Assembly (NCBI GenBank): GCA_039590175.1
Contig: JBDHFW010000001.1
Location: forward strand, 1-54,649
Direction: 5' to 3'
Length of the DNA stretch: 54,649 bases
Source of the DNA: Gemmatimonadota bacterium
GTDB lineage: Bacteria > Gemmatimonadota > Gemmatimonadetes > Palauibacterales > Palauibacteraceae
Each line of letters starts with the position of its first letter. Position 1 is the first letter of the stretch. The notes under the pieces are model-generated. The model was not told where the DNA came from, did no database searches, and saw only the letters and a list, made by a program, of their open reading frames with translations. Below are positions 1 to 54,649 of the stretch, piece after piece. Position numbers and translations under genes: made by a program.

Positions 1-276
1 GAGGCCGTGAACATGCTCATGGCGGGAGCGATCGACGCGCTCGTGGCGGACATGCCGATCTGTTTGCTCTCTCTGATGCGCTTCCCGAACGAGGGCCTGG
101 CCACGTTGCGGGAGCCGCTCACCATCGAGCCCATCGGCATCGCGATGCCGGGCAGCGATCTGATGCTCCGCAACCTCATGGACAACTATCTCGACGCGTT
201 CGAGAAGACGGGGATCCTCGAGCAGCTGCGTAAGAAATGGTTGGAGGACGGCGCCTGGATCGCCGCTCTTCCCTGA
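1..276 (+). CDS. C-terminal fragment of a periplasmic solute-binding protein (family 3, polar amino-acid ABC type); the 5' end lies outside the window
   Basis: The frame is open from nt 1. The tail ...EPIGIAMPGSDLMLRNLMDNYLDAFEKTGILEQLRKKWLEDGAW resembles the C-terminal lobe of SBP_bac_3 proteins. A strong hairpin follows. Confidence 0.6.
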   Translation, partial: EAVNMLMAGAIDALVADMPICLLSLMRFPNEGLATLREPLTIEPIGIAMPGSDLMLRNLMDNYLDAFEKTGILEQLRKKWLEDGAWIAALP

Positions 277-312
277 GAGACGGTTTCGAGCCCCTCATCG
301 ACACCTCTTGAG

Positions 313-345
313 CGCGGGGAGCCCTCCTGGCGAGGGTTCCTCGCG
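313..345 (+). terminator. Stem-loop downstream of the SBP gene (possible intrinsic terminator)
   Basis: A 14-bp stem (CGCGGGGAGCCCTC / GAGGGTTCCTCGCG, two G-U pairs) with a 5-nt loop lies about 35 nt after the stop codon. The trailing T-tract is weak, so the function is uncertain. Confidence 0.4.
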
Positions 346-559
346 TAAGACTTTCCACCACACGCGGATATAAGAACTTCCCGACTCCCTCATATCCTCC
401 GTTCGTGGCATCGTTGTGTCGCCGACAGATTCCGTCGTTTTCGCCTCGTTCGCCTGGCGGGCGCCTGCGGCGGTTTCAGATGTGAATAGATCGTCGTAGA
501 TCACCCGGCGGGCGCGGCTCGAGCCTCGTCCGACCCGCGGGTGGGAAAGTCGGAAGACC

Positions 560-1282
560 GTGTCTCCTGCGCGTGCGGCTTCGGCGGCAGCTGCGTATCT
601 TTGCTCCGCGCTCCTTCTCTCCACCCTCTCAGCCACCCCGCTCCGGGCACAGGACGATCCGAGCGACCGGCTCGGAACCTGGCTCCAGTACTTCGGGGAC
701 AACCGGATCAGCGATCGCTTCAGCATCCATACGGAGGTGGAGTACTGGACCTGGGAGGCCGCCTCCGATCCGCTTGTGCTGATCCTCCGGCCGGCCGTCA
801 ACTTCCACCTGAACAGCGGGCCGTTCTTCAGCTTGGGCTACAGCTACGTGAAGAGCTGGCCGTTCGCCGAGGAGGGCATCGGCACCACACAGAACCACTT
901 CTTCCAGCAGCTCATCCTTCGAAGCCCGGTGTGGCGAGTCCGGCTCTTCCACAGGTATCGGTTCGAGGAGAGGTGGATCCGGTTCGACGAGGCCGAGGAG
1001 ACCGACTTCTCCACCCGGCTCAGGTACATGTTCCTGGTTCAGTTTCCGTTGACCCGGAAGACGATCCAGTCGAACACCCTCTTCCTCGCCTCCTACAACG
1101 AGCTCTTCATCAACACGGGCGGCCGCGAGAGGGCCTTCGACCAGAACCGGGTCTACGTCGCACTGGCCTATCAGATCACCCGCACCATGTGCTTCCACAC
1201 GGGCTTTCTGTGGCAGATCTTCCAGGATCGGACCTTCCGTCGGCTGCAGTTCGCCTTTTTCTTCAATCCTGATCTCCGCTGA
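560..1282 (+). CDS. DUF2490-like outer-membrane beta-barrel protein
   Basis: GTG start. Signal peptide ending ...SATPLRAQ. Alternating aromatic/hydrophobic strand pattern, W/Y-rich motifs (LGTWLQYFG, HRYRFEERW) and a length of about 240 aa, all typical of DUF2490. Confidence 0.6.
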   Translation: MSPARAASAAAAYLCSALLLSTLSATPLRAQDDPSDRLGTWLQYFGDNRISDRFSIHTEVEYWTWEAASDPLVLILRPAVNFHLNSGPFFSLGYSYVKSWPFAEEGIGTTQNHFFQQLILRSPVWRVRLFHRYRFEERWIRFDEAEETDFSTRLRYMFLVQFPLTRKTIQSNTLFLASYNELFINTGGRERAFDQNRVYVALAYQITRTMCFHTGFLWQIFQDRTFRRLQFAFFFNPDLR

Positions 1283-1414
1283 GGGGTCGATCCGCCCGAG
1301 GCCGGCTGAGATCGCGGTAACGCCTGGCGCCGAGCGATGGCGGAGTGAAGATTCCCGCACGCATACGCCCGGTTTCTACGGGAAGCAGGACCGGAGCAGA
1401 AGGGGATTCGAGCG

Positions 1415-1978
1415 ATGGAAGACCGATGGAGCGCCCGCATCATCATGGTCTCGCTGCTGATCCTTGTCGCCGTGGCGGCTTCGGCGGGCCCGGCGCAGGC
1501 GCAGTTCGCCGGGCGGCTGCAGGGCGGATACGGCTTCGGCGACGGGTACGGCGGCATGGTCGGCGGCTCGGTCGGGATCGAGTTCCCGCTGCTCTTCGGC
1601 CAGCCGGCCTACGTCGGTCCCTGGGCCATGTACAACGGCGGCGGGACGTTCCTACGCGATGGCGACATCTTGGATCAGAAATCCACCTTCCTGGGCATCG
1701 AGGGTGGGGGCGCGTTCCTGGACAAGCCCTTCATGATCCGGGGGGCCGGCAACATCGCGGCGGCGTTCATCACCACCAGGATCCCGGGCCAGGAGAAGAT
1801 CAGCGAGACCGCGCTGGATCTGTCGGGCGGTGTGGCGTTCGGCTACCAGCTGGGGCACTGGTACGTCGCGGCCGAGCCCTACACGTTCCTCATCGTCGGC
1901 TCCGACAACATGGGCGCTTCCTTCAACCTGTTCCTCACCGTCGGCTTCCGGCCCGAAGTAAAGAACAAGGAGGAGTAG
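1415..1978 (+). CDS. Small secreted glycine-rich beta-barrel-type outer-membrane protein (hypothetical)
   Basis: A GAAGGGGA SD-like element lies upstream. Signal peptide ...AASAGPAQAQ. Gly/aromatic-rich amphipathic strands. No family recognised. Confidence 0.55.
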   Translation: MEDRWSARIIMVSLLILVAVAASAGPAQAQFAGRLQGGYGFGDGYGGMVGGSVGIEFPLLFGQPAYVGPWAMYNGGGTFLRDGDILDQKSTFLGIEGGGAFLDKPFMIRGAGNIAAAFITTRIPGQEKISETALDLSGGVAFGYQLGHWYVAAEPYTFLIVGSDNMGASFNLFLTVGFRPEVKNKEE

Positions 1979-2269
1979 ATGGCCATTCGAGTCGTTGCTC
2001 ACCTGCAGGCTCATGCCGAGAAGGCGAGCGAGCTTCGAGAGCTGCTGGAGGGTCTCGTGGTTCCGACCCGGCAGGAGGTCGGCTGCGTCAGCTACGAGAT
2101 GCTGGAGAGCCTGGAGGACCCGGCGAAGTTCACCTTCGTCGAGGAGTGGACGAGCGAGGAGGCGCTCCAGGCCCATTTCGAGACCGAGCACATCCAGAGC
2201 GCCCTCGCGCACTTCCCGGATCTCCTCGCCGCGGACCTGGATCTCCGGACGTACCAAGTCGTGCGTTGA
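1979..2269 (+). CDS. Antibiotic-biosynthesis-monooxygenase (ABM) domain protein / putative quinol monooxygenase
   Basis: 96 aa with an IRVVAHLQA...FTFVEEWTSEEALQAHFETEH pattern characteristic of the ABM ferredoxin-like fold (YgiN type). The ATG directly abuts the TAG of the upstream OMP gene. Confidence 0.7.
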   Translation: MAIRVVAHLQAHAEKASELRELLEGLVVPTRQEVGCVSYEMLESLEDPAKFTFVEEWTSEEALQAHFETEHIQSALAHFPDLLAADLDLRTYQVVR

Positions 2270-2457
2270 CGCCTCGGCGCGTCGGCCGGCCGAGCGTGCT
2301 CGGCACGGCTCGCGCCCCGGGGATCAGTAGGTAGCATGCCGGGTATCTGAGAGTTTCCCACCCTAGCCCCGCGCGGCCGGGGCCTTCACGATCAGTAGCT
2401 CCATCCGAGGAATCAACGATTATCGACCTGGACACACATCGCGCGACCTTCGCCGAA

Positions 2458-3675
2458 TTGGGGTTGGCGCCGAGGCTGCTGGACGCCGTCCTGCGCGCCG
2501 GCTACACCCGGCCCACGGAGATCCAGCGTCAGGCCGTCCCGGCGGCTCTGGAGGGCCGGGACCTGCTGGCGACCGCCAACACGGGAACGGGGAAGACCGC
2601 GGCGTTCACCCTTCCGATGATTCAGCGTCTGAGCGAGGACGCCGTTCACGGCAGACCCAGAGGACTCGTCATCACCCCGACGCGCGAGCTCGCGCAGCAG
2701 GTTGGCGCCGCGATCGAGACCTATGCGGTTACCTCCGATGTGGAGTGCGTGGTCGTGCACGGCGGGACGCACGTCGGATCCGAGGCACGGGAGCTCGGCT
2801 ACGGCTGTGACGTGCTCGTCGCCACACCCGGTAGGCTCCTCGACCACATACGCCGGGGCTCGGCGGACCTCTCGGAGGTGGACGTCCTGGTGCTGGACGA
2901 GGCCGACCGCATGCTGGACATGGGGTTCATCGACGATGTGAAGACGATCGTCCGTGCCACCCCCCGCTCCCGGCAGACGCTGCTCTTCTCGGCCACTATG
3001 CCGGGCGGGGTCCTCTGGCTTGCGCACGAGATGATGCAAGATCCCGTGCGCGTCGAGGTGGGGCTCGAGACGGCGGCCGAAGGAATCCGGCAGGTCATTC
3101 ATCCCGTGGATTGGCCGGCCAAGCACCAGCTGCTCCTCCATCTGCTCGAGGAGAGGACTGCCGGCCAGGTACTGATCTTTACGCGCAGACGGGACACGAC
3201 GAGCTATCTCGCCGAGTATTTCGATTCGAGCGGCGTCTCGGTCGACGACCTTCACGGCGGCAAGCCCCAACGCCTGCGCGATCGGAGCCTGGAGCGCTTC
3301 CGCGCGGGAGAAACGCGGGTGCTGGTTGCCACGAACGTGGCGGCGCGAGGGCTGGACATCTGCGGGATCAGGCACGTCATCAACTTCGACGTTCCCGACG
3401 ACCCGCGGGACTATGTCCACCGCGTTGGCCGCACCGCCCGCGGGGACGACACCGGGGAAGCGGTGACCCTCATGTCGCCCAACGATTGGCACCTCGTCCG
3501 GGACATCGAGACCCTCATGGGCGAGACCATCGAGCGGGAGATCGTCCCGGAGTACGAGCCTGCGACAACGCCCCCGACTCCGGGGCCGGGCCCCGCCGCG
3601 AAGAACGGCGCCGGCTCGGACGACCGGCCGCGCTCGGCGCTGTCGAGAGGGGTCCGAAGAAGAAAAGGCCGCTAA
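2458..3675 (+). CDS. ATP-dependent DEAD-box RNA helicase (RhlE-like)
   Basis: Q-motif region (TFAELGL...PTEIQ), motif I TGTGKTAAF, motif II VLDEADRMLDMGF, SAT, HRVGRTARG and a basic C-terminal tail. The TTG start cuts into the Q-motif context, so the true start may be a non-canonical codon slightly upstream. Confidence 0.9.
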   Translation: MGLAPRLLDAVLRAGYTRPTEIQRQAVPAALEGRDLLATANTGTGKTAAFTLPMIQRLSEDAVHGRPRGLVITPTRELAQQVGAAIETYAVTSDVECVVVHGGTHVGSEARELGYGCDVLVATPGRLLDHIRRGSADLSEVDVLVLDEADRMLDMGFIDDVKTIVRATPRSRQTLLFSATMPGGVLWLAHEMMQDPVRVEVGLETAAEGIRQVIHPVDWPAKHQLLLHLLEERTAGQVLIFTRRRDTTSYLAEYFDSSGVSVDDLHGGKPQRLRDRSLERFRAGETRVLVATNVAARGLDICGIRHVINFDVPDDPRDYVHRVGRTARGDDTGEAVTLMSPNDWHLVRDIETLMGETIEREIVPEYEPATTPPTPGPGPAAKNGAGSDDRPRSALSRGVRRRKGR

Positions 3676-3717
3676 AGGGGAGGCCCGCCGGCGCGATCCC
3701 TCAGCCGCCAGCCGCGC

Positions 3718-4371
3718 TCAGTCGATCTCGCTGCCCCAGACGGTCTGGATCTTGGCCTCGCCGATCATCTGCTCCGGCGTGTAGCCCCCGAAATCGTGCC
3801 GCGGTCCGGGATACCCGATCACCTTCCATCCCGCGTAGTCCAGGTTTCCCCCGTACGATGGGTCGGCGAGGAATCCGATGATCGTGTGGGTGCAGATGAT
3901 CTGAAAGAAAGCCTCCGAGGGCGTCCGGGACGGCCACCGCCGGAGTTGCCCCGATTCGACGGCGGCCAGCACCTCGTCCTGTTGCTGCGCTCGGAGGGCC
4001 GCGAAGCCCTCTCCGAAGCGGGCCTGCGCGTCGTCGTCGATGGCCCGGAGCGCCACATGATAGAGATCCCTTTGCCCGGCTTCTTCGTAGGCGAGCGCCT
4101 TGTCGATGAAGTTGACACAGCCCGCTTCGACGGCCCCGGGATCTTCGTCCGTGGGGATGATCCGGCCGGTGATCGCCTCCACGAGCTCCCACTCGCTCTC
4201 CGAGAAGACGAGGCGGTCGGTGGATTGGCGGGCCGCTTCCAGGGCCAGCGGACGAGGTAGGGTCCACAGGAGCCAGAAGCTGCCCCCGCACACGGCGCTG
4301 CGGCCCAGAAACTCCCGGCGCGTCACCCCTGGAGGCCTCGTCAGCCTGCCCGAAACGGGCAACCGGCGCAT
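3718..4371 (-). CDS. Gluconate 2-dehydrogenase subunit 3-family small subunit with a twin-arginine signal
   Basis: Internal Met chosen as start: MRRLPVSGRLTRPPGVTRREFLGRS is a Tat motif (TRREFL). The ATG overlaps the TGA of the upstream GMC gene by 1 nt (TGATG). The 321-aa ORF in the track is an N-terminal over-extension. Confidence 0.75.
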   Translation of the reverse strand: MRRLPVSGRLTRPPGVTRREFLGRSAVCGGSFWLLWTLPRPLALEAARQSTDRLVFSESEWELVEAITGRIIPTDEDPGAVEAGCVNFIDKALAYEEAGQRDLYHVALRAIDDDAQARFGEGFAALRAQQQDEVLAAVESGQLRRWPSRTPSEAFFQIICTHTIIGFLADPSYGGNLDYAGWKVIGYPGPRHDFGGYTPEQMIGEAKIQTVWGSEID

Positions 4372-6020
4372 CACAGCGCTCCCTTCTTCGCCTCGCTCAC
4401 GAAATGCTCGGCCACCCGATATGCGTTCGCGAGGATGGTGAGGGTGGGGTTGTAACCGGCCGAGGTCGGGAAGACGCTGCCGTCCACGATCCAGAGGTTG
4501 GGGACGTCGTGGCTGCGACACCAGCGATCGACGACAGAACGCTCCGGATCGGTCCCCATCCGGCAGGTGCCCATGAGGTGCGAGCCACCTTTCATGGGCT
4601 GGTCCTCGGTCACCGTGATCGGCACCCAGCTTTCCTGGCCGCCGGCCGCGTCGGCGATCTCGAGGAGTCGCTTCTCGTACCACGCGACCATGGCCAGGTC
4701 GTTGGGATGCTGGCGATGGGTGATGCGGGGGACGGGAAGGCCGTACGTGTCGTTCACGTGGGGGTTGAGGTCGATCCGGTTCTCCTCCATCGGCAGGTCC
4801 TCGAGAAGCGCTGCCGCTCCGGCAACCCGGGGGAACTTCCGCAGGTAGTCCTTGAAGTCACTCCCCCAGGCCGGGGCTCCGTTTCGGTAGCTGTTGTGGC
4901 TGACCAGCGCGTAGGAGAGCGGCAACTTGTGGGGGAAGTTCGCCTCGATGACGACGCCGCCGCGGATGAAGCCGCGCTCCGGGTCGCTCGGATGGAGGTC
5001 GTCGATCGCCATGTGGGTCTCGAGCCCGGCGAAGCCGTGCGCCGGCTCGTCGATCAGGTAGGAGACCTGGACGACCGTGTGGAACATGAGGTTCCTGCCC
5101 ACCAGGCCGCTCGAGTTCCCGAGGCCGTCCGGAAAGGCGCCGGTCATCGACATCTGAAGAAGGTGGGGTGTGCCGATGGCGTTGCCGGCGACGATGATGT
5201 GGCGTGCGAACACCTCGCGCTCACGCCGCGTCTCCTGATCCAGATAGCGTACGCTCCGCGCGTAACCGTGCTTTCCCAGGGTGATCTCGAACGCCAGCGA
5301 GTTCGGCCGCAGGTCCAGCAATCCGGTCGCCTCGGCTCTCGGGAGTGCCACCGAGAGCGTCGTGGCTCTGGCGCCCATCGGGCAACCGAACCCCGAGCAA
5401 GCGCCGCCGTAGAGGCAGGCCGCCCGGGAATCGTAGGGTTGTGTGTTGATCGCCATCGGGGTGGGGAACGGGTGGTAACCCAGGCGGTTTGTACCACGAG
5501 CGAACCGCCGGGCCGCCGTCCGCTCGGGGACGGGGGGATTGGGGAAGCCACGCCTCCGCGGCGGGCCGAAACGGTTGGCCGCGGCATCGCCGGAGACGCC
5601 GAAATCCCACTCCGCCCGGTCGTAGTACGGCTCGAGCTCCTCGTAGTCCAGCGGCCAATCGGCCAGGCTGGCGCGGGACACGCGGCCCTCGGTCGAGCGC
5701 ACTTTGAACTCATCGGGCCGGAACCGCCAGTTCCAGCCGGCCCAGATAGTCATCGTCCCGCCCACACAATGGGCGACGTAGCTGAAGCGTCCGGTCTCCG
5801 TCGGGCCGTCAGGGGTCGACCGCCAGGTCTCGATCTGATCGGGCGAGAAGAGCCGGACCGCGCGCAACTCGTCGTCGCTCACGAAATCCTGGTTACGGAG
5901 GTAGGGTCCCCGCTGGAGGGCGACGACGCGAAAGCCGGCGGCCGTCAGCTCCCGAGTCATGACGCCGCCACCGGCTCCGGTGCCGATGACACAGACATCG
6001 AACGCTTCTCGCCGTTTCAC
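4371..6020 (-). CDS. GMC-family FAD-dependent oxidoreductase (flavoprotein subunit of a two-component periplasmic dehydrogenase)
   Basis: N-terminal FAD fingerprint DVCVIGTGAGGGV. C-terminal GMC signature region ...HLMGTCRMG....VVD...VPNLWIVDGSVFPTS. GTG start with a GGAAG SD-like element. Confidence 0.85.
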   Translation of the reverse strand: MKRREAFDVCVIGTGAGGGVMTRELTAAGFRVVALQRGPYLRNQDFVSDDELRAVRLFSPDQIETWRSTPDGPTETGRFSYVAHCVGGTMTIWAGWNWRFRPDEFKVRSTEGRVSRASLADWPLDYEELEPYYDRAEWDFGVSGDAAANRFGPPRRRGFPNPPVPERTAARRFARGTNRLGYHPFPTPMAINTQPYDSRAACLYGGACSGFGCPMGARATTLSVALPRAEATGLLDLRPNSLAFEITLGKHGYARSVRYLDQETRREREVFARHIIVAGNAIGTPHLLQMSMTGAFPDGLGNSSGLVGRNLMFHTVVQVSYLIDEPAHGFAGLETHMAIDDLHPSDPERGFIRGGVVIEANFPHKLPLSYALVSHNSYRNGAPAWGSDFKDYLRKFPRVAGAAALLEDLPMEENRIDLNPHVNDTYGLPVPRITHRQHPNDLAMVAWYEKRLLEIADAAGGQESWVPITVTEDQPMKGGSHLMGTCRMGTDPERSVVDRWCRSHDVPNLWIVDGSVFPTSAGYNPTLTILANAYRVAEHFVSEAKKGAL

Positions 6021-6254
6021 GTCGCTTCCGTTCCCGCCTCGGAGTGCGCTCGGAGATGGTCCGATCCACCTCTAAGACTCCTCAACAGGCTACGAGGATA
6101 CGGTATCAGGGCCTATCGGGAGGTGTCTGCGACACGTTGTCGGGCATTCCCCCACATGGCCCGCGTTCACCCGAAGGGTGCGAGAGGCTACCTTGTGGTA
6201 CCGGCCCTGAAAACGGGCTCCCGGTGTGACTCCGGATTGGATCGAAATGGCGAC

Positions 6255-8837
6255 ATGAGACTCGGATCGATCTTCGTCCTCGGGGCTGCTCTATCTCTCT
6301 TGGCGGCCCCTCGGGCGGCTGCCCAGAACGTGACTCCCGTCGCGCCCGACACGGTTTCCGTCGTTCCCGGTCCGGACTACGCGGCCGGCGGCTTCCACCG
6401 CTTCCTGTGGGGCGCCCACTACCGGGACGCATGGACGTCCTCCGTTCGGGTCCCGCTCCTAGATCTTTCGGTCTACGCCGGCGGGCTCACGCCGTTGAGC
6501 GCCGGCGGTGGGCTTCAGACCAAGTCTCTCTGGTTCGCGGGGGAGGACGGAAAGCCGTACGCCTTTCGCTCCGTGTACAAGAACGCGACGCCGCTCGTCC
6601 CCGAGCTTCTGCGCAACACCTTCGTGGAAAGCATCGCCCAGGATCAGATGAGCACCCAGTTCCCGGCCGGCGCCCTCGTCGCCGACTCGCTGCTCGTGGC
6701 TGCCGGCGTCCCCCATGCTCGCCCGACGCTTTGGGTGCTGCCCGATGATGCTTCGCTGGGGGAGTTCCGCGAGGAGTTCGCGGGGGTTCTGGGGCTGCTT
6801 CAGGAACGGCCGGTGGACGAGGACGAGGCGATCGCCGCGTTTGCCGGCGCCGAGGACGTCATCGGTTCAGAGGAGCTCATGGACCTCGTTCAGGGAATCC
6901 CTGCCGAGCGGGTCGATTCGCGCGCCTACCTCACCGCTCGACTCCTGGACATGCTCCTCGGCGACTGGGACCGACATGCCGATCAGTGGAAGTGGGCCAC
7001 CTTCGCCGATTCGACCCCCGGCTGGCGGCCGATCCCCCGCGACCGGGATCAGGCGTTCGCCAAGTTCGACGGGCTCCTTCCGAGCCTGGGTCGCCAGCGG
7101 TTCCCGGCCGTCTCGACCTTCCGGGAGAAGTACGGCAACGTTCTCAACCTCCATTACAACGCGCGCTTCCTGGACCGCCGATTCCTGACCGAGCTGGAGC
7201 GGGCCGCCTGGGACAACACGGCGGCGGTGCTGGCGTCGAGGCTTCCGGACGGCGTGATCGAGGGCGCGGTGGAGCGACTTCCGCCCGCGATCCAGGCGGT
7301 GGAGGGCGACTTCGTCCTCCGCTCTCTCATCAGCCGCCGCGACGGACTCCCGGAGGCGAGCTCGGAGCTCTACGCCCTGCTGGCGCGGGAGCCGTACGTC
7401 CACGCGACTGATGCGGCCGAGATCGCCGAGGTGTCCATGGCCCTCGGCGGGGGAGGAGTCGAGGTCTCGATCCGGTCGGCGGCGCCCGACTCGGAGCCGT
7501 ACTTCCGCCGCCGCTTCGAGAGAGGCGAAACGAACGAGATCCGCCTCTACCTGCACGGCGGCGATGATCGAGTGGTGTTCCGTGGGGAGCGCGGCTTCCC
7601 CATCAAGGTGCGGGTGATCGGAGGTCCGGGAGACGACGAGTTCCACTTCGCGACCCGAACCGGAAACGTCAAGCTGTACGATTGGCGAGGCAGCAACCGG
7701 GTGACGGGGGAGCGAAGCGGCGGCATCAACGCCAGACCGTATCCCGATGCGCCGCTGATTCCGCCGCCGAACTCGAAGCCCCCGCCCAGACACTGGGGCG
7801 GCATGGGATTCGGGATGGGGACGATCGGCTACAGCCCGGATTACTTCCTGATACTCGGGTACGGCTACACCTGGTTCGACTACGGCTTCCGGAAAGACCC
7901 GTATGCTTCCAAGCTGAAGCTGGATGGGCGGGTGGCGACGAAGGGAAGGGGAGCGCTCCGCTTCCAGGCCGATTTCCGGCCCGAGCACTCCTCCCTCTTC
8001 GTGCCGATCGACGTCTACGTGTCGAGTCTCGAGATTCTGCACTTCTACGGCGTCGGCAACGACACGGTGCTTCCTCCCGGGCTCGGCAGCGGGGATGACT
8101 TCTTCGACGTCAGACAGACCGTTCTCAAGGGAGAGGGCGGCCTCGGCTGGTCGTTCGGGCCGCTGGCGGATCTGGCTGTCGTCGTCTCCGGCGGGTACTC
8201 CAACACCTCCGACGACCCGGATCGCCTCATCGGAGAGCTGAACCCCTACGGCGCGGACGACTTCACGTCCCTGGGCACGCTGCTCAGGTTCGATCTCCAG
8301 ACCCGCCAGCCTGGGCTGTTCGAGCCCGCCGACCCGAGGCCTCACCTCTGGCTGCACGTCGGCGGCGGCTTCTATCCGGCAATCCTGGACGTCGCCGAGC
8401 CGTATGGGACGGCGGAGCTGGCAAGCGGGGCGGGCTTTCCGATCGGATGGCGCCAGTCGGAGTTCGCGGTGCGGGCGGGCGGCAAGAAGGTCTGGGGTCT
8501 CACGCCGTTCTACGATCTGGCCTACATCGGCGGAAACGAGAGTCTCCGCGGCTGGCCGGTGCAGCGGTTCGCGGGAGATGCGTCCCTCTACGGGAGCGGC
8601 TCACTTCGGCTGGACCTCTTCGACTACCGACTCATCTTTCCGTCCAGTTTCGGAATCCTCGGGATGTTCGATCTAGGGCGCGTCTGGGTGGAGGGAGAGT
8701 CGCCCGGCGGCTTCCACACCGGCTACGGCGGCGGGATCTGGATCGCGCTTCGGGGCACGCGCTCCATTCTCTCCATCACGTACGCCACCAGCACTCAGGA
8801 CCAGGGCCTCTATATGACGATGGGGTTCGCCTACTGA
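6255..8837 (+). CDS. 860-aa outer-membrane protein: uncharacterised N-terminal domain fused to an Omp85/BamA-TamA-type C-terminal beta-barrel
   Basis: Internal ATG with signal peptide MRLGSIFVLGAALSLLAAPRAAAQ. The C-terminus carries the Omp85-like motif GGNESLRGWPVQRF and an aromatic terminal residue (...MGFAY). The first 617 codons of the 1477-aa track ORF are antisense to the GMC gene. Confidence 0.75.
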   Translation: MRLGSIFVLGAALSLLAAPRAAAQNVTPVAPDTVSVVPGPDYAAGGFHRFLWGAHYRDAWTSSVRVPLLDLSVYAGGLTPLSAGGGLQTKSLWFAGEDGKPYAFRSVYKNATPLVPELLRNTFVESIAQDQMSTQFPAGALVADSLLVAAGVPHARPTLWVLPDDASLGEFREEFAGVLGLLQERPVDEDEAIAAFAGAEDVIGSEELMDLVQGIPAERVDSRAYLTARLLDMLLGDWDRHADQWKWATFADSTPGWRPIPRDRDQAFAKFDGLLPSLGRQRFPAVSTFREKYGNVLNLHYNARFLDRRFLTELERAAWDNTAAVLASRLPDGVIEGAVERLPPAIQAVEGDFVLRSLISRRDGLPEASSELYALLAREPYVHATDAAEIAEVSMALGGGGVEVSIRSAAPDSEPYFRRRFERGETNEIRLYLHGGDDRVVFRGERGFPIKVRVIGGPGDDEFHFATRTGNVKLYDWRGSNRVTGERSGGINARPYPDAPLIPPPNSKPPPRHWGGMGFGMGTIGYSPDYFLILGYGYTWFDYGFRKDPYASKLKLDGRVATKGRGALRFQADFRPEHSSLFVPIDVYVSSLEILHFYGVGNDTVLPPGLGSGDDFFDVRQTVLKGEGGLGWSFGPLADLAVVVSGGYSNTSDDPDRLIGELNPYGADDFTSLGTLLRFDLQTRQPGLFEPADPRPHLWLHVGGGFYPAILDVAEPYGTAELASGAGFPIGWRQSEFAVRAGGKKVWGLTPFYDLAYIGGNESLRGWPVQRFAGDASLYGSGSLRLDLFDYRLIFPSSFGILGMFDLGRVWVEGESPGGFHTGYGGGIWIALRGTRSILSITYATSTQDQGLYMTMGFAY

Positions 8838-8913
8838 GGCGGCGCGGAGCGCCGAGCTGGGGCCGCGTCTCCCGAGCCCGATCCCGCCTGACTGCCTTCG
8901 CGGTGGTGCTGAG

Positions 8914-9432
8914 CTAGCGGATCAAGGCGTCCAAACGCGACAGGTCCAAGCCCTGCTCGCGGTAGTGGGCGCGGGCGAGCTCGAGAATGGTAAAACCGTC
9001 CTCGTAGGCCGCGAAGTTGCCCTCGTCGTCGGTGAAGACCAGTGCGCCGCTTACGACGAAGAGGATGATCGCCGGCTCGGTCGCATCCTCGGGGATGACG
9101 AGTGTGTGGGACTCGCCCGAGGGCTCGAAGATGAAGGTGCCCGCCGTCGCCACCCAATCGTGCTCCAGGTACCGCCAGCTTCCCTGCAGCGTCCAGCCCT
9201 GAACGGTGCTGACGTGGTAGTGCTTCGGCACCACGGTGCCCGGAAGCGCTTTCAACACGGCCGTGAAGCCGCCGGTAGTGACATCGAAGCGGCAGGGCTG
9301 GAACCAGGCGGTCTCGCCGTAGGGCACCCAGAGGCGCTCGTCGTCGAAATCGAGGTCGGTGATGAAGTGGTCACGCCGCCGAGCGGAGGGCTCGAGGCCA
9401 TCCTCGAAGTTGGCGAGTACGTTGACGGGCAT
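8914..9432 (-). CDS. 2,4'-dihydroxyacetophenone dioxygenase-family cupin
   Basis: About 172 aa. Cupin metal motif region KHYHVSTVQGWTLQGSWRYLEHDW...FEPSGESHTL. The second ATG was chosen because GGAGG lies 7 nt upstream of it. Confidence 0.65.
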   Translation of the reverse strand: MPVNVLANFEDGLEPSARRRDHFITDLDFDDERLWVPYGETAWFQPCRFDVTTGGFTAVLKALPGTVVPKHYHVSTVQGWTLQGSWRYLEHDWVATAGTFIFEPSGESHTLVIPEDATEPAIILFVVSGALVFTDDEGNFAAYEDGFTILELARAHYREQGLDLSRLDALIR

Positions 9433-9745
9433 GATGGCGCCTCCGGGGGAAAGTTTCATGCTGCCTGCGCTCTCCTAGTACGATGAACCGGCGGGTTCGT
9501 CAACGGAGCCGGAATGTCGCGCCCCCATGCCCCGTGCTGCGCGTGGGAGATGTCCTTACAATCGGGCGCGGGAATCCCCCCGATAGACGTCATCCTATTC
9601 CCGACAGCTTGATTCGACGCGCGCCGGTATCATCATGTTGAGTCCAGACTTGTGCTTCAACGCGTGTCGGGCAGAGGTAACTGGCGCGGGCCGCTGAGGC
9701 CTTAGCCGAGGCCGTAACCGACAACATGGAAAGGTGAGGAGACGC

Positions 9746-12415
9746 GTGAGCGCCAAGGTACCGGTGTGTGAGCCGCACAAGATAAAGACAGTTCGCCTGC
9801 TTTCCTTCCCAACCCGTGAGGAGCGGAAGAAGTACCTGGCGGAGGCCGATTTCAACGTCTTCAACCTGACGCCCTCCCAGGTGAGCTTCGACATGTGCTC
9901 GCTCGGAACGAGCGCGTTCAGCCAGAAGCAGCTCGCGGGTCAGCTGATTGGGGATGAGGCGTACGCCGGCAGCCGGAACTTCGAACATCTCCAGGAGGCC
10001 GTGAGCGAGGTCCTGGGCCACGGCTACGTCTGCCCCACCCACAACATCCTCGGATGCCTCAAGCTCATCGTGTCGACCCTGGTCCCGGCCGGCTCCGTCG
10101 TGCCGAGCAACGCCCGGGGACGCATCGATGTCCTCACCCCCCAGGGAGTTGAGATCCTGGATGTGCGCGATCGCGGAGAGGCGATCTTCACTGGGAACCT
10201 GGACCTGGATAACCTGGAGCGGGCTCTCGGCGAGGGCGGCGTGCCGATCATCGACCTTCCAACCTTCGCCGACGGACAGCATCCCTTCAGCCTCGCGAAT
10301 CTGCGAGCGGTGCGGTCCCTGGCGGATCGCTACGCGGTCCGGCTCGTCGTGGACGGCTCACGGGTGATCGAGAACGCCTGGTACATCCAGCGTCATGAGC
10401 CTGGCCAGGCCGATCGGCGGATTGCGGAGATCGTGGGCCAGATCGTGAAGACCGGCCACATCCTCCAGCTCGACGGGGCCCAGGACCCGAAATCCAACAC
10501 CGGCGGGATCATCACGACGGACAATCCGGACGACCACGAGAAGTTCATGAACGAAGTCGTGGTCTACGAGGGCCTTCACACCTACGGCGGCATGGCGGGC
10601 CGCACGATGGAGGTGCTCGCTCGGGGCCTGTTGGAGATGTGCGACGAGGCCGAGGTACGCTGGGTGATGCACCAGACGGAGCGGTTCACTCAGCGTCTGC
10701 GGGACGGGGGCGTGCCGCTCGAGCGGGGATGCGATGGCGCCTACGTGATGGCGGCCGAGTTTCTGCCGCAGGCCGGTGAGTATTCTCAGGACACCTTCTC
10801 GGCTGCCCTTTACCTCATGTCCGGCGTGCGCGCGGTCGCCCCGCATCCGACGGTGAGCCAGAACCTCGTTCCGGTGCAGATTCCGCGGCTGGCGATGACC
10901 AACGAGCAGCTGGACCAGGTGGCCGACGCGATCATCAGCCTCTACGGCCAGCGGGAGAAGGTCTCGCCGATGCAGGCCACGACAGTCGGGAGGTGGCGGG
11001 ACGAGATGGCCTATCACTGGGGATTCCCGGACCTCGAGCCATACCGATTCGACACCTTCTCCTACGAAATCCACACCGTCGAGCGCGTCGGCGAGCTGTC
11101 ACGCCGTCGACGCGAACGGGCGATTCGAACGGCCGGTTACAACACCTTCCTCCTCAGATCGGCCGATGTGACGATCGACCTGCTGACCGACTCGGGCACC
11201 TCCGCGATGAGCGTCGATCAGTGGGCGGCCTACGACGGCGTGCGCGCGAGTCCCAAGACCACCGATGAGTATCACCGGCTCGTCGAGGTCCTGCAGGAGA
11301 GCCTGGGCTACCAGCACATCATCCCGACCCATCAGGGCAGGGCGGCCGAGCACATCCTGAGTCAGATCATGATCAGGCCGGGTCAGCTGGTGCCGGGCAA
11401 CATGTACTTCACCACCACCAAGCTGCATCAAGAGCTGGCCGGCGGGGTGTTCGTGGACGTCATCGTGGACGAGGCGAAGAACCCGGAGAGCGAGCACCTG
11501 TGGAAGGGCGACATCGACCTCGGCAAGCTGCAGGCTCTGGTTGACGAGCACGGGGCCGACAACGTCGCCTACGTCTCCTTCGAGCACTCCGTGAACATGG
11601 CGGGCGGCCAGCCGGTCAGCATGGACAACATGAAGGAGGTCTATGCTTACTGCGGCTCGGTCGGCGTTCCGGTCTTCTTCGACGCCACGCGGGTCGTGGA
11701 GAACGCCTACATGATCCAGAGCCGCGATCCCCGCTACGCTGACATCCCGATCAAGGACATCCTTCGCGAGATGATGATCTATGGGGACGGGGCGACGGTC
11801 AGCGGCAAGAAGGATTTTCTAATCAATATTGGCGGGATCCTCGCCTTCAGGGAGAACGAGGAGTGGACACGCAAGGCGGAGGATCTGCTCAGGATCTACG
11901 AGGGCAACGTGACGGACGGGGGCCTGGCCACCGCCGACCTGGCCGCAATCGCGCGCGGCGTCGAGGAGATGGTCGACGACCGCTACATCCGGGCGCGAGT
12001 CCGCCAGACCCAGCTGCTGGGCGAGATGCTCCTGGACGCGGGCGTGCCGATCGTCACGCCTCCGGGGAGCCACGCGATTTTCCTGGACGCCAAACGCTTC
12101 CTGCCCCACATCGATCAGGACGAGTTTCCCGCCCAGCGGCTGGCGGCCGAGATCTTCGTCGAGACCGGCGTGCGGGCGATGGAACGGGGAAACGTCTCCA
12201 AGGGGCGGGACCCCGAGACGGGAGAGAACTACCGGCCGGCTCTCGAGCTCGTCCGGCTTACGATCCCGCGCCGCGTATACACGAACGACCACATGCGGGC
12301 GGTGGCGGACGGGATCATCCGCGTCCACGAGCGCCGCGACGAACTCGCGGGCCTCAAGTTCGTGTACGAGCCGGCTAAGCTCCGCTTCTTCCAGGGCCGC
12401 TTCGAGCTGGCCTAA
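9746..12415 (+). CDS. Tandem fusion of two beta-eliminating-lyase (tryptophanase / tyrosine phenol-lyase) domains; the N-domain lacks the PLP lysine and the C-domain looks catalytically complete
   Basis: Domain 2 (about nt 11040-12415) has IDLLTDSGTSAMS, PTHQGRAAE, NMAGGQPVS, FFDATRVVENAY, SGKKD (PLP Lys), LRLTIPRRVYT and FVYEPAKLRFF. Domain 1 (9746 to about 11035) is clearly homologous (EPHKIKTV, GDEAYAGSRNF, VVDGSRVIENAWYIQ) but has THNILGCLK and DGAQD in place of THQGRGAE and SGKKD. GTG at 9746 is preferred because GGTGAGGAG lies just upstream; GTG 9734 is the alternative. Confidence 0.85.
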   Translation: MSAKVPVCEPHKIKTVRLLSFPTREERKKYLAEADFNVFNLTPSQVSFDMCSLGTSAFSQKQLAGQLIGDEAYAGSRNFEHLQEAVSEVLGHGYVCPTHNILGCLKLIVSTLVPAGSVVPSNARGRIDVLTPQGVEILDVRDRGEAIFTGNLDLDNLERALGEGGVPIIDLPTFADGQHPFSLANLRAVRSLADRYAVRLVVDGSRVIENAWYIQRHEPGQADRRIAEIVGQIVKTGHILQLDGAQDPKSNTGGIITTDNPDDHEKFMNEVVVYEGLHTYGGMAGRTMEVLARGLLEMCDEAEVRWVMHQTERFTQRLRDGGVPLERGCDGAYVMAAEFLPQAGEYSQDTFSAALYLMSGVRAVAPHPTVSQNLVPVQIPRLAMTNEQLDQVADAIISLYGQREKVSPMQATTVGRWRDEMAYHWGFPDLEPYRFDTFSYEIHTVERVGELSRRRRERAIRTAGYNTFLLRSADVTIDLLTDSGTSAMSVDQWAAYDGVRASPKTTDEYHRLVEVLQESLGYQHIIPTHQGRAAEHILSQIMIRPGQLVPGNMYFTTTKLHQELAGGVFVDVIVDEAKNPESEHLWKGDIDLGKLQALVDEHGADNVAYVSFEHSVNMAGGQPVSMDNMKEVYAYCGSVGVPVFFDATRVVENAYMIQSRDPRYADIPIKDILREMMIYGDGATVSGKKDFLINIGGILAFRENEEWTRKAEDLLRIYEGNVTDGGLATADLAAIARGVEEMVDDRYIRARVRQTQLLGEMLLDAGVPIVTPPGSHAIFLDAKRFLPHIDQDEFPAQRLAAEIFVETGVRAMERGNVSKGRDPETGENYRPALELVRLTIPRRVYTNDHMRAVADGIIRVHERRDELAGLKFVYEPAKLRFFQGRFELA

Positions 12416-12431
12416 CCGCCCCGAGGCCGCT

Positions 12432-12854
12432 CTAGCCGGAAGCTCCTTCGTCCTTCCGCCGACGCATCGCTCCGTCGATCGAGAACGCGCCGGCGCCGAG
12501 GGCGGCCAGCAGAAGAAAGAAGAAGGTGTAGAAAGCGACCTTCTCGCCCCCGTTCTCCCAGTGGAAGAGGCTCTCGCGAGGCACGTGCATCCAAAAGTAC
12601 GCCACCGCCATCTCGCCCGATGCCATGAACGCCGCCGGCACGGTGAAGAGCCCGAGCATGATGAGGAGGCCGGCGACGAACTCGATCAGGCCGGCGGCTC
12701 CGAAGCGAGACATGAGCTCGGCCGTGCCCGCCTCTCCGAAGCCGCCGAACCAACCGAACAACTTTTGCGCGCCATGGACCCAGAACAAAAATCCGATAGC
12801 GATCCTCGAGATGCCCAACACCTTCGCCTGAGGCGGCGACAGCCCGTGTTTCAT
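12432..12854 (-). CDS. DoxX-family inner-membrane protein
   Basis: 140 aa with four predicted TM segments. Motif RIAIGFLFWVHGAQKLFGWFGG is typical of DoxX. A strong GAGGAGG SD lies 5 nt upstream of the ATG. Confidence 0.75.
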   Translation of the reverse strand: MKHGLSPPQAKVLGISRIAIGFLFWVHGAQKLFGWFGGFGEAGTAELMSRFGAAGLIEFVAGLLIMLGLFTVPAAFMASGEMAVAYFWMHVPRESLFHWENGGEKVAFYTFFFLLLAALGAGAFSIDGAMRRRKDEGASG

Positions 12855-12949
12855 CTCGGCCTCCTCAGAGCCGGGTGATCGACGTTGCTCGGTCCTAGAG
12901 CCGTCAAGAAGCGGTCAATCGCTCCCGCCGCGCAAGAGATCGATCGAGA

Positions 12950-13861
12950 TCAGTCCATCCAGCGCTCGTCCTCCGTGAACACGGTGTCGATCACGAGTCG
13001 GGGATGGAGATCTTCCAGGGCCGCGTGGATGTCGGTCCGAAGCGCGTCCAGCTCACCCACCCGCTGGATGCGGAAGGTGCTGCCCACCCGGATGTGGTTG
13101 AGAAGATAGAAGTACCGGCCCGCCGCGATCATCCTCAGGCGTGTGTCTCGGAAGCCCTGTCCCTCGACCGCCTGAGCGAAGCGGTGCTTCACCTCCGCCT
13201 GAATCTCCGGTTCGGGCGCCACCCGCAGCAGCTCGCCCAGGTTGTCCCGGACTATACGGAGTGGAACGGGGAGCACGAGGAGCACGAGGAGAACGACCAG
13301 CGCCGGATCGACGTAATCGACGACCGGGTCCCACCGCGTTCCCTGGATGAGGAGCGCCCCTAGAAAGGCGCCAGCCACCACGATGCTGAGTACGCCGTCC
13401 ATGAGCCAGGCCTTGGCATCCACGTCCAGGAGCGGTGACTCGTTGACCCGGGCGGCTCGCCGCTGGGTCCACGCGAGAAGGAAGCAGCCGGCCACCGCAA
13501 TCGCCGCGTACACGAGCGCCCAGCCGGGCACGATCTCCCGCCCTCCGTGGAGTAGGGCGATGATGGCGGAGACGAGGGCGTAGCCGGTCACCGCAAGGAG
13601 GATCAACCCGCGTACCGCGTTCAGGAAGGGCTCGAAGTAGGCGTAGCCGAAATGGAACCACTCATCGTCGGGCCTCTCCACCAGGCCGGAGACCTTGAGG
13701 GTGAGCAGGCCGATCCCGAAGCCGATGAACGAGAAGAAGCCGTCGAGGAGGATGGCCCCGGATTGGGTGAGCAGGGCGAAGCCGATGCCGAGAAGGCCGA
13801 AGAAGAGGTTGGCTCCGGCCGAGATCTTCAAAGCGGTCGATTCATCCTTCATGGACTTCAT
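12950..13861 (-). CDS. Cation diffusion facilitator (CDF) family metal efflux transporter
   Basis: Six TM segments followed by a cytoplasmic C-terminal domain. Motifs SGAILLDGFFS and FGYAYFEPF match the CDF architecture. Confidence 0.7.
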   Translation of the reverse strand: MKSMKDESTALKISAGANLFFGLLGIGFALLTQSGAILLDGFFSFIGFGIGLLTLKVSGLVERPDDEWFHFGYAYFEPFLNAVRGLILLAVTGYALVSAIIALLHGGREIVPGWALVYAAIAVAGCFLLAWTQRRAARVNESPLLDVDAKAWLMDGVLSIVVAGAFLGALLIQGTRWDPVVDYVDPALVVLLVLLVLPVPLRIVRDNLGELLRVAPEPEIQAEVKHRFAQAVEGQGFRDTRLRMIAAGRYFYLLNHIRVGSTFRIQRVGELDALRTDIHAALEDLHPRLVIDTVFTEDERWMD

Positions 13862-14046
13862 GGGCGCCTCTCGTTTGCCGCAATTCTTGTCGTCGATAAC
13901 TGGTGGTCAGGAGCAGATGTCGACCGTTCGCGCAGCGAGTTGAAATGAAAGGCCAACGAGGGCCGATGTCTACTCCTGCGCTCTTGTGTCGGCCCCTCAC
14001 CTGAGGGAGATTGACCAGGAGTCCCTTCCCCCAATGAGGAAATCAA

Positions 14047-14901
14047 ATGAAGCGTCGAAGCAGTACTCTAATGGCCCGCCTCATCGTACTGTCGGCGCTC
14101 GCCGGCGCGAGCACGGCGGCGGCTCAGGAGGCTGGGAGCCAGCCGGAGCAGAATCAGCTCTACGCGCGCTTCCGGATTGAAGTCGGCGCCTTCGCGAGCT
14201 TCTTCAACACGAATCTCCAGCTCGGCTCCGAGGAGCTGGGCATCGGGACCGAGATCGATCTGGAAGACGATCTCGGGTTCGATACGAAGAAGTTCGACTT
14301 CCGCGCGGGCGGATTCCTCCGGCTCGGCAAGAGACATAAAATCCGCTACGGCTACTTCAGCCTCAACCGTAGCAGCAACAAGGTGCTCAGCGAGGATATC
14401 GAGTTCGGCGATGAGATCTTTCCGGTCGACGCGGTGGTCGACGCGGAGTTCAGGACCCAGTTCGCGGGGCTGGGCTACAGCTTCTCCTTCCTGGCGCGAG
14501 AGAAGGTCGAGGTTGGGATCGGCCTCGCGCTCAACGCCATGTTCACCAAGACCGGGATCGCGGTGGTCGGCTCGGTCGGCGACGATCCCATTGATCAGGT
14601 AGAGGAGCGGACGTCGGTCACCTTTCCCACGGGATCGCTGGGATTCGATGTCAACTGGGCGCCGCTGTCCCGGATGATCGTCCGCGGAAGGGTGGGTGGC
14701 CTCTACGTGAGCGTATCCACGATCAAGGCGTCGGTCGGCGACGCGAACGTCGGAGTCGAGTACTTCTTCACCCGCGGCTTCGGGGTCGGAGCCGGCTACA
14801 CCTACACAAAGCTGCGGGTGAAGGAGACCGAGGATCCGCAGCTGGAGATCACCTACCGCTACAGCGGGCTTATCGTTCACGGAGTCTTCGCGCTGTTCTA
14901 G
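14047..14901 (+). CDS. Outer-membrane beta-barrel protein (hypothetical)
   Basis: Signal peptide ...ALAGASTAAAQE, alternating amphipathic strands, and a C-terminal ...HGVFALF ending in Phe (OMP sorting signal). Confidence 0.6.
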   Translation: MKRRSSTLMARLIVLSALAGASTAAAQEAGSQPEQNQLYARFRIEVGAFASFFNTNLQLGSEELGIGTEIDLEDDLGFDTKKFDFRAGGFLRLGKRHKIRYGYFSLNRSSNKVLSEDIEFGDEIFPVDAVVDAEFRTQFAGLGYSFSFLAREKVEVGIGLALNAMFTKTGIAVVGSVGDDPIDQVEERTSVTFPTGSLGFDVNWAPLSRMIVRGRVGGLYVSVSTIKASVGDANVGVEYFFTRGFGVGAGYTYTKLRVKETEDPQLEITYRYSGLIVHGVFALF

Positions 14902-15171
14902 ACGCTGGTGGTGTTCGCTTCGCGAATCGCGTACCGAGGGACCAGGCACACACGCGTCGGGGGGCTCCCTGGCGGGTCACAATACGCTGGCGTATGTTCG
15001 CCGCCGGTGGCTTGGTCTGGCGGCGGGACGGTCGATGGGCGGCGGAACGATAGAGGGCGCGTAAGCGAATCGCAGTCAGGTTCCAGCGGTCCCGCTCGCC
15101 GGACCGTTCTCCTTCTACCGGATTCCTTGGTGTCTCTGGATCGAGACGACTTTGATTGAAAGCGAGAAAGA

Positions 15172-17100
15172 ATGATTACTCTGAGTCACCTCCGCCTCAC
15201 GGTCGCTGCGGCGGCCATCCTGACGGCGACATCCGGTCACTCCGCGCATGCTCAGTCGCCCAGTCCGTCCCGGGAGGCACTCGAAAGCGCGTACGGCGAC
15301 CGCCCGTACTCGCCGTGGGCCGGACGGGAGTTTCCGACGCAGGTGTTCTGGGGCGATACCCACGTCCACACGGCCTATTCGATGGACGCCGGGTCGTTCG
15401 GCGCCCGCCTGGACCCGAGCGATGCCTACCGCTTCGCCAAAGGAGAGGAGGTGATCTCCTCCACCGGTCAGCGCGTGAGGCTGTCGAGGCCGCTGGACTT
15501 CCTCGTGGTCGCCGACCACTCGGACAACATGGGCTTCTTCCCGCGGTTGAACGCGGGCGACTCCGAGTTTCTCGCCGACCCCACGGGCCGACGCTGGTAC
15601 GACATGATCCAGGGCGGCGAAGGCGTCGACGTGGCGATCGAGGTGATCGCGGGCTTTTCCGACGGCACCTTTCCGCCGGCGCTGCAGTCACTCCCCGGTG
15701 ACCCGGCTTACAAGGCGGCCTGGCAGGTCGCGCTCGACGCGGCCGAGGAAGCCAACGATCCGGGCTCCTTCACGGCGTTCATCGGCTACGAATGGACCTC
15801 CAACACGAACGGCAACAACCTGCACCGGGTCGTGATCTTCCGGGACGACGCAAACCGGGCGGGTCAGGTGGAGCCGTACACGACGCTTCGGCCCCTGGGG
15901 AGCGACGACCCTCGCGATCTCTGGCGCTGGCTCGGCTCCTACGAGCAGAAGACGGGCGGTCAGGTGCTCGCGATCCCGCACAACGGGAACCTGAGCAACG
16001 GGATCATGTTTCCGCTCGTGGACTCGTTCACGGGTCGGGATCTGGACCGGGAGTACGCCGCCACCCGCATCCGCTGGGAGCCGCTCTACGAGGTGACCCA
16101 GATCAAGGGGGACGGCGAGGCACACCCGCTGCTCTCGCCCGACGACGAGTTCGCCGACTACGAGACGTGGGACAAGGCCAACCTGACGTTGACCGTACCG
16201 AAGGAGCCGGAGATGCTCCCGTACGAGTACGGCCGCTCGGGGCTGCAGATAGGACTGCAGCTCGAGCAGAAGCTGGGCATCAATCCCTACAAGTTCGGGA
16301 TGATCGGCTCGACGGACACGCATACGGCACTCGCCACAGCGGACGAGGACAACTTCTTCGGCAAGCACTCCGGAACGGAGCCGAACGCCGGCCGGATCGA
16401 CCATCCGATGGGCGAGTTCAACGACATGGTCTACGAGGGCTGGAGCATGGTCGCGTCGGGCTACGCCGGCGTGTGGGCGAAAGAGAACACGCGCGAGGCG
16501 ATCTTCGACGCGATGGTGCGCAAGGAAGTCTACGCGACGACCGGCCCGCGGATGCTCGTGCGCTTCTTCGGCGGCTGGGACTTCCAGCCGGGCGATGCGG
16601 AGACGCGCAGCCCGGCGATCGCCGGCTACCAGAAGGGCGTGCCGATGGGCGGCTCGCTGCACGCGGCCCTAGCCGGAGAGGTCCCGACGTTCCTCGTGGC
16701 TGCTCTCAAGGACCCGATCGGCGCCAACCTGGACCGCATCCAGATCGTGAAGGGATGGCTGGACTCGAGCGGGGAGCGGCGGGAGAAGGTCTATGAGGTC
16801 GCTCTCTCAGATGGCCGGCAGGTCGGGTCCGACGGCAAGGCGCCGACGGTCGGCAACACCGTGGACGTGGCGAACTCGACGTGGACGAACACGATCGGGG
16901 ATACGGAGCTGATCGCCGTGTGGGAGGATCCGGACTTCGATCCGAGCCTGCCTGCTTTCTACTACGCGCGGGTGCTGCAGATTCCGACGCCGAGGTGGAC
17001 GGCCTACGACGCGCGGTACTACAGCGTGAGCGCCGGGGATGAGGTTCCGATGACGACGCAGGACCGGGCCTACACGTCGCCGATCTGGTACGCGCCGTAG
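15172..17100 (+). CDS. DUF3604 domain protein (PHP-like metal-dependent hydrolase fold), secreted
   Basis: Signal peptide ...[10 protein letters not shown]-terminal [16 protein letters not shown] (PHP-type HxH). C-terminal [20 protein letters not shown]...RAYTSPIWY is typical of DUF3604. Confidence 0.8.
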
Positions 17101-17117
17101 TCGTCGCGGCTACGGCC

Positions 17118-17747
17118 ATGGCGTCACTCGACGAACCGCCGCGGTGGGCGGCGGCTCGCCGCTCGGCGGTTTTCGTCTCATCGGCGCTCCTTCTGGCCGT
17201 ACTGTGCTGGCCGGGTCAGGCCGATGCTCAGGAATCTGATGACCTCCGCTCCAAGACCCAGAACCCGGTCGGGAGCCTCTACAGCGTCCCGCTGGAGAAC
17301 AACTTCGACTTCGGGGCTCCGAACGGCGGCGCCTACATCCTGAACATCCAGCCGGTGATCCCGATCACGGTCGGTGGCATCAACCTCATCAACCGGGTGA
17401 TCATCCCGATTGCCTCGGTGCAGGGGTTCATCGAGGGCCTACCGGGGCTCCCGGAAGGCGAGCCGGGCGACGGGGCCACGGGCGGTCTTGCGCTAGCCGT
17501 GTTTGCGTCGCCGCTCGCGGCCCAGATCCGTCCCGACTCGGCGTCTCTCCCGGAGCTCCGGGCCGTCTGGACCGACCCGGATTTCGACCCGAATCACAGG
17601 GCCGTCTACTACATCCGCGTGCTCGAGATCCCGACCCCCACGTGGCAGGCGTACGATGCCCAGTTCTTCGGCATCACTATGCCGGAGCAAGTGCCGCTGA
17701 GCCACCAGGAGCGGGCGTACACGAGCCCGATTTGGTACACGCCGTAG
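17118..17747 (+). CDS. Chimeric ORF: the N-terminus of an OMP-type protein joined in frame to a DUF3604 C-terminal fragment (probable gene remnant)
   Basis: Residues 1 to about 115 carry a signal peptide plus [19 protein letters not shown]...[10 protein letters not shown]...INRVIIPI (an OMP family motif). The last approximately 65 aa ([32 protein letters not shown]...[12 protein letters not shown]) are paralogous to the C-terminus of the preceding DUF3604 gene. Confidence 0.5.
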
Positions 17748-17787
17748 CTGGTAGGCGGAGAAGAGAACTGAACAAGGAGCAGAGCTG

Positions 17788-20133
17788 ATGACGAAGCACT
17801 TCTCAAGACTCGCGATCGCGGTGCTAGCCCTCTTGGCTGGCTGTACGCCGCAGGGAGCGGATCAGCAGGAGTCCGAGTCCTTCGCCAAATACGGACAGGA
17901 GTTCGAGGGAAAGATTGCGGAATCGTATGCGGAGTCCGAGGAGTGGTGGCCGACGCCGCCCAAGCCTCCGGCGGACACGCCCAACGTCATCATCTTCCTG
18001 CTCGACGACACCGGGTTCGGGCACCTCGGAAGCTTCGGCGGACTGATCGACACACCCAACATCGACCGCCTGGCGGCGAACGGGCTCCGCTACAACAACT
18101 TCCACACGACGGCCCTGTGCTCGCCCTCCCGAGCCGCGATCATGGCGGGGCGAAACCACCACCGGATCGGACTTGGCTCCCACTCGCTGACCGCGATGGG
18201 CTTCCCGGGCTACAACGCCTACCCGCCGGAGTCCGGCAAGTCGGTCGCCAAGCATCTGCAGAAGGCCGGGTTCGTCAACTACGCGATCGGCAAGTGGGAC
18301 CACACCCCGCTCTACGAGGTGTCCGAGAGCGGGCCGTTCGACCGCTGGCCGAGCGGCGAGGGCTTCGATCACTACTACGGCTTCATGGCCGCGGATGCGG
18401 ACAACTACCGGTCGCTGGTGTGGCGGGACCACTATCCGATCGAGGATTGGATGGGGAAGCCGGGCTACCACTGGAGCGAGGCGATGGCGGACGATGCGAT
18501 CCGCAACATCACCTCGCACGTCTCCGCGTCGCCGGACCGGCCGTTCATGATGTTCTGGGCGCCAGTCGCCATGCACTCGCCGCACCAGGCGCCGGCCGAG
18601 TACATCGAGCGCTACAAAGGCCAGTTCGACATGGGCTGGGATCGGGCCCGCGAGATGATCCACCAGCAGCAGCTGGAGATGGGGGTCATTCCCGAGGGCA
18701 CTCTCCTCACCGAGCGAACGGAAGAGATCCCGGCCTGGGACAGCCTGAACCCGGAGGAGCAGCGCCTGTACGCGCGCCAGATGGAGGTCTTCGCCGCCAT
18801 GCTCACCCACATGGACGAGCAGATAGGGCGGATCCTCGAGACTCTGGAGCGGACGGGACAGCTGGACAACACGCTCATCTTCGTCACCGCGGACAACGGC
18901 TCCTCGGGTGAAGGCGGACTGACGGGGAGCTTCAACGAGACGTATGTGCTCAACGGACTGCAGACGCCGTTCGACGCCAACATGGAGCACTACGACGGCT
19001 GGGGCGGCCCCGACACGTACCCGCACTTCCACGCCGGGTGGGCGCTCGCGGGGAACACGCCCTTCCAGTACTTCAAGCAAATCGTGCACCGCGGCGGGAT
19101 CCAGGACGCGATGGTCGTTCACTGGCCAGCCGGGATCCAGGCGAAGGGCGAGGTCCGGAACCAGTACCACCACATCATCGACATCGCGCCCACCATCCTC
19201 GACGTGACGGGGACGCCTTTCCTCGAGGTGCTGGACGGCGAGGAGCAGATGGAGATGGATGGGGTGAGCATGGCCTACTCATTCAACGACGCCGACGCGA
19301 CGACCGCCCACCCGGAGCAGTACTACGAGCTGTTCGGCAACCGCGCGATTTACCAGGACGGCTGGAAAGCGGTCACGATCCACGCGGGCCGCATGCCGTG
19401 GGACCTGAATCGCGTGGCCCCGTTCGAGGACGATGTCTGGGAGCTGTACAACCTGAACGAGGACTTCTCGGAGGCCGTCGACCTGGCCGATCAGAACCCC
19501 GAGGTGCTGGAGGCTCTCAAGGCACGCTGGGAGGAGCTGGCGTGGGAGAACAACGTGTATCCCCTGTACGACGACATGATCCAGCGGATCGCCAAGCAGC
19601 AGGGCCGCCTGTTCGGTGACCGCACGGAGTTCGTCTACTACAACCCGGGCGCCCGCCGCATCGCCGAGAAGGCCTCCGCCCCGGTCAAGGGCCTCTCGCA
19701 CGAGATCGAGACAAGGCTGAACCTGACCGGCGACGAGGAGGGTGTGATCGTGGCCGTGGGCGGGTTCACGGGCGGCTACACGCTGTTCATCAAGAACAAC
19801 CGGGCCTACTACGATTACAACTACTACAACGGGCTCTACTACACACTGGAATCGCCTCCGCTCGGCACGGGTGAGGTCAACATCCGCTTCAACTTCATCG
19901 AGGATGGCGGAACGACGGAGGGAATCCCCGGAGGCACAGGGGAGCTCTTCATCAACGGCGACAAGGTGGGCGAGGTCTCCATGCCGGAGATGCACATCTC
20001 CACATTCTCGCTCTCGGAGACCTTCGACGTCGGGGTCGATGCCGGCACGCCGGTCAGCGACAAATACAGTGTGACGAACCACTTCCCGTACACGGGCGAG
20101 CTGGACAAGGTGATCGTCCGCCTTACGAACTGA
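17788..20133 (+). CDS. Arylsulfatase (Cys-type sulfatase family), lipoprotein-like signal
   Basis: NVIIFLLDDTGFGHLGSFGG and TTALCSPSRAAIMAGRNHH (the C-x-P-x-R formylglycine motif). Lipobox-like LLAGC. A GGAG SD-like element lies upstream. Confidence 0.9.
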   Translation: MTKHFSRLAIAVLALLAGCTPQGADQQESESFAKYGQEFEGKIAESYAESEEWWPTPPKPPADTPNVIIFLLDDTGFGHLGSFGGLIDTPNIDRLAANGLRYNNFHTTALCSPSRAAIMAGRNHHRIGLGSHSLTAMGFPGYNAYPPESGKSVAKHLQKAGFVNYAIGKWDHTPLYEVSESGPFDRWPSGEGFDHYYGFMAADADNYRSLVWRDHYPIEDWMGKPGYHWSEAMADDAIRNITSHVSASPDRPFMMFWAPVAMHSPHQAPAEYIERYKGQFDMGWDRAREMIHQQQLEMGVIPEGTLLTERTEEIPAWDSLNPEEQRLYARQMEVFAAMLTHMDEQIGRILETLERTGQLDNTLIFVTADNGSSGEGGLTGSFNETYVLNGLQTPFDANMEHYDGWGGPDTYPHFHAGWALAGNTPFQYFKQIVHRGGIQDAMVVHWPAGIQAKGEVRNQYHHIIDIAPTILDVTGTPFLEVLDGEEQMEMDGVSMAYSFNDADATTAHPEQYYELFGNRAIYQDGWKAVTIHAGRMPWDLNRVAPFEDDVWELYNLNEDFSEAVDLADQNPEVLEALKARWEELAWENNVYPLYDDMIQRIAKQQGRLFGDRTEFVYYNPGARRIAEKASAPVKGLSHEIETRLNLTGDEEGVIVAVGGFTGGYTLFIKNNRAYYDYNYYNGLYYTLESPPLGTGEVNIRFNFIEDGGTTEGIPGGTGELFINGDKVGEVSMPEMHISTFSLSETFDVGVDAGTPVSDKYSVTNHFPYTGELDKVIVRLTN

Positions 20134-20207
20134 CCGGAGGCTTCACCGGCCCTGTCCGCGGGCCTGCTGGTCTCGCGTGACGGGCCGGTCGTAGCCATCG
20201 TTCTCGG

Positions 20208-21134
20208 GTGAAGACCTTATCTTTGTTAATCCTGCGGGCGGCGATCGCCCTAGTGGCGATCGCTCTCGCGACCGCCACCGCCAGTGCCCAGGAGCTAGAG
20301 CCGAGGCTGTTCTCGCCCGCGCCGACCGGCATGAACATCGTCCTCGGCGCCTTCGGCTACTCGTTCGGCAACATTCTGCTCGACCCGGCCGTGCCGGTGG
20401 AGGATCTTGACGCCCGTCTGGCGATCTTCACGGCCGGCTACGTGCGGACACTTAACGTGTTCGGCGCTTCGGCCAAGATCGACGCGATCCTCCCCGTCGT
20501 AGGAGGCGACTGGAAAGCGGTGCTCGACGGGCAGGACACGACGCGCTCGGCTACCGGGCTCGGAGACGCGCGAGTCCGCTTTTCCGTCCTGTTCAGCGGT
20601 GCGCCGGCACTGAGCCGGAAGGAATTCGCCTCGTACAAGCCGGGGACGATCGTCGGAGGCGGGCTTCAAGTGTGGGTGCCGCTGGGTCAGTACGATCCTG
20701 ACCGGCTCCTCAACCTGGGCTCGAACCGTTGGGTGTTCCGTCCGCAGCTGGGCGTGTCGCAGACGCTTGCCCGCTGGGTTTTGGAAGCCGCGGCCGCCGC
20801 CTGGTTCTACACGGACAACACGAACTTCTTCGGTGGGGACACGCTGTCGCAGAATCCGATCGCCGCCCTGCAGGGCCACGTGACGTATCAGTTCGGCCAG
20901 GGTTTCTGGGCTGCCGCGGACGCGGGCTACGGGCGCGGCGGCCAGACGTCCGTCAACGACGAGGAGAAGGACACTCGGATCAGCAACTGGCGGCTCGGCG
21001 TGACGCTCGCGTTCCCGATCTCGAGCCACGACTCGATAAAGTTAGCGTTCATCTCGGGCCTGAGAGCCGGGAAGGGCGCCGATTACAGCACGATTCTCGG
21101 GGCCTATCAGTACCGCTGGTTCGACGGTCTATAG
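20208..21134 (+). CDS. Outer-membrane transporter of the MetA-pathway/phenol-degradation-like family
   Basis: Signal peptide ...ATATASAQE followed directly by LEPRLFSPAPTGMN..., the characteristic N-terminus of this OMP family. About 300 aa with a beta-strand pattern. GTG start. Confidence 0.65.
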   Translation: MKTLSLLILRAAIALVAIALATATASAQELEPRLFSPAPTGMNIVLGAFGYSFGNILLDPAVPVEDLDARLAIFTAGYVRTLNVFGASAKIDAILPVVGGDWKAVLDGQDTTRSATGLGDARVRFSVLFSGAPALSRKEFASYKPGTIVGGGLQVWVPLGQYDPDRLLNLGSNRWVFRPQLGVSQTLARWVLEAAAAAWFYTDNTNFFGGDTLSQNPIAALQGHVTYQFGQGFWAAADAGYGRGGQTSVNDEEKDTRISNWRLGVTLAFPISSHDSIKLAFISGLRAGKGADYSTILGAYQYRWFDGL

Positions 21135-21385
21135 CCGTTTCTTTCACCCGGCAGGATAGACACCAAGAGGAGGCACCGATGGAGGTATCGAGCAGTCTGC
21201 TGGTCGCCGTCATGTTCATCATCATCCTGAGCATGTGGATCGGTCACATCTTGGTCGCCGCGGCCGCGATGGTCGATCGACGCCCTGCACGTGAACTGGA
21301 CGCTTCTCCTGCTGCTCGTCTACTTCAACCTCTTCTGGCACACGCTCGATCTGCTGACCACCGATCTGAGGTGCGGTGCCGGCCC

Positions 21386-21754
21386 TCACGCCCTCGGCGC
21401 TTGCCCGAGCTCGCCTACTGAGTACAGCCACCAGGTCCAGTGGGCCTTGATGTGCCGGTAGGTCAGGAGTAGGGCCGCGGCGGCGGCCAGGACCGAGGCC
21501 CAGGTGCCCCAGGGCGAGTAGCCGAACCGCCAGAACAGGAAGGCGAAGGCGCCGAGGCCGGTCAGGCCGCTGATCGTATAGCCGAGGATGATCGGGCCTC
21601 CGTAGTGCGCGCCGTGTTGGCCTACCAGATCCAGCCCGCATTCGGGGCACCGTTCGCGGAGTGCGTATCTTCCTCCGAACAGTGGTCCGTCGCCGCAAGC
21701 GGGGCAGCGATGCCGGAAGGTCGTGCGGAGCATGCCGCGAACGTCACCGCGCAT
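21386..21754 (-). CDS. DUF983 domain membrane protein
   Basis: Zinc-ribbon CPACGDGPLF...CPECGLDL followed by two TM helices. The architecture and length are typical of DUF983. Confidence 0.7.
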   Translation of the reverse strand: MRGDVRGMLRTTFRHRCPACGDGPLFGGRYALRERCPECGLDLVGQHGAHYGGPIILGYTISGLTGLGAFAFLFWRFGYSPWGTWASVLAAAAALLLTYRHIKAHWTWWLYSVGELGQAPRA

Positions 21755-21868
21755 GGGCTGCGGTCGTTATCGAGGAGTGCGACAGGAGCATTGCGGCAGC
21801 ATTGAAAGGTTGGTAGGGAGCTGGAATGGGTCCCTGCCGCGGACCGTCACTCTTCGATCGTCGCTCAC

Positions 21869-21912
21869 GGTACCAAGTATGGAACCACCGAGATGGTACC
21901 GCATGTGGTACC
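21869..21912. promoter_or_regulatory. Two tandem hexamer-N6-hexamer sites (GGTACC-N6-GGAACC and GGTACC-N6-GGTACC) in the DUF983/proC divergent intergenic region; candidate operator
   Basis: Read directly. Site B is part of the 22-bp near-perfect palindrome ATGGTACCgCATGtGGTACCAT (21893-21914). The sites lie 26 bp apart, about 105 nt upstream of proC. Confidence 0.35.
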
Positions 21913-22019
21913 ATCTTGGCTGTCCGAAGGCTGACGGTCTCGGCAGAGTAAACTGCGCATGGAGCATGGAAGTAGGTTCGGTAAGTGCGATCCCTCTCGC
22001 CACTGAAGGATTATCAGAG

Positions 22020-22847
22020 ATGACGATGATGGAAGAGCCGAAGACGAGCAACGTAGCGATCTTGGGCGGCGGCAACATCGGCCAGGCGCTGGCCAGAGGG
22101 TGGGTGGCATCCTGGAAGTGCGATCCGGGGCAGATCACCATCACGAGACGCCACGCCGAGGCGCTCGCGCCCCTCGGCGAGCAGGGCTTCGCCGTCACGA
22201 CCGATAACGCCGAGGCGGTACGGCGGGCCGACGCGGTTGTCGTCGCCGTTCAGCCGCAGCAGTTGGTGGGGCTTCTGGAGGAGGTCCGCGACGTCCTCAA
22301 ACCCGACCGCCATGTCCTGATCTCGGTGGTCTCCGATGTGAGGATCGCAGATATCCGGGAGCACCTCGGCGCGCCCGTCCCGATAGCCAGGGCGATGCCG
22401 AACACCGCGATCGGCATCTGCGAGTCGATGACCTGTCTTGCCGGCGAGGTCGGCTCCGAGGTGCTGGAGAAGGCGACCTCGCTCTTCGATGCGGTGGGGA
22501 AGACGCTCGTGATCGACGAGGAGCTGATGACGAGCGCCACCGCGACCTGTGCCTGCGGCATCGCGTTCTTCCTCCGCTCGATTCGAGCAGCCTCGCAAGG
22601 CGGGATCGAGATCGGTTTCCATCCCGAAGAGGCGATGCTGCTGGCCGCTCAGACCGCCAAGGGCGCTGCCTCCCTACTCCTGAACGCGGAGAGCCACCCC
22701 GAGGCGGAGATCGATCGCGTGACCACTCCCCGCGGCTGCACGATCGCCGGCCTCAACGAGATGGAGCACCAGGGGTTCAGCTCCGCGATGATCAAGGGCA
22801 TCCTGGTCTCGGCCGAGAAGGCGGCCGGGCTCTTCGAAGAGACGTGA
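22020..22847 (+). CDS. proC: Pyrroline-5-carboxylate reductase
   Basis: NVAILGGGNIGQAL Rossmann motif, RAMPNTA, and the C-terminal VTTPRGCTIAGL signature. Start at MTMMEEPK with GAAGGA upstream. The 374-aa track ORF is an N-terminal over-extension. Confidence 0.85.
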   Translation: MTMMEEPKTSNVAILGGGNIGQALARGWVASWKCDPGQITITRRHAEALAPLGEQGFAVTTDNAEAVRRADAVVVAVQPQQLVGLLEEVRDVLKPDRHVLISVVSDVRIADIREHLGAPVPIARAMPNTAIGICESMTCLAGEVGSEVLEKATSLFDAVGKTLVIDEELMTSATATCACGIAFFLRSIRAASQGGIEIGFHPEEAMLLAAQTAKGAASLLLNAESHPEAEIDRVTTPRGCTIAGLNEMEHQGFSSAMIKGILVSAEKAAGLFEET

Positions 22848-22890
22848 ACAGAGGCGGCGGCCGGCGCAGCGCTTGCGAGCGACGCGGCGG

Positions 22891-24129
22891 CTAAAGGCCG
22901 AAGCGCTTCGCCACGGCCTCGAGGTCGGGCGAGATGGCCTCCGGACGTTCGACCGGACGGCTGGCGGCGGGAACGTCCTTGAGACCGGTACCGGTGATCA
23001 GGAGGACGATCCGCTCGTCGCGTTCGACCAGGCCTTCCTCCAGAGCCGGGTAGAGGCCGGCTAGCGCCGCCGCGCCGGCGGGCTCTGCGAACACGCCCGT
23101 GTGACGAGCCAGGAAGGGGATGGCGTCGAGGATGTCGTCATCCGACACGGCGACCGCCCCGCCCGCCGATTCCCGGATGCGCTTTAGACAGAGGATCGCG
23201 TTGCGCGGAGTCTGTACCGTCAGGCTGTCCGCGACGCTGGCTGCATCCGGCACCGGCGTAACCGTCTCGGCGCCATGCCTGAAGGCGGTCACGATCCCGG
23301 CCGACCCCTCCGGTTGGACGGCGACCAGTCGAGGCATGCGAGCCAGCAGCCCGGCTCGCACGAGGTCCCCGAACCCCTTGGCGGCACCGGCCAGGATCGC
23401 CCCGTCTCCGGTTGGCACGAAGACGACGTCGGGAGGCTCGGGCGTCATGGCGGCGGCGATCTCGAGCGCGACGGTCTTCTTGCCCTCGATCGTAAACGGG
23501 TTGAGGGCCGTGTTGCGGTTGTACCAGCCGAAGGCGTCGCACGCCTCCAGGCAGAGATCGAAGGCGTCGTCGTAGCTACCCTGCACTCGCACCACGTCCG
23601 CCCCGTAGCAGAGGAGCTGGACCAGCTTGGCCTCCGGCGCGGACGCCGGCACGAAGACCACCGCTCGGACGCCGGCGGAGGCTCCGACGGCGGCCAGCGC
23701 GGCGGCGGCATTGCCGGTGGAGGCCGTCGCGACCGTCTCGTATCCGTATTCCCTGGCCTTGGTGACGACGAGAAGGGAGGCTCGATCCTTCGTGGACCCG
23801 CTCGGATTCCGCGTGTCGTCCTTGATCCAAAGCCGTGGCAGGTCCAGAGCCTCTCGCAGGCCGGGAGCCGGCAGCAGCGGCGTGCCGCCGACGTCCAGGG
23901 GCGGCACCGCGGAAGGATCCGAGAACGGGAGGAAAGCCGCGAGGAAGTCGGTGTCGGAGAGCCGGGCCTTCGGCCACCCTGTCGGCAGCGTGTCCAGCTC
24001 GATCTCGAGCACCCCGCGCGTCGGTCCACCGGGCGCCTGAAGGGCGGCGCACGCCTCGCAGACCAGGAGCGCCGGCTGCTCCGCGTACGCCCGGCCGCAC
24101 TCGCAGCAGCGAAGCCGGAAGCCGCTCAC
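22891..24129 (-). CDS. Threonine-synthase-like fold-type-II PLP enzyme with an N-terminal zinc ribbon (last gene of the operon)
   Basis: CCECG...x12...CEAC ribbon. PLP-lysine context NPSGSTKDRAS. ATASTGNAAAALA. GTG start overlapping the ygeW-like stop (GTGA). Confidence 0.7.
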   Translation of the reverse strand: MSGFRLRCCECGRAYAEQPALLVCEACAALQAPGGPTRGVLEIELDTLPTGWPKARLSDTDFLAAFLPFSDPSAVPPLDVGGTPLLPAPGLREALDLPRLWIKDDTRNPSGSTKDRASLLVVTKAREYGYETVATASTGNAAAALAAVGASAGVRAVVFVPASAPEAKLVQLLCYGADVVRVQGSYDDAFDLCLEACDAFGWYNRNTALNPFTIEGKKTVALEIAAAMTPEPPDVVFVPTGDGAILAGAAKGFGDLVRAGLLARMPRLVAVQPEGSAGIVTAFRHGAETVTPVPDAASVADSLTVQTPRNAILCLKRIRESAGGAVAVSDDDILDAIPFLARHTGVFAEPAGAAALAGLYPALEEGLVERDERIVLLITGTGLKDVPAASRPVERPEAISPDLEAVAKRFGL

Positions 24130-25115
24130 ATCACCAGCGCCATGAGAGCCTTCTGCACGTGAAGCCGGTTCTCGGCCTCGTCGTACACGACCGAGTGGGG
24201 CCCGTCGATCACCTCGTCCGTGACCTCTCGGCCGCGGTCCGCGGGCAGCGGGTGCATGTAGATGAGGTGTCCCTTGCCGAGAGCGACGCGCTCGGCGTCA
24301 CACCGCCAATCGGGATATTTTTCGATCAGGCGAAGCCTCTCCGCCGTATCCCCGGTGTGGACGAGAGGCCCCCAGGACTTCGGGACCACCACGTCCGCAT
24401 CCTCGAACGCCTCTTCGAGCGTGTGCGTGATCCGAAACTGGCCTCCGGCGGCTTCCGCGTTCGCTTTCGCCTGCTCCTCGATCTCCGGCATGAGCCGAAA
24501 CTCGGGCGGGTACGCCAGCGTCACGTCCAGCCCGAAGCGCGGCATCATCAGAACGAGGCTTTGCGGCACGGAGATCGGCCGCACGTAGTTGGGAGCGCTC
24601 GTCCACGCCACGCCGATCTTCAGGCCTCGCGTGTCCGCGAATCGCTCCCGGATCGTCATGTAGTCGGCCAGGATCTGGCAGGGATGGTAGAGGTCGTCCT
24701 GCATGCTGAGGACCGGGATCTCGGCGTGCTCCGAGACTTCCCGGATATAGGCGTTCCCCTCTCCGTGCGTGCAGTGCCGGATGGCGATCCCCTCTCCGTA
24801 CCTCGAGAGGACGTTGGCCGTGTCCTTGGCGTTCTCTCCATGGCTGATCTGCATGCGGTGGGGGGAGAGATAGACGCCGTGTCCGCCCAGCTGCGTGATT
24901 CCGGTCTCAAAGGAGTTCCGCGTTCGAGTCGAGGGGTCGAAGAAGATCATGTACAGCGTCTTGTCAGGGAGCAGAGGTGTCCTTTCGCCCGCCTTCTTGG
25001 CCCGCTTGAGCTGCTCGGCGAGAATGAAGAGCGTGTCAAGCTCCTCGAGCGTCCAGTCCTGCGTCGAGATGAAGTCGCGGCCCTTGAGGCCTGGTGGGAT
25101 GACGATCTCTCTCAC
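24126..25115 (-). CDS. ygeW: YgeW-type carbamoyltransferase (ATCase/OTCase superfamily)
   Basis: STRTRNSFE, QISHGENAKDTANVLS, GEGNAYIREV, HPCQ, AWTSAPNYVRPISVPQ, RFGLDVTLAYPPEF, AFEDADVVVPKSWGP, YPDWRCD and LIYMHPLPAD parallel E. coli YgeW motif by motif. At 329 aa it is shorter than my recollection of YgeW. GTG start in a GTGA overlap with the ygeY stop. Confidence 0.7.
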   Translation of the reverse strand: MREIVIPPGLKGRDFISTQDWTLEELDTLFILAEQLKRAKKAGERTPLLPDKTLYMIFFDPSTRTRNSFETGITQLGGHGVYLSPHRMQISHGENAKDTANVLSRYGEGIAIRHCTHGEGNAYIREVSEHAEIPVLSMQDDLYHPCQILADYMTIRERFADTRGLKIGVAWTSAPNYVRPISVPQSLVLMMPRFGLDVTLAYPPEFRLMPEIEEQAKANAEAAGGQFRITHTLEEAFEDADVVVPKSWGPLVHTGDTAERLRLIEKYPDWRCDAERVALGKGHLIYMHPLPADRGREVTDEVIDGPHSVVYDEAENRLHVQKALMALVM

Positions 25116-26329
25116 GGGGTGAGCTCTTCCTCGAGCGAGGCCAGGAAGGCCGGGATCAGGCTGTAGACGGCGGTCGCCCGCACCAGATCCTCCACCGCGA
25201 CCCACTCTCCGGTGGTGTGGGAGAGCTCTTCGAGACCAGGCGCGAAGCCTACCGTCGGGATGCCGTGCCGGCCCATCGTGGCCACGCCGTTCGTCGAGAA
25301 GGACCAGCGGGAGATGGCCGGAGGCGAGCCCAGCACGGCCTCCACGGCACCGGCCACGCCACGCACGAGCGGATGCCCCTCGGGAAGCACCCAGCTCGGA
25401 AAGAACTTCTCCTGCCGGGCAAGCTCTCCACGCCAACTCACCTCGTCGTACTGAAGAAGCTCCACCTCCGCATCGCCCAGATGGGGAAGGGAGCGCAGCT
25501 CGTCGAGGGCCGCGTCGGCTGACTCGCCGGCGGTGAGTCGGCGATCGATGTTGATGCGCGCGCCCTCCGGCACCGCGTTCAGCGACACGGTGGTGCACTC
25601 GATGTTCGAGACCACGACCGTGCCCTTGCCGAGGAAATCGTCGGAGGGGAGGCGGTCGTTCAGCGCTTCGACGTCGGAGATGATCGGCGCCAGCTTGTAC
25701 AGCGCGTTCACTCCCTCCTCGGGATGGGCCGCGTGCGAGGATCGCCCCTTGGTCGAGATGGTGGCCTCCACACGACCGCGCTGGCCTCGATAGACGCCGA
25801 GATCGGTGGGCTCCCCGATGACAACGACGTCCGGCCGGATGCCTTCCTGCTCGATCAGGTGGAGGAGGCAGTAGCCGTCGCAGTCCTCCTCCATCACCGA
25901 GGCCGTGAGATAGAGCGTGACGTTCTCCGGCAGGCCGCGGGATTGGGCGAGCGCTGCCCCATAGGCCATGCACGCGATCGCCGGCAGCTCATCGACCGCT
26001 CCTCTACCCCAGACCTTTCCCTCTTCCAGCTTCCCCTCAAACGGATCATGCTCCCAGGCGTCACGATCCCCTACGCCGACGCAGTCGATGTGACCGTCCA
26101 TGAGGATCGTGAACGGCCCGTTTCCGATCCTCGCGACCACGTTGCCGAGCCGGTCGAATCCGACCTCGTCGAAGCCTAGCTTCTCGTACTCCCACCGAAC
26201 CCGCTCGCAGCGCTCGCCCTCCCGCCGGCTTTCGGCGGGGATGGCGATCATGTCGCGCAGAAAGCGAACGATCTCCCCCTCGAGGCGCCCCGCGTCCTCC
26301 AGGGCCGCTCGCCCCTCGTTATCCGCCAT
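25112..26329 (-). CDS. ygeY: YgeY-family M20 metallohydrolase
   Basis: FLRDMIAIPAES, DGHIDCVGVG, MEEDCDGYC, VYRGQRGR, RWSFSTNGVATMGRHGIPTVGFAPG: a near-collinear motif match to E. coli YgeY. Confidence 0.8.
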   Translation of the reverse strand: MADNEGRAALEDAGRLEGEIVRFLRDMIAIPAESRREGERCERVRWEYEKLGFDEVGFDRLGNVVARIGNGPFTILMDGHIDCVGVGDRDAWEHDPFEGKLEEGKVWGRGAVDELPAIACMAYGAALAQSRGLPENVTLYLTASVMEEDCDGYCLLHLIEQEGIRPDVVVIGEPTDLGVYRGQRGRVEATISTKGRSSHAAHPEEGVNALYKLAPIISDVEALNDRLPSDDFLGKGTVVVSNIECTTVSLNAVPEGARINIDRRLTAGESADAALDELRSLPHLGDAEVELLQYDEVSWRGELARQEKFFPSWVLPEGHPLVRGVAGAVEAVLGSPPAISRWSFSTNGVATMGRHGIPTVGFAPGLEELSHTTGEWVAVEDLVRATAVYSLIPAFLASLEEELTP

Positions 26330-27776
26330 ACGTCACACCCGTCTCCTCGTTGAACGCTTCTATCGCCGCGTCCCACTCGGGGAGCAGAGCGGCCGCTTCG
26401 GTCCAGAAGAGAGGATCCCAGAGGGCGTTCAGCTCCTCGACCGTCTTCCCCTGCTGCTCCACCCAGGTGAAGTACTTGAGGTTGTGGATCGCCTTCCGGT
26501 CCGTGAAGCGCAGCTCCCGGAGGTGATCGGTGGTCGCACCGAGCAGGTAACGTTCGAGATCGGCCGCGGCCTGGCGCTCCGAATACTCCCCACGCTCCTC
26601 GCTCAGCTCCTCCAGTCGGGTTCGGTAGAGATCCACGGAATCGGTGAAGGAGGTGAAGATGATGTCGTGCTCGTCGAGCTCGAAGTAGCGCGCCGTCTTG
26701 ATGGCGGCGAGCGCGTTGCAGATGCTGGAGATGCCGAGGGCCGGCAGTCTCCGGATCACGTCGTTCGGGACTCCGTACTCGGCGAGCACGGGTCGGCCCG
26801 CGGGCTCGTTGAAGAGACGGAGGAGGCGCATCGTCGCCTCGTCATCGATCGCGGTGACCAGATCGGTGTTGCGGACGTTGTGGATCCACGGCACGTGCTT
26901 GTCACCGATCCCCTCGATCCGGTGGGCACCGAATCCGGCCGTGAGCAGGGTGGGGCACTGCAGTGCCTCGGCGGCCGTGATCCGGCATTCCGGGAAGCTG
27001 CGCTTGAGCCGGTCGCCGGCAGCCAGGGTCCCCGCAGAGCCGGTAGCGCCGACCCAGGCGGCGCAACGGTCGCTCTCGACCGCGATGTGCCGGAAGACCG
27101 TCTCTGCTGAGGGTCCCGTCACCCCGTAATGCCAGAGGTAATTCCCGAACTCATCGAACTGATTGAAGATCACCGCGTCGGGCTGGGAGCGGCGCAGCTC
27201 CCAGCACGCGTCGAAGATCTCCTTGACGTTGCTCTCGCTTCCCGGAGTCCGGATGATCTCGGCGCCGATCCCTTCCAGCCAGTCGAAGCGTTCTCGGCTC
27301 ATCTCTTCCGGCAGGATCGCCACGGCTCGGCACCCGAGCAGGGCGCTGTCGAATGCACCGCCCCGGCAGTAGTTCCCGGTGGATGGCCACACGGCACGAT
27401 GGGTCGTGGGGTCGAACTCGCCGGCCACGAGACGAGGCACCAGGCAACCGAAGGCGGCTCCCACCTTGTGCGCGCCCGTGGGGAAGTGCTCCCCGACGAG
27501 ACCCACGATCCGCGCGGGGACGCCTGTCAGCTCCGGTGGGAGCTCCAGATAGTTGACCTCACCGAAGGCTCCGGTGTCCGGGTCGTTATGCCATGTGATC
27601 CGGAAGAGATTGAGCGGGTGCACGGCCTGCATGTCGATATCTGCCAGCTCCGCTACCAAAGACGGATTCAGACCGGAGGGCTCCCTCATCTCGGCGAACG
27701 TGGGGATGAGGATCCTCCGCTCCCTGCATCTCTCGATCGCTCTCTGCCGCACGGCAGAATCTATAATCTGACTCAA
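26319..27776 (-). CDS. Long (485-aa) fold-type-II PLP-dependent enzyme (Trp-synthase-beta / cysteine-synthase superfamily) with a C-terminal extension
   Basis: PTGAHKVGAAF (Lys in a TrpB-like HK context), STGNYCRGGAF, ILPEEMSRERFDWLEGIGAEI. TTG start with a weak SD, so the start is uncertain. The 3' end overlaps the ygeY start by 11 nt. Confidence 0.65.
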   Translation of the reverse strand: MSQIIDSAVRQRAIERCRERRILIPTFAEMREPSGLNPSLVAELADIDMQAVHPLNLFRITWHNDPDTGAFGEVNYLELPPELTGVPARIVGLVGEHFPTGAHKVGAAFGCLVPRLVAGEFDPTTHRAVWPSTGNYCRGGAFDSALLGCRAVAILPEEMSRERFDWLEGIGAEIIRTPGSESNVKEIFDACWELRRSQPDAVIFNQFDEFGNYLWHYGVTGPSAETVFRHIAVESDRCAAWVGATGSAGTLAAGDRLKRSFPECRITAAEALQCPTLLTAGFGAHRIEGIGDKHVPWIHNVRNTDLVTAIDDEATMRLLRLFNEPAGRPVLAEYGVPNDVIRRLPALGISSICNALAAIKTARYFELDEHDIIFTSFTDSVDLYRTRLEELSEERGEYSERQAAADLERYLLGATTDHLRELRFTDRKAIHNLKYFTWVEQQGKTVEELNALWDPLFWTEAAALLPEWDAAIEAFNEETGVTYGG

Positions 27777-27786
27777 GTGTGTAATC

Positions 27787-29163
27787 CTAACCCTCTGATA
27801 AACCGAGATATGGAGTGTTCCAGTCCAGGGCGTGAAAACGCTTCCACAGCGGTGGGGCCAGCTCCCGGGCCCGCGCCGTCAACTCCTCGGGATCGAGGGT
27901 GGTGTGGCGGAAGTCTTCCAGCAACACCCGGCCACGCGCCACCGTGTGCCGCACGGGAGCCTCGCTGGAGCCGTAGACCAGGTGCCCGAACAGGTTCTCT
28001 TCGGAGATCGGGGTCGGAGGCGGGGAATCGACCGAGATGACATCGGCCGGCGCCCCTTCCACCAGTTGGCCGAGGAGCGGCTCCGGAAAGAAGCGCCGCG
28101 CCACGGCGGCGTTGTTGGCCAACAGCTCCGGCAGTGCCTCGAAGCCCGAGAACGGATCACCGGTCGCTCCTCGATGCGTCAGGAAGGCGAAGCGCAGAGC
28201 CCGCAGCATCGAGGCGGAGATGCCGTCCGTGCCCAGGCCGATCGTGCAGCCGAGCGCGGCGGTCCGCGGCACGTTGAGGCGGCCGACGCCGTTGTTGGCG
28301 TTGGATTCCGGGTTGTGGATCAGAGTCGCATCAGCTTCCGCCGCCCGCTCGTAATCCGCCTGCTCCAAGTGGATCGCGTGGGCGAGCAAGGCGCGCTCGT
28401 CCAGCAGGCCGGAGCGTCCGAGCCGCTCTATCGGGCCGGCCCCGAACGCAGCAATGGATGCGCGCACATCCACCGGATCTTCGGCGACGTGAATGTGGCA
28501 GCCCGACCCGGGCGGTCGGCGCTCGGCCACCCGGGCCAGCGTCTCATCCCGGAGCGTGAAGCTGGCGTGGAGGCCGACGACGCCGCGGATCCGAGGGTCA
28601 TCGGCTCGATCGGTCAGGAAGCGCAGGTTCTCTTCGATCCCCGCCCTGGCGCCCTCGGAACCGTTGCGATCCGTGACCTCGTAGCAGAGGAGTGCCGAGA
28701 TCCCGGCTCGGTCGACCGCGTCGGTGATCGCGTGGAGGCTTCCGTCGATGCAGGACGGCGAGGCGTGGTGGTCGAACACGGTGGTGCAGCCGTGCCGTAC
28801 GCACTCGGCGGCCGACAGAAGGGCCGAGATCCGCACGGTTTCGGCGTCGAGCGCGCGGTCCAGCCGCCACCAGAGGCGATCCAGCACCTCCGGGAAGCTT
28901 CGCATCGGCACGCCGGGGTCCAGACCTCTTGCCAGGGCCGAATAGAAGTGATGGTGGATGTTGACCAGGCCGGGCAGGATGATCCCGCCGCGACCATCCA
29001 GGTAGTGCGCGTCGGGGAAACGCGCTCTGATTGCCGATTCCTCGCCAGCGGCGGAGATCCGCTCTCCCGTCCAGGCGACGGCGCCGTGCGGCACGACCTC
29101 GGCAGGGGAGCCGCCCGTCACCAACGTGGCGTTACCCAGGATCCAGGTCTCGAGCTCGCTCAT
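27787..29163 (-). CDS. ssnA: SsnA-type aminohydrolase (amidohydrolase superfamily, guanine/cytosine-deaminase-like)
   Basis: LPGLVNIHHHFYSAL (HxH), HVAE, NPESNANNGVG, GLGTDG. 458 aa. The ATG lies in an ATGA overlap with the upstream amidohydrolase stop. Confidence 0.75.
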   Translation of the reverse strand: MSELETWILGNATLVTGGSPAEVVPHGAVAWTGERISAAGEESAIRARFPDAHYLDGRGGIILPGLVNIHHHFYSALARGLDPGVPMRSFPEVLDRLWWRLDRALDAETVRISALLSAAECVRHGCTTVFDHHASPSCIDGSLHAITDAVDRAGISALLCYEVTDRNGSEGARAGIEENLRFLTDRADDPRIRGVVGLHASFTLRDETLARVAERRPPGSGCHIHVAEDPVDVRASIAAFGAGPIERLGRSGLLDERALLAHAIHLEQADYERAAEADATLIHNPESNANNGVGRLNVPRTAALGCTIGLGTDGISASMLRALRFAFLTHRGATGDPFSGFEALPELLANNAAVARRFFPEPLLGQLVEGAPADVISVDSPPPTPISEENLFGHLVYGSSEAPVRHTVARGRVLLEDFRHTTLDPEELTARARELAPPLWKRFHALDWNTPYLGLSEG

Positions 29164-30563
29164 GTTCCGACCTTCGATTCCCGCCTCACGTGCCGCCCGA
29201 GGCCGGGGTCTCCGAACCACTCGCCATCATCGTCCTCCAGACGGTATACGGGCTGCCCTCGCACGAACGCCCGCCGGACCCGACCGGTCAAGTCGTATCC
29301 ATCCAGCGGCGTATACGGGTTCATGTTGTGGAGATTCTCCGCACTCACCCTCCAGGTCTCATCGTCGGCGAGCCCCACGAGATCCGCGTCGAAGCCGGGC
29401 TCGAGCCTCCCCTTCCGGCTCTCGATGCCGAAGAACCTCGCGGGCGCGGACGCGGTGAGCTCCGTGAGCCGCTCGAGCGTGATCCGCCCTCGGCGGACGC
29501 CCTCCGAGTACAGGTAGGGCAGGGAGAGCTCCACGCCCGGCACGCCGCCGTAGTCGGTCCAGATGGAGCCGGTGTGCTTCTCCTCGGGCCACTGGCCGGC
29601 TGCGTGGTCCGTCGCGACGTAATCCAGCTCTCCCGAGGCGAGCCCCTCCCAGAGGCGATCCCGGTCGGCCTCTCCCTTCACGACAGGCGCCGTCTTGAGC
29701 AGGGCGCCCTGCCGGCGGAGATCATCCGCGGTGAACTCCAAAAAGTGCGGGCAGGTCTCCGCAGACATGGGCAGGCCTTCGTCGCGGGCCGCGGTGACGA
29801 TGTCCAGCGCGGCGCCGGTGGCGAGGTGGACGATGTGCACGCGTGCGCCCGTCTCGCGGCAGAGCTCACTCATCGTTGCGACGGCGGATATCTCCGCGGC
29901 CGGCGGCCGAGACTCTGCGTAGTCCAATGGCTCGTTTCGGCCTTCCGCCCGGATGCGGCTCGTGAGCTCGTGCACGATCTCCCGATCTTCGGCGTGCACG
30001 CCGACGGGAACCCCCTGTCGAGCGATCTCGGCGAGCGCCTCGGCGAGCTGAGAGCGCGACAGATCCCGGAAGGTCTCCATGCCGGAGAGCATGTAGACCT
30101 TGATCGAGGCCACGCCCGCCTCGACGATCTCCGCCAGGTTTCGTCTCCACTCCCGATCGGCCATGGCGTTGGCGGAGACGCCGCCCCACAGCATGAAGTC
30201 GACGTGCGCCTTCGGCTGGATCACCGCCAACTTCGTCCGGAGGTTGTCGGCAGAGGTCACCGGGGGGAGGGAGGTGCAGGGCATGTCGACGATGCAGGTG
30301 ACACCACCGGCGGCGGCCGCACGGGTGCCGGTCTCGAAGTCCTCTCGGTGCGTGAACCCCGGGTCGTCGAAATGGACGTGACCGTCGATGACGCCCGGGA
30401 GGACGAGAAGGCCGCCGAGCTCGACGATCTCTTCGTCCGCCTCCGCCGGCATTGGTTCCGGTGCCGCCATCTCCGCGATCCGGCCGTCGATGACGAGGAT
30501 GGAGGCCGCCCGCGTCTCATCTCCGCCCGCCGGCACCCTGAGGTCGGTGAATCGCTTCTTCAC
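29160..30563 (-). CDS. Cyclic amidohydrolase of the allantoinase / hydantoinase / dihydroorotase family (HyuA/AllB-like)
   Basis: LPGVIDGHVHFDDPG, GGVTCIVDMP, SIKVYM (candidate carbamylated Lys), VHAED, VHIVHL, ETCPHFL, LWEGLASGELDYVATDHA. GTG start in a GTGA overlap with the ygfK-like stop. Confidence 0.8.
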   Translation of the reverse strand: MKKRFTDLRVPAGGDETRAASILVIDGRIAEMAAPEPMPAEADEEIVELGGLLVLPGVIDGHVHFDDPGFTHREDFETGTRAAAAGGVTCIVDMPCTSLPPVTSADNLRTKLAVIQPKAHVDFMLWGGVSANAMADREWRRNLAEIVEAGVASIKVYMLSGMETFRDLSRSQLAEALAEIARQGVPVGVHAEDREIVHELTSRIRAEGRNEPLDYAESRPPAAEISAVATMSELCRETGARVHIVHLATGAALDIVTAARDEGLPMSAETCPHFLEFTADDLRRQGALLKTAPVVKGEADRDRLWEGLASGELDYVATDHAAGQWPEEKHTGSIWTDYGGVPGVELSLPYLYSEGVRRGRITLERLTELTASAPARFFGIESRKGRLEPGFDADLVGLADDETWRVSAENLHNMNPYTPLDGYDLTGRVRRAFVRGQPVYRLEDDDGEWFGDPGLGRHVRRESKVGT

Positions 30564-32563
30564 GAGGGAGACGGGTTCACCGGGTTCGGAGTATCGGAGT
30601 GATAGACCGAGGTCCACACCGTCCGCGCTCGTGCTGCGCCCGCGAGGTCGAGCTCGGCGTCGAGGCTCTCGGCCGCGAGCCGTCCGTTCTCGTCGATCTC
30701 CAGCTCGTACTCCGTGCCGCCCAGGCGCGCGTGCAGCACCTCCCCGGCCCGACAGAAGCCGTCCAGCTCCGATTCGTCGAAGGCGGCGCGCGTCAGGAAG
30801 ACGATCTCCTTCTCGACGAAGGGGGCGCCCGATTCGGGACAATAGACCTCACAGTTGGAGCACTCGTTGCACGCTCCCTCGAATACGGCGAGTTGGTGCG
30901 ACTCCCGGATCGCGAAGCCGTCCACCTCGACGGGGTTGGCCTCGTAGGCGAAGATCGCGTCGTTCGGGCAGGCCTGGATGCAGAGGTCGCAGTTGATGCA
31001 GTCGTACAGCGCCAGGACGCTGTCGATCTGGCGTGGCGGCTTCGAGTTGGCCGAGGCGTGGTAACGTGGATCCTCGACCAGGGAAGGGACGATCTCACGC
31101 CCGTTCAATCGGCCGGCGACACGCGTCGCGTGGAGCACGAGCGCGTCGCCGTCGAGGCCGGCGGCCTCCCCGGCTTCACTGAGCGCGGCGGGCAGCTCGT
31201 CCGGCGAGCTCTCGGCGGTACGGCGCAACCGATCGATCTGCCGGTCGCCCTCGAGCTCTCGCTCGCCCGCGGCGCCCGGGAACGTGATTAGGGTGTCGCT
31301 GACCGCCTCTGCCGCGTGGCCTCCCGCGGCGAGAACATACGCCTCGCGCGACGTGACACCGGTCTTCTGCATCTCCCGGGCGAGCGCCTTCAGGTAGCCC
31401 GGCAGACGGCCGAATCCCCCCTGTCTGAGAAGATCGGTGCAGGTCGTGACCGGGACCATCCCGCAGGCCACGGCCGCCGGGAAGTTCTTGACGTCGATGC
31501 CGGCGGAGAAGGAGACCGGGAACTCGAAGCCGAGATCCTCCCGAAACCGCTGCATGAGGTTCATCGAGATCACGTGCAGGGGTGGGCCCGACACGTACAT
31601 GTAGGGATCGGTCTGGGTCGGGAAGAACTCCGGCTCGTTCTCCACGACGAGCGTGTTCGTGAACTTCGCTCCGACGATCGAGCCCTGCCGCTCGGCCACC
31701 GATCGCAGCCGCCTCAGGATCTCGAGGCCGTCGTCGTACTGCAGGTCGACGTCGAAGGCCTCCCGCCGCAGTCTCAGGTGCGTGTAGCCAAGGCGGTCGA
31801 ACAGGATCTCACGTACCGCCTCGAAGCCCAGCAGGGTCGGGTTCAGCTTGACGATCGTGTGAAGGCCGACGTCTTCGAGCAGGTAGCGGCAGATGGACTC
31901 GATCTGATCGGCCGGGCAGCCGTGGAAGGTGGAAAGCGTGACGGTGTCCGAGATCTGCCGGGGGAGGTCGATCTCCGAGAACTCCGCCAGGTCTCCGCTC
32001 AGCTCTGCGCGCAGGAGTTCGAAGCTCTGCGCCGGATCCTTCATCCCCTCGATGAAGCCGGTCACCTTCTCGCTCCGAATACCCTCGAGGTCGTAGCCGA
32101 CGCTGATGTCGAAGACCGTGTCGAGTCCGTGCTCGGAGGGGAGCCGGCCGAAGGCGCGCGTGGTCTTGAGGATCTCGATCAGATACGTGGCCTTGGCGTA
32201 CTCCGTGAGCGACTCTTCGACGAGGAGCTCCTGCGACCACTCGACGTTGTAGCCGACGTTCGGGACGTGAATGCAGGGACGCGGGATCCGGAGCCGGTCG
32301 TTGACCTGCACGGTCTTGATCTCGATGATCCGGCTTCCCGCCAGCCATGAGAGCACGATGTTCTGGGCGAGCTGGGTGTGCGGCCCAGCCGCCGGGCCTA
32401 CCGGCGTGGACGCGCGGTGCCCGAAGTGAAGCGCCGAGAAGTCCAGTTCGTCGCTCGGAACCCACCACTTGCGGACGGGCAGATCGAATATGGAGTCGGC
32501 CGTCTCGACCTCGCGCCGCATCCGGCGCACGAGGTCGGGGAATGGGATCGGCTGCAGCTCCAT
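30560..32563 (-). CDS. ygfK: Truncated YgfK-like protein: DPD/DHODH-like TIM-barrel domain plus 2x[4Fe-4S] ferredoxin domain, without the GltD-like FAD/NAD(P)H module
   Basis: TPVGPAAGPHTQLAQNIVLSWLAGSRIIEIKTVQ and LSTFHGCPADQIESICRYLLEDVGLHTIVKLNPTLLG match the YgfK N-terminus. The C-terminus carries CINCDLCIQACP and CNECSNCEVYCP. No GxGxxG/A fingerprint was seen. The ATG overlaps the Mo-hydroxylase stop (TGATG). Confidence 0.75.
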   Translation of the reverse strand: MELQPIPFPDLVRRMRREVETADSIFDLPVRKWWVPSDELDFSALHFGHRASTPVGPAAGPHTQLAQNIVLSWLAGSRIIEIKTVQVNDRLRIPRPCIHVPNVGYNVEWSQELLVEESLTEYAKATYLIEILKTTRAFGRLPSEHGLDTVFDISVGYDLEGIRSEKVTGFIEGMKDPAQSFELLRAELSGDLAEFSEIDLPRQISDTVTLSTFHGCPADQIESICRYLLEDVGLHTIVKLNPTLLGFEAVREILFDRLGYTHLRLRREAFDVDLQYDDGLEILRRLRSVAERQGSIVGAKFTNTLVVENEPEFFPTQTDPYMYVSGPPLHVISMNLMQRFREDLGFEFPVSFSAGIDVKNFPAAVACGMVPVTTCTDLLRQGGFGRLPGYLKALAREMQKTGVTSREAYVLAAGGHAAEAVSDTLITFPGAAGERELEGDRQIDRLRRTAESSPDELPAALSEAGEAAGLDGDALVLHATRVAGRLNGREIVPSLVEDPRYHASANSKPPRQIDSVLALYDCINCDLCIQACPNDAIFAYEANPVEVDGFAIRESHQLAVFEGACNECSNCEVYCPESGAPFVEKEIVFLTRAAFDESELDGFCRAGEVLHARLGGTEYELEIDENGRLAAESLDAELDLAGAARARTVWTSVYHSDTPNPVNPSPS

Positions 32564-35241
32564 CAGCCGCCTGTCCCTGCTTTTACCCGTGACTTCGGGA
32601 CGGACGGCGCGGCGGCCGGAGCGTCGCTCATGGGTAGATCGAAGCGACGCTTGCCGTCGAAGGCGTGGAGGGCGCCGGCCACCGCCCCCGCCGTCGGCAC
32701 GAGGCCGATCTCGCCCACGCCTTTCGAGCCGTAGCCCCCCACCTCATCGGGGACCTCTATGAGGATGACGTCGATCGGCGGCGTGTCCTTCGCCTTCAGA
32801 ATGCCCAGGTCCCGGAGCAACAACGAATCGGGCCGGCCATCCGTGCACGGGAGATCTTCAGAGAGCGCGTAACCCAGTCCCATGTGCACGGAGCCTTCGA
32901 TCTGGTTGGCGCAGAGCAGGGGATTGATTGCCCGTCCCACGTCATGGGCGGCGACCACGCGCTCCAGCCGTCCGTCCTCATCCAGGATGACCACCTGGGT
33001 CGCGTAGCTGAAGGTCATGTGGGTCACCGGGTCCCCGTTCGCCTCGCCGGGCTTCGTGGTGAAATCGCAGATGTACTCGCCGTGGTACTCCTTCCCGACG
33101 AACTCGTCCAGCGGAGCGCAGGCGAGGTCATCGGCGAGATCTCGTGCCGCGATCTGTCCGGCCGCGGTCAGGAGCGCCGTGGCGCGGGAGGCGGTGGTCA
33201 TCCCGCACAGCACCCTGGGATCGCTCGTCGTTCTCACCGTCATCAGCTCCGGATCAAGACCGGTCTCATGTGCGACGACCTGGCGGAGGATCGTGTATAG
33301 ACCCTGGCCCATCTCCGTGTATCCGGTCAGGACCTCGATCCGCTCGCCCTCCAGAACGCGAAGCAGCAGGCGGCCGCTGTCATCCATCCCGTTGCCGATC
33401 CCGGTGTTCTTGATGCCGCAGCCGATGCCTGCGAAGCGGGCGTTCTTGTAGACGTCTCGCACCACCTCCAGCGTCTGACGGATGCCGCAGCTCTCGGTCA
33501 TCAGCTGGCCGGTGGCGAAGGGGTCTCCGGGTTCGAGGATGTTGCGATCCCTAATGTCGTAGCCGTCGAGCCCGACCCGTTCCGCCAGAAGATCCATGAT
33601 CCCTTCGATCGCGAAGGACGCCTGGTTGGCGCCGAAGCCGCGCATCGCACCGCAGGGTGGATTGTTCGTGTAGACCGTCTTCGCCTCGACGTCGACGTTG
33701 GGCACCCGGTACGGTCCGCAGGAATGCCCGGCCGCGCGCTCCAGCACCTTCATCCCGACCGAGGCGTAGGCGCCCGTGTCGCCGACGATTCTCGCCCGAA
33801 CCGCCGTGAGTCGTCCCTCCGTGTCGGCACCCACCGTGTAGGCGAGCGAGATCGGATGCCTCTTCGGGTGCATGCGGATGGACTGTTCTCGAGTGAGCAC
33901 CGTCCGTACGGGCCGGCCTGTCAGACGAGCGGCCAGGGCGGTCTGGGCCTGGACGGAGAGATCCTCCTTGCCTCCGAACGCCCCGCCGTTGGCGACGAGC
34001 TCGACGTTGACCGCGTCCGGCTCCAGACCGAGCACGGCGGCGATCTGGGCCTGGTCGTCGTGCACGCCCTGACCCTGCGTGTAGACCCTGAACTTGTCTC
34101 CGTCCAGAGGCTCTGCGAGACAGGCCTCCGGCTCGAGGAAGGCGTGCTCGATCCTCTGCGTCGCGAAAGTCTGTTCCACGACGTGAGCCGAGTCGGCCAG
34201 CGCGGCACTTACGTCGCCGCGTGAGAAGGCGCACACCTCCAGGAGGTTGCCGCCCTCGTGGACCCTGGGGGCATCGTCGGCTAGTGCGGCGAACGGATCC
34301 CCCACCGGCGGGAGCACCTCGTACTCGATGGCGGCCTCCAGCGCCTCCGCCGCCTTGCGCGCCCGAAACGGCGTGTCGGCCAGAACGAGAGCCAGAACAT
34401 CTCCGACGCAGCGTGTGATCTCGCCCTCGGCCACGAAGACGGGCCAGTCCGGCCGGATCAGACCCACGTTGCGCTCGCCTGGAACGTCCTCCGCGGTGAC
34501 TACCCGTTCCACGCCGGGGCGCGCCAGCTCCTCCTCCGCGTCGATTTGCAGCACGCGCGCCCGAGGGTGTTGGCTGAGAGCCACCGCTCCATGCAGCATG
34601 CCGTCTCGGACCATGTCTGCAACGTAGGATTTATCGCCCAGGGTGTAGTCCTCGCCTCGAAACCGCGCGCTGCTGCCGCCTACGCCGTCCTGTGCCTGTG
34701 GGGAGGAACGCGAGAGTCCGAACTCCTCTCCGAAGAAGAAGGGTCGTCTGGGCGTTCCATCCGCCAGCTCGCCGCCGCTCTGCCACGCTTCGCCGGCGGT
34801 ACGGATGGCGTCGATGATCCGCTGGAAGCCCGTGCAGCGGCAGAGGTGGCCAGAGATAGCCCGGCTGACAGCCTCCCGGTCATCCGTGCCCTGGTGGTCG
34901 AGGAGGGAGCAGGTTCGAACCGCCAGTCCAGGCGTGCAGTAGCCGCACTGGAGTCCGCCCTCCCGGACGAAGGCCTCGGCTACCAGACGGCGCTGCTCTT
35001 CAGGGATGCCCTCGAGCGTCGTAACGGATTTCCCGTCCACCGTATCGGGCTTCCTCAGACAGGAGAGAACCGCTCGGCCTTCGAGGAGGATGGCGCAACA
35101 GCCGCAGTAGCCCTGAGGCGCACAGCCGTCCTTCGGGGACGTCACGCCGCAAACGTCACGCAGCACCTCGAGGAAGGTCATGCCCTCCTCGTACTCGGCC
35201 ACCATCTCTCGGCCGTTCAACACGAAATTCAGCTGCGGCAT
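32563..35241 (-). CDS. Molybdenum hydroxylase (xanthine-dehydrogenase family) with fused N-terminal 2x[2Fe-2S] domain; first gene of the operon
   Basis: Fe-S motifs CAPQGYCGCC...SC, CGYCTPG and CRCTG. Mo-pterin domain motifs GGAFGGKE, GAMRGFG and GVGEIGLVPTAGAVAGAL. 892 aa from the internal ATG, with GGGGTGGGGAG immediately upstream. Confidence 0.85.
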   Translation of the reverse strand: MPQLNFVLNGREMVAEYEEGMTFLEVLRDVCGVTSPKDGCAPQGYCGCCAILLEGRAVLSCLRKPDTVDGKSVTTLEGIPEEQRRLVAEAFVREGGLQCGYCTPGLAVRTCSLLDHQGTDDREAVSRAISGHLCRCTGFQRIIDAIRTAGEAWQSGGELADGTPRRPFFFGEEFGLSRSSPQAQDGVGGSSARFRGEDYTLGDKSYVADMVRDGMLHGAVALSQHPRARVLQIDAEEELARPGVERVVTAEDVPGERNVGLIRPDWPVFVAEGEITRCVGDVLALVLADTPFRARKAAEALEAAIEYEVLPPVGDPFAALADDAPRVHEGGNLLEVCAFSRGDVSAALADSAHVVEQTFATQRIEHAFLEPEACLAEPLDGDKFRVYTQGQGVHDDQAQIAAVLGLEPDAVNVELVANGGAFGGKEDLSVQAQTALAARLTGRPVRTVLTREQSIRMHPKRHPISLAYTVGADTEGRLTAVRARIVGDTGAYASVGMKVLERAAGHSCGPYRVPNVDVEAKTVYTNNPPCGAMRGFGANQASFAIEGIMDLLAERVGLDGYDIRDRNILEPGDPFATGQLMTESCGIRQTLEVVRDVYKNARFAGIGCGIKNTGIGNGMDDSGRLLLRVLEGERIEVLTGYTEMGQGLYTILRQVVAHETGLDPELMTVRTTSDPRVLCGMTTASRATALLTAAGQIAARDLADDLACAPLDEFVGKEYHGEYICDFTTKPGEANGDPVTHMTFSYATQVVILDEDGRLERVVAAHDVGRAINPLLCANQIEGSVHMGLGYALSEDLPCTDGRPDSLLLRDLGILKAKDTPPIDVILIEVPDEVGGYGSKGVGEIGLVPTAGAVAGALHAFDGKRRFDLPMSDAPAAAPSVPKSRVKAGTGG

Positions 35242-35434
35242 CTCCCCACCCCTTTCGGTGCCGGTCTCGCTCTCCGGCAAAAAATGGGTGCCGGGGCCCT
35301 CTCTTGTCACGTCGGGACGCGTGAGGGCGTCCCCCTGGGACCACGGCCACATTCAGCGCACAGGTAGTGCGACCTCGGCCGAAGGTAGGCTATTGTGCCG
35401 CTCGAATCCCCGCTCATTCCCACGGAGGCATCCG

Positions 35435-36577
35435 ATGTCCGGGCTTCACAAACTGCCGGTTTCGTTGGTCATGGCCCTTTCAGCTCTTGCCATGACGGCG
35501 TCCCTTCTCTCCGCCCAGACGTCTCAGGGGACCGGGCAGGATGGGCAAGGGGACGCGACCGCCACTGGGGGTAGGCGCGTCCACGAGGTCGGTTCGACAG
35601 CGCCGGCCGACTCGTCCGAGGCCACCGGCGAAGATGCCGACAGCGCGCCAGAACAGGAGATCGTTCAAGACCGGAAGCTACCGATTCTGGACGGGCACCG
35701 GTTCATCCCGACCTCCACCGTGCCGGATCCCTTCATCACCACCTATCTGCGCAGCAACACCGGCTTCGGGTTTCTGCTGGACGCCAACATCCCGGTCCTG
35801 ACGCAGGCGGATACGGTCGCGGTCCTGCAGGGCGACATCGCCTTCGCCGTGCTGGGCTTCGAGTACCAGCAGGCGATCGTGGACTTCCTCGCCCTGCGGA
35901 TCGGCTTCGGGGGCGCGATACGAACCGGAACGAACGGGGAGACGCTGATCGCCGAGGGGCTGAACGCCAGCTACTCGTTCGGAGTCGGCGTGACGGGCCG
36001 CGTCTTTCACACGGAGGATTTCCTCCTCTCCGTCGCCGCGGACTACGAGAGCAACAAGATCATCGGGGTGGACCCGTTCGGTTTCGCGCAGCGCGTCGCG
36101 GAGGAGTGCGGGGGTTTGCCGGAGGAGGACGTTGCCCAATGCATCCTGGATACGGATGATACGCTCCTTCTATCCGGCAGGGTCAGTGCGATCACAGGCG
36201 GAGCGCGCGCCGCTTGGAGCCCGATCGAATGGTTCGGATTGCGGGGCAGGGTCGAGCTCGGTGGGGGCGACGTGTCGGATGTGGAGTCGGACCTCGGCGC
36301 ATTCATCCTCAATCTGGGCGTGCTGGCGGACTTCGACCTTCTCGAGGTGACGCCCGTGCCGCTGGGGTTCATGCTGGGCTTCGACGGACAGATCTTCGGC
36401 GGCCGTGGTTCTGACCTCGCCGAGGGTGCCAGGCGGATCAACGCCGGGCTCTTCTACACGGGCCGAAAGGAGTTCAGCGTCGGCGTGGAGGGAATCTTCG
36501 GCAAGGTCGCGCTCTCACAATCGGACGAGAGCGTCGACAGCATCACCATCAACCTTCGTCTCCGCTATTTCTTCTAA
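35435..36577 (+). CDS. Outer-membrane beta-barrel protein (hypothetical)
   Basis: GGAGG lies 6 nt upstream of the ATG. Signal peptide ...MTASLLSAQ, a low-complexity linker, then amphipathic strands. The C-terminus ...NLRLRYFF ends in Phe. Confidence 0.6.
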   Translation: MSGLHKLPVSLVMALSALAMTASLLSAQTSQGTGQDGQGDATATGGRRVHEVGSTAPADSSEATGEDADSAPEQEIVQDRKLPILDGHRFIPTSTVPDPFITTYLRSNTGFGFLLDANIPVLTQADTVAVLQGDIAFAVLGFEYQQAIVDFLALRIGFGGAIRTGTNGETLIAEGLNASYSFGVGVTGRVFHTEDFLLSVAADYESNKIIGVDPFGFAQRVAEECGGLPEEDVAQCILDTDDTLLLSGRVSAITGGARAAWSPIEWFGLRGRVELGGGDVSDVESDLGAFILNLGVLADFDLLEVTPVPLGFMLGFDGQIFGGRGSDLAEGARRINAGLFYTGRKEFSVGVEGIFGKVALSQSDESVDSITINLRLRYFF

Positions 36578-36633
36578 AGTCAATGGTCGTAACTATAACT
36601 GACTCTGGCAACTCGTCGGCGCCAAGCCGATGA

Positions 36634-36921
36634 ACAGCGCACAAAGCCCGACGGAGACTTCTCGGCGTAGGATGCCCTCAGCTGTCGACGCTCGTCCTGC
36701 TCGCGTTCGGGTCGGGCATCGCCGTCGGGCTCCTCTTCGGCGAGGGCGTGGCTTTTCTCCCTCCGATCGGGAGCGCCTACGTCGGGCTCCTCCAGATGAC
36801 GGTGCTCCCGTACATCGTGCTCTCGATCGTCCCGGGACTGGGTCGGCTCGCGCGAGCCGCGGTGGTCGATCATCCGCAACGTGCTCGGCTGGATGCAATA
36901 GCGGCGTGGCCCGGTCCTTGA
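36634..36921 (+). pseudogene. 5' remnant of a dicarboxylate/amino-acid:cation symporter (DAACS, GltP-like) gene
   Basis: An unlisted frame reads LSTLVLLAFGSGIAVGLLFGEGVAFLPPIGSAYVGLLQMTVLPYIVLSIVPGLGRL. This matches the DAACS N-terminal pattern G-x2-[FY]-x2-L-[IL]-[KQ]-M-x-V-x-P-x-[IV]-x-S-x-V-x-G. There is no canonical start, the stop comes after about 95 codons, and the remaining approximately 350 aa are absent. Confidence 0.5.
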
Positions 36922-37007
36922 AGCAGCGGGGACGGACCGGTGGTTGAAACACTTGGCTCCATCGAGCGTACGAGCGCCGGCAAGACCGCTGCCAAAGGAG
37001 GGCATGA

Positions 37008-37679
37008 GTGGATCATACGGACCGTTTGACGCTTGGGAGGATGCAAAACCCGGTTCGGGGCATCCTGCATGGTGCCGCCGCGGTTTCATTCGCGGCCGGG
37101 GCCGTGCTCCTATGGCTCCGCGCCGACCCCCACACGTCACGCCAGGTCGCCCTCCTCATCTTCGCTCTCAGCCTGATCTTCCTCTACACGGTGAGCACCC
37201 TCTACCACTCGGTTCCGTGGCAAAAGGTGTGGAAGCACAGGATGCAGAGGCTCGATCACGCGATGATATTCGTGCTGGTGGCCGGGACCTATACGCCGTT
37301 CGCGCTGATCGTCCTGGATGGAAAGTGGAGGGTCGCGACGCTCGCGATCGCCTGGGGGATCACCGCGATCGGGATCTCGCAGAAGGCCTTCTTCCCCCGC
37401 CTTGGCAATTGGTTCTCGATCACCTTGCAGGTTTTTCAGGGTTGGATGGGCCTGTTCCTCGTGATACCGCTCGCCGGTGAGCTGCCTGACGGGGCGATTC
37501 TCCTTCTGGCCATCGGTGGCCTTCTCTACACGACCGGGTCGCTCTTCCTGGCCGTAAAGCCGCGCCTCTGGCACCGGGTGTTCTCCTACCACGAGGCGTT
37601 CCACCTTTTCGTCGTCGCCGGGAGCCTCACCCACTACGGCATGACCTTCTGGTATTTGGCCGGCATTCCAGCGGCGTAG
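37008..37679 (+). CDS. Hemolysin-III / PAQR family membrane protein
   Basis: Seven TM segments. Motifs STLYHS, RLDHAMIFVLVAGTYTPF and YHEAFHLFVVAGSLTHY. Confidence 0.8.
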   Translation: MDHTDRLTLGRMQNPVRGILHGAAAVSFAAGAVLLWLRADPHTSRQVALLIFALSLIFLYTVSTLYHSVPWQKVWKHRMQRLDHAMIFVLVAGTYTPFALIVLDGKWRVATLAIAWGITAIGISQKAFFPRLGNWFSITLQVFQGWMGLFLVIPLAGELPDGAILLLAIGGLLYTTGSLFLAVKPRLWHRVFSYHEAFHLFVVAGSLTHYGMTFWYLAGIPAA

Positions 37680-37727
37680 CACCGCCTCTCCTTGCCAAAG
37701 CCTTAGCCACTCCTTCACTTGCTGGCG

Positions 37728-39884
37728 ATGACCACCGCCGAGACGAGGATTCCGTACCTGCCCGAGAGGATCGAGGGGCTGCGTGAGCTCGCCATGAACC
37801 TCTCGTGGCGCTGGCACCGGCCCGCATGGCGGCTCTTCGAGCAAATCGATCCGGCGCTGTGGGCGGCCAGTCGCAACAACCCGATCGATCTCCTGCGCAA
37901 AACAGATCCGGCTCGTCTGGCCGAGTGTGCCAACGATCCGGAGTTTATCGAGCTGTATCGGGCGGCGCTCGAGGACTTTCGGCGCGAGCTCTCTTCCGAA
38001 GCCTCCTGGTTCGCGGAGCGGTTTCCCAACCTGAACGGTGGACCGGTCGCATACTTCTGCGCCGAGTTCGGTGTTCACAGCTCGGTCCCCATCTACTCCG
38101 GCGGTCTCGGGGCTCTCGCCGGAGATCAATGCAAGGCGGCTTCGGACCTGGGTGTGCCGTTGATCGCCGTAGGCCTCCTCTACGCGAAGGGATACTTCGA
38201 TCAGATCATCACGCTCGATGGCTGGCAGGAGGACTCCGACGAGACCTTCGATCTGGCTTCCACCCCTCTGACCCGGGTGCTCGGGCCCGATGGCACCGTG
38301 CCTCTTGCCACAGTGACCACCTCGGGCAGAGAGGTCCACATCGCCGCCTGGAAGCTGGTGGTCGGCAAGATCCCGATCTACCTCCTGGACACTCGCCTGG
38401 AGGAGAACGATCCGGCGGATCGGGACCTGACGAGCAAGTTGTACGGCGAGGGGATGGAGCTTCGCCTCAAGCAGGAGTGGATCCTCGGCGTCGGCGGGGT
38501 CCGTGTCCTTCGGACCCTCGACATCGATCCCGGAGCGTGGCACGCCAACGAGGGCCACGCGACGTTCATGCTCCTCGAGCGGCTCCGGGAGCTCCAGGCG
38601 GCCGGGGTGGACCTGGACGAAGGCATTCGTCAGGTGCGGGCCCGAAGCATCTTCACCACGCACACCCCGGTCCCGGCCGGCCACGACACGTTCTCCTCCG
38701 ATCTGATCGCGAGCTGCACGGGGCATTACTGGGAGCAGCTCGGCGTGGACCGCGACGCGTTCCTGCAGCTCGGCTTCCACCCGGAGACCAACCACGAGTC
38801 TTTCCACATGACGGCCGCCGCCATCCGTCTGTCGGGCCGCGTGAACGCCGTGTCCAAGAGACACGGGCAGGAAACGAGGTTTATGTGGCGGAAGCTCTGG
38901 CCGGGCCGGGATCCCTCCGCGGTTCCGATCGGCGAGATCACGAACGGCGTCCACCTGTCGAGCTGGATGTCCCATTCGGTGATGGATCTCCTGGACGAGT
39001 GCCTCGGTGAGGACTGGCAAGTGCGAGGGGACGATCCGGAGCTCTGGGACAGGGTGCTCGAGCTGGATGACGAGCGGCTGTGGCGGGCCCACCTGGAGCT
39101 CAAGGACCGGCTCCTGAGCTTCAGCCGGGAGTACGCCCGCCAGCGCTGGCGGGATCTCTGGAGCGAGGCGGTTCACCTCGTGGGGGCCGGCACGCTGCTG
39201 AGTCCGGAGCCCCTGACCATCGGCTTCGCGCGTCGCTTCGCCACCTATAAGCGGGCCGATCTCCTGTTTCACGATGAGGATCGACTGCAGCGTCTGCTCA
39301 CCGACGCGCGCCACCCGGTGCAGATCATCTTCGCCGGGAAGGCACACCCGGCGGATGAGCCGGCCAAGGAGATCCTCCAGCGGGTGTACTCCTTCACCCG
39401 AGATCCCCGCTTCGAGGGTCGCGTCGCCTTCCTGGAGGACTACGATCTGCTGGTCGCTGCCCGGCTCGTCAGGGGGGTCGATCTGTGGCTCAACCTCCCG
39501 CGGCCGCCGCTCGAAGCGTCCGGAACCAGCGGGATGAAGGCGGCCTTGAATGCGGTGCCCCAGCTGGGCACGCTGGATGGATGGTGGGCGGAGGGGTTCG
39601 AAGGCGAGAACGGCTGGGCGCTCCCGCTCGCCGAGCCCGGAGCGGACGAGGACGCCGATGACCTCGCGGCGCTGTTCGAGCTTCTGGAGCGAGAGGTAGT
39701 GCCCCTGTATTACGATCGGGACGAGAGCGGTCTCCCGACGGGGTGGATCCGCAAGATGAAGCATGCGCTTCGTGTCGCCGGAGCCCGCTTCACCACGAAC
39801 CGCATGGTTCAGCAGTATGCCCTCGATTACTACGCGCCGGCCCTGCGGGGGGAGCTGAACGGGGACGATCGGCCGACAGGCTAG
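37728..39884 (+). CDS. glgP: Alpha-glucan phosphorylase (GT35, short bacterial/archaeal type)
   Basis: VAYFCAEFG...YSGGLGALAGD and EASGTSGMKAALNAVPQLGTLDGWW (pyridoxal-lysine region). ATG 37728 chosen; TTG 37719 is possible. Confidence 0.85.
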   Translation: MTTAETRIPYLPERIEGLRELAMNLSWRWHRPAWRLFEQIDPALWAASRNNPIDLLRKTDPARLAECANDPEFIELYRAALEDFRRELSSEASWFAERFPNLNGGPVAYFCAEFGVHSSVPIYSGGLGALAGDQCKAASDLGVPLIAVGLLYAKGYFDQIITLDGWQEDSDETFDLASTPLTRVLGPDGTVPLATVTTSGREVHIAAWKLVVGKIPIYLLDTRLEENDPADRDLTSKLYGEGMELRLKQEWILGVGGVRVLRTLDIDPGAWHANEGHATFMLLERLRELQAAGVDLDEGIRQVRARSIFTTHTPVPAGHDTFSSDLIASCTGHYWEQLGVDRDAFLQLGFHPETNHESFHMTAAAIRLSGRVNAVSKRHGQETRFMWRKLWPGRDPSAVPIGEITNGVHLSSWMSHSVMDLLDECLGEDWQVRGDDPELWDRVLELDDERLWRAHLELKDRLLSFSREYARQRWRDLWSEAVHLVGAGTLLSPEPLTIGFARRFATYKRADLLFHDEDRLQRLLTDARHPVQIIFAGKAHPADEPAKEILQRVYSFTRDPRFEGRVAFLEDYDLLVAARLVRGVDLWLNLPRPPLEASGTSGMKAALNAVPQLGTLDGWWAEGFEGENGWALPLAEPGADEDADDLAALFELLEREVVPLYYDRDESGLPTGWIRKMKHALRVAGARFTTNRMVQQYALDYYAPALRGELNGDDRPTG

Positions 39885-39908
39885 GGTTTGCCGCCCGAAA
39901 GGCCGGGG

Positions 39909-42173
<2,265 letters not shown>

Positions 42174-42196
42174 GACCTGTTCGGAAACGCGCGTTC

Positions 42197-43666
42197 ATGA
42201 GCTCATACGCCGTCGTTCATCTCGTCGCCGAGTACTGGCCGTTCGCCCAAACCGGCGGGCTGGCCGATGCCGCTCGCGGGATGGCTCACTACCAGGGCGA
42301 AGCAGGTATCCCGAGCATAACGCTTCTCCCGCTCTACCGCGCCGTCACCGAGCGCTATCCGGACGTGTCTCCGTGTGGGGAGCCATTCACGGTCTCGATT
42401 TCGGACCGTGTCGAAGAGGTGCGGCTCCACCAGCCCGACTTCGAGCCGGACAGGTTCGCCGGCGGCCACTCGCGCACGTTCTTCATCGAGAACGAGCACT
42501 ATTTCGACCGGGTCGGCATCTATGGAGACGCGCGTGGCGACTTTGCGGACAACCACCGCCGCTTCGCGCTCTTCTGTCGGGCGGCTCTCCAGGCGCTTCC
42601 GGAGATCACCTCGGGCCGTGTGCTGCTTCATGCCCACGATTGGCACACGGCGTGGGCGCCAGTCTACCTGAGAACGCTGCTGTCCGGCCAGAGCTACTAC
42701 GACGCCATTCCCACCGTCATCACGGTCCACAACGCAGGCTATCAGGGGCACGTCCCCTTCAGCGTTCTGGCGGATGTCGGCCTGCCCGACGAGCTCTTCG
42801 ACTTCGATCGCATGGAATGGTACGGCCAGGTCAACGTTCTGAAAGGAGGACTCGTCTTCTCGGACATGGCCACGACGGTCAGCTCCGGACATGCTCACGA
42901 GCTCCGCACGAGGGCGGGCGGCTTCGGTCTCGATGACACGTTTATCGCTCTTCAGGACCGGTTCGTCGGCATCGTTAACGGTATCGACGACCAGATTTGG
43001 GATCCGAGCACCGACACCGACATCGAGGCGAACTACGGTCGGGATGATCTCTCGGGCAAGGCCGAATGCAAGGCCTGGCTTCAGCAGGCCTGTGGTTTCG
43101 AGGTCGATCCCCGAATCCCGCTCGTGGCCATGGTGGCGCGCATGGTGCAGCAGAAGGGGCTGGACCTCGTCCTGACGGCGAATCTGCTCGGTGCCACCGA
43201 TGCCCAGTACCTCTTCCTCGGCTCCGGGGAGAGCCGCTACGAGGAGGCGTTGGGGGCGTTGGTGGCCAGGGCGCCGAATCGGATCGCGACGTACTTCGAC
43301 TTCACTCACGCACGCGAGCGGCAGGTGCTGGCCGGGGCCGATGTGCTGCTCATGCCGTCGCTCTACGAGCCCTGCGGCCTGACACAGATGCGGGCGCTGC
43401 GCTACGGCACGTTGCCGGTGGCCCGGAGGGTCGGCGGGCTGGCGGACACGATCGAGGACCAGGTGACGGGCTTCCTGTTCGATTCTTTCGAACCGGCGGC
43501 GCTCGAGCGGGGGCTCAAGAGGGCGTTCGGTCTGTTCGACGATTCGAATACGTGGCGGCGCCACGTGCGAGAGGCGATGGCGCGGGATTTCAGCTGGCAC
43601 CGATCGGTGGAGCGGTACCTGGAGGTGTACGAGACTGCCTTCGAGCGACGAGCTGGCTCGGTCTGA
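42197..43666 (+). CDS. glgA: Glycogen synthase (ADP-glucose type, GT5)
   Basis: N-terminal VHLVAEYWPFAQTGGLADA (KTGGL-type motif), HAHDWHTA, and C-terminal PSLYEPCGLTQMRALRYGTLPVARRVGGLADT. Confidence 0.9.
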   Translation: MSSYAVVHLVAEYWPFAQTGGLADAARGMAHYQGEAGIPSITLLPLYRAVTERYPDVSPCGEPFTVSISDRVEEVRLHQPDFEPDRFAGGHSRTFFIENEHYFDRVGIYGDARGDFADNHRRFALFCRAALQALPEITSGRVLLHAHDWHTAWAPVYLRTLLSGQSYYDAIPTVITVHNAGYQGHVPFSVLADVGLPDELFDFDRMEWYGQVNVLKGGLVFSDMATTVSSGHAHELRTRAGGFGLDDTFIALQDRFVGIVNGIDDQIWDPSTDTDIEANYGRDDLSGKAECKAWLQQACGFEVDPRIPLVAMVARMVQQKGLDLVLTANLLGATDAQYLFLGSGESRYEEALGALVARAPNRIATYFDFTHARERQVLAGADVLLMPSLYEPCGLTQMRALRYGTLPVARRVGGLADTIEDQVTGFLFDSFEPAALERGLKRAFGLFDDSNTWRRHVREAMARDFSWHRSVERYLEVYETAFERRAGSV

Positions 43667-43854
43667 CAGCTGCGCCCACGACGCGGCGTGGATGGGAGAG
43701 TGAGCTCCGCGCCGTCTGTCAGGCAATCTCCCACCCGCGAGCGCGAAGATCTCCCCCTAGGCGATTCCAGCCGAACTGAGTAGCCTGAAGCATGCCGGTT
43801 GTGTAGCCCGACGCCGACCGCTTGATCGGACTCCGAGATGCCGAGGAGGCAGCC

Positions 43855-44157
43855 ATGAAGAACTACGTGGCCTACTGCGCCGCTTGTGACTGCGAGGTTC
43901 TCGTGAAGGTGGACCCCGGAGCCGAGCGTGATATGGACATGTCGAATGTCACCTGCCTGGAGAAGGTCGACTCCTGCGATGCCGTGGAGTGTCCGCTGAT
44001 GGGCGCCAGCGGCGAGGAGCTGCTCGAGCGCCTGGAGTTCCTACCTTTGGAGCTGCACGGAAAAGAGCCTCGGACGCTGGACGAGTCGGAGGAGTTGGTC
44101 CAAAAGGCCCGGATCTCGGCGCTCAGGAGAGGCACCGGACGCCAGCACGAGGGCTAG
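43855..44157 (+). CDS. Small Cys-rich hypothetical protein (100 aa)
   Basis: A strong GAGGAGG SD lies 5 nt upstream of the ATG. CAACDC...C...C..x4..C pattern and an acidic C-terminal half. No family recognised. Confidence 0.5.
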   Translation: MKNYVAYCAACDCEVLVKVDPGAERDMDMSNVTCLEKVDSCDAVECPLMGASGEELLERLEFLPLELHGKEPRTLDESEELVQKARISALRRGTGRQHEG

Positions 44158-44891
44158 GTTCCGCTCTCGGACGCGATCAGGGATTCCACGAGACGCTTCC
44201 GAAACCGGGTGCCGGGCGCGTAGAAGCTCGGGATGCTCGCCCGCCGTCCCTCCGCGCCTTCCGCCACCTCGTCCATCAGAACCCGGCCGTCTACCGTTCG
44301 GTAGATCGTCCGTAGGCGGTCCCCGTCGATGCGGAAGATGATCTCGTCTCCCTTCTTGGCACCGGTCTCTTCCAGAAAGCCGAACCAGAGCGGAACGTTC
44401 TCCGAGAACTCGTCGAAGAACTCCTGTGTGATGAAACCGGCCTCGGCCGCCTTCCTGCCCGTGTCTCGCATGCCGCCCGTCAAGCGGCCCAGGCTCACGT
44501 CGCGGTGGAACACCTGTCGGGCCCACGCGTCGTCGACATCCAGCATCACGGCGGCGACCGAATCTGCGAGTTCCTCGCTGTAGGGTCGCCCTTCGGCAAG
44601 CGACCTCAAGCGCTCGGCCGTTGCCGCGTTCACTCGAACCGTCAGCGTGAGGACGTCGATCTTGAATATGGTGACCTCGAGAAGCGTGGACATCTCGGAG
44701 AACGGGCCTTCGGCCAACCCTGACGGGTCGAAAGGATCTTCGCCCTCCGCCGCCGCCGCTGCGGCGGCCCGCGGCGCTGCCAGAGGCTGGGCCTGCCCCT
44801 CGGAAGCGATCGTGATTGTCGACAGAGCCGCCATCACCAGGCCGAGATACGCGACCAGATGTGTGCTTCGCGAAAGCCAGCGGCTCACCAC
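44154..44891 (-). CDS. Secreted hypothetical protein (245 aa)
   Basis: Signal peptide ...ALSTITIASEGQAQ and an Ala-rich linker. Coding-like composition. The 3' end overlaps the convergent small ORF by 4 nt. Divergent from crtY. Confidence 0.5.
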   Translation of the reverse strand: MVSRWLSRSTHLVAYLGLVMAALSTITIASEGQAQPLAAPRAAAAAAAEGEDPFDPSGLAEGPFSEMSTLLEVTIFKIDVLTLTVRVNAATAERLRSLAEGRPYSEELADSVAAVMLDVDDAWARQVFHRDVSLGRLTGGMRDTGRKAAEAGFITQEFFDEFSENVPLWFGFLEETGAKKGDEIIFRIDGDRLRTIYRTVDGRVLMDEVAEGAEGRRASIPSFYAPGTRFRKRLVESLIASESGT

Positions 44892-45010
44892 GTGCCCCTC
44901 GTCGTTTGGTTCGGCATCCGTATCTCCTTGTTAAGCGAACATGTCTCCCCGAAGGTAACCCTTCTTCGCAAGCGGTTGGTTCCGAACCCACCAGTCGCCA
45001 TCATCTTCGG

Positions 45011-46159
45011 ATGGCGGAGTTCGACTATGTCTTGGTTGGCGGCGGCCTCCAGAACGGCCTGATCGTCGCGGCGCTCCGGAAGCGGCAGCCGGCGAGCCGG
45101 ATTGCTCTGATCGAGCGTGAGAGTGCTCTCGGCGGGAACCACACCTGGTGCTTTCACGAGGAGGATGCCAGCCCCGATTCCCGTGCCTGGCTGGAGCCGC
45201 TCGTCGTGCACACGTGGCCCGGCTATCGGGTCGTCTTCCCGAATCTGCGGCGGACGATCGAAGGCCGGTACTCGGCCGTCACCAGCGAGCGCTTGGATGA
45301 GGTTGTGTCCGCCGCCGTGCGGAGCGGACCAGGTTCGAAACTGTTCCTCAACGCCGAGGCATTCGACGTCGGCCCACACGTCGTTACCCTGGGATCAGGG
45401 GAGCGTCTGGAGGGCACGGTCGTCGTCGACTCGCGGGGTCCGCCGCCCCCCTCACGCCCGGCCGTCGCGGGCTATCAGAAGTTCCTCGGTCTGGAGCTGG
45501 AGTTGGCCCGGCCGCACGATCTGGATCGTCCCGTCTTGATGGACGCGACGGTCGACCAATCGGAGGGCTACAGGTTCTTCTACGTGCTCCCGCTGAGCCC
45601 TTCGCGGCTGCTCGTCGAAGACACCTACTTCCACGACCGGCCCTCTTTGGCTCCGGTCGAGCTGCGCCGCCGGATTCTCGACTACGTTGCTTCGGAGGGT
45701 TGGGACGTCGCACGCATCGGGAGAGAAGAGGCCGGCGTGCTGCCGATGCCGTGGGCCTCCGCCTTCGAGCGGCCGGCCTCGGGTCCTCTGGTGGCCGGGT
45801 ACCGGGGCGGCTGGTTCCATCCTGGCACCGGCTATTCCTTCCCCGTCGCCGCGCGCCTGGCAGAGTTCGTCGCGCGCCGCCCGCCGAACGCGCTGTTCGG
45901 CCGGGAGCTCAGACGATTCGCCGGCCGGCACCTCCGACAGGTGTTGGTAACGCAGCTGCTCAATCGATCCCTGTTCCGCTGGTTCGCACCTCCATCGCGG
46001 ATCTGGGTGTTCGAGCGCTTCTATCGCCTGCCGGCGACGACGATTGGAAACTTCTATGCACTGCGGCTAGGTTGGCGCGATTGTCTTCGGCTGGTCTCAG
46101 GACGGCCGCCTCGCGGCCTTTCGATGCGCTACCGCCTCAGATACGGGGCCCACCGATGA
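45011..46159 (+). CDS. crtY: Lycopene beta-cyclase (bacterial CrtY type)
   Basis: DYVLVGGGLQNGL, GGNHTWCFH, MDATVDQSEGYRFFYVLPLSPSRLLVEDTYF, FHPGTGYSFP and FERFYRLP are collinear with Pantoea CrtY. Confidence 0.9.
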   Translation: MAEFDYVLVGGGLQNGLIVAALRKRQPASRIALIERESALGGNHTWCFHEEDASPDSRAWLEPLVVHTWPGYRVVFPNLRRTIEGRYSAVTSERLDEVVSAAVRSGPGSKLFLNAEAFDVGPHVVTLGSGERLEGTVVVDSRGPPPPSRPAVAGYQKFLGLELELARPHDLDRPVLMDATVDQSEGYRFFYVLPLSPSRLLVEDTYFHDRPSLAPVELRRRILDYVASEGWDVARIGREEAGVLPMPWASAFERPASGPLVAGYRGGWFHPGTGYSFPVAARLAEFVARRPPNALFGRELRRFAGRHLRQVLVTQLLNRSLFRWFAPPSRIWVFERFYRLPATTIGNFYALRLGWRDCLRLVSGRPPRGLSMRYRLRYGAHR

Positions 46160-47184
46160 GCTATACCGCCAGATTGCTGGAGCCGGACGCGGGCTTGGCT
46201 TCGTCCCTCGCCGCGCTCCTGGAGGAGCTACCCGCCTCGCTGGAGGCCGAGGAGACGTTCGATCCATGTTTTTGGGATTCGGCTCTGCTGGAGCCTGCCC
46301 GGGACATCCTCGGACGCGCGGGCAAGGGCCTTCGAGCCCGGCTGCTCGAGTGCTCCTGGCATCTGGCTGGCGGCGGACCCGACGGTCCGCCGGAGATGCT
46401 GCCGGTCATGATCGAGTTGCTGCACGTCGGCTCGCTGGTGATCGACGACATCGAGGACGACTCCCCGATGCGACGCGGAGAGCCGGCCCTCCATCGCCGC
46501 TACGGGCTGCCCTTGGCGCTGAACACGGGCAATTGGCTCTACTTTTTGCCCCTCGCGTTGCTCTCGCGCCTCCCCATGTCCGACGAGCTCCGGCTGGCCC
46601 TGTACGAGGCCATCAGCCTTGCCCTGCTTCGCTGTCATCAGGGTCAGGCCCTGGATCTGTCGGTGCGCGTCACATCCGTCCGAAAGGCCGACGTTTCCGC
46701 ACTCGTGGCCGGCACGACTCGCATGAAGACGGGATCCCTCATGCGTCTCGGGGCGACCCTCGGCGCGCGAGCGGCAGGCGGATCACCCGAGAGGATCGAC
46801 GCGATCGGTCGATTCGGCGCGGAGCTCGGGGTCGGGCTGCAGATGCTGGATGACTGGAGCGGAATCGGAGTCGATGGACGCCGAGAGAAGGGCATCGAGG
46901 ACATCAAGCTGGCTCGCCTGACTTGGCCGTGGGCCTGGCTGGGTGAGGAGAGCGACGAGCTGAGCTACGCAGAGCTCATTCGACAGGTGCGGGGACTCAC
47001 CATCGACTGGGAGGCGGAGCGGGTCCTGGAGCGGATGCGGACGATCCTCGCGCCGATCGCGGGCAAGAAGATACGGACGTACCTCGACATGGCGCTGGAA
47101 GGCCTGCAGGATGAGTTTGGCGAGTGTGACCAGCTGGAGGCCATCCGCCAGGACGTCGACAGGCTGGAGCGGGCGTTCGGCTGA
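46156..47184 (+). CDS. crtE: Polyprenyl (geranylgeranyl) diphosphate synthase
   Basis: First Asp-rich motif LVIDDIEDDSPMRRG. Second motif region GLQMLDDWSG (degenerate). ATGA overlap with the crtY stop. Confidence 0.75.
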   Translation: MSYTARLLEPDAGLASSLAALLEELPASLEAEETFDPCFWDSALLEPARDILGRAGKGLRARLLECSWHLAGGGPDGPPEMLPVMIELLHVGSLVIDDIEDDSPMRRGEPALHRRYGLPLALNTGNWLYFLPLALLSRLPMSDELRLALYEAISLALLRCHQGQALDLSVRVTSVRKADVSALVAGTTRMKTGSLMRLGATLGARAAGGSPERIDAIGRFGAELGVGLQMLDDWSGIGVDGRREKGIEDIKLARLTWPWAWLGEESDELSYAELIRQVRGLTIDWEAERVLERMRTILAPIAGKKIRTYLDMALEGLQDEFGECDQLEAIRQDVDRLERAFG

Positions 47185-47185
47185 T

Positions 47186-48682
47186 ATGAGCGCCCCACGC
47201 GCGGCCGTCGTCGGGAGCGGCTTCGGAGGCCTGGCCGTCGCCGTGCGGCTTCAGAGCGCCGGCTTCGAGACGACCCTGTTCGAGGCCAGGGACCGACCGG
47301 GCGGCCGGGCCTACGTATACGAGCAGGACGGCTTCATCTTCGACGGCGGACCCACCGTCATCACGGCCCCGCACGTGTTCGAGGAACTGTTCGAGGAGGC
47401 GGGACGCAGCCTCGGCGACTACGTGGATCTCATGCGGGTCGAGCCCTTCTACCGGCTGCACTGGGAGGATGGGGTTCGCTTCGACTACGCCGGCGACACC
47501 GAGTCCATGGTGGCCCAGATCCGGGCTCGCAATCCGGCGGATGTCGAGGGCTACCTGGCCTTCGTGGAGTACGCCAGCCGGGTGTTCCAGGCCGGGTATG
47601 CCGAGCTCGCTTCCACCCCGTTTCTGCGTTTCTCCGACATGGTGCGCGTCGCTCCCGACCTCATCCGCCTGCGAGCGGATCGGTCGGTCTACGCGACGGT
47701 GAGCCGATTCGTCGAGGATGAGCACGTGCGGCAAGCGCTCAGCTTCCACTCCCTTCTGGTGGGCGGAAATCCGTTCGAAACCAGCTCCATCTACGTCCTT
47801 ATCCACTACCTGGAGCGAGAATGGGGCGTTCTCTTCCCGCGTGGCGGCACGGGCGCTCTCGTGCAGGCGCTCGTTACCCTGTTCCAGGAGCTCGGCGGTG
47901 AGATCCGCTTGAGCACGCCCGTGGAGCGGATAGATCTCGACCGCACCAACGGAAGGGCCACACATCGGATCTCGACCGCACCGGTCGAGGACGAGCCCTT
48001 CGACCTCGTCGTCTCGAACGCCGATCTGCACTACACGTACGGGAGGTTGTTCCGCTCCGTCCCAGAGGCCGCGCCCATGCGCCGGCGGCTGGAGCGGATG
48101 GAGTGGTCGATGTCCCTGTTCGTGCTTTACTTCGGAACCGACCGTCGCTACGACGAGACGGTCGCACACCACACGATTCTGTTCGGGCGCCGCTTCCGGG
48201 AACTGCTGGACGACATCTTTCACGGGGATCGGTTGCCGGAAGACTTCAGCCTGTATCTGCACGCGCCCACCGTCACCGACCCGTCTCTCGCTCCGCCCGG
48301 CTGCGAGGCGTTTTACGTCCTTGCCCCCGTCCCGCACCTGGGCAACGCGCGCATCGATTGGGCCTCGGCCGCCGAAGGGTACGCCGATCGGATCTTCGAG
48401 TACCTGGAGCGCTATCTGCCGGACCTCAGGAGGCACCTCATCACGAAGCGCTGGCTCACGCCCTCCGACTTCGAAAGCGTGCTCAACTCTTATCACGGTT
48501 CCGCCTTCTCTTGCGCTCCCAAGCTCTCACAGAGCGCCTGGTTCCGGCCGCACAATCGCGATGACCGCATCCCCGGGCTCTACCTTGTTGGCGCCGGTAC
48601 GCACCCCGGCGCGGGCGTGCCGGGCGTGATGAACTCGGCGAAGGCGACCGCGGGGCTCGTCGTCGAGGACTTTCTGAATTGA
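47186..48682 (+). CDS. crtI: Phytoene desaturase
   Basis: AAVVGSGFGGLA FAD fingerprint, FDGGPTVIT, and C-terminal LYLVGAGTHPGAGVPGV. Confidence 0.9.
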   Translation: MSAPRAAVVGSGFGGLAVAVRLQSAGFETTLFEARDRPGGRAYVYEQDGFIFDGGPTVITAPHVFEELFEEAGRSLGDYVDLMRVEPFYRLHWEDGVRFDYAGDTESMVAQIRARNPADVEGYLAFVEYASRVFQAGYAELASTPFLRFSDMVRVAPDLIRLRADRSVYATVSRFVEDEHVRQALSFHSLLVGGNPFETSSIYVLIHYLEREWGVLFPRGGTGALVQALVTLFQELGGEIRLSTPVERIDLDRTNGRATHRISTAPVEDEPFDLVVSNADLHYTYGRLFRSVPEAAPMRRRLERMEWSMSLFVLYFGTDRRYDETVAHHTILFGRRFRELLDDIFHGDRLPEDFSLYLHAPTVTDPSLAPPGCEAFYVLAPVPHLGNARIDWASAAEGYADRIFEYLERYLPDLRRHLITKRWLTPSDFESVLNSYHGSAFSCAPKLSQSAWFRPHNRDDRIPGLYLVGAGTHPGAGVPGVMNSAKATAGLVVEDFLN

Positions 48683-49626
48683 ACGAGGCGATCAGGTCCT
48701 GCTACGACGTCATTCGGGTTCACGCGAAGAGCTTCTCGCTTGCGTCCCGTCTGCTCCCGCGCGAGGCAAGGGACCGCGCCGTGGCCGTCTACGCCTGGTG
48801 TCGACGGGCCGACGACGCGGTCGATCTACCCGGAGCGGAGGGTCGGAAGGCTGCCCTGGGCGCTCTAAGGGTCGAGCTGGAGGAGATCTACGCCGGCCGC
48901 GTGCTTCGCGAGCCTGCGCTGCAGGCGTTCCAACACACCGCGCAAGATCGCGGCATCCCGAAGAGGTATCCCGAGGATCTGCTGGAGGGAATGGAGATGG
49001 ACGTGATGGGGCAGCGGTACGAGACGAAGAAAGAGTTGCTTCATTACTGCTACTGCGTGGCCGGCAGCGTCGGCCTGATGATGTGTCACGTCATGGGCGT
49101 CAAGGACGAGGCGGCCATGCGTAACGCGGCCCACATGGGCATGGCGATGCAGCTCACGAACATCTGCCGCGACGTGGATGAAGACTGGAACCTCGGTCGG
49201 CTCTACATTCCCGAATCCGTTCTCGCCCTATGCGGCTTCCCGAACCTGGCCGGCGAGCTGGGGCGTCCGTTCCCCGAGTCCGCCAGATATCCCGTAGCGC
49301 AGGCGATCGGGCGACTTCTGGACGACGCCGACCGCTACTATGCCTCCGGCGACAAGGGATTGCCGGCACTCTCCTGGAGATGCGCCATGGCGATTCGGAC
49401 GGCCCGAACCGTCTATTCCTCCATCGGCAGCCGGGTTCGCCGGGCCGATTGCGATCCTCTGGCCGGCCGCGCCTACGTTCCGCTGCCGCACAAGTTGGCC
49501 CTGGCGATGCTTTCGGTGGCCACTTCGAGCGCCGACCTGCCTCTCAGGGCCATGCGCCTCGAGGTGGGGGGAGCGTCCACACCGGCTCGCCTGGTGAGCT
49601 TCCCCGAGGATGTCCTTCCCGTCTGA
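48679..49626 (+). CDS. crtB: Phytoene synthase
   Basis: KSFSLASRLLP, YAWCRRADDAVD and MQLTNICRDVDEDWNLGRLYIP. TTG start in a TTGA overlap with the crtI stop. Confidence 0.9.
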   Translation: MNEAIRSCYDVIRVHAKSFSLASRLLPREARDRAVAVYAWCRRADDAVDLPGAEGRKAALGALRVELEEIYAGRVLREPALQAFQHTAQDRGIPKRYPEDLLEGMEMDVMGQRYETKKELLHYCYCVAGSVGLMMCHVMGVKDEAAMRNAAHMGMAMQLTNICRDVDEDWNLGRLYIPESVLALCGFPNLAGELGRPFPESARYPVAQAIGRLLDDADRYYASGDKGLPALSWRCAMAIRTARTVYSSIGSRVRRADCDPLAGRAYVPLPHKLALAMLSVATSSADLPLRAMRLEVGGASTPARLVSFPEDVLPV

Positions 49627-50356
49627 AGAGACAATGAGGCCCGCAGACGGAGGCTTGGCCTCACGGAAGAGCCGGATAGCCTCCGACTTCGACCGCGTCG
49701 CGCGAGGCTATGATCTGCTCAACGCACTCAACCCGGGATACTCGAAGCACCTCCGCTGGAGCGCCGATCGCCTGGGTCTCGAGGCCGACGCCCGCATCCT
49801 CGATCTTTGCTGCGGAACGGGGCTCTCGACGGCAGCGCTGCGTGCGGCCTATCCGGAGGCCGAGCTCACCGGAATGGATGCGTCGGCCGGCATGCTGGCG
49901 CGAGCGCGGGAGAAGCCCAGCCTGGAGGGCGTACGATGGCTGCAGGGCGATGCGATGGATCCCGGCGCGGCAGGGGCGGCAGGACCGTACGACGGAATCC
50001 TGATGGCGTATGGAATCCGGAACGTCCCCGACCCGGATCTCTGCCTGCAGCGGGTCGGTGCTTTGCTGACGGAAGGCGGAGTTCTATGTCTGCACGAGTA
50101 TTCGGTCGCCGAATCATCCCGGTCGCGTCTGACCTGGAAGATCGTGACGACCGGCATCGTCATTCCGCTCGGTTTTCTGCTCACGCGCACGACGTCCATC
50201 TTCCGCTACCTGCGTCGAAGCGTTCTCGAGTTCGATTCGGTGACCGAGCTGGAGGAACGGCTCCGCAAGGCCGGCTTCGTCGACGTGCGGACTGAACCGG
50301 TGGACGGCTGGCAGCGCGGAGTCGTGCACAGCTTTCTGGCTCGGAGACACCCCTGA
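49610..50356 (+). CDS. Class I SAM-dependent methyltransferase (UbiE/CrtT-like) within the carotenoid operon
   Basis: SAM motif I ILDLCCGTGLST and post-I MDASAGML. ATG 49610 overlaps crtB by 17 nt; ATG 49634 is the alternative. Confidence 0.75.
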   Translation: MSFPSEETMRPADGGLASRKSRIASDFDRVARGYDLLNALNPGYSKHLRWSADRLGLEADARILDLCCGTGLSTAALRAAYPEAELTGMDASAGMLARAREKPSLEGVRWLQGDAMDPGAAGAAGPYDGILMAYGIRNVPDPDLCLQRVGALLTEGGVLCLHEYSVAESSRSRLTWKIVTTGIVIPLGFLLTRTTSIFRYLRRSVLEFDSVTELEERLRKAGFVDVRTEPVDGWQRGVVHSFLARRHP

Positions 50357-51855
50357 TGGCAAGAGGCTCGAGGGAGGTCCACCTACCACTTGCCACCGGC
50401 CATCGCGCCGCTCCCGATGGAAGATCCGCGGTCGTGGCCGGTGGCGGTCTGGCCGGCGTGGCAGCCGCGACCGTGCTGGCCGAGCGGGGCGTCGAAGTGA
50501 CGCTGGTCGAGAAGGAGAGCTACCTGGGGGGACGCGCCGGAGCATGGAACGAGCGCCTGTCCAGCGGAGAGTCGTTCGAGATGGAGAGAGGCTTCCACGC
50601 TTTCTTTCGGCAGTACTACAATCTTCGCTCTCTGCTCCGCAGGATCGACCCGGAACTGGAACTGCTCGCTCCCCTGGAGGATTACCCGATACTGGGGCCG
50701 GACGGGGAGGTGCAGAGCTTCCGCGGTCTTCCCAGCCGTACGCCGTTCAACGTGATCTCGCTGACTGCCAGGTCACCGGCTCTGGGCCTTGCCGACCTCG
50801 TTCGTGTCAACGGCCGCCGCGCGCTCGAGATGCTCGCCTACGACGCGGAGCGAACGTACGGCAGGCGCGATGGCATGAGCGCGGGCGAATACCTGGACTC
50901 GCTGAGCTTTCCGCCACGGGCACGGCGCCTCCTGTTCGACGTGTTTTCCCACTCGTTCTTCAATCCTGAGGGCGAGATGTCGGCGGGCGAGCTGCTGATG
51001 ATGTTCCACTTCTATTTCACCGGGAATCCGGAGGGGCTCGTCTTCGATGTGGCCCGCCGCCCGTTCTCCCGCTCGATCTGGGATCCCTTCGGACGCTACC
51101 TGGAGAGCCTCGGAGTAAGCGTTCAGACCGGCACGAGCGCACGGGCGATACGCCGCTTGGAGGGCGGGCGCTGGGGGGTGATGACCGGTCGCGGCGCGTT
51201 CAAGGCGGACGGCCTCGTACTCGCGGTGACGGTGCCCGCCCTCAAGAACCTGGTTGCCGAATCTCCGGACCTGGACGAGCCGGCGTGGCGGAGAGGCATC
51301 GAGGGGCTCGAGCTCACGAACCCCTTCGCCGTGTGGCGCCTGTGGATGGACCGACCGACGGAGCGGGGGCGGGCGCCCTTCGTCGGCACGACCGGACTCG
51401 GGCCGCTCGACAACATCTCGCTCTATCATCTGTTCGAGGACGAGAGCAGGGAGTGGTACGAGAGGCACGGCGGCGCGATCGTCGAGCTGCACGCGTACGC
51501 GGTCGAGGCTGGGGCAGACGACGAGGAGCTGCGAGCGCAGCTGCTCGGCGCCCTGCACGAGCTGTATCCGGAAACGCGGAACGCCCGCATCCTCGAGGAG
51601 CGTTACCTGGTACGACAGGACTGCCCGGCGTTCGCGCCGGGATCCTACGCAACCCGCCCGCGGGTCGAGACGCCCTTCGAAGGAGTGACGGTGGCGGGAG
51701 ACTTCGTGAAGCTGCCGATTCCGAGCGCGCTGATGGAGCGCGCCGTTGCTTCCGGCTTCCTGGCGGCGAACTATCTCCTCGCCCGCGATCGGGTGCGGTC
51801 CGAAGCCATCCGCTCGGTTCCGCCTCGCGGTCTGCTGGCAGGAGTACCTTTTTAG
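50356..51855 (+). CDS. FAD-dependent amine-oxidase/PDS-like oxidoreductase, possibly a CrtU/CruE-type carotene desaturase
   Basis: VVAGGGLAGVAAATVLAERGVEVTLVEKESYLGGRAG, and ERGFHAFFRQYYNL (equivalent to the GLHIFFGAYPN region of PDS-type enzymes). TGATG overlap with the methyltransferase stop. The specific function is inferred from context. Confidence 0.6.
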   Translation: MARGSREVHLPLATGHRAAPDGRSAVVAGGGLAGVAAATVLAERGVEVTLVEKESYLGGRAGAWNERLSSGESFEMERGFHAFFRQYYNLRSLLRRIDPELELLAPLEDYPILGPDGEVQSFRGLPSRTPFNVISLTARSPALGLADLVRVNGRRALEMLAYDAERTYGRRDGMSAGEYLDSLSFPPRARRLLFDVFSHSFFNPEGEMSAGELLMMFHFYFTGNPEGLVFDVARRPFSRSIWDPFGRYLESLGVSVQTGTSARAIRRLEGGRWGVMTGRGAFKADGLVLAVTVPALKNLVAESPDLDEPAWRRGIEGLELTNPFAVWRLWMDRPTERGRAPFVGTTGLGPLDNISLYHLFEDESREWYERHGGAIVELHAYAVEAGADDEELRAQLLGALHELYPETRNARILEERYLVRQDCPAFAPGSYATRPRVETPFEGVTVAGDFVKLPIPSALMERAVASGFLAANYLLARDRVRSEAIRSVPPRGLLAGVPF

Positions 51856-51864
51856 CGCCCCTCA

Positions 51865-52989
51865 TTGGCGACCCTTTTACAGCGTCTGGGTGACATGAGC
51901 GAGCCAAAGTTCATCAACATCGGAAGAAAGCTGCCCCCGGCCGAACCGATCTCCGAGGTTCCGGACTGGCAGCAGGCACAGCCCGCCTGGATCGAAAACG
52001 CGCTGCAGCACGCGATATCGCTTCCTTCGGGTGGCTGGTACGTCGTCGACGGCTCTCGGGCCATCGGAGAGAGCCCGAGATGCTACCGGATCGCCGGTGA
52101 GGACTACGTGGTTTGGCGGTCGGAGGGGGGTCCGGTCGTCGCTCCGGACAGCTGTCCCCACATGGGTGCCAGGCTCTCCGATGGCTTCTTCCGCGACGGC
52201 TGCGTTGTGTGCCCGTGGCACGGGTTGGCGCTCGGCAACGAGGCACACGGGGCCTGGCGACCTCTTTCGGTGTTCGACGATGGGGTCCTGCTCTGGGTGC
52301 GGCCCGAGTCCGGCGAGGAGGTGACCCCCGAGCCGATCCTGACGCCGCGTCCCGAACGTTACTTCGACGCCGTCATGCGCCTCGAGGCGCGCTGCGATGC
52401 GCGCGATGTGATCGCCAACCGTCTCGATCCGTGGCACGGCGTGCACTTTCATCCACACTCCTTCGGCCGCCTTAAGGTGATCGAGCGCGATGAGACGACG
52501 ATTACCGTCCGGGTCGTCTATCGCATCGGGAAGAGGCTTGGCATGGAGGTGGATGCCATGTTCCACTGCCCCGAGCCGCGCACGATCGTCATGACGATCA
52601 TCCGCGGCGAAGGGGTGGGCTCGGTCGTGGAGACCCACGCGACGCCGATCGAGCCGGGTCGCTCGGCGGTCATCGAGGCGACGCTGGCCGCCTCCGATCG
52701 TCCGCAGTTCCACACCTTCTTCAGAGCCTTCGGGGGTCTGATGCGCCCGATGGTGGAGAAACGGGCGAGGCGCCTGTGGGTCGAGGATGGAGCCTATGCG
52801 GAGCGGCGCTACGAGCTGCGCCGGAACGGGCCCTCAACCGTCGGGAGGGCAGTCCCTCAGGATCTTCTCGACCGCGCCGGATCTGCTCGCTTGAGCGTTG
52901 TTCAGACTATCCAGGACGCCCATTATGCGCGTTCACGTCTGCTGATACACGTGCATGATGAAAACCGAGGGGTGGACCGTGCCACGTAG
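51865..52989 (+). CDS. Rieske [2Fe-2S] domain protein (oxygenase-like) in the carotenoid operon
   Basis: Rieske ligands CPHMGARL...x17...CPWHG. The C-terminal domain is not recognised. TTG 51865 or ATG 51895 as start. Confidence 0.7.
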   Translation: MATLLQRLGDMSEPKFINIGRKLPPAEPISEVPDWQQAQPAWIENALQHAISLPSGGWYVVDGSRAIGESPRCYRIAGEDYVVWRSEGGPVVAPDSCPHMGARLSDGFFRDGCVVCPWHGLALGNEAHGAWRPLSVFDDGVLLWVRPESGEEVTPEPILTPRPERYFDAVMRLEARCDARDVIANRLDPWHGVHFHPHSFGRLKVIERDETTITVRVVYRIGKRLGMEVDAMFHCPEPRTIVMTIIRGEGVGSVVETHATPIEPGRSAVIEATLAASDRPQFHTFFRAFGGLMRPMVEKRARRLWVEDGAYAERRYELRRNGPSTVGRAVPQDLLDRAGSARLSVVQTIQDAHYARSRLLIHVHDENRGVDRAT

Positions 52990-53011
52990 CTTCCGACAGG
53001 TCTTCTGACAG

Positions 53012-54442
53012 GTGAAGGCGGACCGAGTGAAGTGTCGCTGCCGCCCGCGCGACCCCTGGTACGCGACTCCGCTGCTCGCGGCGGCCATTCTCCTGGGTGC
53101 TGGTGCCGACGCGCAGGGCCAGGACTCCCACTACTGGGCGACTCAGTACGGCAACCGCTCGCGGCTGCTGGCGGGCGCGGTGATCGGCAGCGTGGACGAC
53201 GTGAGCGCCGTCTTCTACAACCCGGGCGCGCTGGCACTGATCGAGTCGGCGGAGCTCCTGCTGTCGGGCAACGTGTTCGAGTATACGTCGGTCAACTACT
53301 CGGGTTTGGTGGGGGGTGATGAGGACTTCGACTCGAACCGTTTCAAGTCGGTGCCCTCGATGGTGGCCGGGGAGTTCCCGTTCAAATTCCTCGGCGAGAA
53401 TCGGTTGGCCTACTCGTTCCTGATTCGTCAGGATTTCGACTTTCGGATTCGGGAGAGGAACGTGTTCACCGGCGAGGAGCTCGGCTTGCCTGGGCTGGAG
53501 CAACTGGCGGGTGATGTGCGGATCGACCAGGACCTCACGGAGTCGTGGGGCGGGCTGACCTGGGCCCGTGCGGTGGGCCCGGTCTCGGTGGGCGTCACGC
53601 AGTTCATCGCGGTTCGAAGCCAGCGCACCGAGTTCCAGATCGCCTCTCAGGCGAGCGACGTAGCCGGAGAGTCGCTGATCGCGATTCAGAACCGGGACTT
53701 CCGCTATAGCGCCTGGCGGATCATCTGGAAGGCCGGGGTGAGCAAGATCGTCGGCCGCTGGCAGGTCGGGCTCAGCCTTACCTCGCCCGGCGTCTCGCTC
53801 GGGGGCAGCGGTGACATCGGCTTCGACAGCACGTTCGTGATCTCGGGAAGTGACCGGCCCGAGCTGAGCGGCGGGCTCGTCACCACGACCCAGGATAAGC
53901 TGCCGGCCCGTTACAAATCGCCGCTCTCGATCGGCCTCGGGGGCGCCTACACGTTCAACCGTGAGCGAGCGCGGGCACATTTTGCGGCCGAGTGGTTCAA
54001 CAGCGTCGGCGAGTACGCGGTGATCGACTCGGAGCCGTTCATCGCGCCCGAGAGCGGCGACACGATCAGCTTCGATATCACGCAGGAGCTCAATTCCGTC
54101 TTCAACGCCGGCGTGGGGATCGAGAACCAGTTCAGCAAGCTGCTGGGGGCCTACGCGGGATTTCGCACGGACTTCAACGCCGGGCTGGAGGAGCCTTCCA
54201 AGGGCGGGCAGTTCGCCGCCAACGTGTCGCGCTGGGACCTGTACCACGTAGCCTTGGGAAGCACCTTCACGATCGAGCGCTCGCACTTCACGCTCGGCAC
54301 GGTCCTTTCCTTCGGCCAGAGCGAGCCGTTCGACCCGCTGGATTTCCTGCCCGGCATCCGGCCGCCCGACCAGCAGCGGCTGGCCGAGGCCGGCCTCTTC
54401 CGCATCACCGTCATCCTCGGTTTCGGGCTGGCGGGGCTCTAG
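53012..54442 (+). CDS. FadL/TodX-like outer-membrane channel for hydrophobic compounds
   Basis: Signal peptide ...LGAGADAQGQ. N-terminal hatch-type motif VFYNPGALA (NPA-like). About 450-aa beta-barrel pattern. Only 22 nt downstream of the Rieske gene. Confidence 0.55.
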   Translation: MKADRVKCRCRPRDPWYATPLLAAAILLGAGADAQGQDSHYWATQYGNRSRLLAGAVIGSVDDVSAVFYNPGALALIESAELLLSGNVFEYTSVNYSGLVGGDEDFDSNRFKSVPSMVAGEFPFKFLGENRLAYSFLIRQDFDFRIRERNVFTGEELGLPGLEQLAGDVRIDQDLTESWGGLTWARAVGPVSVGVTQFIAVRSQRTEFQIASQASDVAGESLIAIQNRDFRYSAWRIIWKAGVSKIVGRWQVGLSLTSPGVSLGGSGDIGFDSTFVISGSDRPELSGGLVTTTQDKLPARYKSPLSIGLGGAYTFNRERARAHFAAEWFNSVGEYAVIDSEPFIAPESGDTISFDITQELNSVFNAGVGIENQFSKLLGAYAGFRTDFNAGLEEPSKGGQFAANVSRWDLYHVALGSTFTIERSHFTLGTVLSFGQSEPFDPLDFLPGIRPPDQQRLAEAGLFRITVILGFGLAGL

Positions 54443-54447
54443 GTCTG

Positions 54448-54649
54448 CTAGAGGAAGAGGCTGCTCAGGTAAGCTGTCGCCACCCCCAGGTAGTTGCCTA
54501 GCGCGTAGCCGATTAGCGCCAGCATGATCGAGACCGGGACCAGTTCCTCCCGGTGGTAGCCGGCCGCCACCGGCGCCGACGCCGCGCCCCCCACCGCCGA
54601 GACGCTCGACACCGCCGCCATGCTCACGTCCATCCGGAACAGCTTCGCG
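54448..54649 (-). CDS. 3' end of an integral-membrane protein gene (5' part outside the window)
   Basis: The frame stays open to the window edge. The hydrophobic tail ...VPVSIMLALIGYALGNYLGVATAYLSSLFL is present. Family not recognised. Confidence 0.4.
   Translation of the reverse strand, partial: AKLFRMDVSMAAVSSVSAVGGAASAPVAAGYHREELVPVSIMLALIGYALGNYLGVATAYLSSLFL

Follow-up and report, generated by a model that had tools for sequence, protein, structure and literature searches.

Tyrosine phenol-lyase (TPL, EC 4.1.99.2; Citrobacter freundii and Erwinia herbicola; PDB 2EZ1, 1C7G) releases phenol, pyruvate and ammonia from L-tyrosine, has one domain per chain and forms a homotetramer of ~456-residue subunits with four active sites. 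Tryptophanase (TnaA, EC 4.1.99.1) belongs to the same family and is likewise a tetramer built over catalytic and non-catalytic interfaces. In this family the loop tyrosine works in trans, Tyr-72* being supplied by the opposite chain (PMC11301627). Tyr74 and Tyr307 form bonds to the PLP phosphate of the adjacent subunit, and the N-terminal arms of the ordinary tetramer touch the non-catalytic partner only (PMC2770544). Outside this family, the fold-type-I glycine decarboxylase P-protein consists of two homologous halves, its PLP lysine being confined to the C-terminal one and its N-half retained, and it has been described as unusual among fold-type-I enzymes (PMC7259800). Our literature search found no paper describing a split-site tandem for TPL or tryptophanase, none relevant on tandem or pseudoenzyme TPL or on fused or duplicated beta-eliminating lyases, and none linking TPL with Gemmatimonadetes. 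In the window, the whole stretch of 54,649 nucleotides that was analysed, one gene encodes a chain of 889 residues with two domains of the TPL type, organized as follows.

9746..12415, + strand: whole gene, tandem beta-eliminating lyase of 889 aa, likely start GTG 9746, stop TAA 12413-12415
9764..11020, + strand: N-half, residues 11-429, complete TPL-like domain whose cofactor site is dead and whose partner-acting elements are retained
11021..11059, + strand: junction GFPDLEPYRFDTF, pLDDT 94-97 in the full-length model
11060..12412, + strand: C-half, residues 443-893, catalytic domain of the TPL type, cofactor and substrate site both intact

Counted from its first GTG, the open reading frame spans 9734..12415 (+ strand, 893 aa). 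The true start is likely GTG 9746, since an AGGAG-like site lies just upstream and most homologues have a length of 885-889 aa. Residues are numbered here from GTG 9734, which lies in frame further upstream; subtracting 4 gives the numbering of the 889-aa protein. When the halves were scanned separately, the Pfam model Beta_elim_lyase (PF01212) matched the N-half with 76.5 bits (E 2.9e-21) and the C-half with 230.4 bits (E 3.5e-68), each exceeding the gathering score of 27 bits. Pairwise alignment of the two halves gave 28% identity (E 6e-41). The N-half aligned to TPL with an E value of 7e-59, and the C-half was ~60% identical to the solved TPLs in the HMMER alignment (E 2e-156), with a Foldseek TM of 0.95 to TPL. 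No solved chain in the PDB spanned both halves in the Foldseek search, the best query-normalised TM being 0.49. The junction contains only ~4 residues more than the native C- and N-termini combined. The genes around the tandem lyase in the window, encoding a ChrR-type cupin, DoxX, a cation-efflux protein and DUF3604, are all unrelated, and the promoter/terminator, tRNA and Rfam scans found nothing.

The N-half has lost the cofactor site and kept the elements that act on a partner, as seen in the following features.

9887-9910, + strand: FDMCSLGT of the N-half, by translation
9950..9973, + strand: GDEAYAGS loop of the N-half, with Glu75 at 9956-9958 (TPL Glu69) and Tyr77, codon TAC, at 9962-9964 (TPL Tyr71)
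10037-10063, + strand: THNILGCLK of the N-half, by translation
10472..10486, + strand: DGAQD of the N-half where TPL has SGKKD, AQ at 10478-10483 replacing KK
10568..10591, + strand: EGLHTYGG of the N-half, with Tyr284 at 10583-10585 (TPL Tyr291 / TnaA Tyr307)

Compared with TPL, the N-half shows the changes Q98N, G99I, R100L, F123G, T124R, N185 deleted, S254D, K256A, K257Q, R381P and R404P, and it is without the phosphate, ring-stacking and carboxylate ligands of the PLP site. The PLP-lysine position is occupied by Gln250, and glutamine is found there in 118/121 members of the close family, which comprises the protein studied and 120 close homologues (n = 121). The segments D68-E69-A70-Y71 and E286-G287-...-Y291 (TPL numbering) are invariant in 121/121 N-halves; judging from the alignment to TPL, we take Tyr77 to be the general acid and Glu75 to belong to the cation site. 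Mean pairwise identity was 74% for the N-half and 81% for the C-half, and the dN/dS values of 0.11-0.30 (N-half) and 0.10-0.26 (C-half) are rough because dS is near saturation. The N-half is not decaying and is under purifying selection.

The C-half shows the reverse pattern.

11174-11200, + strand: IDLLTDSGT of the C-half, by translation
11231..11272, + strand: degenerate loop YDGVRASPKTTDEY of the C-half, replacing GDEAYAGS, with Glu69 and Tyr71 lost
11327-11350, + strand: THQGRAAE of the C-half, by translation
11411..11413, + strand: Thr560 of the C-half (TPL Thr124), TPL-type specificity triad
11594-11620, + strand: NMAGGQPVS of the C-half, by translation
11801-11815, + strand: SGKKD of the C-half, containing Lys692-Lys693, by translation
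11807..11812, + strand: Lys692-Lys693 of the C-half (TPL Lys256-Lys257), Lys693 being the predicted Schiff-base lysine
11900..11923, + strand: EGNVTDGG of the C-half, in which Asp728 (11915-11917) replaces TPL Tyr291
12185-12187, + strand: Arg818 of the C-half (TPL Arg381), TPL-type specificity triad
12386-12388, + strand: Phe885 of the C-half (TPL Phe448), TPL-type specificity triad

The C-half has all 17 of the 17 TPL cofactor and substrate residues checked, Thr124/Arg381/Phe448 among them, and each is invariant across the close family (121/121). They include the PLP lysine Lys257 and the ligands Gln98, Arg100, Phe123, Asn185, Asp214, Arg217, Ser254 and Arg404 (TPL numbering), most of which are missing from the N-half; the roles of several of these own-site residues are those given for C. 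freundii TPL in the literature. At the partner-acting positions, the C-half carries Ala505/Pro507/Asp728 and the N-half Glu75/Tyr77/Tyr284, and across the 121 close-family C-halves E69 is replaced by A, Y71 by P/A/S and Y291 by D. The original prediction had described two full-length beta-eliminating-lyase domains in one 889-aa reading frame, and the separate Pfam matches agree with it; all of its motifs and coordinates were reproduced by translation, and neither a PLP lysine in domain 1 nor an equivalent of the tyrosine loop in domain 2 was present. The loss of Tyr291 in the C-half with its retention in the N-half follows the same rule as Tyr71 and is an addition to that prediction.

The database search for further tandem proteins returned 238 tandem homologues from many phyla, and more than 120 full-length homologues with at least 76% identity came from independent assemblies. 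Among the 238 N-halves, Y71 was retained in 235, E69 in 235 and Y291 in 237, and the PLP lysine in 8; the corresponding C-halves had the PLP lysine in all 238, Y71 in 5, Y291 in 2 and the triad Thr124/Arg381/Phe448 (T/R/F) in 232. The same complementarity is seen in 12 lineages with mutual identities below 50%, and proteins with complementary halves are a large family across many phyla rather than a one-off. The N-half and C-half subtrees are mirror images, which supports one old fusion behind the tandem family. Adjacent lyase genes at four loci (L039, L075, L078 and L022) were considered as unfused precursors and rejected, being intact pairs of tryptophanase and TPL that are not complementary. 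Short matches were likewise rejected as split or stand-alone N-half genes, since they were contig-end fragments or frameshifted copies. Besides the tandem gene itself, no recurrent neighbour genes were found among 38 loci. Covariation between the halves (mutual information, APC, 238 tandems with ~35 effective sequences) gave top pairs that were alignment-edge noise and were discarded.

An assembly or annotation artefact, in which two neighbouring genes were joined through a missed stop or a frameshift, has been refuted, and we give it practically no weight. No stop or frameshift interrupts the reading frame at the junction, near 11000-11040, which the original prediction had given as an example of where such an error might lie, and the gene was judged genuine on this ground and from its independent homologues. 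N- and C-halves lie in one gene at 34/34 of the first-examined related loci, in a single frame at 33 of them and including the closed chromosome CP070670.1. More than 230 full-length homologues exist, and no stand-alone N-half-like protein or split tandem was seen among the 150 best matches in 1.84 billion representatives. We found no support for the artefact, the one related locus with frame changes in the tandem gene being L032.

The full-length single chain was modelled by AlphaFold with a pLDDT of 94.4 and a pTM of 0.93. The high pTM indicates a rigid pair of halves and does not itself give the type of interface. The packing mode was read from the differences in secondary structure and confidence between two AlphaFold runs, single chain only; the strands of the two N-terminal arms are as follows.

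9776..9799, + strand: N-terminal arm strand HKIKTVRL of the N-half, residues 15-22, pLDDT 95-97 in the full-length model
11063..11086, + strand: N-terminal arm strand YEIHTVER of the C-half, residues 444-451, pLDDT 97 in the full-length model

Strands 15-22, 62-63, 444-451 and 492-493 are all confident in the full-length model and match residues 12-17 and 58-60 in the A-C (non-catalytic) interface sheet of tryptophanase, strand 15-22 being the counterpart of residues 12-17. When the C-half was modelled alone, residues 430-456 lost all structure (pLDDT 47/63/82), the arm 444-451 had no secondary structure (pLDDT 47-63) and strand 492-493 was gone. Because the arms are ordered in both halves, match the non-catalytic sheet and are disordered in the C-half alone, one chain is most likely a covalent non-catalytic dimer whose halves pack via the N-terminal-arm beta-sheet, as far as these models can be read. 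With the halves on the non-catalytic interface, it would take two chains to make each composite site.

The data show the domain architecture, the residue pattern with its conservation, purifying selection and a rigid model of high confidence. We infer heterotypic pairing of N- and C-halves, together with its geometry, the oligomer and the substrate, as follows. An old internal duplication or fusion would have been followed by complementary loss between the two copies. The C-half would bind PLP at Lys693 and hold the substrate pocket of Thr560, Arg818, Arg841 and Phe885, without the three residues normally lent to the catalytic partner. The N-half, with no working cofactor site, would keep Glu75 for the cation site, Tyr77 as the general acid and Tyr284 as the ligand of the PLP phosphate. 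Since the PLP pocket is found only in the C-half and the lent residues only in the N-half, each live site would combine a C-half pocket with N-half loops, and a composite N:C site of either geometry is very probable. If the N-half of each chain pairs with the C-half of the other, the homodimer of tandem chains would be a pseudo-tetramer in which two sites are live and two dead, one PLP per chain still being expected, and the predicted reaction is the beta-elimination of phenol from L-tyrosine. The explanation as a whole, i.e., a tandem TPL-type enzyme with complementary loss, inter-chain composite sites and tyrosine cleavage, is in our judgment a good deal likelier to be right than wrong.

In the main alternative, the catalytic dimer is made by the halves of a single chain, Tyr77 reaches the Lys693 site in cis, and the chain is a self-contained single-site heterodimer. 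The complementary residue pattern fits this arrangement too, the high pTM is compatible with it, and the glycine decarboxylase P-protein, whose halves are so described, is a precedent. However, the arms normally make non-catalytic contacts only, yet the single-chain model shows each as an ordered strand of 8 residues, and the arm of the C-half loses its order once the N-half is left out. The junction is nearly linker-free, and in the same model the confidence of the partner-acting N-half loops dips to 85 and 89, as it should for unpaired loops; we consider the cis arrangement rather unlikely. The original prediction correctly had the loop tyrosine donated by the partner subunit (PMC11301627, PMC2770544), and its combination of the tyrosine of domain 1 with the PLP of domain 2 is strongly supported by the pattern recurring through the tandem family, but its within-chain geometry is probably wrong: the two halves form a rigid pair in the AlphaFold model, and their packing is probably non-catalytic rather than catalytic. 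Its "single-site covalent heterodimer" is replaced, as far as the models indicate, by a homodimer of tandem chains in which two sites are live and two dead.

Symmetric C:C and N:N pairing, with the N-half serving as a scaffold or a regulatory pseudoenzyme, is less probable still, and we would be surprised to find it. It would leave a site without loop tyrosines that acts only on substrates with good leaving groups (serine, cysteine, S-alkyl-cysteine) and does not cleave tyrosine. Both symmetric assemblies of two tandem chains would be geometrically possible, replacement of Tyr71 affects activity differently by substrate (PMC3870968), and the remodelled N-half pocket is well conserved in the close family; its residues are, however, not conserved across the wider family. 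Such pairing also leaves unexplained the near-invariant Glu69, Tyr71 and Tyr291 in otherwise eroded N-halves of lineages less than 50% identical, as well as the tyrosine-specific triad in nearly all C-halves.

The substrate of the tandem is predicted from its sequence to be of the TPL type, i.e., L-tyrosine. The C-half carries the specificity triad T/R/F, and the intact tryptophanases used as controls have D/I/H. The NCBIfam TPL equivalog TIGR02618 (cut-off 720.7 bits) gave 848.6 bits for the whole protein, 616.8 for the C-half alone and 237.1 for the N-half alone, so that the whole protein passes because the scores of two stretches add up, each half alone being below the cut-off. Since the C-half alone falls under it, the substrate identity is not secure. 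The whole protein missed both tryptophanase equivalogs, TIGR02617 (584.1 bits, cut-off 825.8) and NF053783 (669.3 bits, cut-off 750), and it passed the subfamily cut-off of NF009709. Hundreds of tandem proteins are annotated plainly as tyrosine phenol-lyase or tryptophanase, and because the TPL label rests on summed domain scores, metagenome counts of phenol- or indole-producing genes may include an enzyme of predicted activity.

Public metagenomes seem to hold an evolutionary series that leads from the tandem P0278, both halves of which are nearly intact, through P0130, P0133 and P0139, in which the N-half lysine is still present and the C-half tyrosines are already lost, to the fully complementary forms. 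If this series is true, the order of losses could be reconstructed and tested. The tandem is also a natural dissection of the active site, with own-site and partner-site residues on separate domains, a distinction that in TPL and tryptophanase has been approached by mutagenesis until now. A two-site enzyme replacing a four-site tetramer across many phyla, if true, would bear on half-of-sites behaviour and on the retention of dead domains. Given the industrial use of TPL in L-DOPA synthesis (PMC10170061), a covalently stabilised tandem scaffold could be useful for engineering.

Among the known systems, TPL too completes its active site with residues contributed by another domain of like fold, as the tandem is proposed to do. 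TPL subunits each carry Glu69/Tyr71/Tyr291, whereas the catalytic half of the tandem is without them and the dead sister domain is proposed to supply them, so that four domains are expected to hold two sites instead of the four of TPL. From tryptophanase, the C-half differs by its triad, which is T/R/F instead of D/I(V)/H. Serine palmitoyltransferase LCB1/LCB2 is a fold-type-I heterodimer of paralogues, one of them without the PLP lysine, with its single site at the interface; its partners are encoded by separate genes, in another family and with other chemistry, whereas the tandem is one chain. The division of labour itself has its closest known precedent, also of fold type I, in the glycine decarboxylase P-protein (GLDC / GcvP), which shares the two fold-type-I halves and the PLP lysine only in the C-half. 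The P-protein belongs to an unrelated family, the matches of the tandem being confined to models and structures of Beta_elim_lyase, TPL and TnaA, and it occurs in a single-chain or an alpha-beta split form, whereas a split TPL tandem was absent from the 150 best matches. The P-protein halves are described as a catalytic pair, whereas the tandem halves appear in the models to sit on the non-catalytic interface, which would put the site between chains. The tandem may be a second independent fold-type-I case, after glycine decarboxylase, of an internal duplication whose copies then shared out the two tasks of a subunit, and one in which the link joins the non-catalytic pair and the chains form an obligate half-of-sites pseudo-tetramer with inter-chain, heterotypic live sites, a proposal to which we give about even chances.

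The feature under study is one open reading frame encoding two beta-eliminating-lyase domains, termed the N-half and the C-half, and residues were numbered from the GTG at 9734. The GTG at 9746 is the likely start, giving a product of 889 aa; it is preceded at a distance of a few bases by an AGGAG-like site, and most homologues are 885–889 aa long. The adjoining genes within the window are unrelated. Coordinates of the tandem ORF and of three other window proteins are as follows:

9734–12415, forward strand: tandem beta-eliminating lyase, 893 aa counted from the first in-frame GTG
6252–8834, forward strand: 861-aa protein, hydrophobic signal-peptide-like N-terminal stretch (by eye)
14047–14901, forward strand: 284-aa protein, hydrophobic signal-peptide-like N-terminal stretch (by eye)
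15172–17100, forward strand: 642-aa full-length DUF3604 member (813.6 bits), family of unknown function

At an E threshold of 0.001, Pfam gave no hit for the 861-aa and 284-aa proteins. The ORF listed as 4404–8837 extends too far upstream, its likely start being near 6252.

Translation reproduced every motif and coordinate of the original prediction, which had described two lyase domains with complementary motif loss in one ORF. Pfam Beta_elim_lyase matched each half scanned singly (N-half 76.5 bits, C-half 230.4 bits), and aligning one half with the other gave 28% identity (E 6e-41). Against solved structures of tyrosine phenol-lyase (TPL), the C-half (443–891) could be aligned over its full length (E about 1e-156), and the N-half (12–412) matched the same set at E 7e-59.

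Both halves of the protein and of 120 close homologues (n = 121) were aligned to C. freundii TPL, using a reference sequence consistent with the PDB alignments of solved TPLs. The roles of several own-site residues, which act on a subunit's own PLP site, come from the TPL structural literature; among the partner-acting residues, which are lent to the neighbouring subunit, Glu69 is a cation-site residue. Catalytic roles have been given for Tyr71, Arg381, Thr124, and Lys257 (PMC10170061), and Tyr71 and Tyr291 correspond to the tryptophanase tyrosines acting on the neighbouring subunit's PLP phosphate (PMC2770544). The own-site set comprised Thr49, Ser51, Gln98, Gly99, Arg100, Phe123, Thr124, Asn185, Asp214, Arg217, Ser254, Lys256, Lys257, Asn262, Arg381, Arg404, and Phe448.

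Residues of the tandem protein at TPL positions (TPL; N-half; C-half)
Own-site set (n = 17); 3/17 retained; 17/17 retained, invariant in 121/121
Lys256-Lys257 (PLP lysine pair); Ala249-Gln250; Lys692-Lys693
Glu69 (partner-acting); Glu75; Ala505
Tyr71 (partner-acting); Tyr77; Pro507 (Ala, Pro or Ser across the family)
Met288 (partner-acting); Leu281; Asn725
Tyr291 (partner-acting); Tyr284; Asp728 (120/121)

The own-site changes in the N-half were Q98N, G99I, R100L, F123G, T124R, deletion of N185, S254D, K256A, K257Q, R381P, and R404P, and its segments Asp74-Glu75-Ala76-Tyr77 and Glu279-Gly280-Leu281-...-Tyr284 were invariant in all 121 proteins. Leucine at position 288 is likewise found in intact environmental TPLs.

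More than 120 full-length homologues were found at ≥76% identity, mostly in Gemmatimonadota and Longimicrobiales assemblies, and are annotated only as "tryptophanase" or "tyrosine phenol-lyase". With just the N-half as query, a search of 1.84 billion representative proteins yielded eleven further tandem representatives (847–928 aa, about 32–38% identity) and no stand-alone N-half-like protein. A profile of the tandem representatives added about 115 tandem clusters, with sources including Deltaproteobacteria, Elusimicrobia, Schekmanbacteria, Nitrospirae, Bacteroidales, a cyanobacterium, and "bacterium HR21". Among species-representative genomes, both halves lay within one gene at loci L001–L034, L040, L042, and L059, which include a closed Gemmatimonadota chromosome (CP070670.1, N-half 83% identical) and members of Myxococcales, Planctomycetota, Acidobacteriota, Eisenbacteria, and Dokdonella. 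An assembly artefact as the origin of the ORF was ruled out by these homologues and one-gene loci, the closed chromosome among them. The taxonomy of the matches makes a Gemmatimonadota genome the most likely source of the window. The halves were in the same frame at all one-gene loci except L032 (8026–10686; Gemmatimonadales MAG, 1.1-Mb contig), where the tandem gene is split into pieces in two frames, reflecting either a pseudogene or long-read assembly indel errors.

The predicted division of labour, with the Tyr loop from the N-half and the PLP lysine from the C-half, held across 238 tandem proteins and in 12 lineages less than 50% identical. In all 12 of these lineages the N-half kept GDEAYAG and EG[LM]xxYGG (11–12 of 12 positions), and the C-half kept 14–17 of the 17 own-site residues and never Tyr291.

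Family-wide residue counts, n = 238 (residue; N-half; C-half)
Tyr71; 235/238; 5/238
Tyr291; 237/238; 2/238
Glu69; 235/238; 74/238
PLP lysine; 8/238; 238/238
Thr/Arg/Phe triad; not applicable; 232/238

The near-invariant N-half columns of the wider family include both partner-acting loops and none of the former cofactor-ligand positions. Judged from the sequences, the N-half is under purifying selection, with dN/dS of 0.11–0.30 against 0.10–0.26 for the C-half (rough values, dS near 1). In a rough neighbour-joining tree, the main-group C-halves formed one clade adjoining single-domain TPLs, and the N-half and C-half subtrees mirrored one another, consistent with a single old fusion whose two halves have since been inherited together.

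A second, separate tandem group comprises five proteins (P0130, P0133, P0139, P0332, and P0136). Except in P0136, the N-half has kept the SGKK lysines together with the majority of the cofactor ligands; the C-half lacks Tyr291 in 5/5, and Tyr71 in P0130 and P0136. Since the C-half also lacks the TPL triad (e.g., F/W/F, T/K/A, I/R/A), this group probably has a different substrate. In another tandem protein, P0278 (944 aa, Chroococcales cyanobacterium MAG), both halves appear nearly intact: the N-half has the lysine and 15/17 own-site residues, and the C-half has 11/11 partner residues and 15/17 of the own-site set. This protein may represent a stage at which the fusion had diverged little.

In the ordinary tetramer, the N-terminal arms contact the non-catalytic partner only. 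The non-catalytic (A–C) interface of tryptophanase is a four-stranded sheet formed by residues 12–17 and 58–60 of each subunit (PMC2770544), which by numbering offset correspond to 16–21 and 61–63 in the N-half and 445–450 and 491–493 in the C-half. The full-length AlphaFold model (pLDDT 94.4, junction >90) contained confident strands at 15–22, 62–63, 444–451, and 492–493, and its pTM of 0.93, for a two-domain chain, means that the halves are placed confidently relative to each other. When the C-half was modelled alone with a comparable alignment, residues 430–456 had no secondary structure, with confidence down to 47, 63, and 82 in successive ten-residue blocks, and strand 492–493 was absent, the remainder of the domain being unaltered. 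Two arms are ordered within the single modelled chain, which suggests that its halves are probably arranged as the non-catalytic dimer. The junction, only about 4 residues beyond the native termini, and the local confidence dips at the N-half partner-acting loops (85 and 89, full-length model) would fit such packing.

If so, the composite sites would form between chains: a homodimer on the appropriate two-fold axis would give catalytic pairs N1:C2 and C1:N2, with one live and one dead site apiece, so that all retained residues would be used and all lost residues would belong to dead sites. Tandem chains could alternatively assemble symmetrically as N:N and C:C pairs, but this gives no explanation for the conserved N-half tyrosines. 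Of the single-site covalent heterodimer originally proposed, with Tyr and PLP sites from the same chain, the division of labour stands; given the modelled arm strands, the chain is probably not self-contained.

TPL chemistry is predicted for the tandem enzyme because the C-half carries the TPL-type triad, unlike the intact tryptophanases at L022, L039, L075, and L078, which show Asp/Ile(Val)/His. Against TIGR02618, the NCBIfam TPL equivalog (cut-off 720.7 bits), the C-half alone scored 616.8, the N-half alone 237.1, and the whole protein 848.6; only the sum of both halves exceeds the cut-off, so annotation pipelines name the family plain tyrosine phenol-lyase. The sub-threshold C-half score, the finding of no conserved neighbouring gene at the tandem loci, and the unrelated genes around the tandem ORF in the window caution against a firm substrate assignment. 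Intact tryptophanase-type and TPL-type genes (triads D/I or V/H and T/R/F) adjoin on the same strand in three Bacteroidota: a Chitinophagales MAG (L039, 5616–7031 and 7700–9100), an unclassified Bacteroidetes MAG (L075, 6318–7961 and 7965–9353), and Ferruginibacter (L078, 6505–7953 and 7935–9353). In an Eisenbacteria MAG (L022), an intact tryptophanase-type gene (6587–7990) lies directly upstream of the tandem gene.

No solved PDB chain spanning both halves was found, and the literature searched contained no paper on a tandem or fused TPL or tryptophanase. The glycine decarboxylase P-protein, whose halves are homologous, occurs either as a single chain of >1000 aa or as an alpha-beta pair. Its PLP lysine lies in the C-half only, which was called unusual among fold-type-I enzymes (PMC7259800). 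Unlike the P-protein with its alpha-beta form, the TPL tandem family, which is unrelated to it in sequence, was not found in a split form, and according to the model it probably links the non-catalytic pair. The P-protein offers a clear precedent for the division-of-labour principle.

What the first reader, a model, noticed from the sequence alone, without database searches (positions are those of the whole stretch)
22891..35241. Eight-gene, translationally coupled molybdenum-hydroxylase / ureide-breakdown operon: a non-canonical version of the ygeW-ygeY-hyuA / ygfK-ssnA-xdhD system
Seen in sequence: eight minus-strand CDSs run head to tail from 35241 to 22891. Their junctions are TGATG (32563), GTGA (30560-30563), ATGA (29160-29163), a 10-nt gap (27777-27786), an 11-nt overlap (26319-26329), GTGA (25112-25115) and GTGA (24126-24129).

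By motif the products are, in order:
- a [2Fe-2S]-fused Mo hydroxylase;
- a YgfK-like Fe-S/TIM-barrel protein;
- an allantoinase/hydantoinase-type amidohydrolase;
- an SsnA-type aminohydrolase;
- a 485-aa fold-II PLP enzyme;
- a YgeY-type M20 hydrolase;
- a YgeW-type carbamoyltransferase;
- a ThrC-like PLP enzyme.

Established knowledge: these families are the hallmark set of the E. coli ygeW-ygeX-ygeY-hyuA-yqeA and ygfK-ssnA-ygfM-xdhD region. TIGRFAMs groups that set as the 'selenium-dependent molybdenum hydroxylase system', and it has been linked to anaerobic urate/purine degradation.

Inference: here the set is compacted into one operon in a GC-rich, OMP-rich organism. Within 54 kb it lacks the diaminopropionate ammonia-lyase YgeX, carbamate kinase, the FAD subunit YgfM, the maturation genes yqeB/yqeC/mocA and any regulator. 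It gains two other PLP enzymes. This looks like a distinct, undescribed wiring of the pathway.
Basis: partly seen in the sequence, partly recalled or inferred. Interest (0 to 1): 0.78.

Follow-up and report, generated by a model that had tools for sequence, protein, structure and literature searches.

The report
Variant reductive uric-acid breakdown operon
This is a real eight-gene operon in an uncultured Gemmatimonadota bacterium that most likely breaks down uric acid by the oxygen-free "reductive" route worked out in gut bacteria in 2025, but it ends with two unstudied vitamin-B6 enzymes instead of the known last enzyme, a pairing found in hundreds of environmental species.

Summary

Curated models support four assignments above cutoff:
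- a TIGR03311 Mo hydroxylase
- SsnA (borderline)
- YgeY
- an allantoinase-type ring hydrolase

Two further genes are relatives that fail their cutoffs:
- The "YgfK" is a short form. It keeps the FMN barrel and the 4Fe-4S domain and lacks the NAD(P)H/FAD module.
- The carbamoyltransferase fails the YgeW cutoffs. It is a short sister clade of YgeW.

No YgeX, carbamate kinase, YgfM, YqeB, YqeC or MocA lies in the window.

The underlying pathway (urate, 2,8-dioxopurine, diureidopropionate, diaminopropionate, pyruvate) was solved in 2025. Forms without the FAD module or without a clustered kinase are already described. So this is a variant, not a new system.

The new part is the pair of PLP enzymes:
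- A 485-aa CysK-fold protein belongs to a compact, uncharacterised family. It matched at least 599 stretches in a collection holding one genome per species, spanning about 15 phyla. In 29 of 38 well-flanked loci it sits beside uricolytic genes.
- A threonine-synthase paralogue differs from two solved threonine synthases at the positions I recall as the phosphate site. It stands where YgeX normally does.

The function of both PLP enzymes is inferred, not shown.

The parts
32563..35241 (-). W1: Mo hydroxylase with a fused N-terminal [2Fe-2S] part (892 aa) and no FAD subunit. Proposed role: urate to 2,8-dioxopurine reductase (XdhAC/DOPDH-like).
   Evidence: TIGR03311 Se_dep_XDH scores 873 against a cutoff of 830. 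Pfam finds Fer2_2, Ald_Xan_dh_C and MoCoBD_1/2. The best solved relative is the Se-dependent nicotinate dehydrogenase 3hrd. Identity to E. coli XdhD is 25%. The role is inferred from context and from the matching architecture of C. sporogenes XdhAC.
30560..32563 (-). W2: short YgfK-like reductase (667 aa). It has an FMN TIM barrel and a 2x[4Fe-4S] domain and lacks the central NAD(P)H/FAD module. Proposed role: 2,8-dioxopurine reductase.
   Evidence: Identity to YgfK is 40% over residues 5-405 and 33% over 905-1002; nothing matches YgfK 406-904. TIGR03315 scores 427 against a cutoff of 835. The AF2 model (pLDDT 78) is closest to pig dihydropyrimidine dehydrogenase and to DHODH barrels. Its start overlaps the W1 stop by 1 nt (TGATG).
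29160..30563 (-). W3: cyclic amidohydrolase of allantoinase type (467 aa). Proposed role: opening the hydantoin ring of ureidomethyl-hydantoin, in place of HyuA.
   Evidence: TIGR03178 allantoinase scores 399 against a cutoff of 358. D-hydantoinase TIGR02033 scores 263 against 393. Identity to E. coli HyuA is 32%. This type was seen only in the Gemmatimonadota-type operons L006, L007 and L009.
27787..29163 (-). W4: SsnA-type aminohydrolase (458 aa). Proposed role: opening the reduced pyrimidine ring.
   Evidence: NF005540 scores 449 against a cutoff of 444 (passes). TIGR03314 scores 427 against 455.5 (fails). Identity to E. coli SsnA is 37%.
26319..27776 (-). W5 (PLP-485): uncharacterised CysK/CBS-fold PLP enzyme with N- and C-terminal helical extensions. 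Proposed role: a beta-elimination or beta-replacement step on the C3 amino acid (albizziin or diaminopropionate), working with W8.
   Evidence: Curated models give only weak CysK matches (84 against a cutoff of 351). The AF2 model (pLDDT 85) is closest to CysK, CBS and Fn1055, with TM about 0.8 normalised to the target and 22-27% identity. The PLP lysine K104 is invariant in 30 homologues, and the STGN, TGSAGT and GISS motifs are almost fully invariant. The family gave 599 confirmed stretches in a one-genome-per-species collection at 57-85% identity among the 80 kept. It sits next to uricolytic genes in 29 of 38 well-flanked loci.
25112..26329 (-). W6: YgeY-type M20 hydrolase (405 aa). Proposed role: hydrolysing one ureido group.
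   Evidence: NF009555 scores 456 against a cutoff of 321, and TIGR03526 scores 447 against 321.5. Identity to E. coli YgeY is 45%.
24126..25115 (-). W7: short YgeW-related carbamoyltransferase (329 aa). Proposed role: phosphorolysis of the other ureido group to carbamoyl phosphate.
   Evidence: It fails the YgeW models (204 against 453; 196 against 500) and the OTC models (275 against 306). It shares with YgeW, but not with ArgI or PyrB, the segments W-x-S-x-P-x-Y-x-x-P-x-SVPQ and PKSW[GA]. It lacks three YgeW insertions and the C-terminal tail. In a neighbour-joining tree it is sister to the YgeW clade, with ArgI outside.
22891..24129 (-). W8: threonine-synthase paralogue (412 aa) with an N-terminal four-Cys motif that I read as a zinc ribbon. 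Proposed role: the terminal deaminating step, in the place of YgeX.
   Evidence: TIGR00260 scores 189 against a cutoff of 167, and PRK08197 scores 282 against 303. Both solved ThrCs shown in the alignment (2zsj, 1uim) read STGNT, NP[YH]R and GNAGN; W8 reads STGNA, NPFT and GDGAI. The changes are family-wide in 37 homologues. It is 70% identical to the PALP gene at the same position in L004, and a homologue is present in 19 of 38 well-flanked PLP-485 loci.
35242..35434 (.). 193-bp divergent intergenic region upstream of W1; presumed promoter region.
   Evidence: It is bounded by the W1 start and by the 380-aa divergent gene. No Rfam family and no sigma-70-like site were found in it.
35435..36577 (+). 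Divergently transcribed 380-aa outer-membrane beta-barrel-like protein. It may be a substrate porin; the association is uncertain.
   Evidence: It has a signal peptide and a C-terminal RLRYFF. A 69%-identical copy is also present in L007. It has no Pfam hit.

Best explanation
The operon encodes a version of the reductive uric-acid (2,8-dioxopurine) pathway that has no NAD(P)H-binding modules.

Inferred steps:
1. W1 removes the 6-oxo group of urate to give 2,8-dioxopurine.
2. W2 reduces the pyrimidine ring. Its gene overlaps W1 by one base, and its 4Fe-4S domain is probably fed by a ferredoxin-like donor.
3. W4 (SsnA) opens that ring to give ureidomethyl-hydantoin.
4. W3, recruited from the allantoinase lineage in place of HyuA, opens the hydantoin ring to give 2,3-diureidopropionate.
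5. W7 (short YgeW-like carbamoyltransferase) and W6 (YgeY) remove the two ureido groups. One leaves as carbamoyl phosphate, the other as CO2 and NH3.
6. W5 (PLP-485) and W8 (ThrC-like) convert the resulting C3 amino acid, albizziin or diaminopropionate, to pyruvate and ammonia. Together they do the job of the missing YgeX.

My preferred split of step 6 is that W8 is the deaminating lyase. W5 would then perform a preceding beta-replacement or beta-elimination, or a stereochemical adjustment, on a beta-N-substituted alanine.

What is shown here: gene structure, family membership, domain content and conserved clustering. What is inferred: every substrate and every reaction.
For: **Family matches**
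- The best-scoring NCBIfam model is a family of the E. coli/clostridial cluster for four products. Three pass a curated cutoff (TIGR03311, NF005540, NF009555/TIGR03526); W2 has YgfK as its best match but stays below cutoff.
- W3 (allantoinase type) and W7 (ornithine carbamoyltransferase models score higher than YgeW models) are paralogous relatives of HyuA and YgeW.

**Agreement with the solved pathway**
- The pathway and the enzyme roles were established in vitro for the E. coli, C. difficile and C. sporogenes homologues.
- C. sporogenes XdhAC has the same Fe-S plus Moco architecture, without FAD, as W1, and it does not use NAD(P)H.
- The W2 model resembles the FMN barrel and Fe-S domains of dihydropyrimidine dehydrogenase.

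**Conservation**
- The operon order is conserved in L006, L007 and L009. The sub-module PLP-485 / YgeY / carbamoyltransferase / ThrC-like is conserved in Acidobacteriota loci L002, L004 and L010.
- Of 23 multi-gene clusters around PLP-485, 19 also carry a ThrC-like gene and 1 carries YgeX instead (L070).
- The PLP-485-like / ThrC-like pair persists even in a distant clade (35% identity) that has no other uricolytic genes nearby (L088).

**Active-site indications**
- W8 has residue changes at the positions I recall as the ThrC phosphate site.
- W5 keeps the CysK catalytic motifs.
Against: - There is no biochemical or expression evidence for this lineage.
- The regiochemistry of a Mo hydroxylase cannot be read from sequence. 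W1 is only 25% identical to XdhD and lacks its E606 insert.
- TIGR03311 is named a xanthine dehydrogenase.
- W4 and W3 pass their cutoffs only narrowly.
- No carbamate kinase, urate transporter, selenium-cofactor gene or regulator is near the operon. About 31 kb of the contig to the right of the window, and the rest of the genome, were not seen.
- One PLP enzyme is enough in E. coli, so the need for two is unexplained.
- Four multi-gene clusters carry PLP-485 as the only PLP enzyme within 10 kb. This leaves open which of the two replaces YgeX.
- Nine of 38 well-flanked PLP-485 loci have no uricolytic neighbour.
Confidence: 0.65

Rival explanations
1. The operon uses the same chemistry on a different substrate. 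It would degrade another oxidised N-heterocycle, such as a different oxopurine, an 8-oxo or amino purine, or a substituted pyrimidine or hydantoin. The amino acid released would differ from diaminopropionate, which would explain why two other PLP enzymes replace YgeX.
For: - W1 belongs to a different Mo-hydroxylase family from XdhD.
- W3 is allantoinase-like, not HyuA-like.
- Several PLP-485 clusters (L002, L012, L061) have a DPD-like reductase and ring hydrolases but no Mo enzyme within 10 kb.
- No urate permease is in the cluster.
Against: - SsnA, YgeY and a YgeW-related transferase occur together, and this combination is so far known only from the uricolytic cluster.
- L070 combines PLP-485 with UacT, YgfK, YgeW, YgeX, YqeB and YqeC.
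- L009, L031, L057 and L059 carry a separate XdhABC-type set in the same 21-kb locus as the cluster. This fits a route from xanthine to urate and onward.
Confidence: 0.2
2. The operon is an allantoin or ureide pathway of the classical kind. It would run from allantoinase through an M20 allantoate amidohydrolase to an oxamate-type carbamoyltransferase, with the Mo enzyme acting as an ordinary xanthine dehydrogenase.
For: - W3 passes the allantoinase model TIGR03178.
- TIGR03311 is named a xanthine dehydrogenase.
- From my own knowledge of the pathway, M20 hydrolases and carbamoyltransferases also occur in anaerobic allantoin catabolism.
Against: - W6 meets the YgeY equivalog models at 456 against a cutoff of 321. 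Its other listed matches are ArgE/DapE-type deacylases, all far lower, and no allantoate amidohydrolase model is among the 25 families shown.
- SsnA and a YgfK-type reductase have no role in the allantoin route.
- No uricase, HIU hydrolase, ureidoglycine or ureidoglycolate enzyme turned up among the window ORFs I scanned or the public gene calls.
Confidence: 0.05
3. PLP-485 is not a catabolic enzyme. It would be a maturation factor that supplies sulfur or selenium to the Mo cofactor, for example as a cysteine or selenocysteine lyase. This would compensate for the missing yqeB and yqeC.
For: - Its fold is closest to CysK and to H2S-producing Fn1055-type enzymes.
- In several loci it lies next to the Mo enzyme, or next to MocA- and YqeB-like genes (L016, L029, L054, L059, L064).
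Against: - Six multi-gene clusters keep PLP-485 without any Mo enzyme within 10 kb (L002, L022, L036, L040, L061, L072).
- Its most frequent immediate neighbours are ThrC-like (14 loci), SsnA (12) and YgeY (11). The Mo enzyme is an immediate neighbour in only 5.
- L070 has PLP-485 together with YqeB and YqeC.
Confidence: 0.07
4. W5 and W8 are ordinary housekeeping cysteine synthase and threonine synthase that happen to lie in the operon.
For: - Public annotations call relatives of W5 'cysteine synthase'.
- W8 passes the broad thrC model TIGR00260.
Against: - W5 scores 84 against a cutoff of 351 for CysK and has about 95-aa and 100-aa extensions.
- W8 carries changes at the positions I recall as the ThrC phosphate site, and they are family-wide.
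- Both genes are start-stop coupled inside the operon.
- They co-occur with uricolytic genes across many phyla.
Confidence: 0.03

Closest known systems
E. coli ygeW-ygeX-ygeY-hyuA-yqeA / ygfK-ssnA-ygfM-xdhD uricolytic region (reductive uric acid pathway; Li et al. 2025, bioRxiv 10.1101/2025.05.19.654654)
   Same: It has homologues of YgfK (40% over the N-terminal barrel), SsnA (37%), YgeY (45%), HyuA (32%), YgeW (35%) and a Mo hydroxylase with fused 2Fe-2S. The expected chemistry is the same: two reductions, two ring openings and two ureido cleavages, ending in a PLP step.
   Different: - It lacks YgeX, YqeA, YgfM, YqeB, YqeC, MocA, transporters and the YgeV regulator.
- The Mo enzyme is TIGR03311 type, not XdhD type.
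- The YgfK-like protein lacks the NAD(P)H/FAD module.
- The hydantoinase is of allantoinase type.
- The carbamoyltransferase is the short form.
- It has two extra PLP enzymes.
- It is one compact, start-stop-coupled operon rather than two divergent blocks.
Clostridial 2,8-dioxopurine clusters (C. sporogenes XdhAC/DOPDH; C. difficile XdhD and UacX; Liu et al. 2025, bioRxiv 10.1101/2025.04.24.650524)
   Same: The Mo enzyme has Fe-S and Moco domains only and does not depend on NAD(P)H. The reductase has no FAD domain. Carbamate kinase may be encoded elsewhere, as in C. sporogenes.
   Different: - Here the FAD-less reductase is a truncated YgfK, not a PydA-type UacX.
- The terminal enzyme is not YgeX.
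- PLP-485 and the ThrC paralogue are not part of the described clostridial clusters.
- The host is a GC-rich environmental Gemmatimonadota, not a gut Firmicute.
CysK / CBS / Fn1055 beta-substituted-alanine synthase family (for W5)
   Same: It has the fold-type II PLP fold, with TM about 0.8 on the target. It keeps the lysine, the Asn-loop (STGN), the glycine-rich phosphate loop and the GISS serine.
   Different: - Identity is only 22-27%.
- It is far below every curated cutoff.
- It has extra N- and C-terminal helical domains of about 95 and 100 aa.
- It has invariant residues not seen in the CysK sequence aligned (R138, D292-K293-H294, W297, H299).
- It forms a compact separate family, with 354 representatives at 50% clustering at E<=1e-30.
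Threonine synthase ThrC (for W8)
   Same: It is full-length alignable to solved ThrCs at E=1e-57 and keeps the PLP lysine and the overall fold.
   Different: - STGNT, NP[YH]R and GNAGN, as read in two solved ThrCs, are replaced by STGNA, NPFT and GDGAI across the family. Their role as the phosphate site is my recollection.
- It has an added N-terminal four-Cys motif.
- It is always found in catabolic clusters here.

Membership tests
Reductive uric acid / 2,8-dioxopurine pathway gene cluster | Mo hydroxylase of the XdhD or XdhAC kind (2Fe-2S plus Moco) encoded in the cluster | tested here: met
   W1 has Fer2_2, Ald_Xan_dh_C and MoCoBD_1/2, and TIGR03311 scores 873 against a cutoff of 830. Substrate specificity was not tested.
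Reductive uric acid / 2,8-dioxopurine pathway gene cluster | Flavin reductase for dioxopurine (YgfK, UacX or an F420 type) next to SsnA | tested here: met
   W2 is 40% identical to the YgfK barrel and has a DPD/DHODH-like model. W4 SsnA lies two genes downstream.
Reductive uric acid / 2,8-dioxopurine pathway gene cluster | SsnA, the marker enzyme used by Li et al. (IPR017700) | tested here: inconclusive
   NF005540 scores 449 against a cutoff of 444 (passes). TIGR03314 scores 427 against 455.5 (fails). From memory, TIGR03314 is the model underlying IPR017700; if so, surveys based on IPR017700 may miss this protein.
Reductive uric acid / 2,8-dioxopurine pathway gene cluster | Hydantoin-opening cyclic amidohydrolase (HyuA) | tested here: inconclusive
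   W3 is a cyclic amidohydrolase, but it meets the allantoinase model (399 against 358) and not the D-hydantoinase model (263 against 393).
Reductive uric acid / 2,8-dioxopurine pathway gene cluster | Two ureido-cleaving enzymes (YgeY plus YgeW or UacY) | tested here: met
   W6 meets the YgeY models. W7 is a YgeW-related carbamoyltransferase.
Reductive uric acid / 2,8-dioxopurine pathway gene cluster | Diaminopropionate ammonia-lyase YgeX | tested here: not met
   There is no YgeX in the window. The best diaminopropionate ammonia-lyase score, for W8, is 55 against a cutoff of 276.
Reductive uric acid / 2,8-dioxopurine pathway gene cluster | Conversion of urate to pyruvate, or induction by urate | not testable with these tools
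   This needs enzymology or a cultured carrier.
Selenium-dependent molybdenum hydroxylase system (SelD, YqeB, YqeC) | Presence of yqeB, yqeC and selD in the genome | tested here: inconclusive
   YqeB and YqeC are absent from the 54.6-kb window by tblastn, and no such gene appears in the Pfam-annotated calls for the 6.3 kb beyond its left edge. SelD was not searched for. The rest of the genome could not be read. YqeB and YqeC are present beside related clusters in L054 and L070.
XdhD (TIGR03313) | Score above the curated cutoff; the E606-bearing insert | tested here: not met
   The score is 211 against a cutoff of 1102. The insert is absent.
YgfK (TIGR03315) | Full-length match that includes the pyridine-nucleotide oxidoreductase module | tested here: not met
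   The score is 427 against a cutoff of 835. Only profile positions 4-399 and the C-terminal ferredoxin part are matched.
YgeW knotted carbamoyltransferase (TIGR03316 / NF005538) | Score above the curated cutoff | tested here: not met
   Scores are 196 against 500 and 204 against 453. It is sister to YgeW in a neighbour-joining tree and shares YgeW-specific segments, but lacks three insertions. The knot itself was not tested.
YgeY (NF009555 / TIGR03526) | Score above the curated cutoff | tested here: met
   Scores are 456 against 321 and 447 against 321.5.
Cysteine synthase CysK/CysM | Score above the curated cutoff | tested here: not met
   W5 scores 84 against 351 (TIGR01139) and 28 against 394 (TIGR01138).
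Threonine synthase ThrC | Conserved residues that bind the substrate phosphate (T. thermophilus T88, R160, N188; recalled from Omi et al. 2003, not re-read) | tested here: not met
   The aligned positions are A, T and I in W8. In 37 homologues they are A (37 of 37), T/M/L, and I (34 of 37). The broad model TIGR00260 is nevertheless passed (189 against 167).

The most novel reading that the evidence does not exclude
PLP-485 and the ThrC paralogue form a previously unrecognised two-enzyme end-game of anaerobic purine breakdown, used by most environmental carriers of the pathway in place of YgeX. One possibility is beta-replacement or urea/ammonia elimination on D-configured albizziin or diaminopropionate, followed by deamination. 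Another is a racemase and lyase pair. In either case PLP-485 would catalyse a reaction not yet assigned to any CysK-fold enzyme, and it could bear on the open questions of stereochemistry and order of ureido cleavage.
Probability: 0.45. Interest if true: 0.65.

Novelty: new variant of a known kind. Interest (0 to 1): 0.55.

Why it matters
- **Reach of the pathway.** The reductive urate pathway was described only in 2025 and is presented as mainly a trait of host-associated anaerobes. This locus shows a differently built version that is common in uncultured soil and water phyla, including Gemmatimonadota, Acidobacteriota, Chloroflexota, Bacteroidota, Planctomycetota and Elusimicrobiota.
- **Two extra conserved enzymes.** These loci carry two conserved PLP enzymes that the published schemes do not contain.
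- **Possible misannotation.** Li et al. marked YgeX in genome neighbourhoods by the general PLP domain PF00291. That criterion may have counted these enzymes as YgeX.
- **What characterisation would give.** It would name a large unannotated family. It would also test whether the last steps, and their stereochemistry, differ outside the gut.
- **Electron supply.** The short YgfK next to a FAD-less Mo enzyme offers a simple system for the open question of which electron donor feeds these enzymes.

Tried and rejected
- **Riboswitch or other known RNA upstream of the operon.** Rfam found nothing in the whole window at gathering scores. In 35150-35500 it found only two weak lncRNA-model matches (E 0.6 and 2.6) that I take as chance.
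- **Promoter.** No sigma-70-like site lies in the upstream region. A GGCAC...TTGC string resembles a sigma-54 promoter, but by my count of the sequence the GG-to-GC spacing is 12 rather than 10, and the L006 copy ends in C rather than GC. I rejected it.
- **Reading beyond the window.** Three look-ups with guessed start codons found no recorded gene. One worked and gave 6.3 kb to the left. It holds an NCS2 xanthine/uracil permease about 37 kb from the operon, and no kinase or YgeX. About 31 kb of the contig to the right stays unread.
- **Domain fusions of PLP-485 as a clue to function.** The long relatives are fused to unrelated or fragmentary parts, and look like artefacts of gene calling.
- **Conserved neighbours in loci where PLP-485 has no uricolytic neighbour.** Only a 200-aa protein without a Pfam match recurs, mainly in Chloroflexota. 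The other neighbours are unrelated.
- **Moco-maturation role for PLP-485.** Considered and down-weighted.
- **Characterised or cultured members of the PLP-485 family.** None was found. All names are generic. The sister clade includes the cultured Litorilinea aerophila, where the gene sits beside a luciferase-like oxidoreductase.

Full report
**1. Observation**

The eight minus-strand CDSs are real. Each is a multiple of three in length and has no internal stop.
- TGATG at 32563
- GTGA at 30560-30563
- ATGA at 29160-29163
- a 10-nt gap at 27777-27786
- an 11-nt overlap at 26319-26329
- GTGA at 25112-25115
- GTGA at 24126-24129

The window is the reverse complement of part of a 96-kb contig of a metagenome-assembled genome (GCA_039584275.1, JBDGYC010000001.1). 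The closest relatives of its proteins are named Gemmatimonadota. It follows a purine-rich Shine-Dalgarno-like run, the TIGR03311 profile aligns from residue 5, and the homologue in L004 is 893 aa. GC content is even across the window at 0.63-0.69, so nothing marks the operon as foreign DNA.

**2. What the genes are**

Scores against curated NCBIfam models, E. coli comparisons and other evidence:

| Gene | Best model and score (cutoff) | Other evidence |
|---|---|---|
| W1 | TIGR03311 "selenium-dependent xanthine dehydrogenase", 873 (830) | TIGR03313 (XdhD) only 211 (1102); 25% identical to XdhD; lacks the insert with XdhD E606 |
| W2 | TIGR03315 (YgfK), 427 (835) | Matches YgfK residues 5-405 (40%) and 905-1002 (33%) only |
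| W3 | TIGR03178 allantoinase, 399 (358) | D-hydantoinase 263 (393); 32% identical to HyuA |
| W4 | NF005540 SsnA, 449 (444) | TIGR03314 427 (455.5), fails |
| W5 | CysK TIGR01139, 84 (351) | No curated family fits |
| W6 | NF009555 YgeY, 456 (321) | TIGR03526 447 (321.5); 45% identical to YgeY |
| W7 | OTC 275 (306) | YgeW models 204 (453) and 196 (500); fails all |
| W8 | TIGR00260 thrC, 189 (167) | PRK08197 282 (303), fails |

- **W2.** The whole pyridine-nucleotide/FAD module of YgfK is absent. An AlphaFold model built from 34 homologues (pLDDT 78) is closest to pig dihydropyrimidine dehydrogenase and to dihydroorotate dehydrogenase barrels. So W2 is an FMN barrel plus a 2x[4Fe-4S] domain. 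This short form is abundant in Gemmatimonadota and Acidobacteriota. It is usually annotated "4Fe-4S binding protein" or "putative selenate reductase".
- **W7.** In an alignment with E. coli YgeW, ArgI and PyrB it shares YgeW-specific segments (WxSxPxYxxPxSVPQ, PKSW[GA]). It lacks three YgeW insertions and the C-terminal tail. In a neighbour-joining tree its clade is sister to the YgeW clade, with ArgI outside.
- **W8.** The two solved ThrCs whose alignments were shown read STGNT, NP[YH]R and GNAGN. W8 and 37 homologues read STGNA, NPF[T/M/L] and GDGxI at the same positions. I recall from the Thermus thermophilus structure work that these positions bind the substrate phosphate, but I did not re-read that paper.

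**3. What is absent**

tblastn with the E. coli proteins finds none of the following anywhere in the window: YgeX, YqeA, YgfM, XdhB, YqeB, YqeC, MocA, XanQ, UacT, YgeV. Pfam scans and public gene calls of the flanks show:
- a convergent pyrroline-5-carboxylate reductase gene
- sulfatase and DUF3604 genes
- glycogen genes
- a carotenoid cluster
- no transcription factor near the operon

I could extend the view only 6.3 kb past the left edge. An NCS2 permease lies there, far from the operon.

**4. Comparison with what is known**

Two 2025 studies established the pathway for the E. coli, C. difficile and C. sporogenes homologues:
1. Urate is reduced to 2,8-dioxopurine by XdhD-YgfM or XdhAC.
2. 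YgfK or UacX reduces the dioxopurine.
3. SsnA opens the ring to give ureidomethyl-hydantoin.
4. HyuA opens the hydantoin to give 2,3-diureidopropionate.
5. YgeW (with carbamate kinase) and YgeY remove the ureido groups to give diaminopropionate.
6. YgeX converts diaminopropionate to pyruvate.

Those papers already describe several variants:
- enzymes that do not use NAD(P)H
- a hydrolase in place of YgeW
- an F420-type reductase in Chloroflexota
- a kinase encoded elsewhere

Neither paper mentions a CysK-like or ThrC-like enzyme. Li et al. marked "YgeX" in genome neighbourhoods by the general PLP domain PF00291, which cannot tell these enzymes apart. Percudani's commentary lists three open questions: the electron donor of XdhAC, the stereochemistry of the intermediates, and the order of ureido cleavage.

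**5. The two PLP enzymes in other genomes**

*Size and character of the family*
- PLP-485 is unusually conserved. The best 120 relatives are at least 73% identical, and named ones come from Gemmatimonadota and Acidobacteriota.
The best 80 span about 15 phyla, are 57-85% identical, and are almost all from MAGs.
- The family is compact, with 354 representatives at 50% clustering at E<=1e-30. It has no named or cultured member.
- Its AlphaFold model (pLDDT 85) is a CysK/CBS fold with extra helical ends. The catalytic lysine is invariant and the CysK-type Asn-loop, phosphate-loop and serine motifs are almost fully invariant.

*Neighbourhoods*

I labelled the ORFs of 82 loci by BLAST against the window proteins, the E. 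coli proteins and a few others. Among 38 loci with at least 8 kb on both sides, 29 have at least one uricolytic-family gene within 10 kb and 23 have three or more. The counts are:

| Family within 10 kb | Loci (of 38) |
|---|---|
| ThrC-like | 19 |
| Carbamoyltransferase | 18 |
| SsnA-like | 18 |
| Mo enzyme | 17 |
| Reductase | 16 |
| YgeY-like | 14 |
| Hydantoinase-like | 13 |
| Carbamate kinase | 11 |
| YgeX | 1 |

- Across all 82 loci, the commonest immediate neighbours (within 400 bp) are ThrC-like (14), SsnA (12) and YgeY (11).
- Six multi-gene clusters keep PLP-485 but have no Mo enzyme nearby. This argues for a role in the later steps and not in cofactor maturation.
- The window's eight-gene order recurs in L006, L007 and L009.
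- Acidobacteriota loci keep the block PLP-485 / YgeY / carbamoyltransferase / ThrC-like. It is joined either to XDH, short YgfK and SsnA (L004, L008, L010; kinase also in L004 and L010) or to a DPD-like reductase with two ring hydrolases (L002).
- A distant sister clade (35% identity) still has a ThrC-like gene divergently adjacent, without other uricolytic genes (L088).
- In the cultured Litorilinea aerophila the sister-clade gene sits next to a luciferase-like oxidoreductase.

These counts are lower bounds. Only the best 80 genome loci were kept, and only families in my reference set were scored.

**6. Interpretation**

The operon is best read as a version of the reductive urate pathway without NAD(P)H modules. 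I put this at about 0.65. Four steps are filled by paralogues or trimmed forms:
- a TIGR03311-type Mo enzyme
- a short YgfK
- an allantoinase-type ring hydrolase
- a short YgeW-like transferase

The last step is taken over by the PLP pair.

L070 carries YgeX where the other clusters carry the ThrC paralogue, and it still keeps PLP-485. From this I favour the ThrC paralogue as the deaminating lyase. PLP-485 would then be an added beta-replacement, beta-elimination or stereochemical step on albizziin or diaminopropionate. However, four clusters have PLP-485 as the only PLP enzyme within 10 kb, so the split of roles is open. All substrates are inferred.

The rivals are given with their evidence in the structured fields:
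- a related but different heterocycle
- a classical allantoin route
- a cofactor-maturation role for PLP-485
- chance co-location of housekeeping genes

**7. Verdict**

The system is now a known kind, and several "missing" parts are known variations. The new element is a widespread environmental variant with two uncharacterised PLP enzymes. That makes it a new variant of a known kind, of moderate interest.

Noticed in passing
window 35435-36577 (+): A 380-aa protein with a signal peptide and a C-terminal RLRYFF, typical of outer-membrane beta-barrels, is transcribed divergently from the operon. A 69%-identical copy is also present in the Gemmatimonadota locus L007. It has no Pfam hit. It could be an uptake porin.
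   Followed up: partly
L086 15972-17186 (about 1.6-2.8 kb beyond window position 1): An NCS2 xanthine/uracil permease gene lies just outside the left edge of the window, about 37 kb from the operon.
   Followed up: no
window 44816-52989 (+): A carotenoid biosynthesis cluster: lycopene cyclase, polyprenyl synthase, two phytoene-desaturase-type oxidases, phytoene synthase, a UbiE-type methyltransferase and a Rieske/DUF5914 protein.
   Followed up: no
window 37719-43666: Glycogen genes: an alpha-glucan phosphorylase (+), the branching enzyme GlgB (-) and the glycogen synthase GlgA (+). My first ORF pick at 37137-39764 (-) was a spurious antisense frame of the phosphorylase gene.
   Followed up: partly
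window about 9746-12415 (+): A tryptophanase/tyrosine-phenol-lyase-type beta-eliminating lyase domain sits at the C-terminal end of an 889-aa protein. The N-terminal extension of about 480 aa has no Pfam match.
   Followed up: no
window 21723-22847 (+): A pyrroline-5-carboxylate reductase gene is convergent with the last operon gene. The public call is 275 aa. It is kept in the same position in L006, with no obvious link to the pathway.
   Followed up: no
L026 11495-12115 and 14 other mainly Chloroflexota loci: A conserved protein of about 200 aa without a Pfam match lies downstream of PLP-485, immediately so in some loci. In many of them it comes just before a HyuA-like hydantoinase.
   Followed up: partly
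L002 7317-9869 (-) and L012, L021, L061: Some PLP-485 clusters have a fused 850-aa dihydropyrimidine-dehydrogenase-like reductase with its NAD(P)H/FAD part, instead of YgfK. L002, L012 and L061 have no Mo enzyme within 10 kb; L021 does have XDH-like genes. This suggests entry at a later intermediate or a different substrate.
   Followed up: partly
L076 11308-13446 (+): In a Longimicrobiales genome, PLP-485 is followed by a 713-aa Amidohydro_3 plus cupin protein. The Amidohydro_3 family is the one Li et al. used to mark the UacY ureido hydrolase.
   Followed up: no
P0126 / P0301 (Aduncisulcus paluster): A 46%-identical PLP-485 homologue is annotated in an anaerobic eukaryote (a metamonad). This may be a lateral transfer or contamination.
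   Followed up: no
L009 (contig CAXMRU010000295.1): A MAG labelled Akkermansiaceae carries the same eight-gene operon at 65-80% identity to the Gemmatimonadota version, preceded by XdhA/XdhC/XdhB-type genes. This could be horizontal transfer or a binning error.
   Followed up: no

Follow-up and report, generated by a model that had tools for sequence, protein, structure and literature searches.

A short YgfK-family protein lacking the FAD/NAD(P)H module in a conserved operon of Gemmatimonadota and Acidobacteriota

YgfK and related reductive enzymes

In Escherichia coli, YgfK (NADPH:2,8-dioxopurine oxidoreductase, DOPOR) reduces 2,8-dioxopurine in an NADPH-dependent reaction. The pathway, a reductive and oxygen-free route of uric-acid/purine degradation, was elucidated in gut bacteria in 2025 (10.1101/2025.05.19.654654; 10.1101/2025.04.24.650524). 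Its first step is the reduction of urate to 2,8-dioxopurine by XdhD in E. coli or XdhAC in C. sporogenes; YgfK reduces the 2,8-dioxopurine, and both steps together consume four electrons (10.1101/2025.05.19.654654; 10.1101/2025.04.24.650524). NAD(P)H is not used by C. sporogenes XdhAC (10.1101/2025.04.24.650524). Clostridial PydAc is a ferredoxin-dependent dihydropyrimidine dehydrogenase (PMC7332683). In C. difficile, UacX takes the place of YgfK at the same pathway step, and ferredoxin use has been proposed for UacX and its XdhD (PMC12507026).

The window analyzed here (the whole stretch of 54,649 nucleotides from a Gemmatimonadota bacterium, GCA_039590175.1, JBDHFW010000001.1:1-54649) encodes a short form of YgfK. 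Like its E. coli relative, it has pathway neighbors that include SsnA, HyuA, YgeY, a carbamoyltransferase, and a molybdenum (Mo) hydroxylase. Unlike in E. coli, its gene directly follows the Mo-enzyme gene.

PydAc and UacX resemble the short YgfK in combining a flavin barrel with Fe-S clusters in the absence of a FAD/NAD(P)H domain, and in being encoded in a reductive nucleobase-degradation cluster. However, they belong to the PF01180 DHO_dh/DPD lineage, whereas the short form descends from the YgfK lineage and has no detectable sequence relation to PF01180 proteins. PydAc and UacX come from strict anaerobes, while the short form is from Gemmatimonadota and Acidobacteriota, and the present genome carries aerobic oxidases. 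Pig DPD (PDB 1H7W, 7M32) and E. coli PreA/PreT also have a barrel followed by 2x[4Fe-4S] (DPD domains IV-V, PreA), but identity to the short YgfK is about 15%, and the short form has no GltD-like partner gene nearby. Long YgfK differs from DPD in domain order, with the barrel first.

4-Hydroxybenzoyl-CoA reductase is an XDH-family Mo enzyme that is run reductively to remove a hydroxyl group. It receives low-potential ferredoxin electrons through an extra [4Fe-4S] cluster in its own FAD subunit. At the present locus, in contrast, it is the following pathway enzyme that carries the [4Fe-4S] pair, and wiring from the Mo enzyme to YgfK is putative.

Domain architecture and predicted fold of the short YgfK

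The reading frame and 667-aa length given for this gene in an earlier note were recovered here (Table 1). Residues 3-394 align with residues 5-405 of E. coli K-12 YgfK at 40% identity (BLASTP, E 7e-86), which identifies a homologous barrel of about 390 aa and bears out the close match to the YgfK N-terminus described earlier. Residues 525-629 align with 905-1002 (33%, E 4e-14), indicating a homologous C-terminal 2x[4Fe-4S] domain and tail. TIGR03315 (Se_ygfK, a model of 1012 positions) matches residues 3-401 at its positions 4-399 with E 1.5e-127. The whole-protein score of 426.6 bits is half the curated equivalog cut-off (835.3), and most of the short forms fall in a clade of their own.

Table 1. 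Features of the short YgfK gene and its operon, in window coordinates.
Feature	Position	Strand	Details
Fused 2x[2Fe-2S]-molybdopterin hydroxylase, no FAD domain	32563..35241	-	TIGR03311 Se_dep_XDH 873 bits (cut-off 830)
Short-form YgfK CDS	30560..32563	-	667 aa plus stop; ATG 32563-32561, TGA 30562-30560
N-terminal YgfK-type barrel domain, presumed FMN and substrate site	31364..32563	-	Residues 1-400
Helical linker, in place of GltD-like FAD/NAD(P)H module	31034..31363	-	Residues 401-510
2x[4Fe-4S] ferredoxin domain	30824..31033	-	Residues 511-580; Fer4_7 and Fer4 (Pfam)
Conserved C-terminal beta-rich tail	30563..30823	-	Residues 581-667
HyuA/allantoinase-type cyclic amidohydrolase	29160..30563	-	TIGR03178 397.7 bits; Amidohydro_1 (Pfam)
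SsnA aminohydrolase	27787..29220	-	NF005540 SsnA 448.5 bits (cut-off 444)
485-aa PALP-fold PLP enzyme	26319..27776	-	PALP (Pfam); weak cysK-type matches only
YgeY M20 hydrolase	25112..26329	-	NF009555 YgeY 455.8 bits (cut-off 321)
Carbamoyltransferase (OTCase/YgeW-like)	24126..25166	-	OTCace_N and OTCace (Pfam)
Threonine-synthase-like PLP enzyme, last operon gene	22891..24129	-	PALP (Pfam) 258 bits

In E. coli YgfK, residues 406-904 hold Fer4_20 (453-532) and Pyr_redox_2 (552-839), which is the GltD-like module that the earlier note had placed between the two retained parts. BLASTP aligned no counterpart of this region in the short YgfK, where about 110 helical residues stand in its place. Compared with E. 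coli YgfK the short form thus lacks about 500 residues (Fer4_20 plus the FAD/NAD(P)H domains), and has lost with them the NADPH site, the FAD, and two of the Fe-S clusters. Pfam matches to the short YgfK were limited to Fer4 families at residues 519-578; neither a Rossmann domain nor DHO_dh was among them. The pattern G.G..[GA] gave zero matches, and the structure model has no Rossmann fold. The reported absence of the NAD(P)H/FAD module is therefore upheld, and the lack of a built-in pyridine-nucleotide entry point is supported. The missing module predicts a short YgfK without NADPH dependence.

The motif C-x2-C-x2-C-x3-C-P occurs twice, beginning at residues 522 and 565 (nt 30965-31000 and 30836-30871), within a few bases of the positions first noted for the pair. 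The protein does not end there as had been thought; it continues for about 90 residues in a conserved beta-rich tail common to E. coli YgfK. Tail residues as far as 629 align to E. coli YgfK as far as 1002. The eight cluster cysteines are invariant in 81 homologues. Many barrel residues are also invariant in the 81 sequences, and many of these are common to E. coli YgfK. The N-domain is the most conserved part, with about 100 invariant positions shared with the E. coli protein.

The structure model of the short YgfK (pLDDT 87.1, pTM 0.91) has a barrel of alternating strands and helices (pLDDT mostly >90) and a helical linker. Linker helices lie at 383-495, nothing but helices is seen at 401-495, most blocks have pLDDT 91-97, and there are conserved stretches among short-form relatives. 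The modeled tail has strands at 586-632 and a helix at 640-654. Pig DPD was the top Foldseek match (E 2e-10, probability 1.00), followed by DHODHs (E about 3e-7, TM-score normalized to target 0.56-0.70). This kinship with the DPD/DHODH fold is seen by comparison of the predicted structure and not by sequence. PF01180 gave no match at E<=0.01 (Pfam), phmmer against the PDB gave no sequence link to DPD, PreA, or DHODH, and a 19-sequence N-domain profile found nothing relevant in the PDB at E<=10. With 40% identity to YgfK and no PF01180 or PDB sequence match, the N-domain is YgfK-like and not PreA/PyrD-like by sequence, as had been proposed. Putative FMN-site residues were judged by their conservation in E. 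coli YgfK and by the modeled fold.

Operon context and extent of the family

The short YgfK gene overlaps its neighbors on both sides. At 32563 the sequence TGATG joins the Mo-hydroxylase TGA to the short-YgfK ATG, and at the other end GTGA places the GTG start of the HyuA-type amidohydrolase inside the short-YgfK stop. The start/stop coupling to the Mo hydroxylase described in the earlier note is therefore present, but it is not particular to that junction.

The Mo hydroxylase has Fer2_2, Ald_Xan_dh_C, and MoCoBD_1/2 domains (Pfam) and only 25% identity to E. coli XdhD. Its open frame extends to 35352; translation likely begins with the ATG at 35241, and the family match starts at residue 42 of the long ORF. 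SsnA is retained in the operon. The 485-aa PALP enzyme occupies the slot of E. coli YgeX and is kept there in most related loci. The carbamoyltransferase has NCBIfam OTC and YgeW-type matches, all under their cut-offs, and its true start is probably downstream of 25166. The threonine-synthase-like enzyme (NF006050 282 bits, under cut-off) marks the cluster end in most related loci. The order Mo hydroxylase, short YgfK, (HyuA), SsnA, PLP, YgeY, OTC, PLP repeats across loci L008-L087, and the operon with this gene order is conserved in Gemmatimonadota and Acidobacteriota. Pfam and NCBIfam searches found no alternative reductase in the operon. The long open frames present at G023 and G373 were examined for a natural fusion of the Mo enzyme with YgfK and turned out not to be fusions.

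A homologue search scored 8000 candidates, 7982 of them with E<=1e-3. The 120 candidates listed have Fer4 as their only Pfam domains and are nearly all 600-760 aa, and a relative is encoded at 460 loci in species-representative genomes. Among the nearest 151 clusters at 50% identity, 81 have the N-domain plus ferredoxin architecture and 60 have the GltD module. In an N-domain tree, 59/66 short forms are on one side of a split with SH-aLRT 100. Some intermediate family members keep Fer4_20 without a complete flavin module. The short form is common in soil and sediment Gemmatimonadota and Acidobacteriota, and it was also seen in Calditrichota. Because the short form is recurrent, conserved, and in its own clade, it is not a broken gene; conservation and clade structure rule out a pseudogene or an assembly artefact. 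The short YgfK is probably a functional short-architecture member of the family that serves as a 2,8-dioxopurine reductase without NAD(P)H input, using a ferredoxin-type donor.

Candidate electron sources and implications

Without a FAD/NAD(P)H module, the short YgfK cannot take electrons straight from NAD(P)H. It keeps the DPD-like barrel, along with both neighboring [4Fe-4S] clusters and the C-terminal tail. In the mechanism we propose, the flavin of this barrel would be the site of purine-ring reduction. Another protein would hand electrons to the outer [4Fe-4S] cluster, from which they would pass to the inner cluster and the flavin to reduce 2,8-dioxopurine, and SsnA would afterwards open the reduced ring. 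By analogy with clostridial PydAc, the donor is most likely a soluble carrier of low potential and ferredoxin type. It may also serve the FAD-less upstream Mo hydroxylase. Architecture, fold, conservation, and gene context were observed, as was the lack of a neighboring GltD-like gene; FMN binding, substrate, direction of electron flow, and donor identity are what we infer.

To look for an electron partner, 10 kb around the short YgfK was examined at 82 loci. With the GltD-like module of E. coli YgfK and YgfT as tblastn queries, a GltD-like gene was found in 0/82 loci at thresholds as loose as E<=10. As a positive control, both queries matched GltD-like genes of the genome itself at E<=1e-42. 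No gltD-like gene is thus conserved beside short-form homologues. This, with the absence of an NAD(P)H module in the protein itself, supports the earlier suggestion that electrons enter through the Fe-S clusters. When unassigned ORFs of >=70 aa were clustered across the 82 loci, the sole recurrent neighbor was a CDA-fold deaminase (14 loci), and no ferredoxin, flavodoxin, or ETF recurred. The genome has four 2-oxoacid:ferredoxin oxidoreductase-type genes. It also has five haem-copper oxidase genes, which makes a donor that is strictly anaerobic and of low potential less than obvious.

The earlier note had suggested that hydroxylation by the Mo enzyme feeds a C=C reduction. The Mo hydroxylase and short YgfK would then associate in a single complex in which the 2x[2Fe-2S] chain of the former is wired to the 2x[4Fe-4S] chain of the latter, and hydroxylation electrons would drive ring reduction with no external donor. 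We consider this unlikely. In its favor, neither protein has a flavin/NAD(P)H entry, in 47/54 informative loci (87%) the Mo gene immediately precedes that of the short YgfK, frequently with a 1-nt overlap, and the orthologue (72-74% identity) is encoded elsewhere in 5/5 tested genomes without adjacency. This adjacency and presence elsewhere fit a direct Mo-enzyme partner and a ferredoxin donor equally well. With viologen, C. sporogenes XdhAC works in both directions (10.1101/2025.04.24.650524). By stoichiometry, conversion of hypoxanthine to urate should release four electrons and conversion of urate to dihydro-2,8-dioxopurine should consume four, so a closed loop would be possible for hypoxanthine, only half-balanced for xanthine, and not possible for urate. 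However, the XdhD/XdhAC first step and the YgfK step both consume electrons in the characterized pathway (10.1101/2025.05.19.654654), so hydroxylation cannot feed reduction when urate is the substrate, and the suggested direction fails there. Adjacency and coupling also argue less strongly for a loop than had been assumed: overlap at both short-YgfK junctions is no sign of a specific complex, neighboring genes are expected anyway for consecutive pathway enzymes, and seven loci have no adjacent Mo gene. A gap of about 480 nt between the two genes contains a lipoprotein-like ORF in 7 loci, with no Fe-S motif in it; 13/32 well-flanked loci have a separate FAD-containing XDH; and in one related lineage the short YgfK clusters with a three-subunit FAD-containing XDH, with ygeY between them. 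No natural fusion was seen. Likewise unlikely is a self-contained Mo/[2Fe-2S]x2/[4Fe-4S]x2/FMN wire that shuttles electrons between Mo (de)hydroxylation and ring reduction at the flavin. If such a wire existed, hypoxanthine-level purines could be dearomatized without external reductant, and O2-respiring bacteria could run the "anaerobic" 2,8-dioxopurine pathway.

NAD(P)H dependence would be restored if a GltD/PreT-like FAD/NAD(P)H protein from another part of the genome docked onto the short YgfK, as PreT does onto PreA, to make a split DPD-like enzyme. Three GltD-like genes lie on other contigs of the genome, and in one of them the GltD module precedes a 2x[4Fe-4S] domain; the conserved, confidently folded linker could be a docking surface, and the intermediates with Fer4_20 and an incomplete flavin module indicate that the module can be taken apart. 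Yet 2/3 of these genes adjoin or are fused to parts of 2-oxoacid:ferredoxin oxidoreductases, which points to another job, and the lack of a GltD-like gene within 10 kb at all 82 loci differs from PreT and PreA, whose genes adjoin each other. We regard such docking as quite improbable. A non-catalytic barrel, with ring reduction left to another enzyme and the protein confined to Fe-S electron transfer as a subunit of the Mo hydroxylase, would agree with the protein's annotation as merely a 4Fe-4S binding protein and with the lack of a Pfam family for the N-domain. It is very improbable, as that domain is the most conserved part and has about 100 invariant positions in common with catalytically active E. 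coli YgfK, the operon has no other candidate reductase, and SsnA, which acts on the reduced ring, is retained.

On the preferred reading, with a ferredoxin-type donor, a YgfK branch of similar diversity to the long form has no NAD(P)H input, and the 2,8-dioxopurine pathway probably reaches far past gut anaerobes, fed there by a different electron source. The donor of a FAD-less Mo enzyme such as C. sporogenes XdhAC could be tested where both redox enzymes lack a nucleotide site. To judge from its coverage and score, the short form would probably escape surveys whose criterion is 80% coverage of long YgfK (10.1101/2025.04.24.650524) or membership in IPR017701 (10.1101/2025.05.19.654654). In environmental metagenomics, YgfK serves as a marker of "selenium cycling" (PMC11772915; 10.1101/2025.11.29.691269), and such counts may partly reflect purine catabolism. 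Database names of the short forms are "4Fe-4S binding protein," "glutamate synthase," and "putative selenate reductase." E. coli YgfK needs no selenate.

Domain content and descent of the short YgfK

The window, with a G+C content of 66%, is one contig of the source genome, which was assembled from a metagenome (3.43 Mb in 308 contigs, 83% complete); Gemmatimonadales MAGs are the window's nearest relatives. The short YgfK encoded in the window, P0001, has Pfam matches to 4Fe-4S ferredoxin families only (residues 519-578). Residues 3-401 match positions 4-399 of the 1012 in TIGR03315, named "putative selenate reductase subunit YgfK" in NCBIfam (E = 1.5e-127), with a score (426.6 bits) about half of the 835.3 cut-off. 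Compared with YgfK as annotated in the E. coli K-12 record, P0001 is 40% identical over residues 3-394 (E. coli 5-405) and 33% identical over residues 525-629 (E. coli 905-1002). What P0001 lacks is the E. coli segment with Fer4_20 (453-532) and Pyr_redox_2 (552-839): the GltD-like module, which carries two Fe-S clusters, FAD, and the NAD(P)H site. A motif search of the whole protein found no G.G..[GA]. The alignment, the Pfam domains, and the missing motif bear out the earlier note's reading of a "mini-YgfK" without the NAD(P)H/FAD module. The two C-x2-C-x2-C-x3-C-P motifs it reported are present (residues 522 and 565), but they do not end the protein, since about 90 conserved residues come after the second.

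An AlphaFold2 model of P0001 built from 81 homologues was confident (pLDDT 87.1, pTM 0.91). Strands and helices alternate in residues 1-400, residues 401-495 are well-predicted helices (neither a disordered spacer nor a Rossmann fold), and residues 537-632 are beta-rich. The top Foldseek match in PDB was pig dihydropyrimidine dehydrogenase (DPD; E = 2e-10, about 600 aligned columns), followed at lower rank by dihydroorotate dehydrogenases, but Pfam and PDB sequence/profile searches found no sequence-level link of P0001 to either group. The N-domain therefore shares its fold with DPD but descends from YgfK; a closer kinship to PreA/PyrD, which would have contradicted the earlier note, was not found. 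From the fold and the conservation with E. coli YgfK, we infer that the short YgfK probably binds FMN.

Operon and pathway

Eight genes, the short YgfK among them, lie head to tail (see table). Together they form the set of genes for the reductive uric-acid (2,8-dioxopurine) pathway, which was described in 2025 (10.1101/2025.05.19.654654, also PMC12507026; 10.1101/2025.04.24.650524). In this pathway, urate is reduced to 2,8-dioxopurine by XdhD/XdhAC, 2,8-dioxopurine is reduced in turn by the NAD(P)H-using YgfK, the rings are opened by SsnA and HyuA, and YgeW, YgeY, and YgeX complete the breakdown (10.1101/2025.05.19.654654; 10.1101/2025.04.24.650524). The operon's Mo hydroxylase shares only 25% identity with E. 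coli XdhD; its family, TIGR03311, is named "selenium-dependent xanthine dehydrogenase." Two PALP-fold enzymes occupy the place of E. coli YgeX, and both are kept in most related loci. E. coli YgfK has been demonstrated to reduce 2,8-dioxopurine, with no selenate needed; environmental metagenome surveys take YgfK as a "selenium cycling" marker (PMC11772915; 10.1101/2025.11.29.691269).

Features of the window, of another source-genome contig and of a related locus
Feature	Position	Strand	Remarks
Operon gene 1: fused 2x[2Fe-2S]-molybdopterin hydroxylase		-	TIGR03311, 873 bits, above cut-off
Operon gene 2: short YgfK (P0001)	30560-32563	-	667 aa
Operon gene 3: HyuA/allantoinase-type amidohydrolase		-	
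Operon gene 4: SsnA		-	
Operon gene 5: PALP-fold enzyme	26319-27776	-	cysK-like, 485 aa
Operon gene 6: YgeY		-	
Operon gene 7: carbamoyltransferase		-	
Operon gene 8: PALP-fold enzyme	22891-24129	-	threonine-synthase-like (ThrC-like), 412 aa
Divergently transcribed ORF	35180-36577	+	likely start near 35432
selD match, source genome (G000), other contig	G000:C279:1531-2448	-	352 bits, above cut-off
CDA-fold deaminase, example from a related locus	L074:3055-3813	-	guanine-deaminase-like

The TGA of the Mo gene overlaps the ATG of the short YgfK (TGATG), and the TGA of the short YgfK overlaps the GTG start of the next gene (GTGA). The start/stop coupling to the Mo hydroxylase noted earlier is thus real, but overlap occurs at both junctions and therefore is not peculiar to the Mo-enzyme side. 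A single in-frame TGA interrupts the selD match, which is what a SelD containing selenocysteine would show; a search of the 83%-complete source genome gave no member of the YqeB maturation family. The divergent ORF has no match in Pfam or NCBIfam. It has a signal-peptide-like stretch from Met85 and a C-terminus (...RYFF) resembling that of an outer-membrane beta-barrel protein, and a homologue is in the equivalent position in at least four related loci.

Gene neighbourhoods and electron supply

By itself, the short YgfK would be unable to draw electrons from NAD(P)H. Another protein would have to pass them to its flavin by way of the two [4Fe-4S] clusters, and the earlier proposal of entry through the Fe-S clusters stands. 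To compare neighbourhoods, 17 query proteins were searched against 82 loci with flanks of up to 10 kb on each side; these are the 80 best matches plus two found by exact protein sequence, a set that favours relatives of the query. Throughout, the genes recur in the order Mo hydroxylase, short YgfK, (HyuA), SsnA, PLP, YgeY, OTC, PLP. None of the 82 loci matched the GltD-module queries within these flanks, even at E<=10, while the same queries did recover all three GltD-like genes of the source genome (E<=1e-42), so a separate gltD-like gene beside the short form, which would have contradicted the earlier reading, is absent from this set. The three genes sit on contigs other than the window, and two are fused to or adjoin 2-oxoacid:ferredoxin oxidoreductase parts. 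At L001 (G000:C4) and L002 (G000:C47), loci on two of the source genome's contigs, the GltD-like proteins are unusual fusions: one joins POR-gamma, a GltD module, and Fer4 (764 aa), and the other joins a GltD module to a 2x[4Fe-4S] domain; both adjoin 2-oxoacid:ferredoxin oxidoreductase alpha genes.

Unassigned ORFs of at least 70 aa from the 82 loci were clustered, and no recurrent electron carrier was found among them, a size range below which small ferredoxins would fall. The only recurrent extra neighbour is a CDA-fold deaminase (14 loci), which fits purine feeding into the pathway; it is guanine-deaminase-like.

Of the 54 loci whose upstream sequence extends for 3 kb or more, 47 have the Mo gene immediately upstream of the short YgfK. 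The two genes overlap by 1 nt in many of these and are 7-130 nt apart in others. Seven loci (L024, L026, L029, L031, L034, L035, L055) have a gap of about 480 nt holding a lipoprotein-like ORF of about 150 aa (signal …GCGDDPLGPE…), in which no Fe-S motif was found. An adjacent Mo gene is absent in seven loci; among non-adjacent loci, a Mo-gene orthologue (72-74% identity) is on another contig in all five searchable genomes. A short YgfK from a different Gemmatimonadota family (43% identity) is encoded in a cluster with a three-subunit FAD-containing XDH, with ygeY between them. Where both flanks reach 8 kb or more (32 loci), 13 loci also carry the FAD subunit gene of a separate XDH; the source genome has five XDH-type FAD subunits elsewhere and none in the operon. 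In L016, L019, L025, L028, L029, L031, L033-L035, L040, L045, and L074, a three-subunit XDH (Mo, Fe-S, FAD) is directly upstream, with its FAD-subunit gene bordering that of the fused Mo hydroxylase, which recalls E. coli ygfM-xdhD. The FAD subunit of this upstream XDH might serve both Mo enzymes.

The earlier note also proposed a closed loop in which hydroxylation by the Mo enzyme feeds C=C reduction by YgfK. This conflicts with the published chemistry, where both steps from urate are reductive and take four electrons in all, and the adjacency and coupling offered as evidence of a complex are expected of any two consecutive operon genes. Oxidation of hypoxanthine to urate does release four electrons, so a loop is possible on paper only for less oxidised purines. 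The Clostridium sporogenes XdhAC, a fused FeS-MoCo enzyme like the operon's Mo hydroxylase, is a urate 6-dehydroxylase that makes no use of NAD(P)H (10.1101/2025.04.24.650524). For electron entry from another protein, the best-supported precedent is PydAc, a DPD that has lost its FAD domain and whose electron source is reduced ferredoxin (PMC7332683); ferredoxin use has likewise been proposed for C. difficile UacX and XdhD (PMC12507026). The source genome has four POR-type genes and can therefore make reduced ferredoxin. It also has five haem-copper oxidase genes, and the pathway is therefore not restricted to strict anaerobes.

Distribution and architectures of the short form

A word-indexed search with P0001 gave 7982 matches among 8000 candidates scored. 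Of the 120 matches listed, nearly all are 600-760 aa and a few are shorter partial sequences; Pfam recognises only Fer4 families in them. Named sources among them are Gemmatimonadota, Acidobacteriota, and Thermoanaerobaculia. In the species-representative genomes scanned, 460 loci encode a relative; an exhaustive HMMER search against representatives clustered at 50% identity matched 505 clusters at E<=1e-30. Among P0001 and the 150 of these clusters that were listed, 81 of 151 are N-domain plus ferredoxin (short), 60 are N-domain, GltD module, and ferredoxin (long), and 10 are partial. Members of 840-940 aa (P0199, P0227, P0240, and similar) keep the Fer4_20 two-cluster domain without a complete Pyr_redox_2 flavin module, and the architectures therefore form a graded series between long and short YgfK.

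In the maximum-likelihood N-domain tree, one split (SH-aLRT 100) groups 59 of the 66 short forms on the same side, and seven short forms are nested among long forms; given the starred branches, the short/long label must have changed at least seven times. Within the window's phylum, the short-YgfK gene was found in 24 of 401 sampled genomes. Full-length matches there are continuous short forms, and none among the 24 carriers suggests an inserted module. Neither short YgfK nor Gemmatimonadota/Acidobacteriota is mentioned in the published pathway studies, a review, or other literature matched in searches. We class short YgfK as the YgfK-lineage counterpart of PydAc/UacX. One relative, P0159 (1046 aa), is a short-form YgfK with a C-terminal fusion to a DHDPS-family (dihydrodipicolinate synthase-like) domain.
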